Assembly (NCBI RefSeq): GCF_036588685.1
Contig: NC_086373.1
Location: forward strand, 81,282,001 to 81,346,000
Reading direction: 5' to 3'
Length of the DNA: 64,000 nucleotides
Origin: Mytilus trossulus
Taxonomy: Eukaryota
Program-made: the position numbers and the translations under genes
Notes under the pieces: model-generated
What the model was told of the DNA's origin: nothing
What the model saw: the letters and a program-made list of their open reading frames with translations, nothing else
The model's database searches: none
Shown here: piece by piece, positions 1 through 64,000 of the stretch
How positions within the stretch are numbered: position 1 is the stretch's first letter
How the letters are laid out: each line of letters begins with the position of its first letter

Positions 1-141
1 TTTCACGGGCAACTTCTAGTTGAGTTTTAAATAAATGTGCACCCCATTTAAAAAAGCTCTGACTTATAATATTGTTCTCTACTGACTAACTGCATTCGAT
101 ACCCCCCCCCCTTTTTTATCGTACTTTTGTTCATTACTAAC

Positions 142-1231
142 CTGAACTACTGGATTTGATAGATACATCGACCCATCCCTGAGCACTATCAAAGCTCTGA
201 ATATGTTTGATATCATCTTTCTCATGTTTTCTGCAATTACAAAAAATATATTCATATTAAAATGCAGGTATTTTCACATTTATTTTTAAGTGAAAGTCAA
301 GTTTCATAATTGATCAGCTGTTAACATGGTAAAGATGGCCTTATACATTTAAGGATGTTACCTTGTTTTCGACAATTTATCAGATATTCTAAATCCTCTT
401 TTTTTTCATGACAAGTCTTTATAAATTTTGCCCGCTTACGCCTACTTTTCTATATATAATATCATTACATATAGTACATTGTGTTTTTGTATATAGACAG
501 GCACTTGTTTCTGTCAATGTGTGGTCTACTATCTATACCTGTACGAAAAATCACTGATTTACATAGACATACTAGAATGATGGTTTCAAGAGGAGGTCCT
601 GGTAACTAGTTAACTATAGAAAATATTTTTCTCTATAACAGATTTTACTCACTTGAATTTCTCTTCTAACTTTTTGTATCTGTTTCTTTCAATCTCAATC
701 TCTGCTCTTAATCTATCCAATGATTCTTTGTCTTTATAACCATTGAGTTCACTTACTGAATAATAAATCATGGTATTCACAGGGAAGAAAAAAAGACTAT
801 AAATATCGACAGTTAACACAGTTATGTTAAGTTATAAAGTACAATGTTTCTTCTTTATTTCATTTTTAAGCTTTCGGTGATATTATGTCATTTAAAAGCC
901 TATGTAGTTTGTTAAAAATTTTAGCAGCTCAAAAAATGTTATATGCAGACATCTATTACTTGCATTGCAGAGAACTTATCAATAAATTTCTCTCCAGATT
1001 TTTAATCATTGGTTGGCATAAAATAAATATAAGAAACATTCTGATTCTGAAAAATCTATCTTTTTTTATGTATTGGCAAAATACATCCAAAAAGAATTGA
1101 TCTAAACAAAAAATAACCAATCTAACACCCAACTTACCAAGGCCTTGATTTTCTATGGTAACTGTAACAAGCTGTTCTTCTAAATGTTTCAGGTGCTCTT
1201 CATATACTTCATAGCTGCTAGCATCCATTTT
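142..1231 (-). CDS. GRAMD4: GRAM domain-containing protein 4-like, 5' coding exons (gene continues off the left edge)
   Basis: Phase-compatible GT-AG exons 1231-1138, 755-653 and 230-142 give KMDASSYEVYEEHLKHLEEQLVTVTIENQGLVSELNGYKDKESLDRLRAEIEIERNRYKKLEEKFKKHEKDDIKHIQSFDSAQGWVDVSIKSSSS. The coiled coil aligns without gaps to the remembered N-terminal coiled coil of vertebrate GRAMD4. A possible upstream exon ends ATG|gtaag at 1551-1549. The GRAM domain itself is not in the window. Confidence 0.6.
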
Positions 1232-1704
1232 CTGAAAATGTTTATACTGATAACTGTAGTGAAACAATAGAGTAGAATATTAACTAACTTTTACATTATA
1301 TATACAACAATCTCCAAAACAGAGCTTTTAATTTTTATAACATCTTCCATTTTTTTGTTGATATTTATAAAAATATAAAAGTAACTAGTTACAGAAATAG
1401 TCAATTAAAAATGTTCTTCACAAAATTTGTCTGCCAAAAAACATTCCATCACCTAAAGAATGATGTCTGATAGATTTTCTCTGATTTATAAAATCCAAAA
1501 GGTAAACACTTTTATCTTTTATTATATGTAAAATTAGTTGTGTCTTACCATTTTGTTGTCCTACAGCATGAACAACCTACTCAGAGCACATCACCTTCAT
1601 ACATATTAAATTGGCAATGGGCCATATGGTATGTTAGACAATAACTTGAATTAGTCAACTATACTTCTTGACCTTGATTGCATACAATGTCACATCCTTT
1701 AACA

Positions 1705-1819
1705 TAGCTGTGGAACCGTAGCTCATAGGCCTGATGTTAATATTTTACTATTTGCGACCTATGGTCTGCAAATAGTAAAAAAATAACATAAGGACCTATG
1801 AGCTACGGTTACGCAACTA
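1705..1819. mobile_element. Palindromic MITE with TAG..CTA ends and 9-bp TSD (AcademH-like non-autonomous)
   Basis: Imperfect hairpin (tagctgtggaaccgtagctcatagg...cctatgagctacggttacgcaacta) flanked by cctttaaca at 1696-1704 and 1820-1828. Confidence 0.75.
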
Positions 1820-2009
1820 CCTTTAACATTATGCTACAACAAGTTCAGCATTTATTTGTGAAAACATTTTACCCTTTTACAGCTGTTTTAGGAAATGACT
1901 TTTTATAAGTATGTTGTTGTCAATTTTTATGAGAAATAAGTTTAATGCTTATATGATAAACAGAAAACATTGATCATCTACATGTACATGTCAATGTATA
2001 TTCAATGAC

Positions 2010-3260
2010 GAACATAAACATGGTTTCCGTAGTGGCCATTCCTGCGAAAGTCAACTTCTAATTACTATGCATGACATCATGAAATTATTTGATGCCAAGA
2101 AGCAAATTGATTTAATCATACTGGACTTTAGTAAGGCATTTGACACTGTGCCTCATCGAAAACTCCTACACAAATTAAAGAACTATGGAATTGATGGTAA
2201 TACAAATGCATGGATTAAATCATTCCTAATGCAACGCCACCAGCGAGTTATCGTCGAAGGGGAATTTTCTTCATCTTGTTCCGTCGACTCAGGGGTGCCC
2301 CAAGGAACTATCCTCAGTCCTCTTCTTTTTCTATGTCATATTAATGACTTGCCATTACGTGTAAAATCACAAGTACGTCTGTTTGCTGACGACTGCCTCC
2401 TATATAATACCATCGAGACACCACAGGACCAACTTTAAATACAGGAAGACCTAGATTCACTTGAAACTGGGCAAAGGACTGGGGTATGCGTTTTAATGCC
2501 AGTAAATGTATGTCATCTCAATTCACCGTAGCAGGTCCGCGCTCACATACAGTTACACACTAAGTAACCACACATTAGAGCAGGTCAATGAAAATCCATA
2601 CTTAGGTGTAATTATTAGTGACAATTTGAAATGGTCATCACACATAAACAAATTCTGCAACAAAGCCAATTCTACACTTGGGTTCATTAGACGGAACCTT
2701 AAACACTGCAACAAACATTTTAAGGAAACTGCCTACATCTCACTAGTTCTATCAGTCTTAGATTACTCAGGCACTGTATGGGACCCATACCTACAAAAAG
2801 ACATAAATCGCATAGAGAACATACAAAGAAGAGCAGCTAGATTTGTTTTCAAAGACTATAGACGTACTAGTAGTGTCACCTCCATGATGAAGGACCTTGG
2901 ATGGAAACCTCTTGATGAACGAAGACGAGAACAACGACTGGTACTACTTTATAAAATAGTTAACGACCTGGTAGCCATCCCCACTGAACATCATATCGAA
3001 TTTAATACTAGACCGTCCAGAACTTCTAACGTCAAACAAATAAAACTTTAAAAAATACTGACATTTATAAACATTCTTTTTTTTCCACAAACTATCATTG
3101 ATTGGAACTTACTACCAAATGCTACTGTGAACTGTAAAACTGTGGAAAGTTTTAAGGCAGTTATATCGCGCGACTAGATACCTCAGTGGTGCACACACAT
3201 TTCCTGGATAAGTTTTACTCAGTATTTTGAGAACATTTCCAGTACTCTACAGATACAGAT
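2010..3260 (+). mobile_element. 5'-truncated, decayed non-LTR retrotransposon (LINE) reverse transcriptase
   Basis: RT motifs HGFR..SCESQL, LDFSKAFDTVPH, SGVPQGTILSP, LFADDC, YLGV and IQRRAARFV in ORFs 2067-2438 and 2506-3051, broken by a stop and a frameshift. The 3' end is cagatacagat. Confidence 0.9.
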
Positions 3261-3344
3261 GTACAGTTTGAAAATTCATTGTTTAGATTTTTCAGGTGAC
3301 CTGCTGATTGGTAATCAAACTTACTTTTCAGAATACTGTCAGAC

Positions 3345-3474
3345 TAGTCCAAATAATTATGACGTCTGGCAAGGCTATTTTAATTTTTTTCTGGGACGCC
3401 TTCCTACGACTTTAGGAAGGCGTCCCAGAAAAAAAATAAAATAGCCGTCCCAGACGTCATAATTATTTGGACTA
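3345..3474. mobile_element. 130-bp palindromic MITE with TAG..CTA ends and 9-bp TSD (AcademH-like)
   Basis: TIR tagtccaaataattatgacgtctgg; TSD ctgtcagac at 3336-3344 and 3475-3483. Confidence 0.85.
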
Positions 3475-3759
3475 CTGTCAGACCAGAGTGCAGAATAAAA
3501 TAAAATATAAACTTTCTTTTTGTGACTCAAATTCAATAGAAAGGCATTTAGATTGTTAAAATTGGTATTTTCCTTCTTAATAAATACATTGTCAGGAACA
3601 TGTGATTTTGTTTACAAAATACTGTCGACTGGTACTCTTATAATTTGTTTCTCCTCTGATATCTCAACTAAAATACTGAAATATATTGGTAACCAGATTA
3701 GGGTGATCTTAAAAATAGGCGCAATATCGGTTATGAATCCGGAAAATTAACACGTAAAA

Positions 3760-4200
3760 CGTAAAAACACAAAAAAACTGAACTCCGAGGAAAATTCAAA
3801 AGGGAAAGTCCAAAATCAAAAGGTAAAATCAAAAGTCCAAACACATCAAACGAATAGATAACAACTGTCATATTTCTGACTTGGTACAGGCATTTTATAA
3901 TGTAGAAAATGGTGGATTGAACCTGGTTTTACAGCTAGCTAAACCTCTCACTTATATGACAGTTGCATCAAATTCCATTACATTGTCAACGATGCATGAA
4001 CAAAACAAACATACTCAAAGAGTAAAAATGTCAAAAATAGGGTTACAGAAGTCAATATTGTATTATCATCTTAATCACTATAAAAACAACAAATGTAACG
4101 AAGAAGCACAAAAAGGCATACATCAAATTTAACATACTCATTTTGCTTATCTTATACGACTTTATTTATCTATGTAAAGTCTACCCGTAAAGGATGGGAG
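3760..4200. repeat. Dispersed repeat fragment
   Basis: The segment ataacaactgtcatatt..tggtacagg..tgaacctggtttt..aaacctc recurs in degenerate form at about 25140-25250. Confidence 0.45.
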
Positions 4201-4247
4201 GTAAACTCGCACACCAATATATAAACGGTAAAGATGTCATATAATAA

Positions 4248-5540
4248 AACAAGAGTGTACATGCTGAAACGTCTCGCCTTCTTTACTAACCACTGAAATT
4301 GTCTTGATATCCCTTATTAGAAAGCTTTACTACAACTTTTACATAAACTTACCATGATCCAAAAAAATGAGGTCAAGGTCATATAAATAAAACGAGAAAT
4401 ACATGTACACCTTACAATCATTCAATGCACTAAATATAGTTGATAGCTTATAGTTTCTAAGAAACAGACTTAACCAAGAAAATGAAACATTGACCAATGT
4501 ACCATGAAAATGAGGTCGATCAAGGTCAGATGAATAATGCCAAGCAGACATGTACAGCTTAGATATAGTGTTGACCTAATGCTTATAGTTTGAGAAAAAC
4601 ATACCAAAACACAAAAACTTTACACTGAGCAAAATGATGAACCATGAAAAAAGGAGTCAAGTTCAAATAAAACCAGCCAGACTGTCGTATAAAAAGAAAA
4701 TGTTGTATGATTGCCAATAAGACAACTGTCCACAAGAGACAAAAATGACACAGACATTAACAACTAAAGGTCACCGTACGGCCTTCAACAATGAACAAAG
4801 CCATACCGCATAATCAGCTATAAAAGGCCCCGATATGAAAATGTGAAACAATTCAAACGAGAAAACTAACGGCATTATTTGTATAAAAAATTAACGAAAA
4901 ACAAATATGTAACACAAAAACAAACGACAACCACTGAATTACATGCTCCTTACATAAATAATGTGTTGGGGTTAAACATGTTGCCATGTACATCATAAAA
5001 TATTTCAATACACCAAATAAAGTTGACCTATTGCATATAGTTTTAGAAAAAAAACCACTCAAAAACTAAACTTTGACCACTGTACCATGAAAATGAGGTC
5101 AAGGTCATATGAAAACTGCTGGTTGGACATGTACACCTTACAATCGTTCCATACACCAAATACACTAGACCCATTGCTTATAGTATCTGAGATATTGACC
5201 ACTTGTTCATTGATCCATGAACTGAGGTCAATGTTAAGTGAACACTGTCTGACGGGCATGATGACCTTGCAAGGTACGCACAAACCAAATAAAGTTATCC
5301 TAATACTCATAATAAGAGAGAAATTAACATTAAAAAAATATTGACTTTTTTTCAAGTTGTCGATGAACCACGAAAATGAGGTCAAGGACAATTGACCTGT
5401 AACAGACGGAAATTTTGTAACATAAGGCATTTATATACAAGTATGAAGCATCCAGGTTTTCAACCTTCTAAAATATAAAACTTTGAAGAAGTTAGCTAAC
5501 GCCAGATCACTATCTCAATGTCGAGATTTCTGCACCAGAT
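4248..5540 (+). mobile_element. Helentron/HINE (pearl-like) non-autonomous element with a nested dispersed repeat (about 4690-4980)
   Basis: Starts aacaagag. Internal repeats of ccatgaaaatgaggtcaaggtca; 3' hairpin tgtcgag..ctcgaca. Related pieces lie at about 38950-39330, 50430-50820 and 52200-52300. Confidence 0.55.
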
Positions 5541-6269
5541 GTTGCAGGCTCGACAGAAATCATGTTCTCAACAAAGAGTTGTACTATTCAAATCAGTACA
5601 AATCCATCGGTTTAGGATAAGCACTACATAAACTGTTTGAAAAAGCATGACCTTGTACGATCTTATACAACACCAAAATGTAAGTACAAAAATATTACAT
5701 TGTATCGATAGAGCAATAAGTTTAAACTGTTTAAGCAATACATATTTAGCAGTTCTTCATCTTTATGTTTTTTCTGTGGTCCATTAAATTTCATGGTAGA
5801 TCAAGGTAATGTTACTGCTGTATAGTTAATAAATATTGGCAAAAAATGCCAAAAATGATTTAACCATTCCATTGTTCCAGTTTTAATCTTGATCAATCTT
5901 ATAGGAACATTGTATAACTCTATCAAGATACTTTACAAGAAAGGCGAAAGACACCAAAGAGGCATTTAATTTCAAACTGACATCGCAATTTCCAAACAAT
6001 ACCATCTTGACAAACCTGTTTATAACTATATCAAAGATATAATAGTCACTGTGGCTAAATGGCTTTAGAGTCAGGTATAGGTTTTGCTGGTGCGTTGTAA
6101 TACATTGTATGTTTTTGGCAATTCCTGTTACCCTTTGCATGTGCAATGTATAATATCCCGATGCTATCGCTACTTGAAATGACATTGTTGTTTTTTATTT
6201 GGTAACTAGTTGAAACCATCCGTCCAAGGTCTCAATATACATAGAGATATTTACAAGGACAAAGCATCT

Positions 6270-7978
6270 CAGCATCTGATGCAGACCTCAAAATAAATAG
6301 AAAGGTAAGCAAAAACATTCCAGCTCAGCAACTTATCCAAACCTAAATATAGTAAATATACATAGAAAGGTTGACAAAGTCATACCAGCACATCAACTGA
6401 TTTAGACCTTCATATAAATAGAAAGGTTGACAAGGTCATATTATATATAAACTGACCAGCACATCAACTGATCCCGATCGAAATATAGGTGGAAAGGTTG
6501 ACAAGGACATACCAACACATCAACTGATTCAGACATCAATATACAAAGAAAGGTTGACAAGGACATACCAATCCATAAACTGATTTAGATCTCAATATAA
6601 ATAGAAAGGTTGACATGGTTAATATACCAACACATCAACTGATTCAGATCTCAATAAACCTAGAAAGGTTGCAAAGACATACCAGCACATCAACTGATTC
6701 ATATCTCAATATACATAGAAAGGTTGAAAAGGACATACCAGCACATCAACTGATCCAGATCTCAATATACATTGAAAGATTGGAAGGACATCGCATTCCA
6801 GCAACTGACCAAGACCTAAATATAAATAGAGGTTGGCAAGGACATTCACGCTCAGCAACTGATCCAGGACTAAATATACATAGAAAGGTCGGCAAGGTCA
6901 TACCAGCAAGGCAACTGATTCACACCTCCATTTAAATAGAAAGGTTGACAAGGTCATACCAGCACATAAACTGATCCAGACCTCCATATAAATAGAAAGG
7001 TTGAAAAGGTCACAACAGCACAGCAACTGATCCAGACCTCAATATACATAGAAGGGTTGGAAGGACATCGCATTCCAGAAACTGATCCAGATCTAAATAT
7101 AAATAGAGAGGTTGAAGAACATTCACGCTCAGCAACTGACCCAGGACTAAATATACACAAAGGTTGGCAAGGTCATACCAGCAGGGCAACTGATCCAGAC
7201 TTCAATATACAAAGGAAGGTTGACAAGGTCATACCAGCACATCAACGGATCAAGACCTAAATATATATAGAAAGGTTGACAAGGTCATACCAGCACACAA
7301 ACGGATCCAGATCTCAATATACCTTGAAAGGTTAACAAGATCATACCAGTACATCAACTGATCCAGATCTTAATATACATAGAAAGATTGACAAGGACTT
7401 AGTAGCACATCAACTGATTCAGACCTCCATTTAAATAGAAAGGTTGACAAGGTCATACCAGCACATCAACTGATTTAGACCTCAATATACATAGAAAGAT
7501 TGACAAGGACTTAGTAGCACATCAACTGATTCAGACCTCCATTTAAATAGAAAGGTTGACAAGGTCATACCAGCACATCAACTGATCCAGACCTCCATAT
7601 AAATAGAAAGGTTGAAAAGGTCATACCAGCACATTAATTGATCCAGACATCAATATACCTTGAAAGGTTGACAAGGTCATACCAGTACATCAACTGATCC
7701 AGATCTCAATATTGCTTAAAAGGTTGACAAGGTCATACCAGTACATCAACTGATCCAGACCTCATTATAACTAGAAAGGTTGACAAGGTCATACCAGTAC
7801 ATCAACTGATCCAGACCTCCATATAAATAGAAAGGTTGACAAGGTCATACCAGTACATCAACTGATCCAGACCTCCATATAAATAGAAAGGTTGACAAGG
7901 TCAGTACATCTACTGATCCAGATCTTAATATACATAGAAAGGTTGACAAGGTCATACCAGTTCAGCAACTGATTCAGA
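6270..7978. repeat. 56-bp tandem repeat array, about 30 copies
   Basis: Unit agaaaggttgacaaggtcataccagyacatcaactgatccagacctccatataaat; period measured from 7773 to 7829. Confidence 0.92.
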
Positions 7979-10916
7979 ATACAGAATACTCTTATACAAC
8001 TGCATACCAAATATCTTTGACTCTCTACTAGTGGTTCACTCTATACTAGACCTAATCACACACTAATACATTGTTGCCGCCGTCGCTGTCATCATAGTCA
8101 TTGTCGCAGAAGCCAGAAACAGCATACCTATGTCTCACTTTTTGACTCCATCAAGCAAAACAAAAAGTCATGTCATATTAAGATATTCATTGTTATTTAT
8201 TTTGGTACAAAATAACAAGCAAAAACTTTGGATATTTGAAGCTTTTGCTTTTCCTTTTTTTGTTTCATCTTTTTTGTTTTCCAGTTTACCCTAGTTCTGG
8301 TGATGCAGTTTAATGCACTTGATTATCTTTTCCATTTTAGAAGTGATCTGGATCGATTAACAGGATGGCTGAACTTTGCCAACTTTTTTTTAATTAAGTA
8401 GCAATATTTACAAAATGTGAATGGACTGATCTAACAATCAAGTTAAATTAACTTTATTTTGATACCTTTTTACTACATACTTATCCAGCAGTGAAATTTA
8501 CAATGACTGAAAGAAGTATTGGCTGTGCTCATTGTTGAAGGCTGTACAATGACCTATAGTTGTTAATTTCTGTATGATTTTGTCTCTTGTGAAGTGTTGT
8601 CTCATTGGCAATCATACTGCATCTTCTTTTCTATATTGACTGAAAGCTATGTTTCAAATATTAAAAAAATTCTTTCCCATTTATAAAAAACCTTTTATTA
8701 AAAATATCACAAAAACACATTATTATGACAATATATAACAATAATTCATCATAAAACATGTACTTTTTTAATAGAACTTATTTCCTTTTTGTAAGGAAAA
8801 TGATCTTTAAATCATAAAGTGACATTAAAATCGCCAACACAAATCTGTAGGATATATGTTGAGATCATATAAAACAATTATAGTCTAACAGTAGCCTTTA
8901 TCTCTAACCTGACTGTCATTGGAAGGGGCAGATCTTGTTGGAGGAACGGTAGACTTTACCTGTTTTAACCATGTTTAAAGGTTTATGGTACCATTATATT
9001 GAAATTCAAAAGTTATTGTTGCTGGGGTAATTTTTAAATTATCATTCAAAAGAAAGATATCAGGAATTGACATAAGATTCTAAGATTTACCAAAAGATAT
9101 TCATAAAATCATGAAGACATCAATCATGTCAATATTTAAATTAATCTACTTTTCAATATTCCAAATTTCTGCTCTATAATAAAATGCCTACATCCAACAT
9201 CTGCATTGTTCACATTCATATATCATAAATATCAACAAAGATTTGACACAAACCCACAAGTATATATCACAAGATTGTTAAATATCAATGGCTTAGTCTT
9301 TAGACTTGTTCTTTTGGCCATCTAAAACAAAATCGCACAGTTGATAAATATAACAAGCTAATACTCTCACTGATATATGTAAAACACCAAATAAACATAT
9401 GCACTTAATATAAATGGTATATAAACTGTATCTTTTCAATTATATATCATGTGAAAAGTAACAAAAATAACATAACATTGAGCACTTGTACTGATATGAA
9501 ACCTTTGTAACAATTAAAATGTTACTTCACAGCTTCCTTAAATCATTTTCATAGAAAATAGAATTTAAAGGCCTGTACATCAGAACTGGTCATGATTGTT
9601 ACATGTATGTTATCAATACATTTAAGGGACACAAATAAAAGTGCAAAGGATAAATAAATAAAGAGTTCAGCACCATTTGTTCTATTTTATCTTAAACTTT
9701 TATGTAATGAAGAAAAACTTCAATGTACACGTATTGAATAAGTTACACAAAACATTCTACTATCATGACTATTCTATGTACACTATGTCCATGATGTCAA
9801 TGAATGTGTATCCCATCATGTATGCATATATATATATATAGTCGTTATGATTTTAGTATAAAATAAAGATAAATATTATTATATTTCCATTCTTTCATAA
9901 GTAAATTAAAACTGAGCATAAATATAACATGGCTTGGAAAATCCTATTTTGGAATTAAGCAATATACATGTAATCATGATTTTTTTTTTAAATCTTTCAC
10001 TATCTGCCTGTATCTAGAAACTGATCACTTAAAAATTATGTATTTCACTTTGTTGATAAGTTATTGTTTCACTGGTGAATATATAATAAGAGCAAGTTGT
10101 AATTATTAACACATTTTCAAAGGGTGTTACAATTTTATAATTTAACATTAAAATAACTGTGATTGTTTATTAAATTAACATGCTGTATTTTAATGATATT
10201 CATGAGCAAATATATATCATATATAATATGTACAATATCTTATTGTTTTTTAATAGTATTGATTATACAGTCTCTCATAAATCTTTTAAGATTGGCACAT
10301 ACGATGTGAATTTAAAGTTTGTTGTTATACATGTCTGTTTTATGTACCTGTATGAATATTTTATTGTGTAAATTTATGTAATTGTATGTGGGGAGACTTT
10401 CATAAAATATTGAATCTGAATCTGCTTCAACCTTGCATTTAGCCGTGTCCTCTTTGGCATAAAGCTGTAAATAAGGACACCAAATTGGGTTAGAAGTCCT
10501 CAAAATATCTTTTGGTGATTGTTATAAATTTTAGTGACTTAGATTGTAGCATGAAGTCATATGGCATTTATAAGCTAATTTATATACCTCATGCACCTCC
10601 TTTGTTCTAATGAAACACATATTTGGTATATAAACTTAGGAAATAATTTATTATGCTGTTCAAACCATTAATCTGTTTCTCTTACAGTAACAAAAATTTT
10701 CAAAATCATGATTTGATGGGTTTTACTGATAAATTGTCATTATACATCTTTTCTGTTTAGGTAACATAGTTAGCAGACACTAAACATTTGCAAATATTTA
10801 ATTTCCCTATCCAAATTTGGTGCAAGAAAAATTCTTGATAAATAATGGGTGATTATTAACAAACATTGATAATTCCTAATGTACATGAAAGTCATTATGG
10901 CACATAAAAATTACAG

Positions 10917-13900
10917 CTATGATCTTATCAATTTAAAACCATGTCCAGTATCAATTTGTTTTGGAGGAAGCCACTTCATTCTCTTCCTTTTTAAACACCT
11001 TGTTAGACATTGACAACAGAAACAAAGGCTCCCTGCACCACCAATATTCACAGCTTTTATCAAAGGTTTCATACATCTTGGGAAGCTGCTATCCCAATGA
11101 TTATATATCTCATCTACAGTTGGTAAATGGAATGTGAAATCTGTCCAACATTTAGAAACTTTATATACTGCTTTTACTGTCCTCTCTTTTGCTGACCAAC
11201 CAGGAAATATTTCTGCCTCAGCATTAAAATGTACATAATCTTGTGTAAAAGTGCCAACCTGAGCACAATTACCAAATTCTATGTCCTTGGGTTTCTGGAA
11301 TGTACATGTTTGTATTGCAACATATTCTCCCCAAACTCTTTGTACATCTTTAGCCCACATATAGGAATGTGTAGTATCAAGAATTAAGATTAATCTGGTC
11401 CCTAATCCAGAATTTTTAGATGCCCACCATTCTAGTAGAGTCTCCAGTTTCAAACCACTATTATCTGTAATAAATTTATATAAAGATATGTTTAACAAGA
11501 GGCTGTCACAACGACAGCAAACCGGATTTATTAACATTTATTTGTGTCCTGGCAATATCACAAGAACCATTACTAATGATTAGTGGAAGTGAAAATCGTC
11601 CATATCAAATTTGACCTCCATTTTGTCATAAGTATCAACATATTAAAATTTGAAAAGCTTAGATTGAATGGTTCATGCGTAAATGCATTATTGAACTTGT
11701 CTACTATTTTTTCATCAGTAACAACATATTAAAATTTAGGAAGCTTTGGTAAAACAGTTCATGCGTAAATGCACAGACACGACTGGAAACTCCATTTTTC
11801 AATCTTTCAAGAACCATAACTCCTGAACGGTAAAAGTCAAAATGGCCATTATTGAACTTGACCTTCATTTAATTGTCAGTAACAACATATTAAAATTTTA
11901 AAAGCTTTGGTTGAATGGTTCATGAGTTAATGCACGGACAACATTTGATTGCCGCCCGCCCGGCCGCCCACCAAGCATCCCCAAATCAATAACCGACATT
12001 TTTGTCACAAAAGTCTGGTTAAAACATAAGCAATTTCTATCTTACATTTTGCTCATCTTATTTCTATGGTATGATTGCAAAAAGCAATATTTTAATAAAG
12101 CTAATGGTATCACATCATCATTGATAAACAAACCTCAACATATTTTCATTATATACATGTATACACTTGATAATAATGATCTAGATGGAAATTTTAGATG
12201 ATTTCATTTCTAAAAGATTAACCCCACAAAATAATGTATTGATAAGTGATATCCTTACATGTATTGTCTCTTATTCTTACTACTTGTCACAGTAATGGTT
12301 TATTAATCGACATATTTCAAACTTACCAGATAAAGCCCATTCACCATTTTCATATACATCTCCACTGAAATACAAGATATAAGAGTCATACTTTGGTCCG
12401 TCTGACATTCTTCTGTCAAAGAAGGCCTTTAATTTAGACTCTAAATAGTCAATAGCTAGCCCACTTGTTGAGTAATCACAGCCGTAGTTGTCTATCATGT
12501 GATAGTTGAAGAAAGAACTGACTTTGTTCAAAGTGGTTGTAGCCCTTGTCCCCATATCTTGCATTGCCTCTTGTGACATAATATTTACTCTTGATCCCCT
12601 CCTGAAATAAATCAAAATGGTACAATAAAATGTAGGTACAATGTACATGTAGGCTTATTATTCCTCATATACTAGTATGTGAAAAGCTACAGTAATAAAA
12701 ATAAAAACAGAAACAAATAATGCATTCATTCAAACAGCAAATCTTTGATTAAAAATATCATTCTTTCATACATGTATATCTGTTTATTAAATAACAATTG
12801 TCTATTGTTGAATATAATGAAAGTTGACAGACCACTTATCAAAAAATCATAAGCAGCAGATACTCTGAACCATTCTATGACCCTCTCATATCAACTGTTG
12901 TTGCGCTATAGTGTTTTAAAATTACTAAACATGAGAAAAATATGATCTCAATTATTTAAATCCTTATAAAGTCATATCCTAATTAGTTAAGTCTTGATGG
13001 TAACGTATCTTCAATGTACATGTAGACAGTTGGAACTTAATTCTCTGCTTAAATTAGCAGACAGCAAATAAAAGTGCAATGCATCCATGTGACATTTCAA
13101 AGTTTATAGTTTTAATCTTAATGTATTCAGGTTGTATGGTTTGATTAGTGTTTAAATCCATTTGCAAATATTACATGCATATGATTATCAAAATGAGAAC
13201 ATGATAACATAGTATGAATATGAACTTGTTTGTACTAGACAGATATAAATGTACTGATCCAGATTTTTAACATGGTACAAATGTACATGTACATTGTAGT
13301 TACACAAAGCAGTAGGGTACAAAAACAAAAACTTCAAAAAGACACAGCAACTCTTATAATAGACATATCATAACTACAGAAATTATCTTACTTATGACCA
13401 GTTACAGGAGCAATAACTGCATAGCCTGTTGCTGTGCCACCAAGATTATCACCAAGGTACCAGAACAAACTCAGTGTCATACATTCTATTGGTACTACCA
13501 GTAATATCATTCCTAAACTGTATGGCTTATCCTTTCCAGTTTCCCATCCTAATCCTCCAAGTAGAACTGTAGTCAACAAAGTTATACAGATGAGTCTTTG
13601 TGAGATCAAACTGAAATGGCGTACTCCTTTTGAAGCCATTATTCTGCTCATATTCTTACGCTCATCAGTCAAGCTATTATATGTAAGATTGCATTCAGTG
13701 ATTTTGGACATAAGTTTCCAGCATGTTATAAAATATGTCAAATGAAAACATAGCCAGATACAGGCAAAGAAAACAGTTAAAGGTACAACAATGTACCACT
13801 CTTTGTGATTGGCTGACAGTTTACCAATCACAGCACCTGTTGCAATGTTAAAGGCAAATACAGCAAGAACGAATATGTATCTTAAATATTTTGAAAGATT

Positions 13901-14638
13901 AAAAAATCCTTGCCATCTTTGCAGTGTTGTTAAACCAGAAAAATATAAATCAATGAATGGTTCAAAGGAATGTCTTGCTGCGAAACAGGCTAGTCCATAA
14001 AAGTTTCCCGACAATTCAACCTGCTGAAAAATTACAAAAACAGAAAGACACACCATTGCTATAAAACTCAGTAATCCTAGGAATGATTTTAGTCTAATAG
14101 ATGCTAAATGTACATTAAATGCAAGCACCAAAAGTGAAAAAGATAAGGCATCTTTTCCTGTTACAAGTGTTGAGATCATTAATCCAATACTTTCTAAAAT
14201 TTGTACTGTTGTAAACATCTTTGCTTCGTGTTTTACTAAATGTAACATCCTCTCTAACAGATTCCAACACCATGTTAATACAGCACTTGTTACTAACAAA
14301 ACATTTGTCACTTCTTGCGACATTACAAACGCAATCTCTTTTTGATCTGCAAATATAATTATGCCGAGGATACATCCTAGCCATATATGCAATAATGTCT
14401 GTCCAATGAGTTCAAAATTAAAATAATATCGCAAAGCACAGGAGACTGCAAAAACGAAAAATCCCAGTATTGCAAATCCTAGAATAACATTGTTCTGTGT
14501 GAACTGCCATTGTGTGTACAGTCCCAACCCTAATGCTACAACTAATACTACACTAGGCAAATATCTCAGGTAAGTCAGATTAGCTTTTGCTTTGCGGTCA
14601 ACCATGTCCTCCCCTTTGGCAACTTCTGTCTCCATCAT
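10917..14638 (-). CDS. TMEM168: Transmembrane protein 168, 3 coding exons, 689 aa
   Basis: Exons 14638-13392, 12601-12327 and 11464-10917, GT-AG and phase-compatible, 2070 nt. Multi-TM N-half. Hallmark motifs RIMASKGVRHFSLIS, YGCDYSTSG, YDSYILYFSG, LLEWW, RLILILDT, WTDFTFHLPT and C-terminal DTGHGFKLIRS. A 5'UTR acceptor lies at 14684-14685. Confidence 0.95.
11494..12025 (+). mobile_element. HINE/pearl-like non-autonomous element in a TMEM168 intron
   Basis: aacaagaggctgtcac start, degenerate internal repeats (caacatattaaaattt..aagctt..ttcatg), gccc microsatellite, 3' hairpin aaccga..tggtt followed by an A-run. Confidence 0.55.
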
Positions 14639-15558
14639 GAAACTTTTTTTATATTTGTCTTGTTCTTGTGTTGGATTGAAAACCTACAAAAATAATCAGA
14701 AAATTCTTTATCATAGTAGGATAATGACTAGGTAACATGGAAACAGTCTTAGTCAAATTAGGATCTACCCATTTTCTTCTTTTTTCTTTAAAGTTTCTAG
14801 CGATACTTGAATATCTGGTGTCAAGTTCCCCCTGTCAACTTAAAAAAAATAAAAATAATGTACATTGTATGTACACTTGAAAATTTACATTAAGATAAAA
14901 CTATATACATCTACATTTGATAACAAAATAGTTAGGGATAGAAAATGGGTCGTGGATGGGAGCAGATTCTGAGGTCATATTCTTGTATCCCTGTACTGTA
15001 CTGAATGACACTATTTATTGTGGCAGATGATTCCAATTATAACTGTCATGACTGTCTTTTTTAAATTTAGATGTGTGCAGTGGGATCAATAGGTTATATG
15101 TAGGAACTGCAACAATTTTGTGTATAATTTTGTATATTACATGTAAGAAGAAGTCTGTATCGTAAATGCCTAATTTCAAGTGGGTACTAACTGTTTTAAA
15201 AGGTTTAAATTTGTTTATGACCATCATTTGGAAAGTTTGAAATTTATTTATATACAATATTCACTCTATTCTAAACAACGGATCATGCAAGGGCATACAG
15301 AACTTCCATATATATGATTATCATGTATATACATGTACATGTATCTTGAATAATACGACTATGCATTTATCTCATTGAAATGAAAGGTCAATACCCATGA
15401 TACCATCATGACCGACCATACTTCCCCATTGCCATAAATCATCTTTAGCCTTCAGGCAATGTTTGATTGACACCATTCCTTCAATAAAGGTAAACAATTG
15501 ATATGTGTGTGAAATGTATAATCATGATGTGTCTAATATTCTTGCGACTGTTAGGAAT

Positions 15559-15730
15559 AATGGTAGGCAACAAAACATTTGTAAATTGAATATTTTTTTA
15601 ATGGTAGGCAACAAAACCTTTGTATATTGAATATATTTTTAATGGTAGGCAACAAAACATTTGTATATTGAATATATTTTTAATGGTAGGCAACAAAACA
15701 TTTGTATATTGAATATATTTCTAATGGTAC
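15559..15730. repeat. About 41-bp tandem repeat, 4 copies
   Basis: aatggtaggcaacaaaacatttgtatattgaatatattttt repeated. Confidence 0.85.
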
Positions 15731-16802
15731 GAGTTTGCAATGGTATGAGTTCTAAATGGAACGAATTCCCGTTGGTACGAACTGATGTGGTACAATTTTT
15801 CAATGGTACAAGGTAAACATGAGAATAAAAATGTAGGCACCTCTTATCTGATCTCTTTCAATTAGTGAAAATTGCTGCTTTTTAAATTATGTGGATCCCA
15901 AACAGTTGTGTGCACTACTCTCATTTTGATTAGACAAAAGCTTTGAATACATGAGCTTTAACTTTAGGTGAAGCTATTTTTTAGGTTTCTACGAATAAAT
16001 CCAAGGGACTGATTTGCTTTTGATGTCATGTTGTTGATATGTTTGTCCCATTTTTTAATTTGATTGAGAAGATATGCCTACATATTCTGTAGAATCAAAA
16101 GTGATTGTTTGATTTATAAGTGAAGTCTAAAGGTTTGCATTTTTTTGTTACACTGAGAATGTTGCATTTATCACTATAGATGTAATATAGTATCAAGGTG
16201 AAAACTGGAAAAATTGCATGAGCAAATTCTGCTCCCAACTGTCGGCCGTAGAGAATCATCACAGGCACTTGTCTTGATTAAAACTACTCAGAATTTTTAT
16301 AAATATACACATATATATATAGGTAAGTGAACATTTTATTCTCAGTAAGTAAATATTCTTAAAATGGAAGAGAGTGATATTATAACTGTGGGGAAGACAT
16401 TTCAGACTTATCATGAATTAGAAAAATGTGTACAGAACTATCCTGATAGGGTTAAATTTCATACAATTGTATAATAGAAATTCGGAGTCTATAGCAGCCA
16501 AACAATCATATTGGATATGTAAAATTTGTTCCAAATCTTAATTAGTTACATGAATCTTTTACATGTTTTATAACTGGTTTAAATTGATATGTATATTACT
16601 TGCTTCTTTAATTTTTATAACTCAAGCTTTAATTTTAGTATTTTTATTATTTTTCAAATTTTCAGATTCTGTGTTATATTGTACTAAAAGATTATTTTAA
16701 AATATCATATGGATGGGTATATTTTTTTAAATTATTAAAATTTAAATTTTATAATAGCATTAATTTCTATCATGTTTTTCTCTTACAGGGAGTCTCATTT
16801 TC

Positions 16803-17767
16803 GGGTACAAGTCAAATCGGCACCTGGTCAAATCAGCACCCATAGAAAAAGTCAAATCGGCACCTGGTTAAATCGGAACCTGGTCAAATCGGCACTCAGA
16901 ATAGTCAAATCGGCATCCAAAAATATTTGATATTATATATATTTGTATAAATGATTTTAAAATGTATAAATTCATGATCTATTTTGGGGTTTGGATTTTA
17001 TCATGCATTACATCATTAAAAAGCATCAAGCAATTAGAAAACATCTATAGGTTAATTATTTAAAGTTTTCCCAACATTCTATCACTGATGTTTTGATAAG
17101 TTTTCTTTTCAATTAATTTTCATAACTTTAATCAAGTACATAGTTGTGGTTTTAACATGTTGTAACTCTACAGTAGAATGTTAAAGGTATTTATAAATGT
17201 TTTATTTTTCAAAAACTTCAAAAGAAACAAAGAAGCCCTTACACAAGCTAATGTTTAACAATGAGACAAATAGAAGCAATAGAATGGAAAACTATGAGTC
17301 TCTTTCAATAATTCAAACTTTCATGCAAAATAATTGGGTTTTTTTTCAGGAGAGTTTAAACAACATTAAACCAACAATCCTGCAAAATGTTCAACTGTTA
17401 AAAAGTGCATAAAAAATATCCAGTACCGTACCTCATATATCATTGCAAGGATTTGTATAGTGAGAACTATACAAATCCTTGATCATTGTATATATAACTA
17501 AAATAAACATTTAGTTAAAAGAAAAACTCCAAAAAATGTGAATAAAATTAAGTGAATATTTCTGGACAACCCCTTCCTTATTTTTACTGTTTTTCCCGAA
17601 ATTACTGTTAAAATATGTATATTAAAAAAATCTAACATGGGTGCCGAATTGACTATATAAAGTGCCGATTTAACCAGGTGCCAATTTGACTAGGTGCCAA
17701 TTTGACTATACTGAGTGCCGATTTGACCGGGTGCCAATTTAACCAGGTGCCGATTTGACTAGAATTC
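16803..17767. mobile_element. Foldback/Mutator-like element with tandem-repeat TIRs and 9-bp TSD
   Basis: Arrays of gtcaaatcggcacc (left) and ggtgccgatttgac (right); TSD ctcattttc at 16794-16802 and 17768-17776. Confidence 0.8.
17446..17481. mobile_element. 36-bp hairpin micro-MITE with 7-bp TSD
   Basis: caaggatttgtatagt-gaga-actatacaaatccttg flanked by atcattg on both sides. Confidence 0.7.
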
Positions 17768-18069
17768 CTCATTTTCCACCATTGTGCATTTAATTTTGCA
17801 ATGTTTATTATGCATCATTATTTAATAAATACAATTTGAAAATATTATTTTTCACACTCGTTCTACACGAAATCCCAAGCATATTATCGACAATTTCCAT
17901 ATATATTTCACGTTTCATTCCTGATCCGATGGTGTTTTTATAGAAAACTGGATGTGGGTAGGTGCAGCCTAGAACAGCAATTTGACTATTCGTACCCACT
18001 CAGGCTCTGCGCAGACACTGCCTTAAAAATAAAAAGGTACAATGTATATAGGGGGGACAAATTTGAGAG

Positions 18070-18244
18070 TAGTCCGAGATTACTCTGACGTCCGACGGCT
18101 GTTTTTTTTTGCCAGACAAGCTGGGTCCATGGGCCCCACGGCCCCAGCTTGTCTGGCAAAACAGCCGTCGGACGTCAGAGTTATCCCCACGGCCCCAGCT
18201 TGTATGGCAAAACAGTCGTCGGACGTCAGAGTAATCTCGGACCA
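18070..18244. mobile_element. Palindromic MITE (AcademH-like) with a duplicated right arm
   Basis: tagtccgagattactctgacgtccgac...gtcggacgtcagagtaatctcggacca; TSD atttgagag/atctgagag. Confidence 0.75.
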
Positions 18245-18379
18245 ATCTGAGAGTAAAGACGAGTGCCTGTGAGAATCATATAGGCTTTAAAACTAAACTA
18301 GGGTATTTCGCCCATATACATACATGCTTCAATATACATTAGTTTTCAATTTAGTTCAGCTGCTTATTGGCATTTGTTT

Positions 18380-18560
18380 GCATAAATAATCCGTTGCTTG
18401 CTTTGACACCATGCCGGAAGTGTCATTTGACAAATAAAATATAAGCTATTCGGAAACGCTCCGAATTTCCGTAAATTAAAACCATGATAATTTTCGGTTG
18501 CAAGCTGAAAGTCATGACTGTAACTGTACTTCTGTAGCGGAGTTCTGTGTATTTACCAAC
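18380..18560. promoter_or_regulatory. Candidate promoter between divergent TMEM168 and Stum-like A
   Basis: Locally CpG-richer, with an ETS-type ccggaagtg at about 18414 and further cggaa/ttccg motifs. Both flanking genes need upstream non-coding exons. Confidence 0.3.
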
Positions 18561-20369
18561 TTGGGTCAAGTTTAGAAGGGTTGTTAAAGAATTTCTGTAT
18601 TGCTTATATACAAGTTATACCACCGTAAGATATATTTTTATGCAAAATACCACTTTTGGAATTCCATCAGTTCCATAGCCATGATATGGTACCAAACGTT
18701 AACTGAGTTTCATATCTATGTTATCAGATTCTGTTGTTTTAAAATATTTTATTTTCTTTCGTGAAGTTTGATTCAAACTCGAAAACAGAAGAAGAAAAGA
18801 AATGAGAGAGATGAAGTCACCGCCCGGGTACATGATTGACCATTACGGCCATTGAGGAAAGAAAAATTAACAATACGAAAACTTGAGAAAAGTTATCAAT
18901 TCTGTTGTTATAATTATTACAAAATATGTTCATGTGCTTTTGATTTTTTTTAGAAAATGTTCATTATTTTACCATTTATACCAATGTACTCTTTGTGTGT
19001 TTAACTCATATATGTTAAAAATGCTATGCTTTTGATAATCATTATGGTTGGATTATGTTTTCGATATATGAGTCGTATATTGTATACAAATATATATGAA
19101 ATCCATTTGAAAAATGAGTCTATAATTTTGTATTTTGTAGCTTAATTGTTGGAAAATTCATGATTTTAATAAAGTTATGAATCAAGTTGAATAGAACCTT
19201 AACTTGATGAAATTAGTGAACTAAACAACTAAAATAGAGCTTTTTAAAAAACGTTTCCACTGCCAAAGATTTATGTTATTATTGACAGTACATAAAGTAT
19301 TCAAAAATAGTGTGAACACCTTTTCAACATATTGTATAAGTCAAACTGTTCTCAATCTCGATTTACTTTTTGGAAATATAAAATAAGATGTAGAATAAGA
19401 CTTCCAAGGAGACGACTAGCAACTAAACTGACCAAATAATGTAATCAGCCTCAGTCCATTGTACAGTTATGAATGTGGGAGGGGACTGCCGGGTCATAAC
19501 ATTTTTTCTAGCGAAGATGTATAAATGTCTGAATTCAGATATTATACAATAAATTAAACGACTACTTTATCCATGACCAGCATGTGGTCTCCATATATCT
19601 TCAATCATTGATTTAAAAGATGGGGAAACTACAATAAAAATATTTTTTTACAGTTGTACTTGCCAAATAGTTTTTGGTGCATTTGTTTTCTTTGAAACAA
19701 TTTAATTTTCAACAACTGTTTGCATAAGGCACTGGCATTTGGTCTTAACTAATCTAACCTCGAGATGTTCTGAAGCACGTGTAACGTATACATTGCCTAT
19801 TCGTAGATACATATATTCGACCTATGAATATGTATTTAAACTGTAAGTATTTCTACCTGTCAACATTCTATACATTTTATTTACAAACAGCCTTTAGAAT
19901 ATGGGAACAATTAACTCAAAGAGCGTATGGAATAACCTTCTAAAAAGACTGTCGTTTAAAAATCTTTTGGGACCTTTTCAAGCATGCCATGATTTATTTA
20001 TTTAGTTTTCACTCATTGTAACGTTACTATTACATTTTGTTTGTTTTTTAATAGAAGTCTGAGGTTACGAAATTTTTATTAAATTTGTCCCTTGAAAAGA
20101 AATATAATAACAATGCTGTTGGAAACAATTATATAAAGCTAACATTATTGATCAAAAATGTATTGAACTCGGAGATATTTTGTTTGATGTGAATTCGAAG
20201 GAACTATCTTGATTTATCAACAGATATACGGGGAAAACGGATCACGATAAATTTACAAATGTATAAAAAGTTAGAAACGAACTTTGGTCTTACTTTTAAT
20301 GTGAATCTGACTATACAAGCTGACTTCTTACATTCCTGTGATGTAATTATGGCTTTACATTAGTTGAAA

Positions 20370-23300
20370 ATGACAAATAATTCAAACCATTCTAGACCTA
20401 CGTTACCCGACAGGATAGATAGATTAACAGACAGAGGAGCACATGATAGGATAGATAGAGGATCAAGTGGTAGAACCGAAACGACAGATAGAACGTTAGT
20501 ACTTCCAGCATATACACTGAATGGAAGACATGCTAATTTTGCTAGTCAACGTGAACTTGTGGAAACAGAGGACGACGAATTCACAGTACCAATACTTCCT
20601 ATGGGATTAGCCGTTACATGTGGTGTTCTTAACTTTATTTTACCTGGATTCGGTAAATATGTTTTCATTTTTGGTTTTGAGTTAAAAATACAGTAGAAAT
20701 CTGATGTACAGTAGTCGTTCATACGTGTTTCTAGTTTTCATACTAGATTAGACCGTTGGTTTTCCCGTTTGAATGGTTTTACATTACAAATTTTCGGGGC
20801 CCTTTATAGCTTGCTATTCGATGTGAGCCAAAACTCCGTGTTGAAGGCCGTACCTTGCCCTATAATGGTTTACTTTTATAAATTGTTATTTGGATGGAGA
20901 GTTGGCATTCATACCATATCTTTCTATATCGAAGTACTCTATTTTATTATTTTGATATACACTCTTGTTTCCAAAACTACTTTATAAATCTGTTGTAATT
21001 AGAATCATATTCAAAACAGTGTGGTCCTGGGCATTGATTGACGACCTAAATTATCCCATTGACTGGGACAGATTAGGTGAACGTTTGTCTGTAACGACCA
21101 TTGCTCACTTCTTACTTATTATAGAATTTAAACTGTGGGGTCACCAAAGGTTCTTAACGCCTTTAATAACAAAATAATTCGAAAAATTATTCAGGAATAA
21201 CCTTTATGTTTTAATTTATATTATTGATATAAATCAACACATCGTAATATTCCGGATTCGTTTTTTTTATTGCTTTATTTAGGTGTTGAGAACCTTTGGT
21301 GACCCCACAGATTCAGTGTCTTTAACAAGTACATAGTGAGCAGTGATTGTTACCGACAAACGTTCACTATAATTTGTCCCAGTCAATGGGATAATTTAGG
21401 TCGTCAATCAATGGCCAGGACCACACTGTTTTGAATATGATTCTAACATGTCTACGTGTCATCTATCGGGGATTAAGTAGCGAATCTTCTTACATCCGTG
21501 TTTTATACATTTTACACAATAATATTGCCCAAATATTATCAATGCTGTGTACAAAAATCCGTCGAAAATCAAATGTAGGACTGTTGTTGAAATTTATAGG
21601 TATATGCTCTGCCTTTTCAGGGACTATAATAGCTGGACTATGTGCTCCTTGTTGTGCGAAGTCTGAACTAGGAATAAAAGACTACAGTTGTGTGTCTGCT
21701 TGTGTAATTATAGGAGTTGGATTTCTCCAACTTCTCCTGACAGCTTGCTTTCTGATTGGTTGGGTATGGAGTGCAATATGGGGAATAGCATTGATAGGAA
21801 CAGCATGTAAGTATAGAATAGTAATAATTTACTCCATAGATTGGCATACACATCGAAAGTACTAAGTATTTGAATACAAAGAGACAATTTGTAATATTTC
21901 TGTTAAATTCAATATGACATCTTCAACGTATTGTAATATGCTTTCAAATAAAAACAGCACATAGTTTTTATGCTTTAGTGCTAACTTAGTCAAATTGAGT
22001 CATCTTGTCTAAGTAATCATTTCCTTATAACCATTCCCGCGTAAGGAGAGTTTCACGTTAAAAAAAACTATCGCAACATCACTTTGAAGGACTTTGAAGT
22101 GTGCATAGCGGGCCTGTTGCATAGCAAAATAACTGCTCCTCTACAACATATTCAAGTGCTTATCAAAAGACACACAATTTGCACCACCTATGCATAAACG
22201 ACTTTTTTAATGTGATATCGTCATGAAAATGTTTGAAATATTTGTAACTGGGCGATACTAATGATAAACAGACAGGAATCACAACCTAATCAGACTTTAT
22301 TGAGGGATCGAGAAGTTGCTCCAACAGAAGGGTACTTTCACGAGTAGGCGAATGAAATATTATTGATTTAAAAAGAGCATTTCAGTTTGAAATACCTTAG
22401 TAAACATTAGTCCCCTTATAATGAAATATCGATACTTTATGGTTTGTATGGTTGCTTATCTGACTTATAAATTAAATACTTATTTTTCTCATATTTTTTG
22501 CTCTGACTTAAACTTTTTCATTCCCAGATAACAAGCATGTGCAAAATATGTAATCAATTCGAAAAGAAGAACAATCTCGATGTAGAGAATTGCGAACCTA
22601 GAACTTATATAAAAAAAAAACATTTCAACTGGTTTGAATTAATAATTTTAAAATATTGGACTGTCTTTTCCTTTTCTTGTTTAACCAATGTAAAATTAAT
22701 TTAAAAATTTATATTACACAATGCTTTATTTTGTCTTTTACAGCTGATTTTTCAAACTACAATCCGTTAGATCCAGAATCAACATACTGGCGCAATAGGC
22801 CATCATCTAACCGATCCAGGCGAAGTATAAGGCCTCGATCAAATTTCATCTATCCTATGAGGGCACCATCAAACGTAGATTATAATAGTCCTCCTCCTCC
22901 ATACCAAATGTTCGGAACACCTCCACCTCGCTACGCATCTAGACCTTCATCCGAAAGATACAGAAGTACTACAGCGTCACCATTAACAACAGATACAAGA
23001 CGGCTAAATGATGTGTCATCTGCAAGAACTGTAAGTTTGTAAAAAAAAAATAACGTAATTAGACCTCTTAAAATGTTTGAGTTTCCTCTACATTTCGAAC
23101 CATGTCTACATAATATGAAACGGCAAATAGAATTTCCATTTCTAAAATGATTGAAAATGACGATCAAAGGAGAACCTTATAGAAACAATTCCTATAATTT
23201 CAAAAGCTTTAAACACAATGCATTTCTATGAAAAGATTATGATGTTATATATAAAGATTAGAAGATGCGGTATAATTAACAATGAGACAACTCTCAACCA

Positions 23301-24356
23301 GAGACCAAACTACATAGAAATCAACTTTAGGTCATCAGAAATCCTTCAATAATGAGTAAAATCCATAAATGGTCTGAAACACAAGTCCACGAATATTTCG
23401 TACAGACAAAACATGTATATAATGGAGGTGAGATGTAACTGTAAACATTCTCATCCTCTCTGGTGGATAGTCGTCCCTTTGACAACCATAAATCGTCTTT
23501 TAATTATACGTATCTTATTCCAAATAAACGGACTTACCATTCCATAGGTGATCCTGACATTCAAATAAGAAAAACAACTGTTGACATCAAAAGATCGCAA
23601 GGATTTTTTTTCGTAGATTTTTTAAAGTTATGACAGCATATATCTTTCGCCAAACTGACTCAAATTTAGTTTTGATGCTTTGAACTCTCAAACTGACTTA
23701 TGTTTGTTTTATAGATGACAACGACACAAATAATGGAAGATTCGAGTGAAGTTATGTCTTGGGATTGTCCCCAGTGCAATAGAGTATATGAGGCTGATAT
23801 TCGTAAAGTATGTTTATAGAGATTTTTTTTCTTTAAACTATTTCCATAGTGTCGAAAATATTTATAGAACTGGGTCAAAGTCGTTTGAAATTATAGTTTT
23901 GTTATTCCTACAGTGGCTATACTTCATGTAGTATGGCCTGTATTAAATAACTTAGCACCACACCAACATCAAGAGTGTGTACCCACAAAAACGTCAAAAA
24001 CTTCATACAAAGAATGTAGCATTTAAAACTAAGATTGGCGAATGCTACATATACTCTAAATTGATTGGTTTGTTCCATTTTAAGTATTATAGAAAGTTAA
24101 AGTAAATGCTCTCATTATGCCCAATAGCCCTTCGTCACACTGTAGTAGGTTGTTTTGCTGTATATCAGAATAAATGGGCAAACGATTCAGTTATTCGTAT
24201 TTTTCTCGTTTTTAGCATCTTTGTCGGCGTTGTTCAAGAGATGTTTGTGGAAGGTGTTATACTAAGGTATTGAGAACTCGTGCTGAAGACAGAGTATCAG
24301 TGTGTGATAAATGTTTTACAGAAGTCTCACAGGATCCGAGGATGCAAAGAATCTGA
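20370..24356 (+). CDS. SPEC3/Stum-family membrane protein A with PPxY motifs and C-terminal FYVE-like zinc finger, 329 aa
   Basis: Exons 20370-20652, 21621-21806, 22744-23030, 23715-23807 and 24216-24356; all GT-AG, in phase, 990 nt. Stum motifs VPILPMGLAVTCGVLNFILPGFGTIIAG and GFLQLLLTACFLIGWVWSAIWG. Ends WDCPQCNRVYEADIRKHLCRRCSRDVCGRCYTKVLRTRAEDRVSVCDKCF. AATAAA at 24429. Confidence 0.82.
20999..21446. mobile_element. Long-TIR MITE in an intron of Stum-like A
   Basis: Inverted arms of about 160 bp: ttagaatcatattcaaaacagtgtggtcctgg...ccaggaccacactgttttgaatatgattctaa. Confidence 0.8.
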
Positions 24357-25563
24357 AAATAGAAAAAAAAACTAACATTTCAGTATTGCTGCTAGTCAGC
24401 GTAAATCAAAATGAAAAATTAATACTGTAATAAAGGCAATGAATTTAAGTATTTTATATAAATTGTCAAATCCGCTGGTTCGGATGTTTATGTGCAGTCT
24501 TTTATCAACTTTATTACCATATGAAATAAATACATACTTTTGTTTGAAAACATTCTTTATTTTGAAGGCCGTACATTGACCAAATTGTTATTTGGATGGA
24601 GAGTTGTCTCATTGGCACTCACACCGCATCTTCCTATATCTATTTATTGGTAGATCAAAATGTGGGAATCCTGTCCGCTCCATTGCTGATATATTCTCTT
24701 TAAGTAATCAAGATTGGTTTTGAAAAAATAAGTAAAATTTCCATCCTGAAGACAGTGATCTTGTTGTATACTGACCGACGTTAAAAGCCTTTCATAGATT
24801 TTGATATTGGATTTTTTTCTCTTTAATAATCATAAAATTTGTGACAAACTGAACACCTATTTATTGCCTGTTGTCAGCTTTCCTTTCTGTGGTGGTGAAG
24901 ATTTTTTTCCCCAGTTCAATCGATGTACACGCATTCACAGGGACTAATTAGATTGCAATACACAAAATTAAAGTGATTGCCATAAATAAAAGCCTACGAT
25001 TGGAGAATTTAGTCGCAGCTACTTCGACAGATACATGGTAATGGTAATTTATGGCACAGAACTATCACAGTAGGAAACATATCAACTATAAGAGGAAAAC
25101 CAAGGAAACAGGAATACCGTAGTGCCAAAAAAATGCCAGCACACATGGAAACGAACTAATAGATAACTGCCATATTCTTCGGTACAGGATATTTTAAGAA
25201 AAAAATGATGGGTTGAACCTGGTTTACTGACTAGCAAACCTCCCGCTTAATGACAATGTTTAAAATATCTTCAAAACACTACTTGACAGAAATACAACAC
25301 AAACACACACAGGAACATTCATATAACAGAGAACTGAACTATCATGGCTTATCTAGTAAGTTAGGTTCAATTGTAAAGACCGACATTTGATAACGACATT
25401 TTATTTTCAAATCACTTGCTGTTCATGCTGTATATTAGACAGAATTGTGGTTGTTATAAGGAATATTCTTCCGTGCATCCGCTTGGGAGAGTTGCCATTT
25501 TCATCTGGCACAAGCTCGATGACGAAAAATTAAGTCTTTAAACTGTATACTAGTATAGTAGAG

Positions 25564-25705
25564 CAGTGACGGATCCAGAACTTTATGGAAAGGGGAGGGG
25601 GCTGACTGACGTAAGGGAGCCGCTGCTCCAGTCATACTTCAGTGATTCCCTATATGATCAACCCAATTTTTCACACAAAGGGGGGCTCCCTTGGATCCGC
25701 CTATG
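25564..25705. mobile_element. Short non-autonomous TIR element with 5-bp TSD (hAT5-like)
   Basis: cagtgacggatccag...tggatccgcctatg flanked by tagag. A degenerate relative lies at about 61668. Confidence 0.65.
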
Positions 25706-27221
25706 TAGAGAATAGAATAGAATATTTATTATTCCATTCAAGGGCCCTTGATGGACAGCATGACAATGTATCATGATTTTCAACAGATAAAACAATTCTT
25801 TTATGCATTGAAATGAAACTTTTATAAGTTAAATGATCTCTTCAACTTTTAATCGTAGTTTAACTCAAATGGTGTATTGATATTTAAAGCCGCTAGTGAC
25901 AATTTGTCCATTTTCATATTGCGCAAATGTCCATTAAAAAAAGCGCAACCGTTCTGCGCCGCTTTAAAAGGTGTGATTATTTCATTGGTATTTCTCAGGG
26001 CATAACAGCATAATTGCTTTTTAAATAAGTTTTTTTTTAAATTGTATCCTGGATCGTAATTGGTCAATGTCTAGTTTTTATGTTTGTCATTTTGTTTATT
26101 AACATACACCGTCCAACCTAGAAATATAGTACTGACAACATATAATGTCCCGGCCTTATTATTTAGTTGCAGATTTTACAATCCATAAGGAAATTTAATT
26201 TCTCTGAGTTTGACAAGCTCAGTTAGTATGTTTCAATTTATTTAAAAAAAAAATGTAAATAGAATAAAGAATGGAACGTTACGGGAAATTGTCAATTTGA
26301 CAAACAAACAAAATCCCGATCACAGTCGAAAAAGCAAAAATGTGTATGCCCAAGGCCACCATGTCCAATGGGTCTTAAAAGCAGCGAAATAATCGGGCAC
26401 ACGGAGGTAAGCTTCAACTGGCCCTCAAACAATAATGTATCATACTACTTCAGAGAAATCATGGACGCCTAAACTAAGTCTCAAACAAACGAATGAACCA
26501 AAATTAAAAAAAAGAAAGACACACAAGACTAACAAAGGCTAGAGGTACCTGGCAGGCCCAAAATGCGGCTGAGTTAATTTACGCTCAGTTTATGTGCTTC
26601 GGTGTGGGATCTCAAAATTCCTCTATGATATGCCTTGATACGTGAGGGAAGGAGACGAAAGAGTATGGAAATGAATACTTTGAGGACCTAACTGTTATTA
26701 ATAACTAGGAAAATAACTTTTCCCAGGAACGCATGACCATGATTTGATTTGATTTTTTGTTGATTTTAACGCCACTTTAAAGGACCGCATTTAGGGCTCA
26801 AACTCACAAATGAAATTGAAGTCTGCATAATAAAATGCTGCGTGGGCTATTCTGTTCAAACATGATAAATCCGCGCGAAATAATTAGCCCATGTTCAAAT
26901 GAAAATAATAAATTATTCAATCTCTTTTTTACTTTTTATCTATACTTATGACAATAAAAATATTGATATTATGGTGTTTTTTTTTAAAGTGAATCCAATA
27001 TTTGAAAATAAATAAACTAAAATTATATTTATTCAAAATGTATTTTTCTGTCTTCCCAGGTATTCATATTTCCCGCTAGTTTTAACTTTAAACAAGTGTG
27101 AGTCTCCTGTTACTAAAAATAACCATATTGATCAATAAAACGTGATCAATTTTTACATGTAAGTTAGTGTATTAGTGTATTCAATACACAACCACCGAAG
27201 TAAACAAAACAAGGAAAGAGA

Positions 27222-30200
27222 ATGGGACTAGGAGAAGGTAGTGGTTGTAGGCCCAGGGCCAGGGCCAAAAAAGACAGAAAATACATCCCGGCAATGCCCA
27301 TGCCCCTGGCAGTAATATGTTGTATATTAAATTTTCTAGTTCCAGGTATAGGTGAGTAATACAATTATGTCATTCAGATTCATATTTCTAAGTATATGTG
27401 AGTGTCAACACGCATTGCACATTTATAGAATAATTGAACATATCTTGCATGTGGAAATTCATTCACTAGATATGATATAGTTTAAGGTATCATTGACATG
27501 TTACATATACATGTATATTATTATTAAAGACATTAAAAGTGACAACAGAGACCAAATGACGTATAGTATACTAAAAAGTAAAATCACTATTCTATACTTT
27601 ATAAATAGATGTAGTCATTTTTGTCAATCATATGAATAGTCCCAAAAAATAAACTATATTTATTTCAGAATATTTTTACCCATATCTATATTTTTTTTTT
27701 ATAGATTTAGTCCAAAAAAATATAGATATGAAATGGCCATTGAACTTGTACTAGTCAGAGAAATTTATCTGGTGCAGTCGTTCTAGGGGAGCTATATTGT
27801 AAAATATTGCACTGATATATTGTATTAAAATAAAAATAAAAAAATAGAACAAGGCATTATAATACTGTCTGATACCTATATTTTGTTTGTTTTACAAAAT
27901 ATGCTTTAATTATAGTAAAAGAATGCTGGTTTTCATATATATAATACATACATGTAACATTATAAAAAAAGCAGCTGAATATTCAATATTCAGACGCATT
28001 GCTTCTTTTATTACGTTTAGAACACAAACACATAGAACAAAAAAAAAATAACTGAAAATTAAATACTTGTTTCAATATGAAAACTTGTGTTTCTGTAGAC
28101 CTATCTTTGCCAATTTTCTGCCACATGTTTTTTTTAACTTTTCAAATCTTTTAAATGACATGAATGAGATAAAATTTGTTTGGTTATTTACTGGTTATTT
28201 ACTGGTCGAAAAATATTTCAGTTTTTATTATAAAATGTCTATAGATGTTAGACGAAATGTGAATTTGTATACAATATAAAAATTATTACTTTTAAGGTGG
28301 CTCGGGTCTTTTCGAAGTTTCTATCAGAAGTACCGTATTTTTGTTATTCACTCTTTACAGAAAGTGAATCAAATTGGTCGAAAAAACAGGTGGTCACAGA
28401 CCATTTAAGCTCACAATTTTACTTTTTAACAGGTATGTAAAAGGAACCATTTTTCAATGAAATGATAGGGAAAATAAAGGGGTTGACATATTTTTATCGG
28501 AATATCAAAAAAACGGTCTATGACACTTGGTACAAAACTGTAATATAAAAGCTGAAATATAGCTTCAAAGAATGAGCAAACAAAAAACATAGGTCACCGA
28601 TAAGGAAAAAAAATATTTTGCCTTTTAACCCAAATTTTGGCGGGAACATGATGAAAATGGGTTAAATGTTTATAAATAAATGTGAGCAGCCACTTCCTGT
28701 TTGCCGATAGTTTAAAATATTACAACACTTATCGTAGAAGAAAAATTCTCGTCATGTTCTTGTCTTCATTCATGTTCGGTATATGAGGGGCCCAATGTGT
28801 TATATCCTTTCTTCGTGATCGGCGCATTTTGGCTATTGTAATCCGTTTTTCTACAGATTTTTTTTTATATATTTTCGTGATCCGTGATAATGAACAAATA
28901 ATTTTCTGTGAATCGTGCTTGACAAAAAAATCAACTCGTGAATTGTGATGAGACCACACCCCAACACAAGGCCCCTCATATATGCAACCTCAATCCTCGC
29001 CTCAATCAATAACATGCAGTGACAGAGGTACAGGCTCGTTAGTTATCTTGTATGAATACAATGTATACTGATTCTTATTTATAATGCTCCACATGGTTAA
29101 TATGAATAATCCCAAAATGAATAAGAATACCTCGAGAAATTTTGAGAAAATAAAACACTTGTAAACACTAGAAATGGTTTATTTTCCTATTAAGAAACAT
29201 AGTAATATATATGTTGTGTACAATATGTAAGTTTGTACAAATTATAAGTTTGTACAAATTATAAGTTTGTACAAATTATAAGTTTGTACAAATTATAATT
29301 TGTACAAATTATAATTTGTACAGTGTCTTGTACAAGTGATAAGTATACACAATATAATTTTAGACAAAAAATAGAAGGCCCAGTCTTCACCCTCACAATC
29401 ATTACTGTCCCACACACCAATATGCCATATCGGTTTTGTTCATTTTTTCGGGTCCTACTAAAATGCGCCCGGGAGCGCCCGGGTGAAGAAATAGCGCCCG
29501 GGGAAAATAAAAAGCGCCCGGAGAAGAAAATATAGCGCCCGGGGAACAGAAAAAGCGCCCGGGGAAAATATTTGTATATTTTATTGGCATGAGACAACTT
29601 TGTTAAGTTATGGACATTGATTTTTTTTTTAATTTTAGACAAGTAATTTGCAAATTCAGATAATAGACACTTGTAATAAAGCATACATACAAGTATTGTT
29701 ATGCGTTTACTTTTCTACATTGGTTAGAGGTTCAGGGTGAGGGTTGAGATCTCACAAACATGTTTAACCCCGCCTCATTTTTGCGCCTGTCCCAAGTCAG
29801 GAGCATCTGGCCTTTGTTAGTCTTGTATTATTTTAATTTTAGTTTCTTATGTACAATTTGGAAATTAGTATGGCGTTCTTTATCACTAAACTAGTATATA
29901 TTTGTTTAGGAGCCAGCTGAATGACGCCTCCGGGTACGGGAATTTCTCGCTACATTGAAGACCTGTTGGTGACCTTCTGCTGTTGTTTTTTTATTTGGTC
30001 GGGTTGTTGTCTCTTTGACACATTCCCCATTTCCATTCTCAATTTTAAGTATGAAAAATTCAATAATAGACCTCAGGCACCGATTATTTTTTTTTTAACC
30101 GGCAAAATATACATTTTGATCGAGGACAATATCTTTCATGATTCTTCTATATACTCTTATTTATACTTATTTACTAAATTGTATACAATTTTGAAATCTA

Positions 30201-33200
30201 AAATGTAAAAGTACAACAACACCTTAGATGTAGCATCGTACGTGTCCCCATTTTATTAAGGACAAAACAAGCAATGATAAGTTATTTTTATTGAAAAAAA
30301 ATATTGTTATTACATATAATTATTTTCTTCTCCCGGGCGCTTTTTCTGTTCCCCGGGCGCTATATTTTCTTCTCCGGGCGCTTTTTCTTTTCCCCGGGCG
30401 CTTTTTCTTTTCCCCGGGCGCTTTTTCTTCACCCGGGCGCTCCCGGGCGCATTTTAGTAGGACCGATTTTTTCATAGTTAGAAAAGAGGGACGAAAGATA
30501 CCAGAGGGAAAATCGAAAATAAACTGACAACGTCATGGCTCAAAATGAAAAAGACAAACAGACAAACAATACTACACATGACACAACATAGAAAACTAAA
30601 GAATAAGCAACACGAACCGCACCAAAAACTAGGGGTGATCTCAGGTGCTCCGGAAGGATAAGCAGATCCTGCTCTACATGTGGCACCCGTCGTGTTGATT
30701 ATGTTATTACAAATCCGGTAAATAGTCAAATTCGGTAGGTCACATTCATGAAAGAGAAAGGGATTTGTGAAACGGTTATTCCATAACGGTCAACCAACTC
30801 ATGATGGCGTCCGTAAAATTAACGAAGGGATGATTTCAAGTTTACCAACTGAAACTCTTGGTTTAATAGCTTCCTTGTGAGCAGCAACCCTCTATCAAGA
30901 AAATCATGATAGGAAATGCAAGCACGGGAATATCGTATTAATTGGGAGAAATATACACCGTATACAGGTGCTGCTGGAATGTTGCTACTTGGAAATGGAA
31001 AGTTTACAATTGGAAAGCTGAAATCATCTCTTTTGTCGTAAAGTTTTGTTTTCAACTGACCCTCTTGTCAATTTCTAGATGTATGTCAAGATATGAGGCC
31101 GACTTAACTGTATCTGACTGTAGTATCCTTTATCTCTAGTTTGATAGGATAAATGCGTTCAACATAGTCACCAAATTTTGAATTATTTAGTGAAAGAACA
31201 TCATCTATATAGCAGAAAGTAGAGTTAAGGTCAAGTTACAGTAAATGGGCTATGTCACAGATTTTAGTAAAATTTTGCATACAACTCTGGCTCAATGAAC
31301 TCCAACTGAAAATCGAAAAAATAATGCATTTATCTCAATTATCATTTGAAATATCACTGATTGAATTCTTACAAAATGGGTGAACATTTGTATAGAAAGC
31401 ACATAAAATTGGCGAAAATCCTTCTAAAATTTGTCTTAAAATCGCCTAATTTCTAAATCTACTCCATAGATTTTTCTTAAAAAACTATATGCTGTTGATA
31501 CATAAATTTCCGTTATAATGATGCAAAATAAAGATAGGGTCACCGACTTCGTTTTTACAATATACATCAACAAAGTTGCGTTATTTGTGAAAAAATCCAA
31601 CAAAACGTCGAAATAATCGTAACTTTATGGCGTTGCAGGCCGTAAAACGTTGATTTTTGACATTTTTCACAACCAAAAAGGTAACAAATTGATAATTAGA
31701 CAAAAAACTAAGTCGGTGACCCTATGATTATTTCATATCATTAAAACAGAAATTTATGTGTCAACGAAATATAGTTTTTTAAGAAAAATCTATGGAGTAG
31801 AATTAGAGATTTGGCGATTTTAAGACAAATTTTAGATGGTTTTTCGCCGATTTTATGTGTTTTCTATACAAATATTCACCCATATTAAAAGAAATCAATC
31901 TGCAATTTTTCAGATGATAAAAGAGATAAATGTATTATGTGTTCGATTTTCAGTTGTAGTTCAACAAGCCAAGGTTGTATCCAAAATTTAAGCAAAATCT
32001 CGAACATAGCCCATTTACTGTTCCTTGACCTTAAAGGATATTGCTTACCTCTTATCTTTCTTCCTTAGAAGTTCCTGTATGAAGTCAGCCTCATAATAAT
32101 AAAGAAATAAGTCTGCAAGAAGAGGGGCACAATTTGTTCCCATTGGGATGCCGACAGTCTGTTGAAGTATCGCCTATGCACATGCAAGAACCATATATAT
32201 CACCCATAATGCCATTTAGCCTTGTCCCGTTGCATGTGCCTATCACATTTTAGTTCTAAATCTCGAATTCTTAATAACACAGTAGGAATTTATTCATATC
32301 TATACTCGGAACTATTTTGACCATGTTATACTGTATAAGACAAGTGTTTGAAGTTGACCTGTACATAATCCCACAGTGACATCTCTGTTAATTCGTTTAC
32401 ACGGTATCTATTAAAGGTTTTGAGGTTCCAAAAATAAACGTTTAGAATAATTAAGAAAGAAACTACATTTTTCTCCCTTGAAGTATAGTAAATATTTATA
32501 ATTTCAGGTACAATTCTAGCTGGTTTTTGTGTGTGTTGTTGTGCTAGAAATGAAGATATGACGTGTTGTGACAAGTTCTGTAGTTCCTTTCTAAGTGTTT
32601 TGTTTGGACTTTTACAAATTATACTCGCTCCAGTACTTTTTGTTGGATGGGTATGGAGTTGTTTTTGGGGAGTTTCTTTCATTGGAATGTCAAGTAAGTA
32701 TAAATGTATAAACTTCTTTGTTTCGTAATATCATAGAATAACCTTAATGATATTCATAGTGTGTAGTATTATTGATACAACTACTGTACTAACATAAACA
32801 CAATAGATACAAAGCACAGAAATAAGAGTACTGAAAACTAGTTCAAAATCCAATTTCAACTAATGAATAAACGATGTTCTCCAATATTAACGAATCAATC
32901 ATTGCACATCCAACGGATTTTATATATATGTATATATATAAGTACGTCGGAGTCAGTGATAACTCTACAACAGATGTATCCATCGGATCGCCATCAATGA
33001 TGGTGATACATGGCTGTGTACATAATGTATATATTACTCGTCTAAACATCAACCCAACAATGTTAGATCTGTAAATTTGCTTTCGCAAATTGTTGGTTCT
33101 TCCCTCGCCGGGATTCGAACCCATGCTACTGTGATATCGTGACACCAAATCGCCTGCACTGCAGCCGTCCCGCTAGACCACACGACCACCTGGGCTCTAA

Positions 33201-34854
33201 AAAAAGAGCTTTCGGTGGGCATGTGTTACCTTTCCACGTCAGTTTTAATCTAGCGGCGTACTACAGTACATGATATATAAGGCATGAAGATGTTATTGTT
33301 TACAGATCAGCTAAATTGTCTATAGTAAAGGATCCTACAAATTAATGTAAGATACAGTCACAGAAAATAATTATATTCATAAGTACGTCTGAGTCAGTGA
33401 CAACCCTACAACAGATGTATCCATCGGATCGCCATCAATGATGGTGATACATGGCTGTGTACATAATGTATATACAACTTGTCTAAACATCAACCCAACA
33501 ATGTTAGATCTGTAAATTTGCTTCCGCACTGTTGTAGGGTTGTCACTGACTCAGACGTACTTATGAATATAATTATTTTCTGTGACTGTATCTTACATTA
33601 ATTTGTAGGATCCTTTACTATAGATAATTTAGCTGATCTGTAAACAATAACATCTTCATGCCTTATATATCATGTACTGTAGTACGCCGCTAGATTAAAA
33701 CTGACGTGGAAAGGTAACACATGCCCACCGAAAGCTCTTTTTTTGAGAGCCCAGGTGGTCGTGTGGTCTAGCGGGACGGCTGCAGTGCAGGCGATTTGGT
33801 GTCACGATATCACAGTAGCATGGGTTCGAATCCCGGCGAGGGAAGAACCAAAAATTTGCGAAAGCAAATTTACAGATCTAACATTGTTGGGTTGATGTTT
33901 AGACGAGTTGTATATACATTATGTACACAGCCATGTATCACCATCATTGATGGCGATCCGATGGATACATCTGCTGAAGGGTTGTCACTGACTCAGACGT
34001 ACTTATGTATATATTATATATAGTGAGGGTAAAAAGACGTCATCAACGGCTTGTGCAATGCAAAAATATAAACAGGATGTAGGATCAAGAGTTCTTACAA
34101 TTAACACCAATTGTCGGTAATAAAGATGGCGATCGATCAATATTGAAGTACTGTATATACAAGTAGTCAATTAAAATTAACTAAATATGTTGCATGTAAT
34201 TTAAAACATGTTCTATATCTCATCCTAAATGTCCTAGACTAACAAAATAAAATCAAAACAGCCAATAGTGCTGACTGCAAAAATCTTATTTTACAGTTTG
34301 TAGTACTTAATAGGCACACTTTTAAAACTAAAATTGTTATTCATTACGCAAGTGGACCCTGGCGGTTGTAAACTTACCATATTAAGCGATGTAATTTAAA
34401 CTATGCAAGGTCAGATAAGACGTTATATATATATTTGTTTGTACATTTTGTAGAGGAATACTATCATGATAATAAACCATTTGATGATGCACAACCAAAT
34501 ACCGTAGTGACCAGTCAACCTGGTGCAAATCCCAATCTTGGTCAGTGGAGTTCACCGCCTGGAGGACCATACGGTGGACAGCCTGGTCCAAGTGAAGGAT
34601 ATTATCCACAAGGGGGTCAATATCCTGGACAGACTGGCCCAGGACCCGGATACTTTCCAGGAGGACATACAGGGTATCCACAAGGACAATCTAATCAATC
34701 ACCTATTGCTCCTTCTGCACCTCCGGCGGAAGACAACTCGGGATATCCACATCCAGGATATCATGAGCCACCACCAGGATATCATGAACCACCACCAGGG
34801 TACCATGAGTCACCACCTCCTTATGATGTCAATGATCCACATCCAAAGAAATAA
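27222..34854 (+). CDS. SPEC3/Stum-family membrane protein B with Pro/Gly/Tyr-rich tail (PSAP and 3 PPxY), 238 aa
   Basis: Exons 27222-27351 (MGLGEGSGCRPRARAKKDRKYIPAMPMPLAVICCILNFLVPGI), 32508-32693 (GTILAGFCVCCC...GLLQIILAPVLFVGWVWSCFWG) and 34454-34854. GT-AG, in phase. The middle exon is 186 nt, exactly as in paralogue A. Confidence 0.88.
29225..29322. repeat. 17-bp minisatellite
   Basis: taagtttgtacaaatta repeated about 5-6 times. Confidence 0.8.
29450..30465. mobile_element. TIR element with subterminal gcgcccggg repeats and 8-bp TSD; carries a nested dispersed repeat
   Basis: TIR ggtcctactaaaatgcgcccgggagcgcccgggtgaagaaa; TSD attttttc at 29442-29449 and 30466-30473. Confidence 0.8.
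29690..30047 (-). repeat. Abundant dispersed repeat (aattgagaatggaaatggggaatgtgtcaaagagacaacaacccgacc family)
   Basis: Close copy at 36945-37345 (+); fragments at about 26270-26620, 50296-50380, 51790-51850 and 59830. Confidence 0.8.
30482..32166 (-). mobile_element. Penelope-like retroelement fragment (RT C-half plus 3' tail), split by a MITE
   Basis: FQQTVGIPMGTNCAPLLADLFLYYYE (about 32165-32090), YIDDVLSL, SYLD, and KLYDKRDDFSFPIVNFPF..SNIP..YGVY.SQLIRY. The segment 30482-30700 is shared with 37348-37575. Confidence 0.85.
31229..32030. mobile_element. 802-bp near-palindromic MITE with TTAA TSD and GG..CC ends (Kolobok-like)
   Basis: ttaa|ggtcaagttacagtaaatgggctatg...catagcccatttactgttccttgacc|ttaa. 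Removing it rejoins the Penelope-like RT. Confidence 0.85.
32939..34005. mobile_element. tRNA-derived (SINE-like) repeat as tandem plus inverted copies, forming a ~1.07-kb palindrome
   Basis: Arms 32939-33414 and 33529-34005 are near-perfect reverse complements. The unit is about 441 bp. tRNA-like segment with A box tggtcgtgtgg and B box ggttcgaatcc at 33749-33844 (+), mirrored at about 33100-33196 (-). TA-rich flanks. Confidence 0.8.
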
Positions 34855-36671
34855 TGATCAAATCATGCAATCTTTCGTGACCAAGTATAATATTCCGAGT
34901 GCCAGGAATATGTACGAAGGGTTAATATCAATGCAAATATCTTTTTGTTAAACGGTGCTTTTTAACCAGCCCGACTAAAGCCAGTCCCCGCCATCCACTT
35001 ATGGTTGTAGGCTGCAATTGGATGATGGGTGATATTTTAGTCAGACTTTTTTTAACCATTCCTTATCGGTGTGAACTTGTTTTATGTAAGAAAAAGATCT
35101 GAGAAATGTGAGAGTCTGTCAATTTTACACACTGTTTTAATATAATTTATGCTTCTCATATAGTTTATAGTATTAATTATTTTTGTTTAAAATCAGATAT
35201 TATTTTTTTTTCCCTGTCTTACCGATAGCCAGTGATAGGATGAAAATGATTTCGATGCCTGTATCCAAAATGATTTAATTTGTATACCAATGATACGTCA
35301 TGCTTTACTTTTACTTCCTTCAGTATTTTTTCTATGGCTCGTTCATTTTAAGATAACCTAAAAAAATTGCAAAAAAAAATGTATTAAAAATTGCAGTTTT
35401 TTGTCATCTTGGACATACAAGATTTGGTCGCATGAGCGAAAAATAACTGACATAAGCCTTGCATAATACACATATGTAATATAAGAAAATATTTTAGTCT
35501 TTTAATAAATGGTCAGTGGTGTGACATACGGGAAGTTGGCCCTACAACTTTATTTTAATTTAGTTGATGATGTTTTTGGAGTTCTATACAGTTATACTTT
35601 GCAATGTTTCTATTCTGTTGTATTATTATTCTGTATGTCTGTACCGTATGAATGAGTGTGTTTGCATTAGTAAAATGGCTACAAGTAACACGGCAAATGT
35701 TCTAATATATATAAATTCATTTATAAATCGGCGTTATACCAGATAACGATTGACAACAAAATGTTCAGGGAATGCAGAACACGACTATAGCAGTGCGTGT
35801 GTAATTGAGTTTTCGAGGAGTTTGTGAGTCGAGATTTTTGTAAAGTGCATTATACCTATCACTGGCATATACTTATTATTTTAAACAGGACATTTGTATA
35901 TTTTTTTTAATATTATTTAACTGGCATAACTCACTTGACTGCATACATTTTATATGTGTTTTGTTAATGAATCACACACTAGTCTTGTACAAAGTGCATT
36001 TTTTATATTTCCATTGTTATATTTTATGACTATTTTTTTTTATTAATAAAAACTGATAAGACTATTTATTGTGACATGTCCTAAGATATGCTTTCTCCTG
36101 TAGTTTCATATTCAATGAATTTATCATCCTATTTACTTTTAAACTATCAAATAATAAGACATTATCTTTATAACGTATATGATTATAATCTGACGTAATA
36201 TTTGAAAGATTTATATCCCATGTAAAGTTTGTCTAAACCAGGGATCAAATGGTCGGATCATATCTATTCTTACATTAAAATAATGTTAAGTACTAGTATC
36301 TTTCAAGGAGCTCCAAATTATACATTATGACAACCGAAACGGACGTACACTATGACAATGTTTGATGAGAGGCAACAGAAGATTATACCTATGTTCAAAC
36401 CTCGCAAATCCATTTAGAATATACAATATGACGTAGAGACAAAACATCTAAAAACGAAACAACTCAAGAACGGCTTTATCGACAGGGAAAGGGTTTCTTG
36501 CATTACCATCTTAATTTAACACAGTATTTACGGGCAAAACATAACTGTATAAACAGCAGGTGATGGAAAACAATCGGAAGCATCAGACGTCTATTCTGGT
36601 ATAAAGATCTAATATCGCGGTACATGTCTCTTGTTATTTGAGAGAGACGCATCTTTACTGTCAACTAATTG

Positions 36672-36817
36672 CAATCTGATTAAAATATTGATCTCGGATT
36701 ACGTTATACTGCATGCCTCTGATTAAAATATTGATCTCGGATTACGTTATACTGCATGCCTCTGATTAAAATATTGATCTCTGAACGTAATCAGAGATCA
36801 ATATTTTAATTAGATTG
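36672..36817. mobile_element. Small palindromic MITE with 9-bp TSD and a 43-bp tandemly amplified left arm
   Basis: caatctgattaaaatattgatctc...gagatcaatattttaattagattg; TSD aactaattg at 36663-36671 and 36818-36826. Confidence 0.75.
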
Positions 36818-36944
36818 AACTAATTGTAAATGGTGACCGGTACAGCTTGTGTGGTGTTTATTTCAAAACTGTCCCTCATAAATTTAAGGACAGTCTGCAT
36901 GAAGACGAATGTTAATCTTCGCGCGCGAAACACATCCCCTGAAA

Positions 36945-37345
36945 TAAAATTGAGAATGGAAATGGGGAATGTGTCAAAGAGACAACAACCCGACCATAGA
37001 GCAGACAATAGCAGAAGGTCACCAACAGGTCTTCAATGCAGCGAGAAATTCCAGCACCCGGAGGAGTCCTTCAGCTGACCACTAAACAAATATATATATA
37101 CTAGTTCAGTGATAATGAACGCCATGTTAAACTCCAAATTGTACACAAGAAACTAAAATTAAAAATAATACAAGACTTACAAAGGCCAAATGCTCCTGAC
37201 TTGGGACAGGCGCAAAAATGCGGCGGGGTTAAACATGTTTATGCGATCTCAACCTCCCCCTATACCTCTAGCCAATGCAGAAAAGTAAACGCATAACAAT
37301 ACGCACATTAAAATTCAGTTCATTAGAAGTCCGAGTCTGATGTCA
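36945..37345 (+). repeat. Abundant dispersed repeat, same family as 29690-30047
   Basis: Direct similarity over about 350 bp. Confidence 0.8.
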
Positions 37346-37347
37346 TA

Positions 37348-38270
37348 AAAGAGGGACGAAAAATACCAAAGGGACAGACAGTCAAACTCATAAATCTAAA
37401 ACAAACTGACAACGCCATGGCTAAAAATGAAAAAGACAAACAATATTACGCATGACACAACATCGAAAACTAAAGAATAAACAACACGAACCCCACCAAA
37501 ACCTAGGGGTGATCTCAGGTGCTCCGGAAGGGTAAGCAGATCCTGCTCCACATGTGACACCCGTCTTGTTGCATAAGATGTAACCAAAGAAAATAAACAA
37601 AATGACAATACATAAAAAACATCATCATACTAGCAGTTAACAGACATGCCAGCTCCAGACTTCAATTAAACTGATTGAAAGAATATGTCTTCATCATATA
37701 AATAGCAGGCACAATCCTTACCGTGAGGGGTTTAGTATCATACTATCATAACACATATGAGAAGAACACAACCCGTGTCATGCCAACAAATGTTTTTTTA
37801 AATATATGATTATTTTGTGCTTTATAAAGAATATTTCCATAAAATAATCGATGTAAAACACCTGGACGTATAAGAAGTCTGCATGTTGAGCTATATTTTC
37901 GAATGATGTCCTTATACCGATGGTAAAATTTTTAGTTAATGTTTTGACTAGTTTGTGATATCGAAAACCCTGGTGTAATAATTTATAAGTTATACGTAAA
38001 TTTCTCTCGTTAAAATCTAAAACAGTGTTACATACACGAGCGAATCGTACAAGTTGAGATATATAAACACCGTAAGATGGTGACAAGGGAACGTCACCTT
38101 CTAAAAATGGATAATTAACGACAGGAAATGAAAAATCATCTCTTTTATCATAAGTTTTAGTATAAAGCTTTCCGTTAATGATATAGATATCAAGATCGAG
38201 GAAAGTGCAGTGGTCATTGTTAGTATTAGCTTTATTTAAAGTAAGTTCAACAGGATACATTTACTAGTAT
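37348..38270 (-). mobile_element. Penelope-like retroelement fragment
   Basis: ORF 37778-38260 has YP.ELTL, FLDLDI, YDKRDDFSFPVVNYPFLEGDVP..PSYGVYISQLVRFARVC and a frameshifted end. Its 3' region resembles 49250-49330. Confidence 0.85.
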
Positions 38271-39332
38271 ACATATACTGTATGCAAATGTATATATATA
38301 TATATTTTTTTTATCTCATTGTTTGTATTGTATTATGAAAAAAAAAAAAATTATTGATGTTGTAATGTTTATGCCCTTTGGGGCCCATAATTGGAAAATA
38401 AAATATCTTATATATACTAGTATACGATTATGACTGGGAAATTTTTGTTGTTCACAGATTTTAGTTGGAAGTCGTCAATCTGTGTCAATCATCTCAATAA
38501 AAATATCCAAATATTAAGCAGACTTCTTTTCATAGTAAATGTATCTGAAATTTCAAGTTCAATTTGACATATGAGTTACAAGCACTCACTGAAATGTTCA
38601 AAACTACAAAGGCATAGTGAAATTCAAGATAGGGTTCAATAAAATTATGTTGGTATCCTCAAATAGGCCAAATATGTAAAAATGTTTCATCTTTTGAGTC
38701 ATTCGCTCTTCTCTGTAAATACACATTATCAAAGGCAAACTTAGCGTAGTCTTACATATATGTGTGTCCGTTTTGAGACTTTATATTTGTTTCCCGGATG
38801 AACCAACTAATTTGGTTTAATACTTACTATATAGTGCATGTAAAATAATAATAAACTAGAGGCTCCAATGAGCTAGTGTCGCTCTCCAATCCATTTTAAA
38901 TTTAGAACTCGAATTTTGTTATACTACATAGTATAGCCGCCAGATAACCATCCATATGTCGAGCTCTCTGCAACAGAAGTCGCAGGCTCGACAAAAACTC
39001 GACATAAACCAATGAACAATGAAAATGAGGTCAAGGTCAGATGAAACCTGCCAAACCGAAACTTCCCCTTTACAATATTTAAATTTCCATACACCAAAGT
39101 TCTATAATTGGCCTACTGCTTATAGTATCTGAGAAACGGTCCTAATGACGTATGGTCTATAATGAGGTCAAAGCTAGGTGACCCTGTCTGACGAATATTA
39201 TACGTAGACGTTACAAGGACCCAAGGAACTCATACATGTATACCAAATAAGTGTATCCTTTTACTGATCTTTACTCATAGTAAGTGAGAAATTCATACTT
39301 GTATTTCTTTTTGTTAAAAGCAGTCACTAAAC

Positions 39333-41950
39333 CAAACTAGAGGCTCTAAAGAGCCTGTGTCGCTCACCTATGTGAATATTAAACAAAGGAAGCAGATGGA
39401 TTCATGACAAAATTGTGTTAACTGTTTTGGTGATGGTGATATGTTTGTACATCTTACTTTACTAAACATTCTTGCTGCTTACAATTATCACTATCTTTAA
39501 TGAACTTAGCTCAGAAGTTTCTGTAGAAAATGTTACAATTGTAAAAATTTACAAATTTTATGAAAATTGTTTAAAATTGACTATAAAGGACAATAACTCC
39601 TTAGGGGGTCAATTGACCATTTTTGTCATGTTGACTTATTTGTAAATCTTACTTTGCTGAACATTATTGCTGCTTACAGTTTATCTCTATCTATAATAAC
39701 CACAAATAGCAAAATTTCCTTAAAATTACCAATTCAAGGACAGCAACCCAACAACGGGTTCTCTGATTCATCTGAAAATTTCAGGGCAGATAGATCTTGA
39801 CCTGAAAACAATTTTACCCCATGTCAGATTTGCTCTAAATGCTTTGGTTTTTGAGTTATAAGCCAAAAGCTGCATTTCACCCCTATGTTCTATTTTTAGC
39901 CATGGCGGCCATTTTGGTTGGTTTGGCGGGTCACGCCAAACATTTTTTAAACTAGATACCCCAGAGATGATTTTGGCCAAGTTTGGATTAATTTGGCCCA
40001 GCAGTTTCAGAGGAGAAAATTTTTGTAAAAGACATTTAAAATTTACGAAAAATGGTTAAACATTGACTTTAAAGGGCAATAACTCCTAAAGGGGTCAACT
40101 GATCATTTTGTCATGTTGACTTATTTGTAAATCTTACTTTGCTGAACATTATTGCTGTTTACAGTTTATCTCTATCTATAATAATATTCAAGATAATAAC
40201 CAAAAGCAGCAAGTTTTCCTTAAAATTACCAATTCAGGGACAGCAACCCAACAACGGGTTCTCTGATTCATCTGAAAATTTCAGGGCAGATAGATCTTCA
40301 CCTGATCAACAATTTTACCCCCATGTCAAATTTGCTCTAAATGCTTTGGTTTTTGAGTTATAAGCAAAAAACTGCGTTTTACCCATATGTTCTATTTTTA
40401 GCCATGGCGGCCATTTTGGTTGGTTTGGCGGGTCACGCCACACATTTTTTAAACTAGATACCCCAAAGATGATTGTGGCCAAGTTTGGATTAATTTGGCT
40501 CAGCAGTTTCAGAGGAGAAGATTTTTGTAAAAGATTTATAAAATTTACGAAAAATGGTTAAAAATTGACTTTAAAGGGCAATAACTCCTAAAGGGGTCAA
40601 CTGACCATTTTGGTTATGTTGACTTATTTGTAAATCTTACTTTGCTGAACATTATTGCTGTTTACAGCTTATTTCTATCTATAATAATATTCAAAAAATA
40701 ACCAAAAACAGAAAAATTTCCCTAAAATTACCAATTCAGGGGCAGCAACCCAACAACAGGTTGTCCGATTCATCTGAAAATTTCAGGGCAGATAACAATT
40801 TTACCCCATGTCAGATTTGCTCTAAATGCTTTGGTTTTTGAGTTATAAGCCAAAACTGCATTTTACCCCTATGTTCTATTTTTAGCCATGGCGGCCATCT
40901 TGATTGGTTTGGCGGGTCGCGCCACACATTTTTAAAACAAGATACCCCAATGACGATTTTGGCCAAGTTTGGTTTAATTTGGCCCAGTAGTTTCAGAGGA
41001 GAAGATTTTTGTAAAAGTTAACGACGACGGACGACGGACGACGACGACGGACGACGGACGCCAAGTGCCAATTCAGGGACAGCAACCCAACAACGGGTTC
41101 TCTGATTCATCTGAAAATTTCAGGGCAGATAGATCTTCACCTGATCAACAATTTTACCCCCATGTCAAATTTGCTCTAAATGCTTTGGTTTTTGAGTTAT
41201 AAGCAAAAAACTGCGTTTTACCCATATGTTCTATTTTTAGCCATGGCGGCCATTTTGGTTGGTTTGGCGGGTCACGCCACACATTTTTTAAACTAGATAC
41301 CCCAAAGATGATTGTGGCCAAGTTTGGATTAATTTGGCTCAGCAGTTTCAGAGGAGAAGATTTTTGTAAAAGATTTATAAAATTTACGAAAAATGGTTAA
41401 AAATTGACTTTAAAGGGCAATAACTCCTAAAGGGGTCAACTGACCATTTTGGTTATGTTGACTTATTTGTAAATCTTACTTTGCTGAACATTATTGCTGT
41501 TTACAGCTTATTTCTATCTATAATAATATTCAAAAAATAACCAAAAACAGAAAAATTTCCCTAAAATTACCAATTCAGGGGCAGCAACCCAACAACAGGT
41601 TGTCCGATTCATCTGAAAATTTCAGGGCAGATAACAATTTTACCCCATGTCAGATTTGCTCTAAATGCTTTGGTTTTTGAGTTATAAGCCAAAACTGCAT
41701 TTTACCCCTATGTTCTATTTTTAGCCATGGCGGCCATCTTGGTTGGTTTGGCGGGTCGCGCCACACATTTTTAAAACAAGATACCCCAATGACGATTTTG
41801 GCCAAGTTTGGTTTAATTTGGCCCAGTAGTTTCAGAGGAGAAGATTTTTGTAAAAGTTAACGACGACGGACGACGGACGACGACGACGGACGACGGACGC
41901 CAAGTGATGAGAAAAGCTTACTTGGCCCTTCGGGCAAGGTGAGCTAAAAA
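39333..41950 (+). mobile_element. Helentron-associated (HINE/pearl-like) element with ~500-bp internal tandem repeats
   Basis: 5' aactagaggctctaaagagcctgtgtcgctcacct; gacgacg microsatellite; 3' hairpin ttggcccttcgggcaa, then ggtgagct (inverse of the 5' subterminal gctcacct) and an A-run. Confidence 0.8.
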
Positions 41951-42474
41951 GTACAATGGACATTTGACACGCGAAAAAAAATATTTTTATATTAAGTATT
42001 ATAACAGTCAAACTAAAAACCTTGTCTGAAAGAATAAATTAGTTTGAAGAACTTTTTATCTCAAGCAACTGGTGAAAGGTGAGTGGGTGTGCACTTTTCG
42101 TGACATAGCGTAATGATAAAACTACAATCTACTGGAATATTTTAAAGAACGAAAAATAACTCCTGGTATGTGCTTTAGTATATTCGGTTTACTGTATTTT
42201 TCTATTAAAATATACATCACCATGCTAGGTTATTTATTGCCTTTATTACCTAAAATCAACAACTTACTATAGGCCATGTGCTGCAACAGGATAAACAAAC
42301 AACAATTAAATAATGTCTTACTCCACCATTACTTTATTTTGTTTGTTAAACCACTCTTTTCCAGTATATTTCTTACGTGCTGATGTATTGCTCCTCGGTC
42401 AATATCAATTAATGTTTCTAGATCGCCGACTTGATTTTTTGCTTTACAATTAGAACGTAATCTGTGCTTTTGCG

Positions 42475-45400
42475 TTAAGAACGGCGGATTGGTGTCTTAC
42501 TTCTTGAACTATGTTGAGTTTCATTGCTTTTTGATTTTATTGCTTGAGTTTCATTGCTTTTTGATCTATGTCGAGTTTTATTGCTTCTTGATCTATGTTG
42601 AGTTTTATTGCTTCTTGATCTATGTTGAGTTTCATTGCTTCTTGAACGGTATCGATGCATTCGGCGTCTAGTGCGTTTCATGTGTGTCTGGCTTCTAGAC
42701 CGATATTTTGTTTCATTGCTTCTTGATCGGTATCGATGCGTTTGGCGTCTAGTGCGATGCACGTGTGTCTTGCTTCTGGACGGATGCTGTGTTTCACTGC
42801 TTCTTGGTCGATATCTGCGTGTACGATGAACGGGTGTGTTACTTCTTGATCGTTCTTTCCTTTTTCTATTGCTTCTTTTTTGTTTACAGTCATTTTCATT
42901 GTCTTGATGTTTGTGTTCACGGGTTTTCCTTTTTAAACCATCACGTTTCGCTTGCTGTTCGTCTGAAGGAGTAGTGTTTGATTCAGTTGTTTTAACCACA
43001 CATTGTTCAGAATAACAATCAGGTTCAAGGTCAATGGCAGATCTGTCAGCCCAAGGTTTCTCGTACTGGGTAATGATAATACTTTTATCTATTATCATAC
43101 TATTTTCAATACCAGAATCGTTCTTTAAAGACGTGAATGATGACCGCCTTGTTTCATTATCTTGATCTATAAAGGTATGAAATATAAATTAGACACAAGT
43201 TTTCCATCTCAGTAACGTCTTTTCCAAATTTTGTTGTTTAACAAAAAAAACCATTCTGACACATGTATGCTAAAGCTGTCCCAAAGCAGGAGCCCGTAAT
43301 TTATTGGTTGTGTTTTTTTGTTGTATGTTTTTGATTTTCGTTCATTATTTTGTACATATATCAGACCATTAGTTTTCTAGTTTGCATTGTTTTACATTTG
43401 TCATTAGGGACCTTTTATATCTGAATATATTGTATGGTCTTTGTTCATTGTTGAAGGCCGTACAGTGACCTTTAAATGTTAATTTTTGTGTTATTTGGTC
43501 TCTTGTGGAAAGTTGTCTCATTGTAAATTATACCCTATCTTTTTTTTATATAACAGGTAGTCACTTGATAACAGACCACTCGCTTGTGACAGTCACATGG
43601 AGAATGTGACGGAGCTAAACATATATATGTAACCGCTCAATTATCTCGTCACCAGGGGATAGAGGTGTAACGACACAACATAAAAACAAACATGATAAGG
43701 CTCGATTCATCGGATCGCTACTCAGCACTTAAAAATAACAAAAAGACGAAAGATACAAAGTATGAAACTGAGACCAGTATTCGCAGTAACTGAAATATAG
43801 TTTAAAGCCCAATAACAATAAATTATGTTTTCTAAGACTAAACCATCAATATGTGCACTACCATTGGATTAAGCTATTTTACCTTTATATGAAAATTATT
43901 TCATGTTGGTTTATGGGTGCCTTCCAATGCAAAATATTTCAATTTCAAACGCTTCCCATTGTCATTTCAATATTCACGTCTTTTTTCCTAGTTTGCGGCA
44001 TGACCGAATGAATGGTCATCGAAAATGTACTTGCCATTTTCAACACGATGGGCCGGTGCCACATGTGAAATAGGAGATCTGCATACCTTTCAGGAGCACT
44101 TTTAAGAATCTTTTAAGACCGCCTTCGATTTTTGTTGATTCCGTGTCGCTGTGTTTTTTATTTCTATTTAGTGATTCTAGAGTGGGGTGCCCATATTCGT
44201 CGGGGACACAATTTCGCCGTTTTATGATTTTGAGGTGTAAAAACATCAATGGATGGCTGAATTGGAAGACATATACCGGTTATTGATATAAAAAACAAAT
44301 ATGATTATTTTTTAAAACTGAGACAAAATTGCGGCACCTACTGAAAAGGACCGAAAAACGGACAACAATTTTCGGCCAATTTCCTAAAGAAAAACACGAA
44401 TTCAAAGAAGTATTTCTAAGTAATTCTTTGACTGAATGCCCTAAATTTCAGTGCTTTTAACACCTTTGAAATGTCTGCTATTCATCGATAATGAAATTGA
44501 TTTGATTAATGTTGTTTAAAGCTGCGTTTTTTTTGGTTTTAAAAAGATGTGTAATAAACAGCTGCGCAATGAGCGCATGATACGCCCGATGTCTTGTGTG
44601 GAAGTTTTATGCAATAATCATAAAAAGTTTCTGAAAATGTTTTAAGCAATAACCATATGTTGTTTTTGAGACACGGCGGGACATGTGAAACCCCCAACCC
44701 TGTTTTTTGTTTTTTTACATTATCATCAAAAAACAAAATATCACTAAAATAAAATTTTGAATCAAAACCAAAAAGTATACAGATCTTAAGATTAATATAA
44801 CAAAGAAGTGTGTAAAGTTTTAAGCAATTATCATAAATTATTTCTGAGATACGGCGCGACATGTAAAATAAAGGGCTGCGTTTTGGCGCATGATACGCCT
44901 GTTGCTCTTTTAACTTGTCTTTTATGCTTTAAATGAATTTATATGATCAACTAGAAATAGTGTGAGCCCTGTCAAATACCCCCCCCCCCCCCCTCCCCAT
45001 ATAATAAATAAAAATGCACAAAAAAATTGGCACTATTAATGTCAATAGATATAAACAATTTATCAAAGTTGCATAAAATTTTGTGAAAGTGTTAGTTATG
45101 GAAATTTAAAATCTGAAATTTATAAAAATTGAAAGAGGGCTTACATCAATAGATATAAACAATTCACCAAAGTTTCATGGACATTGGTGGAAGCCTTTTT
45201 GAGTTATTGTCCGAAGTGTTAAAAATCCCCCTTTTTTTATGAATTAAGCCCCATAAATCCAAAACTTAAAATCTGAAATTTATAAAAATTGAAAGGGAGC
45301 TTACATCAATAGATATAAACAAGTCACCAAAGTTTCATGGACATTGGTGAAAGCCTTTTTGAGTTATTGTCCGAAGTGTTGAAAATCACCCCTTTTTTAT

Positions 45401-46942
45401 GAATAAAGCCCCATAAATCCAAAACTTAAAATCTGAAATTAAAAAAAAACGAAAGGGAGCTTACGTCAATAGATATAAACAATTCACGAAGAATCATGGA
45501 CATTGGTGAAAGCATTTTCGAGTTATTGTCCCGAAGTGTTGAAAATCCCCCCTTTTTTATGAATAAAGCCCCATAAATCCAAAACTTAAAATCTGAAATT
45601 AAAAAAAAAAAAAGGGAGCTTACGTCAATAGATATAAACAATTCACTTAAGTTTCATGGAAATTGGTGAAAGTGTTTTTGAGTTATTGTCCGAAGTGTGG
45701 ACGACGGACGGACGGACGGTACGACGAACAGACGGACGGACAAACAGACGGACGGACAAACAGACGGACGGACAAACAGACGGACGGACGGACAACGGTA
45801 TACCATAATACGTCCCGTCTAAAAGACGATGGGCGTATAAAAACGGCGAATATGTGTTCCCCATTGACAAAAAATCAGGAAATTTCACACACCCTTTAAT
45901 CCAACTTTTCAGATGATAATTTTCAAACAAACACGTTTTCAAGTTTAAGAATATTTTGCATTTGAAGTTATCTTCATTTAGAAATATCAGTATACTTCAA
46001 AAACCTTTAGACCTGAACATAAACTGTAGAAAACATGAAAAAGATGTGGCGAAAATGAGCACCCCACTCTAGACTGGTTATCTTGTTTCGTTTTTTGGTA
46101 GTGTCGGGTTTTCTTCCACTTGTGATTTTGTTGTCCCTTTTTTATCTTTTGTTTCTCTTGAAAACTACGATTGCAACCCGATTGCAACTCCTTTATGCAT
46201 AAATGAAGGATGGTTTGGGTTTTTTTTTCATGCACTATTGCTCATGTATTTATACCCCTGCGTCTGTACAACCATTTGGCTCGGAGCGTTCCTGTTAAAG
46301 ATTGCTTCAAAATACATAAACACTAGTTGAATATTACAGTAAAAAAATAATATTCATTGTGTTTTCTGTTATATTTTTATTGTAATTTTTCTATTCTCTT
46401 TTGATATTTTCTAGTGCTGGTGTGACTTTATCTTTAGTTTTCTGTGTTGTATATTGAGATTTCATGATTTCAAATATCAATGCACGTTCTGTTGCAATGT
46501 ATCTCATTTGTTCATAGTGCTCTCTTAAGAAAAGTTGTATCTTTTGATATTTTTTGTTCAATATTATATGTAATGAAGTCTAATGATCCATCAATATGTC
46601 ATTGAAATCAAAATTGGATGTATATGAAGCAGTAACACCAGAGTAAAAGTGGCAATTGTTTTGTGCTTAGGGTGAACATATGTAAGGCGATAGGAGGTAT
46701 TAATGTGATTTACATTTCCTTTTCGATCGTTTGAAAAATTAATTATATGAAAACAATGTACCTTGGACAGCTGTTTCATTGTTCTCTATGTTCTCATGAT
46801 CTGTATCCGATCCTGCTTCTAAACAAATAGCAGATCTATCAAGCCAGGGCTTTTCATACCCTGTGATGATTACACTTGCGTCCAGTGCGGGCAAGCTATT
46901 TTCAAGTAAGGAATCATAGCTATTACTACTGCTGTTTCTCTT
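42475..46942 (-). CDS. Orphan YEKPW-repeat / Arg-Ser-rich protein, duplicate copy (start not found; possibly a pseudogene)
   Basis: Exons about 46942-46762 (KRNSSSNSYDSLLENSLPALDASVIITGYEKPWLDRSAICLEAGSD...) and 43166-42475, GT-AG and in phase. An in-frame TGA precedes the first exon and no ATG is visible. Confidence 0.5.
43270..43550 (-). repeat. Dispersed repeat (attgccaatgagacaact...gtacggccttcaacaatga family)
   Basis: Copies at about 4690-4980 (+), 8510-8635, 20720-20930, 23255-23360, 24560-24640, 59700-59800 and 60400-60570. Confidence 0.7.
44555..45843 (+). mobile_element. HINE/pearl-like element with a 160-bp tandem core and GACG/GACA microsatellite
   Basis: 5' subterminal atacgcccg matches 3' gggcgtataaaaa. 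Repeat period is 160 bp (45141, 45301, 45461, 45620). Microsatellite at 45700-45795. Confidence 0.75.
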
Positions 46943-47894
46943 TCACTTTAAATGAAGTGGATGAAGTATGATTATCATATGAGAAACAAACTCATAAAAA
47001 CTCAAAAATGACATTGAAACAGAAATGAGTGTAAGGTCAAGTTGTGACGATATAGCGGACTCGTCTTTTAATTGCTCATTAACAAAAAACACGTCTTACG
47101 TTGACGACATTTAATAAAAGAGAGAGTAAAACAAAAAGGCGTTTCCGGACATCACTTGTACATGCAATTCCGTACAGCATATAAACTGAATGACACAATA
47201 TATATGACCATATATAACATCCCCCGACAGAAAGAAAATTTCCAATGAATTTGTGCATTGCATATTTGCAAATCAGAGCATAGGCAAATACAAATACATG
47301 ATCAAGATTACCAATAATTAATATATCTTTGTTTCCTACTTTCATATTATTCAGAATTCTCAATGAGTCAAACGTTCAATATGATATATATCTACACGAA
47401 CAAGTAAACTGTAACTAGTATTGATAACTTTGTGGAATAAGCATCTGGTAACACTTTGCGGAGTACTACATGTATAGATCTTGCTTGTCATAAACGTGAC
47501 AGTCAATATCATATGATATGAAATTACCACAGACCTTACTCTTATTTTGTAGATTCTAAAAGTGATGAAATGTACACATATTCAAGCAATTTCTCACACA
47601 CACGAGCAGTATAAGGCCAGCTCATACTACTTTCACGTACAAGGTAATTCACATTAACCATTCACAACAATATCACTTAGGTTATCTGTGATTAACATAT
47701 GAAAGTCACTGACAGATATTGATACAATCTCATATGCCTTACTATTCCAATTTCCATGTTTACGGGGTATTCAACTTATTTCATCAATAATGACAATAAT
47801 AAAAAAAAACTACACACTCCAAGGAGTCTGTGTCGCTTACCTGATGTTTTTGTTTACAATTGATGCATGAATTTCAGAAATAATGCAACCATAA

Positions 47895-49330
47895 TTCATC
47901 TCCGCTTCGAGTAAGTGTTCTACTACTAATTTATCAGTGCTTCTAACCACCTCCCTTACTACTATCAAAGAACTGGTTATTAACTTTTGTAATAAAGCTT
48001 ATGAAAATATTGGTATTAATTATTTTTGGAGTGTTAAAAATTCTTTAGAGGTTTTAGATAAAATACATGCTTTCAATGGTCCTTACAATTCTGTTGACAG
48101 TTATGATTTTTCTACTCTGTACACTACACTTACACAATCTTATAAAGAAAAAGTTTTTGTATTTGATAAAATGGTCTTTCGAAAAATCTCATTGTAATTT
48201 TATTTGCTGTAACTCGTTTAAGGCCTTTTTCTGTAACGAAAAAGGAAAGTATGCTAGATGCACTTACTGGAAATGTGAGGATATGATTGAAGCTTTAAAC
48301 TTTCTGCTTGATAACATTTATGTACGTTTCGGCGATAAAGTGTATCGTCAGGTAGTAGGTATTCCTATGGGCACCAACTGTGCCCCTTTAATAGCAGATT
48401 TACTTCTATATTGCTATGAATCTCAGTTTATGACCAAACTCAGAAAAGACCCATCATTGTTTCATTTAGTTGATACATTCAAAATAACTACCGTTATTTG
48501 GATGATATTTTTTCGTTGAATAATCCAGAGTTCTCTAAATATACTTCAGAAATTTACCCAAACGAACTTACTTTAACTAAATCTAACATAAACAGCAGCA
48601 GCTGTCCTTTTCTAGATTTAGACATTTCAATTTCAAACGGGAAACTTCACACTAAAATTTACGACAAAAGAGACGATTTTTCATTTCCTATTGTTAATTT
48701 TCCTTTTTTAGACGGCGATGTGCCTTTGGCTCCATCATACGGTGTTTATATATCGCAACTCGTTCGGTTTGCCCGTGTGTGTTCTGATGTCATAGATTTT
48801 AACGAACGTAATCAATGCATCACTGGTAAATTGTTGTGTCAGGGATTTCGATACCATAAATTACTTAAAACTTTTACTAAATTCTTTCATAGATACAAAG
48901 ATTTGATTAGTAAATTTGGCTATACCTGTAGAAAGCTTATTAAAAATTGTATTTCACATCCTAAATTTTATGGTAATCTTGTACTTAAAGCGAGGAAATC
49001 ACTATGTGATCCTTGTAAACTCGTCGAACCTTTAAACAAACTTATAAGTAAGGGTTATCGTACCAATATTGTAATTAGATCTCTGAATATAGTTCACATT
49101 GGCACTAATATTGATTTTGTCATTAGCAAATTAAAACATAACTAAATTTCATTATCTTTTGAGGCGAGATGTATAGAGACACAGACACGTTAACTTTTAT
49201 TTCTATAGATGTCGCTCTTCACTATACTACTACCTGTCGATACATTTATTTTTGACATTGCACTAGTCATGTCTTCTTTGACTATTAATGACGTTAAAAT
49301 ACTAAATCCCTGTGATGTGTTTTTGATAAG
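47895..49330 (+). mobile_element. Penelope-like retroelement RT, 5'-truncated with two frameshifts
   Basis: ORFs 47937-48197, 48067-48519 and 48498-49145 carry YDFSTLYT, RQVVGIPMGTNCAPLIADLLLY, RYLDDIF, FLDLDI and YDKRDDFSFPIVNFPFLDGDVP. Confidence 0.9.
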
Positions 49331-49600
49331 GGCTTTAGTGTATACGGTGCACTGAGTTTTCCTATTAGAATATAAATCATTATGCTAGGTTATTGCATTT
49401 ATTCCCAGAAAAAACAACATCTTAAAATAGTTCATGTGCTGCAATACGACATACTAACAACACTTCAATAATGTCGTACTACTGATAACTCCACCATAAC
49501 TTTGATTGTTAAACTACGCTTTTATCAGTTTATTTCCTTCGTGTGGATGTCTTGCGTCCAATGTCAATGATCGCTGACCTGATGTTTGGCTTTCGAAACG

Positions 49601-51537
49601 TCATCTGCGCTTTTTGCGTTTAGAACGTCGGATTGGTGTCTTACTTCTTACTCTTTGTATTGTTTCATTGCTTCTTGATTGGTAACTTCTAGTTTTGCGC
49701 CTTGTACGATACATTGGTGTCTTGCTTCTGGATCGATGTTTTGTTTCATTGCTTCTTGATCGATATCTACTAGTTTGACGTCTTGTGCGATACATTGGTG
49801 TCCTGCTTCTGGATCGATGTTTTGTTTCACTGCTTCTTGATCGATATCTGCGTGGTTTTCGTCTTGTGCGATGAACGGGTGTGTTACTTCTTGATCGTTC
49901 TTTACTTTTTCTATTGCTTCTTTTTTGTTTTTTGTCATTTTCATTGTCTTGAATTTTGTGTTTACGGGTTTTTCTTCTCTCATGATCACGTGCTCTTTGC
50001 TGTACGTCTGAATGACCTTGAGAAGACCTATCAGGGTGGAGTTCTAAATTTTCCTTTTCAGTAGTGTTTGACTCAGTTGTTTTATCAACACATTGTTCAG
50101 AAAAAGAACCAGGTTCAAGGTCAATGGCAGATCTGTCAGCCCAAGGTTTCTCGTAGTGGGTAATGATTATACTTTTATCTATTGTCATACTATTTTCAAT
50201 ACCAGAATCGTTCTTTATAGACATCAATGATGACCGCCTTTTCCCATTATCTTGTTCTATAAAAGTATAAAAGATAAAATGATATATCTACTGCAATTAA
50301 AATTGAGAATGGAAATGGGGAATGTGCCAAAGCGACAACAACCCGACCATACAGCAAACAACAGCCAAAGGCCACCAACGGGGCGTCCTTCAATTTTTTT
50401 TTATTACTATCACATAAACTTAACATGATCCAATTAAATTAGGTCAAGGTCAGGCAAACCAAACTAGAAATACATGTAAACCATTACTATCATTCCATAT
50501 ACAAATATGCTTTGAATGTTGTTGACCTACTAGTATAACAAATAGTATCTAAGAAAACTTTAACAAGAAATATTGATCGATGAACCATGAAAATCAGGTC
50601 AAAGACGGACGAACCCTGCCAGACATACATGTTTACCTTACAAGTATGACATGCGTTAAATATAGTTGACCTATTGCGTGTTGTATCTAAGAAACAAATT
50701 TAACCAGGAGAACTTAATTATGGAAAATAAGGTCATTGTACGACGATAATAGCCAAACAGACATACACCTTACAATCATAATCATTTTATACAAAAAATA
50801 AAGTTGACCTATTGCTAGGTCAACGTGTTGCTATTTTCTTTAGTTTTCTTTAGTTTTCTGTGTTTTATATTTAGATTTTATAAGATTTCAAATATCAATA
50901 CCAGTTCTGTTGAAAAGTATCTCATTTGTTCATATAGTCCTCTTTTACGAATCTTATTATTAGATTAGTGGCTGCTTGCATCTTTTGATATATATTCAAG
51001 TTCAAAGTTATATATAATGAAGGCTACTGATCTATTAATATGTCATTGAAAATTGGATAGCAGTAATACCTGCGATGCCCTAGACTAGGAGTGGCAACCG
51101 TTTAGTGCTCAGGATGCACATAGATGTATGGCGATAGCATGAAGTAATACCTGCGGTGCCCCAGACAAAGAGTGGCAACCGTTTTGTTCTCACGGTGTAC
51201 ACATATATATGACGATAGCATGAACGAGGATAGGAGGTATTAAAATGTGAATTTTAAAATGTGATTAACATTTCATTTTCGATCGTATGAAAAAATAATT
51301 ATACGAAAATAATATACCTTGATTTCCTCGTATGTTTAAGTTGCATTCAAGAGCTGTTTCGTTGTTCTCTATGTTCGCATGATCTGTATCCGACCCTGCG
51401 TCCAAACAAATAGCAGATCTATCAAGCCAGGGCTTTTCATATCCTGTGATAATTACACTCGAATCCAGTGACAAACTATGTTCAAGTAAGGAATCATTGC
51501 TGTTGCTTCTGCTGTTTCTCTTGGCTTGTCCAGACAT
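49601..51537 (-). CDS. Orphan protein with two YEKPWxDRSAI repeats and an Arg/Ser/Thr-rich basic tail, 291 aa
   Basis: Exons 51537-51318 and 50256-49601, GT-AG, phase 1. Acceptor at 51573-51574; a candidate 5'UTR exon ends at 52872 (g|gtaagt). Exons and flanks are conserved with the copy at 42475-46942. Confidence 0.65.
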
Positions 51538-53816
51538 CAAAGACGGTTCACTGGCGCTTTGTTAAGCATACGCTATATTAAAAGAACGATTAAAGACACA
51601 TAATATCTTTAAGAAGCATTGCTATATTATTTCTTTTATATATGAAAAAGAATGCACACACAGAGTTTTAGATGATATGTTGCTGGATATAATAGTAAGG
51701 AGATATGGTATATTTGCCAATGAGACAACTATCCACCGAAGGTCAAATGTAGTGGATGTATAATAAGCAAGCCGGGTGCAGGATTTTCTCGCTGCTCTTT
51801 GGCCGAGTTGTTGTCTCTTTAACACATTTGCCATTTCTATTCTCAATTTAATGTTTAGTGTCTGAGAAACGAAAACGACCATACATCTTTTAAAATTGGC
51901 CACTGAACATTGAAAATGAGGTCCAGTCCGATAAAACCTACCAGACTGACTTGCAACCATTCCGTACACCAATTGAATAATTAGTTCACTAAACATATTG
52001 CTTACAGATACTATCGGATACTAATAGACATCATGAACACCTCTACGGGTTACACTAGTGGGGAACACTCTGTGTAATTCTGTGAACACAGTGACAGTGT
52101 TGTGTTATTTTGTTTGTCTTTACGTGGTCTTTCGTTTTTCTGACATGGCGCTGTCCTTTTATTTACACTCATTCCATGCACGTAGTATAGTTAACCTATA
52201 GGTTAGAGTACCTGAGATACAACTTGACAACGCAAAATTAACCTTGACCACTGACCATGAAATGAGGTCAAGGTCATATTAATCCTGTCTGACTGGCATG
52301 TATATTAAACACATCCCCCCAACATGGTTGTCCCATCAACAACAACTGATGAACACATGGCATTTTTATAAATGATATGAAGTGTGCATGTTTACAACTT
52401 TCCGGCTGAAATGTGAATTTAATAAGAATTTGAAGTCGAGACGGGAGTTTTAGCCTTCAATTCAACAAATATCTAGTTTTTCAAGAACACCCGGATCTTA
52501 ATTATGTAAGATTATAAGATTTTAACAGGAAAGCAAATTATATTATAAGATAGTTTCCGTCTGACATATAACATTATGTCACACAATGATCACATTTTCA
52601 CAGCAATCACTTTAAATACATATATTCATCTATCGCGACCGTTTTGAAATATATGGCATTTTCATCCAAAAACATGTTCTGTCGGGGAAACCAACGTTAT
52701 AAGATCCTTCATTGTAGTATAATATATGCATGTCTACATTGTTTTCGTTTCGACTTGAATTATAAAATAGTTTTTTTATGAACAGCTGCTAAAAAGCATT
52801 GATCATTCTATATTATATAAATTATATATAAAAATTATAAATTGTAAATCAATTTGTTCAAACTAACTTACCAGTTTCCTTTACGTACTCGGATATGAAA
52901 GTGTGTGACAGTCCTTCTCAATAACAAACTATTTTGAGAAGAGTTCATGAATATAATTTAAAGTTTATAAAAAAAAGTTAACACTTGTCTTTAATATACT
53001 AATTATAACTTGATTGATTTTCAAATCAGGTATTTGTAATACAATTTTCACTTTTGTAGAACAAATAATAAATATGGAACAAACTACTAGATAAAATTAA
53101 CAAAGCTCCCTCATAAAATAAATGCCTCCACAAACTGACCAGATAATTGGTCTGATGAAGAGATCTATTACAATGACTATACAGAGCCGTAAGTCACGAA
53201 CAAAATAGTATGCAAAATAACTTAGAGATCCTGTACTGGAAATCAGGAGTCAAAAGTTTGCCATATGTCACCGACTATAGGAATATAGACAGGCTAATAG
53301 TACATTTTGCCTCCAAAAGATGCAAGCAGTTTGTGTCTCACCAATATGTGTGCGTATATAAGAAAATATACTCCTATATTTACTTTGTTATCCCGACAAT
53401 GGCAAGGCTGGTAATACAGAAAAGTGTAATTAACCCTTTTTAGAAAGCGATTTACGTGAATGTATAAATTGTTACGATTTTCCCCCTTTTTGCCGGGAAG
53501 CGTTTCAAGATTTCAAGATTTTTTAATTGTGCATTCGGGCGTAGTTTGTGAAAAAAATAGGACACAACAAATACAGTAAAAATACATCTTTATTTAAAAA
53601 TGCAATTCAAAATCGAAAATAAACAAAATAATCAGCCCAATTATATATAAGCAATGCATTTGCGATAGAACCAAAAAGATCCGTCACCTCTTTAACAACT
53701 TATAGAAATTATAAAGCAATGATTTCAATAAATGTTACATTAGTTTTTTCTATGTTGAAGAGAAAATGATCATAGAAATACTGAAGAAAAAAATCAGTGC
53801 AAAGAAATTTTTAAAG

Positions 53817-56800
53817 TCATGTATTCTTAAGCACGTCATTGTACATCTTGTAGACATCACTAAAACTTGTTTCGTTGACAGTAAATCCGAGCTCATTGAT
53901 GCGCTTCAAAGCCCACGGTAAATCTTTATTGTACTGTAATGCCGCTGCCAGGACGCCAATAAATGCTGAAATAAATCAGTTTAGATACTATAACGTGTTT
54001 ATGTGAATTAAAATGCAATTTGGATGTCATCATATTTTACCGTATAGAGGATTATATTAGCGGAGTGTAAATATTCACGGATAGAACAAATCGCCAAAAT
54101 AAATTCCGTCAATTGAAAAGTGCACAAGCAAAGGTATTGAGAAAAGTTTTGAATCCGCCAAAATAATAATCGCAATATATTTCATATACCTTATTAAATG
54201 AAAATCGCGAAATTTTACACCAGGTAAAATAACTCGCTAGATACGGTAGTATATACGGGAGAATTAATATACTATACAAATCAAAGGTGCCTAATGTTGC
54301 GAATTTTTTTTTTTTTTTAAAAGATCTATTCTTTGTAATTATTCATTGTACTAGATTTGTAGATGCGCAAGACGGTAATTCTATAAAAAAAAAATTAACT
54401 TGGGCCACATTCTCGAGATGAAAACTCTTTTTTTTTAAATTTCCTGTTGTCATTAGGACTAAGGTTCTTCCAAAGAATGCATTCAGGTTATCTGCAGTAT
54501 GACCATATGTGCAGCCATAAACATTACTGGGTGCACACGTTAGTCTAAACTAAGATAAACAAAAAATAATAGGAGTCAACACGGCCATATTTGTCAGAAG
54601 GTAAAGGAACCTCAAAAACGCATGGTGCAACTATCATGCATAATGGTATCGTTGACCGAGATTGAAAAAAGTAAACTAGAAATTGATGGGTAATGATAAA
54701 TCATAAACACATGTTGTTTCTATTAGATATATTTGTCAGTAAGACACAAACAATTATGGGGTTTTACAAAGATAAAGGATAACAAGAATGTGTCCAAAGT
54801 ACACGGATGCCCCACTCGCACTATCATTTTCCATGTTCAATGGACCGTGAAATTGGGTCAAAGTAAAACTTGGCTTAAAAATTAGAAAGATCATAACATA
54901 AGAAACATGTGTACTAAGTTTGAAGTTGATTGGACTTCAGCTTCATCAAAAACAACCTCGACCAAAAACTTTGAACTGAAGCAGGACAGACGGACGGACG
55001 AACGAACGGACGGTACGACAAACGGTACGAGTAACGACGGACGGACAAACGGACACACAGACAATAAAACATAATGCCCTTTTACTATCGGTAGGTGGGG
55101 CATAAAAAACAAATTGTTCTGCCCTATGACTTTTTGTTGGTAGTTGACCTTGATTATGGCCACGTTATCTTTATGTATCATGGCCGTTTGACTCCAGGTT
55201 AATGACTCTAGTTGACCTCATCACTGAATGAAAAATAGAATGAGCAAATAATATATTTTCATGGTCTATTAATATTTACCAGCTCTTTTTCCTATAGCAC
55301 AATGAAACAAAACTGGACCGTCTCGTCCTATGTCTAGTAGCTTGTCCTTGTACTGTTGAAATACATCTGCGCTGTATGTTACATTTAAATCTGAAATATA
55401 ATTTTATCTTAATTTTAAATAGGCAAATATAGTATGGAAAACTAATAATCCGTGAATACTGGTGCACATTTAGGAATATTACTTCATTTGCTTTAGCTGG
55501 TAAGCTGAAAAAGTTATAAATGAAGTTGATTTAAAAATGAAAGAAATAAAGCTTGACAACCAGAGCATGTAGAAATTTATGATGCAAATATCAAATGTTT
55601 TGTAAACATATTAAAAAGTTGTAACTATGGTTATAAACAATGTTTAACAGTTAATAACGGAGCAGTAATTTCAATGTTTTTTTCTTACGGGACCTTTGAT
55701 TTACTTCAGGAGAAATTTTACCTAAATTTCATACTGGACATTCATTTCACCTTATTGCAAATAAAATAAAAGCGCATACATTCAAAAACATTTTTTTTCG
55801 TCTTTTTTTCTATAATATTCACTTCACTTTAAATGTTATTTTTAGAAATTCTTAAATTTGTAAGATTAAAAAGCAACCATACCTAAAGGTAAATGGTAAT
55901 ATTTCAATGATGATTCCTTAAAATGTTTGCTTTCAATTTCTTCATTAAAGCCAATTTCGTCACCATACTCCTCGGCGTTCTGGGTTTCATAATTAACCAT
56001 TGATGAAGGAGATATATGTTTTCTGTCCAAGGCTGGATCTAAGACCACTTTTTCCAAAGTCGATTGTGTTTGTCGCACAGGGTTATAGTTCTCGTCATAA
56101 GTATTGACGTTGTCTGGTATGTTGATGAGATTTACAGTCTCTTGTGAAGGATTGCTGTCCAAAGTTTTACCCATCCGCATATTGATGACCGATTTAAATC
56201 CATGAGCTTCCAGTTCCTTTAAATGCCCCCTTCTAATCTGACCGGCAGTAAACCAATTCTTATACACAGGATGAGCAAGCCAATATCCTAACCAATTTTG
56301 ATATGCATCACATTTTGGTGGGTTACTAACGATTGGCTCACCTGTTATTTCTGCAACAACCGATTTCAACTTATCTGCTGTGAAATCCATTCCCATTAGA
56401 GCACTCATTTTATAGAATTTCTCACTGTTAACTTTTGGTTCGTATTTAGAGTCCAGTTTTGACATGTGAGCCGTATGCAATAATGTTGTAAAAGCTACAG
56501 CTTGTGGTTGACTGCCATAGAGCAAAATTGGGTTCTCCATTTCAATAATTGAGTGGGTTAGTTTCTCAACTGCTTTAACACAAGCCCAGTCTTCGTTCTC
56601 TTTCAGAATGGCATCAAACTGAAGACCGGCAATCTTTGCAGCATATTTGGCATCTAATACAGATGCTAGTTGTTCACCCCCAAACTGACCAGGGTCGTTT
56701 TCTTGGTATAGAGATATAACGCCATTAAATCCTCCATCATGTGCGTATTTTATTTGCGTTTCTGTTAATCCTCCAGCAACATAAAGTTTTGGTGTCACTT

Positions 56801-56960
56801 CTTTTGCCCACCATAATTTCTTTGATGATTTGAATCCAGGAGCACTTCTTGGGGACAAAGTATCAAGGCGAAAATCAACACCTCCTGACGACATAGAGCG
56901 AAAAAAGAAAATTCCATACTGAACAACTGCTGTATTCCTCTTTGCTATTCTAACAACCAT
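53817..56960 (-). CDS. Tandem DUF442/TIGR01244-like (sulfurtransferase / PTP-fold) domain protein
   Basis: Exons 56960 (or 56894)-55883, 55390-55280 and 53965-53817, GT-AG and in phase. Domain 1: LYVAGGL..GGFNGVISL..AAKIAGLQF..PILLYGSQ. Domain 2: WFTAGQI..ELEAHGFKSVINMR..LKYYHLPL..GPVLFHCAIGKRAAFIGVLAAA..WALKRINELGF. Confidence 0.8.
54040..54246. mobile_element. Tc1/mariner(pogo)-type MITE with TA TSD
   Basis: ta|ccgtatagaggattat...ataactcgctagatacgg|ta. Confidence 0.6.
54781..55109 (+). mobile_element. Short HINE/pearl-like element
   Basis: aacaagaatgtgtcc..atgcccc start, gacg microsatellite, 3' atgccc...ggggcataaaaaa. Confidence 0.7.
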
Positions 56961-57357
56961 TATGCTAGTGAATTGCGCACTTATAATATAGTCAATGATG
57001 ATAAATATATGACCTCCGTGACCTATTGCTTTCATAACAGAGATTTAAATTTGTATGGCATGCTGAGGCAGTCATAAAGTAAAATCAATAAAGGATTATG
57101 ATATGTAAACAACTTCGTCTGATATATCGAAGTGAGTTTTTCGGATAGATAAATTAAAGTGGTAAGTTATATGAATTATGAAATATTTGACTAGAGCCGT
57201 CATTATTCTTTTTTTTATTGTTTAAAAACATGTACCAATAAAGTTTTTGAAAGATCATATATTAATTTCATGTTTGTTCTTTATGTGCTTGATCAAAATT
57301 CATATACATTTCAATATCATTGATGTTTTATATGTTTGGAGATAAATTTATACGGGC

Positions 57358-58389
57358 CAGGGGCGGATCCAGGATTTTCAGTTAGGGGGGGCGCAAATTT
57401 TATTTTCGACGAGCGGAGCGAGGCGAAAATTTTTTTTGAGTTTTTTTTTTTAGCTAAAATTATTGAAATATTCTTCTAAAGGGGTGAAATGTAGATATCT
57501 CGAACTAAAGATTGTGTGTTTAAATTAGCGAGGAATTAAAGTTTCAAGCTGAAACCGCCTTAATCCACACCTGACAACAATCTACACTGAGATAGACGGG
57601 CGGACAGACGGACGCAAAGTGTGACGATATCACAATTGCTCACCTGACCAATATATTTTTCAAACTAAAAATGATATCTACCAGCGATTTTCAATTGTCC
57701 TTTCATACTATCTGCTTTTTAAAATACTTTTTTGTTTTTCGGAGGTCGTGCGAGACTTTACTGTGTTCGCCACAAACAACTAAAATCAGAATGAGATGCA
57801 TTTACGCAGTTATATCTATTTTCTTGGGATCCCAAGCATACGATAATACGGTACAGCATTCGGCTGAATATTTAGGTTGCAAGTGAGAAATACATATAGA
57901 CAAAGAGATACAAATTAATAAAACTAACCTTTCGCTTGAAACAGTATTTCTATATATATCTTTCAATAAAAGAATTTCACATGCCGACTGTTTTCTTGAC
58001 TGTGTCATGATGAAATTGTGAAATTTAAGTGAGTAAGGGATGTTTTGGAACTTCGATTATCAATAAAATTGATTATAAAAACCGAAAATTCTATGTAACA
58101 TTTTTTTTTACTTTAACTGCTAAAAACCGATTATCGATTTGTCATCAAACGCAGCTCCGCGTTTGACACTTTCCTTTGAAATTATTTATTGAACTTTAAT
58201 AAAGCGTTGGTCAGTTGATTAGTAATCATGTTGATTCTGTTAAACTGACTGCATGTTTTATATAATTTGAATGTTAAAAAAGATTGAATGGTCTCTTCTG
58301 ATACTTTAATATGTTGAAGTCAAACCATGCTTTGCAAATTTTAGGGGGGGGGCGCACGCCCGCCACGCCCCCGCCTAAATCCGCCCCTG
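57358..58389. mobile_element. 1.03-kb non-autonomous TIR element with 5-bp TSD (hAT5-like)
   Basis: caggggcggatccagg...cctaaatccgcccctg; TSD cgggc at 57353-57357 and 58390-58394. Confidence 0.8.
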
Positions 58390-58461
58390 CGGGCACTATA
58401 CAGATCAAGTTTAAACCATAAACTGTCTATTGAGCGCTTAAATCGAGGCACACATGCAGTC

Positions 58462-61400
58462 TAGTCTCGATCATCCAGCCGCTTTATTTTTCAAAGTAGA
58501 GCGTCTGGATGACAAGTGATATAAAAATGGTAATTTATGACATTCGGAATAGTATCGGATTTTTTAGCTTGTATTTAAAGATAATGTCCAAGACGAATAA
58601 CCAAGAAGTTGGTTATTGACTTCGGAAGAAATTACATTACGATAATACTATTGAAAAGCCCGAGTGTACCGATTGTTGTTTAAAGCTATTTATATTTTTC
58701 TGTGACGACATACAAGTCGTGGAAAACACCAGACAGCATGGCTTCCATCACCGCATAGGAAAATAACAGCACATCAAACTTTGGTAAGATATAATCATAA
58801 TATAACAACACAAACTGTTACATAAATTTTAATACAACCTGAAACACTGAGTAGTTATATTCTTTCATGTATGTCCGTGCTACGCAAGCAGTTAATAATA
58901 TAATAAATGGCAATTTTTGTATTGACTGGGACCACTCGAACAGTCTATAAATACGCTATAAATACATTTTGTGGTTGATTTGTATTATCTTTAACTTTAT
59001 AAATTTTATTGAAAGTGCTATGAAATATGAACTTCATCCAGGATAAGTTTGTTGTATCTGTCTGCAATGTATAATGGAGTACGCATTTTGAAATGTGTAA
59101 AAAAAAAAGGGGAGGAATGATGCGCAATGTTGTACACATTTAAAAGAGGGAAAGCAATCCAAAACCATTAGCAGAAGAAAACCAAACAAAGTACATCTAG
59201 AAGATGCCAATTTGAACATATACCAAACGGTGTAAATGATTTGTGCTCGATTTTTTTTAAACAAATGCATTTAGCTTAAACAAACATAGAAGAAGTGGGA
59301 CACGTTGTTATAAAAAGTAGTTTAAATATACTGTTAGTAAACAAAGTCTGGACTGGTCAACTGGACAATACTTTTTTTGCACTTTTAAAAGGCATTTTTT
59401 CCATACTAAAAAAAAAATCATAAAAGAAATCATACAATGTTGTCGGTGAATATATACCAATTGGCTTTCTAAACCTTAAAATAAAAACATGGCATGAGGA
59501 AAACACTGAAAATTCGATTTTATGCAAAACAATAGATCCAGCATCAATGAAAGGAGGTCTCAATGAGGCAACAACCGATGACTGATCCCAGTGATATACA
59601 TTACCAAAAGTAGACATCAACATAATTAAGAGGACATACTGTTGACTTAAACAAAAGTTGAGAATAAAAGTACCAAAAGGTCAACATTATAAAAATAAGA
59701 AGATGTGGTTTGAATATCAATGAAACAGTTATCCACCCCAAGTTCAAACAAGGTGGATGTGAGCACTTATAGGCAACGGTATGGCCTTCAATAATGATAA
59801 CAGTTCATGCATGATTTTGATAGAGATTACAAACAGGGAATGTGTCAAAGAGACATCAACCCGACAAAAGAACAGGAAACAACCAATGCTACCAATGGGT
59901 TGTGTCATCAACACAGCGAGATAATCTTGCATGCCGTAGCGGGATTCAGCTTGCACCAAGATATTTTAAAATGTTTATTTATATATGATGTTTTTTCCAA
60001 ACATTTTGTTTTTCATATATGCTATGCTGGTGACCAAAAATTAATATGATTTTAACATTTACTTTCTTTTGTAGACAAACCAATGAAGATTTCTGGACAC
60101 AGATATTATGTGTAAAATGTGAAGAATTAAAAAAAAATCTATAATACTTGAATTTTCATTGTATCATAAACAGCTCCAATTTTATAAGAAAAAAATATCC
60201 AAAGATTTGTTTTGAAATACTGAAGCTGCCAGCAATCATTATAATCACAGTATAAACATTATACTGACAGCAACCATAAAGCGAAAAAAGGTACACAGAC
60301 AGTCATTAAGTAAATAAAACAAAAATCAAGAATCACATTGTTGTCAGATATGTCAGAGAAATTAAACAAATCAACAATCATATAAGAAATTTAACAGTTT
60401 TCACGTTTGAATTTATCTCATTTACATGTCTGGCCCTTCTCAGTTATTTATATGGTATGGAGTTTTCTTAATATTGAAGGCCCATCAGTGATTATATTTG
60501 CGAACATCCATGTCATTTGAACTTTGCTAGGTTGTTCTCATCAGCAATCATACCAATCTACTTATTTTATGTAAAGGTTCGCATGTACAGGAGAATTTCT
60601 GTGAAGCTGCCCTTAAATCCATGATGGATATTGGAATCAAATTCGTATATAATATATTACGTGTGAACTCAGCATAATAGTTTGTAGTAGGAGAATACAC
60701 TTTTCAGTTATTTTTTTTACAAGTTATGCAGTATGGGACAAATCCCATTCCATCTTTTCCATGTGATTGATTTATACATGTATTCAGAGAGTATTAAATT
60801 GGGTTTCATGAATGACTGGTTAACTTATGTATTTCCTCATGGACACGGAGACTGACAAAGTGGTATTGTGTGAACATTGGTCCCTAAATGTTTTCTTCCC
60901 AAAAGGATTAGGCGATATAGATTATTGTGAAACATTCAGACTATTCTGTCGTTTGCAATTTTAAGATCAGTTAATTTTGTAAATAAAAAGTTGGCTCATT
61001 GTATGATCTCACTAATCTGCCAGTAATAAGTTGTTATGGAGGATTTTCTACATTGAAATCTCAGTATTTGTATGAGTTGTTTTTCTTTCCATAAACGTAA
61101 CTTGATGTGTGCTTTTCGAGTTAGGTAAGTGCGTCAGATATCTGAAAGATTATATAAAAAGGAAAGCATAAATTATAACAAGGATTTACAGAAATAAGAA
61201 TAACGAGACAAAACTAAGAAAAAAGGGGGGAAAATAAAGAATACAGACTAATGTGGATACAATATAAATTGTTGGTTGCTTATAACGTCAAGTGGAAAAT
61301 ATTTCATAGAATAGAGAGTGTATGCTATAATACAAATATAGAAAAATGACATTTTATCGAGCATTTTATAGTATGAAGATAAGAGAATATTAAACGTGGT

Positions 61401-62119
61401 GTTTTATAATATAAAAATAGATTGATTTTGGGTTGCTTGGTTATCGTCTTGTGGTAAATATTGGTATTAAATGTTCAGGACTGAAAAAATGACAATAAAT
61501 ATAAAGATGAGGTCCTAGATTATAGGCCGTTCGGGATACATGTCGGAGAAACTATAATTCACCAGAAAATTAGGGTATATTGTATGGCTTTATGTACAAC
61601 GGTCCACCTATACGGATACCTGGGCTCTCTTAGCGCATAGCGGAGCGTGATACCCCCTATACACAAACAGTGGCTGATCCAGACCTTGTTATAATGAGGG
61701 CACTCTACAGTCATGCTACATTGTTTCTTTATATAATCAACCAAATTTTTCCCACGAAAAAAAATTCTGTCTTAATTCTTAATTATTTTTTTTTACATGT
61801 GACACAAAATTCAGGAAAAATGACCACCGCTATAAATTACAGTTTTCGATCGTTTTTTTAAATTTGCCATCTGCAAGTTGGGCAAAATAGGGTCAACTAC
61901 AAAATGTCAGTTTTAATAATCACATAACTTTTATACATGTAACGTTACAATGTTTACTGTTTACATTAATTGTTTTTAAATAGAATGGGGATACCGGAAG
62001 TGCTATTTATAGATATGTTCTATATTTAATTATTTGTTACGCCCCCTATAAATATCTGACCAGTCCGGTTAATCACCCCAGACGCTATATTTAAATATGC
62101 GTCTGGGTTATCGAGACTA
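58462..62119. mobile_element. 3.66-kb TIR element with TAG..CTA ends and 10-bp TSD (AcademH-like, non-autonomous)
   Basis: Left end tagtctcgatcatccagccgc; right end reverse complement tagtctcgataacccagacgc. Perfect TSD acatgcagtc at 58452-58461 and 62120-62129. Confidence 0.75.
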
Positions 62120-62665
62120 ACATGCAGTCATGTTAAATTCATTACTACGGAGTCCGGTTAGTGTCAGACTGGAGTTGAGTTTTGTTTTTAAGGTGGTATG
62201 GGTGTCTTCCGCCATCTGTATCTGAATCTGTTTTAGGAAATCCCTCCTTCAAAGGAGCACTTAGCAATGAATATGATCAAAGGTCCAGATTTTCTATCAA
62301 GTTAGCAAAATTTGATGCAGGAATGCAGACATTTAATGTGAATTTTCATTTAAAGAACCAATTTATAAGAATATAACTTATAAATATTAATATTTTTGCA
62401 AATGTTGATTAGTTTTGGTTGTTTTGATTATTTTGTAAATTGTCATTTTAAGGGGAGGTAACTCTAAAACAGTTCATTTTTCTGAAGGATTCTACATGGA
62501 ATTTTCCTATTTTGTATTTTAGCCAGAAAAAACGTACGGTGACCCTATCTTTTCTTTTGATATTCTCAAAGCATTGTATGAAAGCTATCTTTTCCTTAAG
62601 TATATTACAATTCTATCATTTTGTTTATTTTCTAATCACAAAATGGTGTTTTTTCCTGTATAATC

Positions 62666-62875
62666 CACAGGCGCTTGGGTCTATGATACAGATTTTTTTT
62701 TTTTTTTTTTTTTTTTTATTAAAATATTCAATTTTTTATATTTATAATACATATCTATCACTTCTATGCATGTCTCACTAAGTTTCCAGTGATTTAAACG
62801 ACCCAGAGAAAATACCCAATTTTACTATCCATACTAAGAAATTTGTAATATTTATCATAGACCCAAGGGCCTGTG
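62666..62875. mobile_element. MITE with CACAGGC ends and a degenerate 8-bp TSD
   Basis: cacaggcgcttgggtctatgata...tatcatagacccaagggcctgtg; flanks gtataatc/gtatgaac. Confidence 0.7.
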
Positions 62876-63530
62876 GTATGAACAAGTTCTATCATTTTTA
62901 TTTTAGACTCCCATACCACCTCAAGTCATCATAACGTTTGTGATAACTCGTTGTAACAACTCATTTAACGACTTTGCTACTTCTTCTACTAAGACTTAGC
63001 TAAGTAATTACAACGAGTTAACTTTTAAAGTTTTAAGTAAGATATTTGGTGTATGTATTATTTATAATGTGCATATGTCTGTTCGATAATCTTACCTTGA
63101 CCTATTTTTAATGTTTCTTTGAATAATGTTTAGTTTTTGTATTTTGATCTGTTTTCGATAAGCATAGAGTAAAACAGTATGTCAACTATACTGAACGGCT
63201 TTAGAAACGTAACACTCATTTTGTTGATTTTTTTACTATATCTTTTTTTATTCTCTTACAACTACTTTTCATGCTTATCATGCTTCTTTCTCCTTACAAA
63301 AAATAAATTCTGACTTACCTGTGGTTATTGAACATACCGAATTTTTAAAGTCGCACGAATTTCTTAAAGCGAAATTTTGGTCCCATGAAAGATTGTTTCA
63401 GTTTTTATTGCTTTGTGAAACAGTTCTTACAATCCTTTGCCTTACTTAATTTTTTTTTTAAAGTTGCATCTCCATTTTGCCAAGTCTGAGAAATAATAAA
63501 AACAAAGAACTGAATTAGCCCTTAAGAATA

Positions 63531-63612
63531 CTGCAAACATGAAAACATAAATGTGCTGCAAACATGAAAACATAAATGTGCTGCAAACATGAAAACATAA
63601 ATGTGCTGCAAC
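63531..63612. repeat. 25-bp tandem repeat, 3 copies
   Basis: ctgcaaacatgaaaacataaatgtg repeated. Confidence 0.85.
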
Positions 63613-64000
63613 CATACCGTATGACTTCAGAAACTCGTTCTACTGTCCTTCCGACAACGATACAAGTAGACAAGATTTGTTGCTGTCCATCAATGAACCG
63701 TGATCAACGTGTAGGGACAATGAAACATCAACAGAATTTGATTATGCAAAGTCATTTGCCAATCATGTTTACAGCCGCAACGTCAACTGCTAACCAAATT
63801 GCCGAGTGCCATTGAGTACAGATTCATGCCATAAATAATTCTCATGAACTGCATTGCCAAAGAATTGACTGAAGGAAAACCTGTAAAGCCATCAAGTTCC
63901 AACCGCATAATTGCCAAAACCAATTAATGGGTTGAACAAATGCAAAATCAGAAGGTGTAAAACAGAACCCAAAAAAAGTCAGACAAAATTTCTTGACCTT

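Follow-up and report, generated by a model that had tools for sequence, protein, structure and literature searches.

The window analyzed, a 64 kb stretch of Mytilus trossulus (NC_086373.1, 81,282,001-81,346,000, forward strand), harbors on its plus strand a gene of the Stum/Spec3 family in which five GT-AG exons, assembled from the genomic letters, form an open frame of 329 aa with intron phases 1, 1, 0 and 0. Coding exon 1 (20370..20652; donor TCG/gtaaat, phase 1) comprises the ATG, a polar low-complexity N-terminal tail, an acidic stretch and, from about 20583, the start of the Spec3 domain (Pfam profile positions 2-24, E 0.006). Coding exon 2 (21621..21806) supplies, according to Pfam and hydropathy, the remainder of that domain (the end of the first hydrophobic stretch, a CC loop and the second hydrophobic stretch), and on its own scores 49.9 bits against a Pfam Spec3 cut-off of 27. 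An Arg/Ser-rich linker and a conserved PY block follow in coding exon 3 (22744..23030; donor ACT/gtaagt), the block reading IYPxRAxSN...PPPY...PPxY (22845..22934) with PPPY at 22893-22904 and PPRY at 22923-22934. Coding exon 4 (23715..23807, phase 0-0; finger profile E 2e-6) encodes the first two cysteines of a zinc finger (from 23766), an acidic turret loop and the RK of its patch, and coding exon 5 (24216..24356), which alone matches Pfam FYVE with E 7e-5, contributes Cys3-Cys8 (to 24314), a C-terminal helix and the stop codon. A motif scan located two AATAAA hexamers (24429 and 24525; 24429..24530) as candidate polyadenylation signals, a pair that constitutes weak evidence because that scan gave a further five A(A/T)TAAA hexamers between 23000 and 25000.

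The first-pass annotation had proposed the span 20370..24356, the donor at 23030 and the in-frame continuation of 23715-23807 and 24216-24356, all of which proved correct. The two junctions it singled out, 23030/23715 and 23807/24216, are matched in P0006, a 343-aa database protein that covers all four junctions and is encoded by a single uninterrupted ORF on a contig of 1,394 nt. P0006 is identical to the 329-aa product at 314 of 329 residues (88/94, 62/62, 91/96, 31/31 and 42/46 in exons 1 to 5), with 9, 9, 10 and 10 of 10 residues identical in the 10-mers across the successive junctions. Since the contig measures 1,394 nt against a genomic span of 3,987 nt, P0006 probably represents a spliced transcript, and its agreement across the four junctions indicates that the finger exons are spliced into the Spec3 gene. 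Continuity across the exons is likewise observed in P0007 and P0009, and the finger is present in all three mussel-like short-contig proteins.

A tandem paralogue lies downstream on the same strand (27222..34854; tblastn and GT-AG model), with exons at 27222-27351, 32508-32693 and 34454-34854 in open frame. Its 238-aa product, 97% identical to the database protein P0027 over the Spec3 columns, contains a Spec3 domain and a Pro/Gly/Tyr tail with three PPxY motifs, has the same two phase-1 introns, and lacks the finger. The 329-aa protein shares with its family the full Spec3 domain and, with its neighbor, the intron positions, and differs in its conserved PY block and in a finger of FYVE fold at the C-terminus.

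Pfam Spec3 (PF15795) matches P0006 with 77.6 bits over profile positions 2-84 of 85 (cut-off 27), and all 11 relatives with 73.9-85.0 bits. Two hydrophobic stretches, at about 71-105 and 116-155, are charge-free except for a short loop and present hydropathy values of 1.5-2.4; no hydrophobic N-terminus or signal peptide was detected in any of the ten finger-bearing proteins. Given two hydrophobic stretches and no signal peptide, both tails are predicted to be cytosolic. The full-length AlphaFold model (pLDDT 47.3, pTM 0.22, with a misfolded finger) was used only for the two helices, whose block pLDDT was 53-82 at low overall confidence, and an ESM Atlas search with the whole protein returned no usable match. 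Stum/Spec3 proteins have been associated with phenotypes (fly proprioception, sea-urchin cilia) but, to our knowledge, no molecular mechanism has been described for them.

The finger is defined by eight cysteines (270, 273, 286, 289, 294, 297, 313 and 316; spacing 2-12-2-4-2-15-2), bearing out the FYVE spacing originally noted. The six-frame translation of the whole 64 kb contains the exon 5 pattern of six Cys just once, and the finger is more than a chance pattern. P0006 scores 31.6 bits with Pfam FYVE (PF01363; cut-off 27.8), which is exceeded in 5 of 7 full-length proteins and not reached in P0009 (24.0) and P0010 (23.3); all nine finger stretches searched match this profile at E 0.05 or better (best 1e-9), and EEA1 matches the finger profile with E 4.9e-11. 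The spacing is preserved in all ten fingers, with long loops of 12 and 14-15 residues, and the eight cysteines are invariant in the nine aligned fingers. The finger model (pLDDT 86) has a predicted FYVE fold with two small beta-hairpins and a C-terminal helix. Foldseek ranks 1-10 for this model were all FYVE with probability 1.00, but the best E-value was only 3.8e-3; the top six VIA-align rows were also FYVE, with modest Z-scores of 6.6-7.5 (below 8) against 3.9 for the best PHD, and ESM Atlas placed the finger alone among FYVE clusters at 0.84-0.87, which we take as a lead only. The Rab-effector FYVE_2 family (PF02318: rabphilin, Slp, RIM) was rejected, with matches in 3 of 9 fingers, a best E of 0.014 and Z of 3.9-5.3 versus 7.5 for FYVE, as were DUF4379, RING, B-box, IBR and PHD, for which every match was weaker than FYVE.

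Of the 109 proteins screened, 17 contain the PY block, with scores of at least 31.8 bits, and none of the rest exceeds 10.2 bits. PPxY is present in all 17 of these orthologues against a shuffled mean of 1.14 (maximum 5), an enrichment that shuffling overstates because proline runs are not kept together, and one in which the 17 count as relatives rather than independent cases. All ten finger-bearing proteins contain two PPxY motifs, and among the 92 Spec3 proteins that are more distantly related the motif occurs in 20, against a shuffled mean of 4.1. Across the sequences compared, the PPxY motifs are the best-conserved feature of the tail, and the adaptor role put forward in the first-pass annotation draws support from this conservation.

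PY motifs and WW domains are a textbook binding pair, and LITAF, PMEPA1 and LAPTM, in addition to NDFIP1/2, are membrane adaptors of NEDD4-family ligases. According to the available portion of PMC13696927, NDFIP1/2 bind the WW domains of NEDD4-1 through their PY motifs and anchor this ligase to membranes. The mussel protein would resemble them as a small, predicted membrane protein with tandem PPxY motifs, which in NDFIP are cytosolic (PMC13696927, in the same portion). It differs in its zinc module and in that WW binding is here a prediction, and no NDFIP-type family was present among the Pfam matches of the protein and its relatives.

The conserved motifs suggest that this Stum/Spec3 protein of mussels, pearl oyster and scallops may recruit ubiquitin ligases to membranes. 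The explanation we favor, if with somewhat less than even confidence, is that the bivalve Spec3 paralogue is a membrane-anchored adaptor of NEDD4-type ligases whose captured finger binds protein or, weakly, acidic lipid. Two long hydrophobic helices would anchor the protein with both tails in the cytosol, and the tandem PPxY would engage a HECT ligase of the NEDD4 family through its WW domains, bringing it to the membrane as NDFIP1/2 do. The finger would keep its two-zinc scaffold without specific PI3P reading and serve as a module for binding a protein (cargo or partner), binding acidic lipid weakly at most. Overall, the protein could promote the ubiquitin-dependent sorting of itself or of membrane proteins in its vicinity. 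A subfamily combining a PPxY block with, in one branch, a trafficking-type finger points to such sorting.

An alternative, possible yet clearly less probable, is that the finger remains a phosphoinositide reader, for PI3P or another lipid, that steers the protein to endosomes or contact sites, in line with the proposal of the first-pass annotation. The mussel finger shares with canonical FYVE domains (EEA1, Hrs/Vps27, RUFY1) the eight-Cys spacing, the modeled fold and the best sequence matches, and the structures nearest to its model are those of canonical fingers and of protrudin, with RUFY1 and protrudin each giving Z 7.5. In contrast to canonical FYVE domains, it resides on a predicted integral membrane protein and lacks the residues that read PI3P. 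The N-terminal WxxD motif, as defined in the accessible text of PMC2837644, was not found within the 14 residues preceding Cys1 in any of the ten fingers, and none contains the R(R/K)HHCR patch; the Asp of WxxD and the second His of the patch have been implicated in PI3P selectivity (PMC3017826, in the part available). The patch initially reported within IRKHLCR was confirmed as RKHLCR, as was the missing WxxD, the patch keeping 5 of 6 canonical positions with the second His replaced by Leu. The C-terminal RVC, whose loss the first-pass annotation did not mention, is also absent from all ten fingers, being SVC in M. trossulus and KVC in P0022.

Neither patch His is conserved, both being missing in 7 of 10 fingers, and the patch varies by lineage with no common replacement pocket across the ten. 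Lys or Arg is nevertheless retained at patch position 2 in 10/10 fingers, and Arg at positions 6 and 7 in 8/10 and 9/10, a point in favor of lipid reading. Net charge ranges from -1 to +5, mussel-type fingers being basic (net +4, 12 K/R). Further evidence against a phosphoinositide reader comes from the turret loop that would insert into the membrane, in which an acidic residue is present in all ten fingers (two in 8/10) and in none of the four canonical fingers compared, and a large hydrophobic residue in only 4/10. The altered lipid specificity suggested by the first-pass annotation is hence a weak idea.

Protrudin (ZFYVE27) provides the main precedent for lipid reading, since in the available text of PMC3247280 it is described as lacking all three PI3P motifs and yet binding PtdIns3P liposomes in vitro; moreover, a membrane anchor would raise the local concentration, so that weak binding could suffice. 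Like the mussel protein, protrudin combines hydrophobic membrane regions with a C-terminal FYVE domain devoid of the three motifs (PMC3247280, same text), and their folds superimpose with rmsd 3.3 over 61 residues. Its membrane domain is different, and its weak sequence match (E 0.01, 19th of 38) makes it an analogue rather than a demonstrated donor of the finger. Dictyostelium AdcA, as presented in the accessible part of PMC3001460, joins an arrestin domain to a FYVE finger that binds PI3P and sets its localization. It offers a parallel as a trafficking adaptor with a FYVE domain gained by fusion, a role that would also apply to the mussel protein; AdcA is soluble and binds PI3P, whereas the mussel protein is predicted to be membrane-bound and has lost the PI3P motifs.

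PPxY also binds WW domains of proteins other than ligases. We regard as rather unlikely a scaffold or cargo with a Stum-like sensory or ciliary role, in place of a ligase adaptor, in which the PY block would serve as the docking site of a WW protein that is not a ligase, or as a tyrosine-based sorting signal. Fly proprioceptors need Stum to sense mechanical stimuli (PMC5834679, in the part available, citing Desai 2014). Sea-urchin Spec3 has been linked to ciliogenesis, and roles in mechanosensory dendrites or ciliogenesis are known from fly and sea urchin only. The Tyr of the first PPxY opens a YxxF in 7 of 10 finger-bearing proteins. This YxxF is missing in the other three, and most orthologues without the finger lack it too, whereas all of them retain PPxY; nothing in this analysis tied the paralogue to neurons or cilia. 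The M. trossulus 329-aa protein contains neither PSAP/PTAP nor an acidic dileucine motif.

Of the 109 relatives screened, nine carry Spec3 and the finger in one chain; four of these come from named genomes, namely Pinctada and three scallops (Pteriomorphia), and three from short contigs. The combination of Spec3, PPxY and FYVE-like finger in a single protein, as proposed in the first-pass annotation, was upheld, with both Pfam domains above cut-off and conserved PPxY. The finger is hidden with respect to the ORF track only, as scallop RefSeq proteins already bear both domains; similarly, automated Pfam/UniRef labels record in four named bivalves the architecture that the first-pass annotation did not recognize, and no paper describing a Spec3+FYVE fusion was found in the literature searched. 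No eight-Cys finger was detected in the 92 other Spec3 matches over 200 aa. The Spec3-only tree requires three finger changes, one of them due to the annotation-truncated P0008, and groups the finger-bearing P0022 with clam sequences (support 95/97); the Spec3+PY tree allows a single change (support 28/77). The best 150 of 990 database matches were Spec3-type, and no donor gene of the finger was found among them. Most simply, a two-exon FYVE finger was captured at the 3' end once, early in Pteriomorphia. The fusion is old and narrow.

The finger is absent in 8 of 17 orthologues, including those of Ruditapes, Mercenaria and Dreissena (all three named Heteroconchia), and its surface has drifted widely between orders. 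It could therefore be a dispensable or minor-isoform appendage to a working protein made of Spec3 and the PY block, often produced by read-through of intron 3, although we consider this improbable. The intron-3 donor is followed by an in-frame stop (23040-23042; 23031..23042, plus strand) 9 nt past the end of exon 3, and read-through would yield a 255-aa finger-less form. Transcripts ending at 23042 without the finger junctions, which the first-pass annotation regarded as contrary to its proposal, do not describe P0006, but the Mytilus californianus RefSeq model P0008 (258 aa) does read through the matching donor and lacks the finger. The A-run that follows the stop could, however, prime cDNA and mislead a finger-less gene model. 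Against dispensability, the eight cysteines and their spacing are kept over three orders, the finger is found in 3/3 mussel-like short-contig proteins, and in P0007 and P0009 its identity (36/47 and 39/47) exceeds that of exon 1 (46/94 and 51/94); Cys invariance and this higher identity argue that the finger is under selection. A chance or separate-gene origin of the finger exons, with the fusion as an artefact, finds a point in its favor in P0008 only and is refuted by the continuity of P0006 and by nine database proteins with both domains in one chain.

It is conceivable, if speculative, that many Stum/Spec3 proteins are unrecognized NEDD4-type adaptors, and that the pteriomorph paralogue is a natural experiment in which a captured PI3P reader was given an acidic loop and rebuilt into a new cargo-binding module. 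If true, this would provide a first biochemical handle on Stum-family action and a clear example of how a FYVE finger can take on a different role. The fusion itself is a lineage-restricted union of two known domains, already present in automated labels, with a putative function. The analysis also corrects an annotation, as the finger is missing from the RefSeq mussel model P0008, which terminates where intron 3 is read through.

The gene at 20370..24356 comprises five coding exons on the forward strand (20370-20652, 21621-21806, 22744-23030, 23715-23807 and 24216-24356), with GT-AG boundaries and introns in phases 1, 1, 0 and 0, which join into a 329-aa frame whose last two exons encode a FYVE-like zinc finger. 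Read-through of the exon 3 donor meets a stop at 23040-23042, as the first-pass annotation had noted, and the in-frame continuation that it proposed is matched by a mussel-like database protein (P0006; 343 aa, cluster of 10), the single protein returned with exon 5 as query. P0006 is identical to the gene model at 314 of 329 positions (exon 4, 31/31; exon 5, 42/46) and at 9, 9, 10 and 10 of 10 positions across the four splice junctions. Because its continuous open reading frame lies on a contig (longest 1,394 nt) far below the 3,987-nt genomic span, it is best read as the spliced transcript of a close relative. The domain search proposed in that annotation matched Pfam Spec3 to exons 1-2 (exon 2, 49.9 bits; cut-off 27) and FYVE to exon 5 on its own (E 7e-5), and P0006 carries both domains; the six-Cys pattern of exon 5 has a single occurrence in the six-frame translation of the whole 64-kb window. 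Exons 1-3 are identical at 240 of 252 positions to the Mytilus californianus RefSeq protein (P0008, LOC127731818), which makes a Mytilus-like mussel the most likely source of the window. P0008 is finger-less because its model continues past the exon 3 donor and ends within intron 3, where read-through of the window gene would also end. It reflects either a genuine short isoform or an annotation model that was cut short, and an A-run following the intronic stop could have caused the latter. Intron 1 contains a MITE-like element of ~450 nt (20999-21446) whose terminal inverted repeats span 77 nt (97%) and which also holds nested inverted arms.

Searches for related proteins returned 12 among 2,879 candidates with P0006, 14 among 8,000 with a profile, and 990 at E 0.001 with an exhaustive profile search, the best 150 of which were listed. 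Three part-profiles were run on the 109 proteins above 200 aa out of 159 retrieved, with the 50 shorter ones excluded. The conserved PPxY-bearing block that follows the membrane domain (PY block) was detected in 17 of these 109 proteins (at least 31.8 bits; remainder at most 10.2), nine of which also carry the finger (at least 41 bits; every other protein at most 3.4). These nine are three mussel-like proteins, those of Pinctada imbricata, Mizuhopecten yessoensis, Pecten maximus and Argopecten irradians, and two further relatives (P0021 and P0022). The block occurs without the finger in the other eight (the M. californianus model, Ruditapes, Mercenaria, Dreissena and four others), and the absence looks real in the non-mussel proteins, since a similar acidic tail terminates six of these seven. 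A taxonomy look-up assigns Mytilus, Pinctada and Pecten to Pteriomorphia, and Ruditapes and Dreissena to Heteroconchia. The survey of other molluscs suggested in the first pass found the Spec3-finger pairing in Pinctada and three scallops. Our verdict is that the fusion is real and is conserved in three bivalve orders; a separate fusion in a distant phylum may lie among the matches beyond the best 150 of 990.

The eight Cys are invariant in an alignment of the nine fingers, all of which match Pfam FYVE (best E 1e-9), with three also matching FYVE_2; in sequence, the solved structures that match them best are those of EEA1, RUFY1, Hrs and Vps27. Foldseek searches with a predicted finger model (pLDDT 86) returned FYVE structures at ranks 1-10, all with probability 1.00 and a best E of just 3.8e-3, and the top six VIA-align rows were likewise FYVE (Z 6.6-7.5; best PHD 3.9). 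The original assignment to a FYVE-type eight-Cys finger is upheld by these data.

The PI3P signature of FYVE domains consists of WxxD, R(R/K)HHCR and RVC (available text of PMC2837644 and PMC8491906), and all three motifs are absent from the ten fingers examined, that of the window included. The window patch, RKHLCR, is near-canonical in look. The first His is most often replaced by Phe (6/10 fingers), and the second His, implicated with the WxxD Asp in PI3P selection (PMC3017826, in part), is found solely in P0022. The four turret-loop positions preceding the patch, which form the membrane-insertion loop of canonical FYVE, contain at least one acidic residue in 10/10 fingers and two in 8/10, unlike EEA1, RUFY1 and two Hrs proteins, which have none there; net finger charge ranges from -1 to +5. 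The first reading was right about the altered patch and the missing WxxD, but the altered lipid specificity that it envisaged is doubtful, since a selected specificity should leave a shared replacement pocket, and none was seen across the ten fingers. That the finger still reads phosphoinositides appears unlikely given the missing motifs, the lack of a shared pocket and the acidic loop, even though several basic residues are retained and protrudin, equally devoid of all three motifs, bound PtdIns3P liposomes in vitro (PMC3247280, in part), a precedent that counts against loss of lipid reading.

PPxY is present in 17/17 orthologues, against a mean of 1.14 and a maximum of 5 across 1,000 shuffles, and in 20 of the 92 remaining Spec3 matches, for which shuffling gave a mean of 4.13 and a maximum of 12; in these 92, control patterns numbered 3 (PPxF), 6 (YxPP), 8 (PPxL) and 14 (PPxA). 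This enrichment is overstated, because shuffling splits proline runs and the sequences share kinship; stronger evidence comes from the constant place that PPxY holds within the subfamily. In NDFIP1/2, PY motifs dock onto the WW domains of NEDD4-1 and tether the ligase to membranes (available text of PMC13696927). The two hydrophobic stretches and lack of a signal peptide would place both tails on one side of the membrane, presumably the cytosolic one. We tentatively favor a membrane-anchored adaptor that would recruit a NEDD4-family ligase via its PY motifs, with the finger as a putative protein-binding module. A non-ligase WW or sorting role for the PY block, in a Stum-like sensory setting, seems rather improbable. 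A dispensable finger is harder still to credit. The finger is not decaying: its identity to the window in two mussel-like proteins (P0007, 36/47; P0009, 39/47) exceeds that of exon 1 (46/94 and 51/94). An artefactual fusion is scarcely credible, given the continuity of P0006 across four junctions and the nine finger-bearing database proteins.

A tandem Spec3 paralogue (27222-34854, forward strand; 238 aa) has the same two phase-1 introns and no finger, and its Pro/Gly/Tyr-rich tail, with three PPxY in total, ends in a threefold 7-residue repeat with PPxY. A 24-row tree with finger-less paralogues as outgroup separates the finger-bearing proteins from the rest by a single branch, though its support is just 28/77; in a tree of the Spec3 domain alone, built from the 35 of 112 rows that scored at least 74 bits, P0022 joins the clams (95/97). 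The simplest scenario would be a single finger gain in early Pteriomorphia, with an older gain and subsequent loss in clams as a possible alternative. Both finger introns are in phase 0, making capture of genomic exons easy to picture. Intron 4 splits the patch between K and H, a position at which some canonical FYVE genes also have an intron. Intron 2 of the paralogue contains, at 32926-34013, nested direct and inverted copies (216 nt, 100%; 275 nt, 96%) of a repeat that includes a tRNA-like segment, an arrangement that looks like a SINE-type element recently duplicated in inverted orientation. Two further fold-back elements lie at 29451-30464 and 31225-32034, one with 20-21-nt subterminal repeats and the other with 332-nt arms at 85%.

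The architecture, initially reported as unrecognized, is an apparently undescribed pairing of known domains, but one that automated annotation already labels in three scallop proteins (PF15795 + PF01363) and in Pinctada, whose UniRef name is FYVE-type. Judged by title, none of the 40 papers listed out of 52 that mention Spec3 addresses it, and among the papers searched the one that combines two of the terms stum, Spec3 and FYVE is a study of expression in mouse brain. The words Spec3, transmembrane and mollusc are absent from a 2010 survey of FYVE architectures (PMC2837644); the protein may nevertheless be named in the gene lists that supplement bivalve genome or transcriptome studies. Related systems include fly stum (PMC5834679), sea-urchin Spec3 (a reference in PMC4994401) and AdcA (PMC3001460). 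The Spec3 family is not limited to small proteins, as seven proteins of 1,145-1,573 aa (P0051, P0062, P0066, P0074, P0082, P0092 and P0102) carry the domain near their C-terminus.

Elsewhere in the window, a 392-codon open frame on the reverse strand (55866-57044) has no Pfam match and consists of two similar halves, each weakly resembling TIGR01244/Blh (E 0.003-0.006, far below cut-off), a bacterial sulfur-transferase (phosphatase-like) domain; such a protein is odd in an animal. Three reverse-strand open frames at 10917-14683 (431, 124 and 206 codons), also without Pfam match, encode a multi-pass membrane protein that we take to resemble TMEM168. Two reverse-strand exon copies (42475-43188 and 49601-50287), 69% identical over 212 aa and with Arg/Ser/Thr-rich repeat ends, probably represent the terminal exons of a gene that underwent tandem duplication. 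Reverse-transcriptase-like fragments at 1974-3051, 37778-38260 and 48058-49145 presumably belong to non-LTR or Penelope-type retroelement families.

Follow-up and report, generated by a model that had tools for sequence, protein, structure and literature searches.

Genes A and B of Mytilus trossulus lie within a window of 64,000 nucleotides, the whole stretch of DNA that we analyzed. Both encode membrane proteins with a Spec3/Stum domain, whose tails, predicted to be cytosolic, have conserved PPxY motifs. We consider it slightly better than an even bet that these tails recruit NEDD4-family ligases, that B adds TSG101 through a PSAP motif, and that a FYVE-type finger in A would help to hold A on endosomal membranes. 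Because the docking motifs are conserved across bivalves, and A carries the finger, the likely role is recruitment of a NEDD4-type ligase and ESCRT to sort membrane proteins.

Gene structures and the shared membrane domain

Gene A is a real, spliced Spec3/Stum (PF15795) gene with five coding exons and a 329-amino-acid model (all features described here are on the forward strand). Exon 1 (20370 to 20652) encodes a polar N-tail and the first helix of the Spec3/Stum domain, and exon 2 (21621 to 21806), which is spliced, encodes the remainder of this membrane domain with its Cys loop. Exon 3 (22744 to 23030) encodes an Arg-rich linker and a conserved tail block (22839 to 22934), which has SNFIYPMRAPS from 22839 and two PPxY motifs, SPPPPY (22887 to 22904) and TPPPRY (22917 to 22934). 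Exons 4 (23715 to 23807) and 5 (24216 to 24356) encode the FYVE-type finger; its first CxxC is in exon 4, and the remainder, with the stop codon, is in exon 5. The GT..AG joints 21806/22744, 23030/23715, and 23807/24216 were each found in contigs of four of four runs and 20652/21621 in contigs of two of four; no run is recorded as RNA, splicing is evidenced by these joints, and the contigs carry no information on tissue or level. A single 1,469-nucleotide contig covers all five exons with zero mismatches, and the model matches RefSeq protein P0160, exon 4 included, at 329 of 329 residues.

The preliminary description had ended gene A at 23042. This must be corrected, because splicing from a GT donor that follows position 23030 joins on exons 4 and 5. 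We rejected a 255-amino-acid protein made by read-through to the stop codon at 23040 to 23042 as the gene A product because the 23030/23715 splice occurs in all four runs, although the short form may be a minor isoform. A 255-amino-acid form exists as the M. californianus RefSeq model P0003.

Gene B is a real, spliced Spec3/Stum paralogue of gene A in Mytilus. Its first coding exon (27222 to 27351; joint in four of four runs) encodes an MG start, a basic patch, and the first Spec3/Stum helix, and exon 2 (32508 to 32693) encodes the membrane domain. The third coding exon (34454 to 34854; joint in three of four runs) encodes a tail rich in Gly, Pro, Tyr, and Gln, which contains APSAPP (34708 to 34725) and three PPxY motifs between 34765 and 34824: EPPPGY (34765 to 34782 and 34786 to 34803) and SPPPY (34810 to 34824). 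All of the tail motifs originally listed for A and B were thus located. The two genes are indeed tandem paralogues, but they are part of a trio rather than a pair, since a third paralogue, C, with two PPxY motifs, lies just beyond the window end.

As first described, A and B share an intron position and phase and a Cys-rich transmembrane exon of 186 nucleotides (exon 2 of each), which has phase-1 introns on both sides. The two exons encode 23 identical residues of 61, with six Cys in A and eight in B. Each matches Pfam Spec3 on its own (49.9 bits for A and 49.2 bits for B), and the full-length relative P0002 scores 77.6 bits; the cutoff is 27 bits. Within the proteins, conservation is highest in the membrane domain (50 to 68% identity across orders). 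This domain is also present in motif-free paralogues of the same genome, such as one at C3:59.1 Mb with a long tail that lacks PPxY, and an exon that looks Stum-like by eye is at C3:18.13 Mb. The tails of A and B do not align, in agreement with the preliminary description: comparing P0160 (A) with the M. edulis B protein P0008 gave a local score of 50, where shuffled sequences averaged 42.2 (P = 0.15).

Four helices are predicted, at residues 78 to 90, 94 to 106, 115 to 137, and 140 to 160. In the predicted fold a two-residue turn joins the last two, leaving no lumenal domain. Over 207 sequences, the mean number of Lys plus Arg residues per flank was 2.6 for the N-tail, 2.2 for the Cys loop, 0.005 for the GW turn, and 2.5 for the C-tail. 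From this charge bias, the predicted helices, and the zinc finger on the tail of A, we infer that the N-tail, Cys loop, and C-tail of both proteins are on one side of the membrane, the cytosolic side. If the loop is cytosolic, its Cys residues could be palmitoylated. The membrane domain had no clear structural match (best helical Z score, 5.8; none by Foldseek at E values up to 0.001; no usable Atlas match), an outcome that should not be taken to indicate a new fold.

Conservation of the PPxY and PSAP motifs

In the window alone, the motifs exceed chance expectation by only a modest margin (P = 0.009 for two PPxY in A, P = 0.031 for three PPxY in B, and P = 0.029 for PSAP). The tail of B is 24% Pro and 10% Tyr. 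With P values near 0.03, the motifs might be by-products of composition in low-complexity Pro/Gly/Tyr/Gln tails that bind ALG-2, self-associate, or have no function. We consider this very improbable, as comparison with other species tells against it. PPxY was present in 23 of 23 A-type sequences, versus 2.4 expected from whole-tail shuffles and 5.8 from local shuffles, whereas the reversed YxPP was in only three. Apart from the two closest sequences, these tails are just 22 to 39% identical to that of Mytilus, yet all 23 also have [LF]IYP[MLI]R. Furthermore, the gene A motif sits in an alignable block, and the surrounding tail is not low complexity. In B-type sequences, PPxY was present in 14 of 14 and PPPY in 13 of 14 (2.9 to 3.6 expected for PPPY; about 8 of 14 expected from composition for plain PPxY). 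These C-tail counts are biased upward, because the A- and B-type sequences were retrieved with profiles that contain C-tail PPxY; the sequences are also kin, and the four scallops count as one lineage.

PSAP was found in 11 of the 14 B-type sequences, compared with 0.7 expected for P[ST]AP and none for the reversed motif. It was missing in Mya, Batillaria, and one Haliotis. Its position shifts: depending on the lineage, it precedes or follows the last PPPY. Five of the seven B-type sequences first retrieved by a PSAP-free profile carry it. The 14 sequences were picked by hand; four further B-like sequences that had been left out (P0020 to P0023) have PSAP in none and PPxY in three, which brings the totals to 11 of 18 and 17 of 18. 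None of the 23 A-type sequences has PSAP. Therefore, the initial claim that both genes carry ESCRT/NEDD4 motifs holds for PPxY, but the ESCRT motif belongs to B only.

Across the family, PPxY was also enriched in N-tails (23 versus 7.7 expected; reversed, 5 versus 7.4), a region in which the search profile contained no PPxY. PPxQ was enriched too, in C-tails (32 versus 14.8), and PP is generally more frequent on the PPxY-bearing side of the family tree (222 in 10,261 residues versus 92 in 25,784 on the other side), both as expected if composition were responsible. However, reversed motifs were not enriched, and the residue after PPx is Tyr in 22% of cases, whereas Tyr precedes xPP in only 5 to 7%. 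An origin in composition is largely refuted for the block of A and for PSAP. The check proposed at the outset is passed: PPxY and PSAP are kept in bivalve and some gastropod orthologues more often than chance predicts for Pro/Tyr-rich sequence, while the surrounding tails diverge.

We also considered an ALIX-type reading of the IYPMRAPS block. The ALIX ligand motif is YPx(n)L. The block was rejected as such a ligand because its consensus, IYP[MLI]R[AE][PRQ]S, has no Leu at the required places; YPxL and YPxxxL were not enriched.

In a tree built from the membrane domain only, PPxY was present in 46 of 60 sequences on one side and in 1 of 82 on the other (SH-aLRT 90, unstarred, from 85 columns and an incomplete careful run; quick and FastTree trees were used). 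The PPxY-poor side contains a named Stum homologue, Liolophura P0154 (protein stum homolog), which falls in a starred set of 22 to 23 sequences without A, B, or C types. Sea-urchin "SPEC3-like" proteins are on the PPxY-bearing side. By these sequence relationships, the PY trait is a mark of a SPEC3-like branch, whereas the named Stum homologue belongs to another.

The FYVE-type finger of A

The FYVE family (PF01363) matched gene A exon 5 alone at an E value of 7e-5 and the full-length relative P0002 at 31.6 bits (cutoff, 27.8 bits). Eight zinc-binding Cys residues are present in all listed FYVE-bearing sequences. The fold is indicated by a profile match to EEA1 (E = 1.5e-9) and by VIA structure comparison (Z 7.2, root mean square deviation 2.4, 60 aligned). 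The top structural matches, the FYVE domains of protrudin (Z 7.2), RUFY1 (7.1), and Hrs (6.7), are tied, and this ranking informs on fold only. The finger is missing in 11 of the 23 A-type sequences. UniRef automatically names some A proteins "FYVE-type domain-containing protein." We found no description in the literature of a Spec3-PY-FYVE fusion as a domain architecture.

Passages of PMC3247280 give WxxD, R(R/K)HHCR, and RVC as the signature of PI3P-binding FYVE domains. The A-type fingers lack all three; no sequence has RHHCR, KHHCR, or RVC, and in place of R(R/K)HHCR are RKHLCR, RKFQCN, HRFSCR, TKFHCS, and others. A canonical PI3P-binding FYVE domain was rejected for A because the signature is missing in all sequences. 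The same passages report that the protrudin (ZFYVE27) FYVE domain bound PI3P despite missing the signature. As described there, protrudin resembles A in combining hydrophobic membrane regions with a FYVE domain that keeps its Cys residues but lacks these elements. We found no membrane domain common to A and protrudin, Hrs, or Vps27. Protrudin has Rab and kinesin links, and Hrs has VHS and UIM; these have no counterpart in A or B.

Possible function and known systems

In the mechanism that we propose, two helical hairpins would anchor the protein, with the N-tail, Cys loop, and C-tail on the predicted cytosolic side. The paired PPxY motifs, the first of which in A may be extended by YxM[F/Y], would dock onto the WW domains of a WW-HECT ligase, as known motif biology suggests. 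The bound ligase might then ubiquitinate A or B and their membrane neighbors, and B might pass the ubiquitinated complex to ESCRT-I for multivesicular-body sorting or outward budding. The finger of A, having lost the PI3P signature, might be used for weak lipid or protein contact. The least certain step is a role for A and B as adaptors that serve other membrane proteins, in the way of LITAF, CYYR1, or Comm. Membrane-anchored ligase/ESCRT adaptors had been suggested at the outset. The conserved motifs and inferred cytosolic topology support this in part, but A lacks an ESCRT motif and has a FYVE-type finger that had gone unnoticed, and the branch is SPEC3-like.

Four loci in the genome combine WW and HECT matches (C4:26.2, C6:82.2, C7:64.5, and C2:12.5 Mb), and UEV matches are present as well. 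Only 11 of the 23 WW matches in the genome are at those four loci, and PPxY, as a general ligand of group I WW domains, binds nonligase WW proteins too. The PPxY motifs might instead tether a signaling scaffold to the membrane through proteins such as YAP/Yorkie, KIBRA, MAGI, or WWOX. This seems quite improbable to us, because it leaves the conserved PSAP of B (11 of 14) and the finger of A unexplained, and both point to an endosome/ESCRT route.

Ligase recruitment could also serve the turnover of A and B themselves. The proteins would then be substrates, and PPxY and PSAP would act like the turnover signals in ENaC. The membrane job of A, B, and C would be sensory, like that of Stum, or ciliary, like that of SPEC3, with NEDD4/ESCRT setting only their residence time. 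We judge this rather unlikely. All of the motif conservation data fit a signal for own turnover and an adaptor for other cargo equally. The most conserved part is the membrane domain, common to motif-free paralogues, and fly Stum is reported, as cited second-hand in PMC10985947, to be required for proprioceptive mechanosensing. However, A and B have little beyond anchor and motifs, with only a two-residue turn predicted where a lumenal domain might be. PSAP together with PPxY is typical of sorting factors, judging from passages of PMC5142333. An added FYVE finger is also typical of them. Moreover, the C-tail of A has only three Lys residues, and its N-tail lacks Lys.

The adaptor reading has precedents. 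LITAF is described in passages of PMC5142333 as having PPXY for NEDD4, P(S/T)AP for TSG101, and a monotopic anchor with both termini cytosolic. Like LITAF/SIMPLE, A and B are small membrane proteins, and B, as judged by its sequence, has the same motif pair. Unlike it, they are anchored by a Spec3 domain rather than a LITAF zinc-binding domain, and their motifs are C-terminal and nonoverlapping. The LITAF domain has zinc knuckles on either side of a hydrophobic helix. Pfam comparison of every exon and of P0002, P0005, P0006, and P0007 gave no LITAF-family match at E values up to 1. PY-motif transmembrane adaptors are, in passages of PMC5578492, short proteins whose Cys residues lie close to the membrane and whose PY-bearing tails show little conservation beyond the motifs, and CYYR1 binds WWP1 via PPxY and is located on late endosomes (PMC11399591). 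CYYR1, Commissureless, PRRG4, Rcr1/2, PMEPA1, and NDFIP, as portrayed in such passages, resemble A and B in being short, with juxtamembrane Cys and PY tails that diverge outside the motifs. However, the adaptors described there are single pass with a lumenal N terminus, whereas A and B have a predicted four-helix anchor with no lumenal domain, and B adds PSAP and A adds the finger.

The membrane domain of A and B is common to the SPEC3/Stum family (sea urchin Spec3, Drosophila Stum, and human STUM/C1orf95), whose named-Stum-homologue side differs in its near lack of PPxY. We found no PY, PSAP, or FYVE role for this family in the literature. Spec3 has been linked to ciliogenesis. A broader and more speculative scenario, which we regard as unlikely, is that an ancient PY-bearing SPEC3/Stum branch, spanning a choanoflagellate, sea urchins, tunicates, and molluscs, comprises unrecognized NEDD4/ESCRT membrane adaptors, possibly at cilia, that drive ubiquitin-dependent sorting or vesicle shedding. 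The bivalve trio would have split the work. B would be a Gag-like budding adaptor (Gly2, present in 13 of 14 B-type sequences, plus the basic patch, PSAP, and PPPY), and A would have gained a degenerate FYVE finger before the protobranch/pteriomorph split, with heteroconchs losing the finger afterward. Stum, which lacks the motifs, would represent the branch that retained the anchor but not the adaptor tail.

A and B are a mollusc-centered variant of a well-known motif logic. They probably work as PY-motif membrane proteins in the manner of LITAF, CYYR1, or Comm, but with another type of anchor. Our literature search found phenotypes for the SPEC3/Stum family, in fly proprioception and sea-urchin cilia, and no biochemical mechanism. 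If the tails recruit NEDD4 ligases and ESCRT-I, then part of this family would gain a testable job, and PY adaptors would gain a new type of anchor. The binding partner of the shared membrane domain would be the next question, and it bears on how Stum itself works.

Gene organization and genomic setting

Gene A (20370-24356) and gene B (27222-34854), both on the plus strand, had been described as tandem Stum paralogues of shared architecture. In each, as claimed, phase-1 introns flank a middle exon of 186 nt, and these exons match the Pfam Spec3/Stum family (PF15795). The tails were also said not to align, and their alignment is indeed within chance (p = 0.15). The extent of gene A had to be revised: a GT donor after 23030 leads to two overlooked exons (23715-23807 and 24216-24356). 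The 329-aa product is identical to P0160, the M. trossulus RefSeq protein, and 321-328/329 identical to other Mytilus records. A single 1469-nt contig spans the five exons with zero mismatches. In contigs from four runs, assumed to be RNA although the record carries no such label, the last three GT..AG joints were present in 4/4 and the first in 2/4. Gene B has three exons and encodes 238 aa.

A predicted paralogue, C, begins ~1.8 kb beyond the window end (G000:C1:81,347,796-81,350,830 of the mussel genome; L013:1796-4830). It has its own 186-nt exon and two PPxY motifs (SPPPPYY and TAPPSY), and the oyster proteins P0028 and P0201, with two PPxY each, look like its orthologues. An inverted near-copy of the trio lies 9 Mb away (C1:90.53-90.60 Mb; L015-L022). 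It covers the whole region, with long non-repeat blocks ~83-99% identical and near-identical A, B, and C proteins, and would be either an uncollapsed haplotype or a recent segmental duplication. Three further Spec3-domain genes lie at C3:18.13, 56.89, and 59.09 Mb (L023-L031). No PPxY-bearing exon was recognized in the stretches examined there; the tail exon of the gene at 59.09 Mb is long and lacks PPxY. A- and B-type records occupy equal-sized contigs in Mizuhopecten, Pecten, Argopecten, Mya, and Saccostrea cucullata (17,732 bp), and not in Solemya or Dreissena; judged from matching sizes rather than coordinates, this points to old A-B linkage.

Long, MITE-like inverted repeats occupy introns of A and B (20999-21446, 29451-30464, 31225-32034, and 32931-34013), parts of them covered at high depth by contigs originating elsewhere. 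Elsewhere in the window, a multiexon membrane-protein gene (10920-14683, minus strand), presumably TMEM168, has no Pfam match. Neither does a 392-aa open frame (55869-57044, minus strand), for which phosphatase-like BLH/DSP-PTPase clusters from bacteria, matched in the Atlas at 0.88, are a lead only. Two similar Arg/Ser-rich frames (42478-43188 and 49604-50287, minus strand), a related frame (51268-51561), and, by eye, LINE-type reverse transcriptase-like fragments (1974-3048, 37781-38260, and 47895-49142) were also seen.

Conservation of PPxY and PSAP motifs

Every motif named in the preliminary description was found at the position claimed for it. In the window alone, these exceed chance modestly (p = 0.009 to 0.03), and orthologue sequences settle most of the chance question. 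With C-tail counts subject to retrieval bias (the search profiles contained C-tail PPxY), PPxY is in 23/23 A-type rows (2.4-5.8 expected; reversed YxPP, 3/23) and 14/14 B-type rows (~8 expected), with PPPY in 13/14 of the latter (2.9-3.6 expected). Tails of A-type rows are 22-39% identical to Mytilus, the two closest rows excepted. PSAP is in 11/14 B-type rows (0.7 expected; reversed motif, 0/14), including 5/7 first retrieved with profile A4, where retrieval bias does not touch it. The B-type set was hand-picked. Cluster duplicates (P0016 and P0192) were dropped, and the B-like rows P0020-P0023, also kept out, have PSAP in 0/4 and PPxY in 3/4. Relative to the last PPPY, PSAP lies ~30 residues upstream in Mytilus and oysters, 7 upstream in scallops, and downstream in Dreissena, Solemya, Haliotis asinina, and the protein P0009. 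The claim that both tails carry NEDD4 and ESCRT motifs therefore stands for PPxY in both and PSAP in B; its ESCRT part fails for A, with P[ST]AP in 0/23 rows.

An [LF]IYP[MLI]R block precedes the first PY in 23/23 A-type rows. Its extended form, SN[FL]IYP[MLI]R[AE]xS (22839-22871), is the most conserved stretch of A-type tails (23/23) and resembles no nameable motif.

A representative search (best 150 of 978 matches) contributed to a set of 155 proteins, 142 with a full Spec3 domain, of which 138 were counted after four close A rows were dropped. Against local shuffles, PPxY is enriched in C-tails (42 versus 11.5) and N-tails (23 versus 7.7), and reversed motifs are not. C-tails are also enriched in PPxQ (32 versus 14.8) and in PPxxY (42 versus 11.5), mostly overlapping PPxY. 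We regard compositional chance, the reading under which Pro/Tyr-rich tails would produce such motifs anyway, as very improbable. In a quick IQ-TREE tree of the membrane domain alone (85 columns), 46/60 rows on one side have PPxY versus 1/82 on the other (SH-aLRT, 90 on each side, unstarred). Label changes number 14 versus 45 (minimum, 39) when shuffled over 149 de-duplicated rows, which shows clustering only, because kin share labels. Named from 30 representatives picked mostly from the PY side, that side includes sea-urchin SPEC3-like proteins, Clavelina, Ptychodera, Owenia, Macrostomum, and the choanoflagellate Microstomoeca roanoka; the other includes P0154, a chiton "protein stum homolog."

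A FYVE-type finger and the predicted topology

Together, the added exons give gene A a FYVE-type finger, which matches PF01363 at 31.6 bits (cutoff, 27.8) when scored on the full-length relative P0002. Profile comparison gave EEA1 at E = 1.5e-9, AlphaFold2 modeled the block at pLDDT 86-93, and FYVE structures ranked top in both fold searches (a tied Z of 7.2, with rmsd 2.4 over 60 aligned positions). Automatic UniRef labels already call some A proteins FYVE containing. Eight Cys are retained throughout. However, R(R/K)HHCR, RVC, and the WxxD spacing are in none of the FYVE-bearing rows, which rules out a canonical PI3P reader. Protrudin is described as missing the same motifs and yet binding PI3P in vitro (PMC3247280).

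The finger is in 12/23 A-type rows (mussels, scallops, oysters, Pinctada, and the protobranch Solemya). The annotated proteins of Dreissena, Potamilus, Sinanodonta, Ruditapes, Mercenaria, Mya, and five other rows lack it, although unannotated exons are possible there. This distribution suggests early gain in bivalves and loss in heteroconchs. An xM[FY] directly after PPPPY (22887-22913) is in 12/12 FYVE-bearing and 0/11 FYVE-less rows, a difference confounded with kinship.

The AlphaFold2 model (117 rows) has helices at 78-90, 94-106, 115-137, and 140-160: a short hairpin followed by the Cys loop and then by a long hairpin whose turn is two residues. Fold and Atlas searches gave no clear match for the membrane domain among solved structures. 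Mean Lys+Arg (207 rows) is 2.6 N-terminal of the domain, 2.2 in the Cys loop, 0.005 in the GW turn, and 2.5 C-terminal. From this charge pattern, the helices, the zinc finger on the A tail, and PPxY at either terminus, we infer that both tails and the Cys loop are cytosolic; palmitoylation of the loop is therefore possible. Gly2 with a basic patch, in 13/14 B-type rows, could be a myristoylation site. Such sites usually have a nearby Ser/Thr, which is inconsistent among these rows.

Predicted partners and role

The genome encodes likely partners for both motifs: at each of four loci, WW and HECT matches sit near one another in the same orientation, and there are UEV matches at C10:33.1 Mb. PPxY tails might instead bind nonligase WW proteins, which we consider improbable. 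There are three precedents: LITAF, which has a monotopic anchor, engages NEDD4 via PPXY and TSG101 via P(S/T)AP (PMC5142333); CYYR1, on late endosomes, binds WWP1 via PPxY (PMC11399591); and Comm-like proteins conserve little beyond PY motifs (PMC5578492). The main rival keeps the same ligase and makes A and B its substrates, controlling their own turnover; PPxY conservation fits this too, and we regard it as a minority prospect.

Each component (anchor, motifs, and finger) is of a known type. Stum is linked second-hand to proprioception (PMC10985947), and Spec3 is tied to ciliogenesis by a cited title (PMC4994401) and the Pfam description. Open-license literature, judged at title level, gave no published tie of the family to PY, PSAP, or FYVE. 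The finding in A and B is real and testable. Given the candidate partners and the three precedents, we modestly favor A and B as PY-motif membrane proteins whose tails would recruit NEDD4-family ligases through PPxY, and in B also ESCRT-I, so that they may serve as sorting adaptors in the membrane.

What the first reader, a model, noticed from the sequence alone, without database searches (positions are those of the whole stretch)
53817..56960. Spliced animal gene for a bacterial-type tandem DUF442 sulfurtransferase-like protein with one active and one dead domain
Seen: the 389-aa ORF lacks a catalytic site until two downstream exons are spliced on. These supply GPVLFHCAIGKRA (CxxGxR, CX4R rather than the CX5R of classical PTPs). 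The N-terminal repeat has PILLYGSQPQA at the same position, with Cys and Arg lost. Known: DUF442/TIGR01244 domains are mostly bacterial, have a CxSGxR loop, and occur fused to or beside sulfide:quinone oxidoreductase and persulfide dioxygenase (Blh), acting as sulfurtransferases. Inference: an old horizontally acquired or patchily retained sulfide/persulfide-handling enzyme in a marine invertebrate, with a pseudo-enzyme partner domain.
Basis: partly seen in the sequence, partly recalled or inferred. Interest (0 to 1): 0.78.

Follow-up and report, generated by a model that had tools for sequence, protein, structure and literature searches.

The report
Mussel tandem DUF442 sulfurtransferase-like gene
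This is a real, expressed three-exon mussel gene for a protein with two copies of a cysteine-enzyme domain otherwise studied only in bacteria, one copy disabled, and it belongs to an old, unstudied family found in a scattered set of marine animals and protists.

Summary
The minus-strand gene has three exons (56960-55883, 55390-55280, 53965-53817). Transcript contigs from three studies carry exactly these two GT..AG junctions. Exon 2 supplies the loop HCAIGKR (C-X4-R). The N-terminal half is a diverged copy of the C-terminal half (hhalign E 7e-23), with LYGSQPQ where the Cys loop should be.

DUF442/BLH_phosphatase (PF04273) is the best-matching family (29 of 39 relatives). The window protein itself stays below every curated cut-off.

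I found no sign of recent bacterial transfer:
- Named relatives are molluscs, annelids, hemichordates and a chrysophyte.
- Two pattern scans of prokaryote genomes found none.
- The gene tree roughly follows the animal tree.
- The first intron position appears widely shared.

Most relatives have a signal peptide plus a KDEL-like end or a hydrophobic tail, and they keep a Cys in both domains. The window's mytilid clade lost four things: the signal peptide (replaced by a basic presequence), the KDEL end, a conserved N-glycosylation sequon and the domain-1 Cys. Patella shows the same set of changes independently. The dead domain is still under purifying selection (dN/dS 0.16).

My inference is a Cys-persulfide sulfurtransferase that has left the secretory pathway, possibly for mitochondria.

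The parts
55883..56960 (-). Exon 1, coding part. ATG at 56960 (MVVRIAK...). The last base, 55883, is the first base of a split codon. It encodes the basic N-terminus, all of domain 1 and the first two thirds of domain 2.
   Evidence: ORF; sequence; transcript contigs cover 55883-57023; 100% self-match and paralogues; orthologue starts.
56961..57023 (-). 5' untranslated part seen in a transcript contig. It stops short of the upstream in-frame ATG at 57035.
   Evidence: X5 record 24 ends at 57023. No joint to any upstream exon was reported.
56889..56960 (-). N-terminal about 24 residues (MVVRIAKRNTAVVQYGIFFFRSMS): basic, almost no acidic residues, weak hydrophobic core. Proposed presequence (inferred).
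   Evidence: 4 K/R and 1 D/E in the first 30 residues; best 9-residue hydropathy 1.79, against 1.97-3.74 in the 11 KDEL-type mollusc relatives.
56319..56840 (-). Domain 1 (residues about 41-214): DUF442-like repeat without a catalytic Cys.
   Evidence: hhalign of domain 1 against domain 2; NCBIfam TIGR01244 E 0.005 on residues 54-148; dN/dS 0.16.
56499..56531 (-). Degenerate loop PILLYGSQPQA, at the position of the Cys loop.
55391..55882 (-). Intron 1 (492 nt, GT..AG, phase 1).
   Evidence: joint 55390|55883 in X2 and X5.
55280..55390 (-). Exon 2 (111 nt), carrying the active-site loop.
55281..55319 (-). Loop GPVLFHCAIGKRA. Cys codon at 55301-55299, loop-end Arg codon at 55286-55284.
   Evidence: Family consensus HC-x-[ST]-G-x-R.
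53966..55279 (-). Intron 2 (1314 nt, GT..AG, phase 1). It contains an abundant interspersed repeat at about 54679-55071.
   Evidence: joint 53965|55280 in X1, X2 and X5. Summed depth rises to 78,000 over 54679-55071, with many loose ends.
53817..53965 (-). Exon 3, coding part. Stop codon TGA at 53819-53817.
53500..53816 (-). 3' untranslated region, at least down to the edge of the stretch laid.
   Evidence: X1 record 1 covers 53500-53965; X2 reaches 53577; X5 reaches 53638.

Best explanation
The gene is a transcribed, three-exon Mytilus paralogue of an old eukaryotic family. Members of that family carry two tandem DUF442/BLH_phosphatase-like domains of the cysteine-phosphatase (PTP/DSP) superfamily.

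Ancestral state (inferred). The protein travels the secretory pathway: it has a signal peptide, and either an ER-retention KDEL-like end or a hydrophobic tail that looks like a GPI signal. Both domains carry a six-residue Cys loop of the kind that defines sulfurtransferases. Domain 1 has C-x-x-G-[YW]-[TS], ending like TST's loop. Domain 2 has C-x-[ST]-G-x-R, ending like the DUF442 loop of the Cupriavidus enzyme.

The window's clade. A duplication within the mussel lineage produced this clade. It then lost the signal peptide (now a basic, mitochondrial-looking presequence), the KDEL end, a conserved N-glycosylation sequon and the domain-1 Cys.

Proposed mechanism (inferred, not shown). The domain-2 Cys accepts a sulfane sulfur from thiosulfate, glutathione persulfide or polysulfide. 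It forms a Cys-persulfide, helped by the loop-end Arg, and passes the sulfur to an acceptor. Domain 1 serves as a constrained, non-catalytic partner, much like the inactive N-domain of mitochondrial rhodanese. The place of action is outside the secretory pathway, most likely mitochondria.
For: Gene and splicing.

Internal duplication: hhalign probability 99.5-99.7%, E 7e-23 (local) and 6e-26 (global).

Family assignment:
- PF04273 matches 29 of 39 relatives at E<=0.01.
- It is above its 26.1-bit cut-off in 5 of the 8 proteins scanned.
- NCBIfam TIGR01244 and Blh match exon 1 at E 0.005 and 0.003.
- The Atlas feature search for the 93% orthologue returned BLH_phosphatase or PTP-NADK families for all the named clusters shown (scores 0.85-0.90, a lead only).

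Loop chemistry, from passages read:
- The rhodanese loop has six residues from Cys and ends in Arg or Thr/Ser.
- DUF442 of CpSQR has CRTGTR, and R99I loses about 95% of activity.
- TST has CRKGVT, and T253V is inactive (PMC8533005).
- The Blh DUF442 domain is a thiosulfate:cyanide and thiosulfate:GSH sulfurtransferase (PMC5823870).
- CpSQR's DUF442 domain acts through Cys94 (PMC9163753).
- The window loop is CAIGKR.

No conserved acidic residue follows the HLP[LVI] strand, which is where I recall DSPs carrying their general acid (columns 398-405).

Age and vertical descent: (molluscs, annelids, hemichordates, Epipyxis); a protist contig with Ank-BTB and annexin neighbours; the tree; the shared three-exon structure of the three kinds of paralogue; intron read-through tails.

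Exit from the secretory pathway: N- and C-termini; sequon present in 11 of 11 KDEL-type molluscs, 0 of 9 in the window clade, 0 of 3 in Patella.

Constraint on the dead domain: dN/dS 0.16 over 170 codons against the chromosome-6 copy.
Against: - The window protein, scanned exon by exon, and its 93% orthologue P0001 reach no curated cut-off for any family.
- The profile search of solved structures gave nothing significant. The best relevant hits were a poxvirus-type DSP (E 0.011), TpbA (0.23) and DUF442 3gxg (0.67).
- PTP-NADK (15 of 39) and DSPc (12 of 39) also match relatives, and one protist member passes the DSPc cut-off. A phosphatase function is therefore not excluded.
- One solved DUF442 protein is described as a putative phosphatase with bound phosphate (PMC4409338, passages).
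- No fold model could be made.
- No targeting predictor was available. The window's own N-terminus has a moderately hydrophobic stretch and could be a weak signal peptide or signal anchor.
- No SQR or persulfide dioxygenase gene is evident among ORFs of 110 aa or more in the window.
- No activity or expression-response data exist.
Confidence: 0.55

Rival explanations
1. It is a cysteine phosphatase of the DSP/PTP type acting on some phospho-substrate (protein, lipid, sugar or nucleotide). The short loop is merely a variant P-loop.
For: - DSPc, PTP-NADK, Tc-R-P and Y_phosphatase families match 9-15 of 39 relatives.
- The protist member on L010 reaches 35.6 bits against the 33.5-bit DSPc cut-off.
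- The best relevant PDB sequence hits are DSPs.
- The DUF442 structure 3GXG/3GXH is described as a putative phosphatase with bound phosphate (PMC4409338, passages).
Against: - The loop is C-X4-R, not C-X5-R, in the window and across the family.
- There is no conserved general-acid Asp.
- The two DUF442 domains that have been assayed are sulfurtransferases (PMC5823870, PMC9163753, PMC8533005).
- PF04273 is the commonest and best match.
Confidence: 0.22
2. The protein is still secretory. The N-terminus works as a weak signal peptide or signal anchor, and loss of KDEL simply turns an ER-resident enzyme into a secreted or membrane-bound one.
For: The window N-terminus has a stretch (AVVQYGIFFF) with 9-residue hydropathy 1.79. 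That is close to the lowest KDEL-type value, 1.97 in Ylistrum.
Against: - Clade members P0007, P0010 and P0006 have no hydrophobic core (1.16-1.50), with 5-8 K/R and 0-1 D/E in the first 30 residues.
- The sequon conserved in 11 of 11 KDEL-type molluscs is absent in 9 of 9 clade members.
- Patella shows the same set of changes independently.
Confidence: 0.2
3. The gene was recently acquired from bacteria by horizontal transfer.
For: The domain family is mostly bacterial. The nearest Atlas clusters are bacterial single-domain proteins (a lead only).
Against: - The gene has two spliceosomal introns, shared by all paralogues and apparently by many distant relatives.
- Relatives occur in three animal phyla and in protists.
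- No prokaryote relative turned up in two pattern scans of 185,579 species genomes.
- GC content is like the surrounding genome.
- Similarity to the bacterial model is only E 1e-10 at best.
Confidence: 0.03

Closest known systems
DUF442 (BLH_phosphatase, PF04273 / TIGR01244) domains of Xylella fastidiosa Blh and of Cupriavidus pinatubonensis SQR
   Same: Best-matching family for the relatives. The six-residue loop starts with Cys and ends with Arg: CRTGTR in CpSQR, CAIGKR here, CRTGYR in several relatives (PMC8533005). Sulfur transfer through a Cys-persulfide is the proposed chemistry here.
   Different: The bacterial domains are single, and are fused to or sit beside SQR or persulfide dioxygenase. 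Here two domains sit in tandem in a eukaryotic protein. Domain 2 has an insertion of roughly 60 residues in the animal members. No SQR or PDO neighbour was seen. The window protein is below the family cut-offs.
Mitochondrial thiosulfate sulfurtransferase (rhodanese, TST)
   Same: Two homologous domains, with only the C-terminal one carrying the catalytic Cys. The six-residue loop of TST, CRKGVT (PMC8533005), has the same pattern as the ancestral domain-1 loop of this family (for example CNRGYT). TST is mitochondrial, which is the location proposed here.
   Different: The fold family is different (rhodanese/Cdc25, not PTP/DSP). The Pfam Rhodanese model gives only 1 of 39 weak matches. The likeness is one of loop and architecture, not of membership.
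Shewanella DUF442 structure 3GXG/3GXH and Pseudomonas TpbA (bacterial DSP-like proteins)
   Same: Same superfamily. Both are weakly hit by the family profile over the C-terminal domain (E 0.67 and 0.23).
   Different: They are described as (putative) phosphatases (PMC4409338). Both are single-domain bacterial proteins. Sequence similarity is not significant.
Receptor-type tyrosine phosphatases with tandem D1-D2 domains (recalled, not tested)
   Same: Tandem catalytic-fold domains, one of which is a conserved pseudo-enzyme.
   Different: There the membrane-distal domain is the inactive one, the loop is C-X5-R, and the domains are cytosolic.

Membership tests
DUF442 / BLH_phosphatase (PF04273; TIGR01244) | Match to the family model above the curated cut-off, for the window protein itself | tested here: not met
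   Pfam on the exon-1 ORF gave no PF04273 hit at E<=1. NCBIfam TIGR01244 scored 16.8 bits against a cut-off of 85.85 (E 0.005), and Blh E 0.003. Exons 2 and 3 alone gave nothing. The 93% orthologue P0001 matched no family at E<=0.01. The exons were not joined for this test.
DUF442 / BLH_phosphatase (PF04273; TIGR01244) | Match to the family model above the cut-off in clear homologues of the window protein | tested here: met
   Scores against the 26.1-bit cut-off: P0012 39.9, P0019 35.3, P0016 31.1, P0014 29.3, P0015 26.8. 29 of 39 relatives match at E<=0.01. Hits fall on domain 1 in some proteins and on domain 2 in others.
DUF442 / BLH_phosphatase (PF04273; TIGR01244) | Six-residue active-site loop C-x-x-G-x-R (C-X4-R) | tested here: met
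   CAIGKR in exon 2. This matches the CRTGTR loop of the assayed DUF442 domain (PMC8533005, passages). Domain 1 of the window protein lacks it.
DUF442 / BLH_phosphatase (PF04273; TIGR01244) | PTP/DSP-like alpha/beta fold | not testable with these tools
The Atlas holds no model.
DUF442 / BLH_phosphatase (PF04273; TIGR01244) | Sulfurtransferase activity dependent on the loop Cys and Arg | not testable with these tools
   This needs enzyme assays.
DUF442 / BLH_phosphatase (PF04273; TIGR01244) | Fusion to, or neighbourhood with, SQR or persulfide dioxygenase (typical, not obligatory) | tested here: not met
   No such domain is present in the protein, and none is evident among ORFs of 110 aa or more in the 64-kb window. 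This is a weak test in an intron-rich genome.
Classical dual-specificity / tyrosine phosphatases (DSPc PF00782, C-X5-R) | C-X5-R P-loop | tested here: not met
   Four residues lie between Cys and Arg in the window and across the domain-2 loops of the relatives tabulated.
Classical dual-specificity / tyrosine phosphatases (DSPc PF00782, C-X5-R) | Conserved general-acid Asp on the loop after the strand preceding the P-loop helix (feature recalled) | tested here: not met
   Residues after HLP[LVI] vary (D, S, E, A, V) among 16 mollusc sequences (columns 398-405).
Classical dual-specificity / tyrosine phosphatases (DSPc PF00782, C-X5-R) | Match to DSPc above its cut-off | tested here: inconclusive
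   12 of 39 relatives match at E<=0.01. The mollusc proteins are below 33.5 bits. One protist member scores 35.6 bits. The window protein gives no hit.
Rhodanese (PF00581) | Match to the rhodanese domain model | tested here: not met
   1 of 39 at E<=0.01 (P0012, 17.6 bits against a 22.2-bit cut-off). The likeness is confined to the loop pattern.

The most novel reading that the evidence does not exclude
Animals and protists have an unrecognised family of secretory-pathway (ER-lumen or cell-surface) tandem sulfurtransferases built on the phosphatase fold. In mussels, and independently in limpets, a duplicate was re-routed to mitochondria, dropped its first catalytic Cys and so converged on the architecture of rhodanese. 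This would give sulfide-exposed marine invertebrates an extra persulfide-handling enzyme that vertebrates, arthropods and other well-sampled groups appear to lack.
Probability: 0.3. Interest if true: 0.72.

Novelty: new variant of a known kind. Interest (0 to 1): 0.55.

Why it matters
DUF442 domains have been assayed only in bacteria, where they shuttle sulfane sulfur during sulfide oxidation. An expressed, conserved eukaryotic version has several unusual features: two domains, secretory-pathway marks, and a lineage-specific copy that seems to have changed compartment while turning one domain into a pseudo-enzyme.

Two things follow:
- It gives a concrete candidate for unexplored sulfide or persulfide chemistry in mussels, polychaetes (including vent and seep species) and acorn worms.
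- It is a clean natural experiment on how relocalisation and catalytic-site loss go together, having been seen twice independently.

All database entries I saw for it are 'uncharacterized protein' or automatic names. None of the papers listed by my DUF442/PF04273 searches is about a eukaryotic member, judged by title or abstract start.

Tried and rejected
**Searches that gave nothing useful**
- Pfam on the exon-1 ORF gave only noise (Chordopox_L2, E 0.86).
- The family profile against PDB sequences gave nothing significant. The top rows were chance hits (PCNA E 0.0032 with no single stretch passing; urease on the domain-2 insertion, E 0.025).
- PF04273 searched six-frame in the window's own genome found no match at E<=0.001, although the genome holds five copies of the family. 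This shows how weak that model is on these exons.

**Readings considered and rejected**
- Recent bacterial transfer was rejected (see rival explanations).
- I rejected the idea that the dead N-domain is ancestral to the family. Domain-1 Cys is present in 11 of 11 KDEL-type molluscs and in 7 of 8 annelid and hemichordate rows, and in most protist rows.
- A single origin of the Cys-less clades in mussels and Patella was rejected by an AU test (p 8.4e-05, log-likelihood 52.4 lower). The group was named after I had seen the tree, which weakens that test.

**Literature searches**
- 'DUF442': 34 papers, 25 listed.
- 'PF04273': 6 papers, 4 listed.
- 'BLH_phosphatase': 0 papers.
- 'DUF442' + 'eukaryot': 17 papers, 16 listed.
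- None of the listed papers concerns an animal or protist member, judged by title or abstract start.
- One search was badly framed: with min_terms 2 it returned 38,449 papers, and none of the 15 listed holds DUF442. It shows nothing.

**Papers and how much I saw**
- Only passages found by term: PMC5823870, PMC9163753, PMC8533005, PMC4409338.
- All others: search listing only.
- Supplements were closed. Supplementary gene lists of Mytilus genome or transcriptome papers (horizontal-transfer candidates, sulfide or hypoxia responses) might mention this gene. I did not see them.

**Recalled from memory, from no call**
- The position of the DSP general acid.
- The D1-D2 organisation of receptor PTPs.
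- The reading of hydrophobic C-terminal tails as GPI signals.
- The reading of basic N-termini as mitochondrial presequences.
Full report
**1. What is in the sequence**

- The minus strand holds a 389-aa ORF at 55866-57035.
- The sequence shows a GT at 55882-55881 directly after '...YYHLPL' + G. An AG precedes 55390, a GT follows 55280, and an AG precedes 53965.
- In frame, exon 2 reads LNVTYSADVFQQYKDKLLDIGRDGPVLFHCAIGKRA. Exon 3 reads FIGVLAAALQYNK...DVLKNT, then stop. Both introns are phase 1.

**2. Is the spliced model real?**

- The look-up of sequencing runs listed 18 runs from 6 studies that hold 0.37-0.52 of the sampled words of 53700-57100. That share is close to what the exons make up of the stretch.
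- I laid four runs from four studies on 53500-57400.
- The joint 53965|55280 (skips 1314) is present in X1, X2 and X5. The joint 55390|55883 (skips 492) is present in X2 and X5. Both have CT..AC ends on the + strand, which is GT..AG on the gene's strand.
- A single 1580-nt contig of X5 covers 53638-53965, 55280-55390 and 55883-57023. That is the whole coding region plus both untranslated ends.
- X15 shows no joint, and its contigs run from the exons into introns and flank, so it behaves like DNA or unspliced material.
- Caveats: the runs are contigs labelled 'RNA?' by guess, so abundance, strand and exact ends cannot be read from them. The contigs are 95-99% alike rather than identical. A 99% identical second copy exists in this genome, so the contigs cannot be assigned to one copy.
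- Independent support comes from annotated Mytilus proteins of 445-453 aa, which run through the same three pieces. tblastn also finds the same three-exon layout in all three kinds of paralogue in this genome.
- The X5 contig ends at 57023, short of the upstream in-frame ATG at 57035. The orthologues start at the MVVRIAK methionine, so 56960 is the likely start.

**3. Two homologous domains, one without the Cys**

- I split an alignment of 39 relatives (A3) at the linker and compared the halves with hhalign.
- Result: probability 99.5% (local, E 7e-23, 142 columns) and 99.7% (global, E 6e-26, 152 columns).
- The P-loop regions are superposed. The window clade's 'LYGSQPQAVAF' lies over 'FHCAIGKRAAF'.
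- Domain 2 carries an insertion between the second strand region and the HLP strand, of roughly 60 residues in the animal members. The insertion has its own near-invariant motifs: PSQE.V.L.N, RQ, NYE and EFGD.GYNE.

**4. What family is it?**

- The window protein, taken exon by exon, reaches no curated threshold.
  - Pfam gave nothing relevant.
  - NCBIfam TIGR01244 gave E 0.005 on residues 54-148 of domain 1. The Blh equivalog gave E 0.003 at the start of domain 2. Both are far below their cut-offs.
- The 93%-identical M. coruscus protein P0001 also matches nothing at E<=0.01.
- Less diverged relatives do match.
  - PF04273 (BLH_phosphatase, formerly DUF442) is above its 26.1-bit cut-off in 5 of the 8 proteins scanned. 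The hit falls on domain 1 in some and on domain 2 in others.
  - It matches 29 of 39 relatives at E<=0.01. For comparison: PTP-NADK 15, DSPc 12, Tc-R-P 11, Y_phosphatase3 9, Rhodanese 1.
- The family profile against PDB chain sequences gave only insignificant DSP, TpbA and DUF442 hits on the C-terminal domain, plus chance hits.
- The Atlas feature search for P0001 returned BLH_phosphatase or PTP-NADK families for all the named clusters shown, with scores of 0.85-0.90. By the tool's own calibration that is only a lead.

**5. Who has it?**

- The word-index search with exon 1 found 22 proteins among 1699 candidates. Named hits: Mytilus coruscus, M. californianus, M. edulis, M. galloprovincialis, Pinctada, Ylistrum, Haliotis (two species), Aplysia and Patella. 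Eight came from unlabelled assemblies.
- A profile of 16 mollusc sequences was scored against 1.84 billion representatives. It gave 578 proteins at E<=0.001, 187 at <=1e-10 and 88 at <=1e-30.
- I looked up 30 of the 150 listed.
  - 13 clusters carry an organism name, and all are eukaryotes: Patella, Aplysia, Elysia, Owenia (three clusters), Capitella, Paralvinella, Saccoglossus (two), Ptychodera, Glandiceps and the chrysophyte Epipyxis (EukProt).
  - The other 17 are unlabelled or carry only JGI's automatic 'DUF442 family' name. None is labelled bacterial.
- A second word-index search with the Saccoglossus protein found 25 proteins among 3537 candidates. Named hits were hemichordates again, Owenia, Mya and the seep tubeworm Lamellibrachia. 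No echinoderm, chordate, arthropod or cnidarian name appeared.
  - This absence is only as good as a word-based prefilter. I also did not see names for 120 of the 150 profile hits.
- Two pattern scans of one genome for each of 185,579 prokaryote species found no relative (32 and 31 pattern matches, none confirmed). These scans see only fairly close relatives.
- A metagenome scan with the short protist-type alignment gave 9 loci.
  - One is a 28-kb contig of 30% GC on which the gene is uninterrupted.
  - Its neighbours are an ankyrin-BTB protein, an annexin and a class-I tRNA synthetase. That points to a compact eukaryotic genome.

**6. Descent**

- I built a careful maximum-likelihood tree of 31 rows: exon 1 of the window plus 30 database proteins. 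459 of 594 columns were kept.
- Rows left out: the isoforms P0005, P0020 and P0026, the paralogue P0039, all protist short forms, and most unlabelled fragments.
- The tree places hemichordates, then annelids, then a starred mollusc clade (100/99).
  - It was drawn rooted on P0070 (an unlabelled environmental sequence), which I chose for drawing. The root is not inferred.
  - Ptychodera does not group with the other two hemichordates.
- Within bivalves, the window clade (9 rows) is sister to the KDEL-type mytilid clade, with support 100/99.
- The window gene pairs with M. coruscus P0001. The chromosome-6 copy belongs with the other annotated Mytilus proteins.
- Within this genome there are five copies:
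  - the window gene;
  - a 99% copy 9.2 Mb away on the same contig, in inverted orientation;
  - an 82% copy on another contig;
  - a KDEL-type paralogue about 25 kb upstream of the window gene, just outside the window (98-99% to M. galloprovincialis LOC143051768);
  - that paralogue's own inverted duplicate.
- Of the 195 proteins stored at that point, 28 stop within 30 residues after the HLP motif.
  - Their first extra residue is Gly in 20, Ser in 4, Arg in 3 and Asp in 1.
  - Gly, Ser and Arg are what NGT codons encode. This is what an ORF caller would produce when reading through a phase-1 GT donor at the same place.
  - I did not see their DNA, so this is an inference.

**7. Cell-biological marks**

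These come (49 rows).

- The 11 KDEL-type mollusc rows:
  - Most have clearly hydrophobic N-termini. Best 9-residue hydropathy is 1.97-3.74, with Ylistrum (1.97) borderline.
  - All 9 that have a complete C-terminus end in KDEL, KEEL, HLEL, KTEL or RVEL.
  - One Owenia protein ends KQEL.
- Other annelid, hemichordate and environmental members end in a hydrophobic tail instead. I read that as a GPI-signal-like or membrane tail.
- The protist short forms end in an invariant Cys.
- Domain-1 loops are mostly H-C-x-x-G-[YW]-[TS]. Domain-2 loops are H-C-x-[ST]-G-x-R.
- The nine rows of the window clade differ on four counts:
  - 4-8 K/R against 0-1 D/E in the first 30 residues, with hydropathy 1.16-2.01;
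  - no KDEL-like end (in the six rows that are complete);
  - no domain-1 Cys;
  - loss of the sequon at the position of N170 of P0012 (11 of 11 KDEL-type molluscs, 0 of 9 here).
- The three Patella rows show the same four changes but form a separate clade.
  - Forcing them together with the mussel clade costs 52.4 log-likelihood units (AU p 8.4e-05).
  - The caveat is that I defined the group after seeing the tree.
- One Ptychodera paralogue lost the domain-1 Cys while keeping a membrane-type N-terminus, so the coupling is not absolute.
- At least three changes of the Cys state are needed on the tree.

**8. Constraint**

Compared with the chromosome-6 copy, exon 1 gave these values (Nei-Gojobori method, my own script):

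| Region | dN/dS |
|---|---|
| Exon 1 overall | 0.16 |
| Dead domain 1 (170 codons) | 0.16 |
| Exon-1 part of domain 2 (145 codons) | 0.12 |
| N-terminal 40 codons | 0.43 |

- The Cys-less domain is therefore maintained, not decaying.
- The 99% duplicate differs by dS 0.022.

**9. Mechanism**

What is known, from passages read:
- The Blh DUF442 domain transfers sulfane sulfur from thiosulfate to cyanide or GSH (PMC5823870).
- The DUF442 domain of Cupriavidus SQR works through Cys94 and limits sulfane-sulfur build-up (PMC9163753).
- The hallmark of sulfurtransferase sites is a six-residue loop that starts with Cys and ends with Arg or Thr/Ser. The end residue is essential in DUF442 (CRTGTR, R99I) and in TST (CRKGVT, T253V) (PMC8533005).

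How the window protein compares:
- Its domain-2 loop, CAIGKR, fits the Arg-ended type.
- The ancestral domain-1 loops (for example CNRGYT) fit the Thr-ended type.
- The loop is one residue shorter than a phosphatase C-X5-R loop.
- No acidic residue is conserved where I recall DSPs having their general acid.

My inference is that domain 2 forms a Cys-persulfide and passes sulfur on. Domain 1 acts as a structural partner. This paralogue works outside the secretory pathway, most likely in mitochondria, where animal sulfide oxidation takes place (general knowledge). None of these steps is shown.

The phosphatase alternative remains open. Related phosphatase families also match, and one DUF442 structure is described as a putative phosphatase (PMC4409338).

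**10. Verdict**

It is wrong, or at least unsupported, on horizontal acquisition. It is incomplete on the family's secretory nature and on the derived status of the dead domain.
- Relative to known systems this is a new variant of a known kind: a known domain family in a new, eukaryotic, tandem, secretory-pathway form, with a relocalised half-dead paralogue.
- The notes returned by the search of earlier findings concern other parts of the window and did not bear on this gene.

Noticed in passing
window 54679-55071 (inside intron 2): An interspersed repeat with very high summed contig depth in all four runs (up to about 78,000), with many contigs ending at 54779-54862. It includes a GTCC/GTTC-rich tract. 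It is probably a common mussel mobile element or an element carried in UTRs, unrelated to the gene.
   Followed up: no
G000:C1:90518518-90553925 (L002, L005) versus window gene and L004: The window gene and its KDEL-type neighbour recur as a pair 9.2 Mb away on the same contig, in inverted orientation. The window-gene copy is 99% identical with dS 0.022, and the neighbour's two copies each match exon 1 at 56%. The spacing differs (about 34 kb against 25 kb). This is either a very recent inverted segmental duplication or an assembly or haplotype duplicate.
   Followed up: partly
G000:C1:81363286-81364299 (L004/L007), about 25 kb beyond the window's right end: A KDEL-type (signal peptide, ...KTEL end) tandem DUF442 paralogue, 98-99% identical to M. 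galloprovincialis LOC143051768. It has the same three-exon structure and the same orientation as the window gene.
   Followed up: partly
Proteins P0022 and P0168 (Patella caerulea, locus tags SNE40_014479 and SNE40_014480): Patella also has adjacent paralogues. All three Patella sequences seen lack the domain-1 Cys, the KDEL end and the sequon. The two with a complete N-terminus (P0023 and P0168) have basic N-termini; P0022 is N-terminally truncated. This parallels the mussel clade.
   Followed up: partly
Alignment A4 (protist short forms); locus L010 6001-7134: Protist members of 370-400 aa lack most of the domain-2 insertion. They have two invariant Cys near the C-terminus, one of them the last residue (ends ...LGC or ...LKC), which suggests a disulfide or a lipid or anchor site. 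On L010 the gene is intronless, between annexin and Ank-BTB genes.
   Followed up: partly
Proteins P0028 (Owenia) and P0032 (unlabelled): In these two members it is the domain-2 Cys that is replaced by Ser (HSGSGHR, HSENSTR), while the domain-1 Cys is kept. This is the reverse of the mussel pattern.
   Followed up: no
window 2067-3051, 37778-38260 and 48067-49145: ORFs with reverse-transcriptase-like and related retroelement-looking translations (judged by eye). They are fragments of mobile elements around the gene.
   Followed up: no
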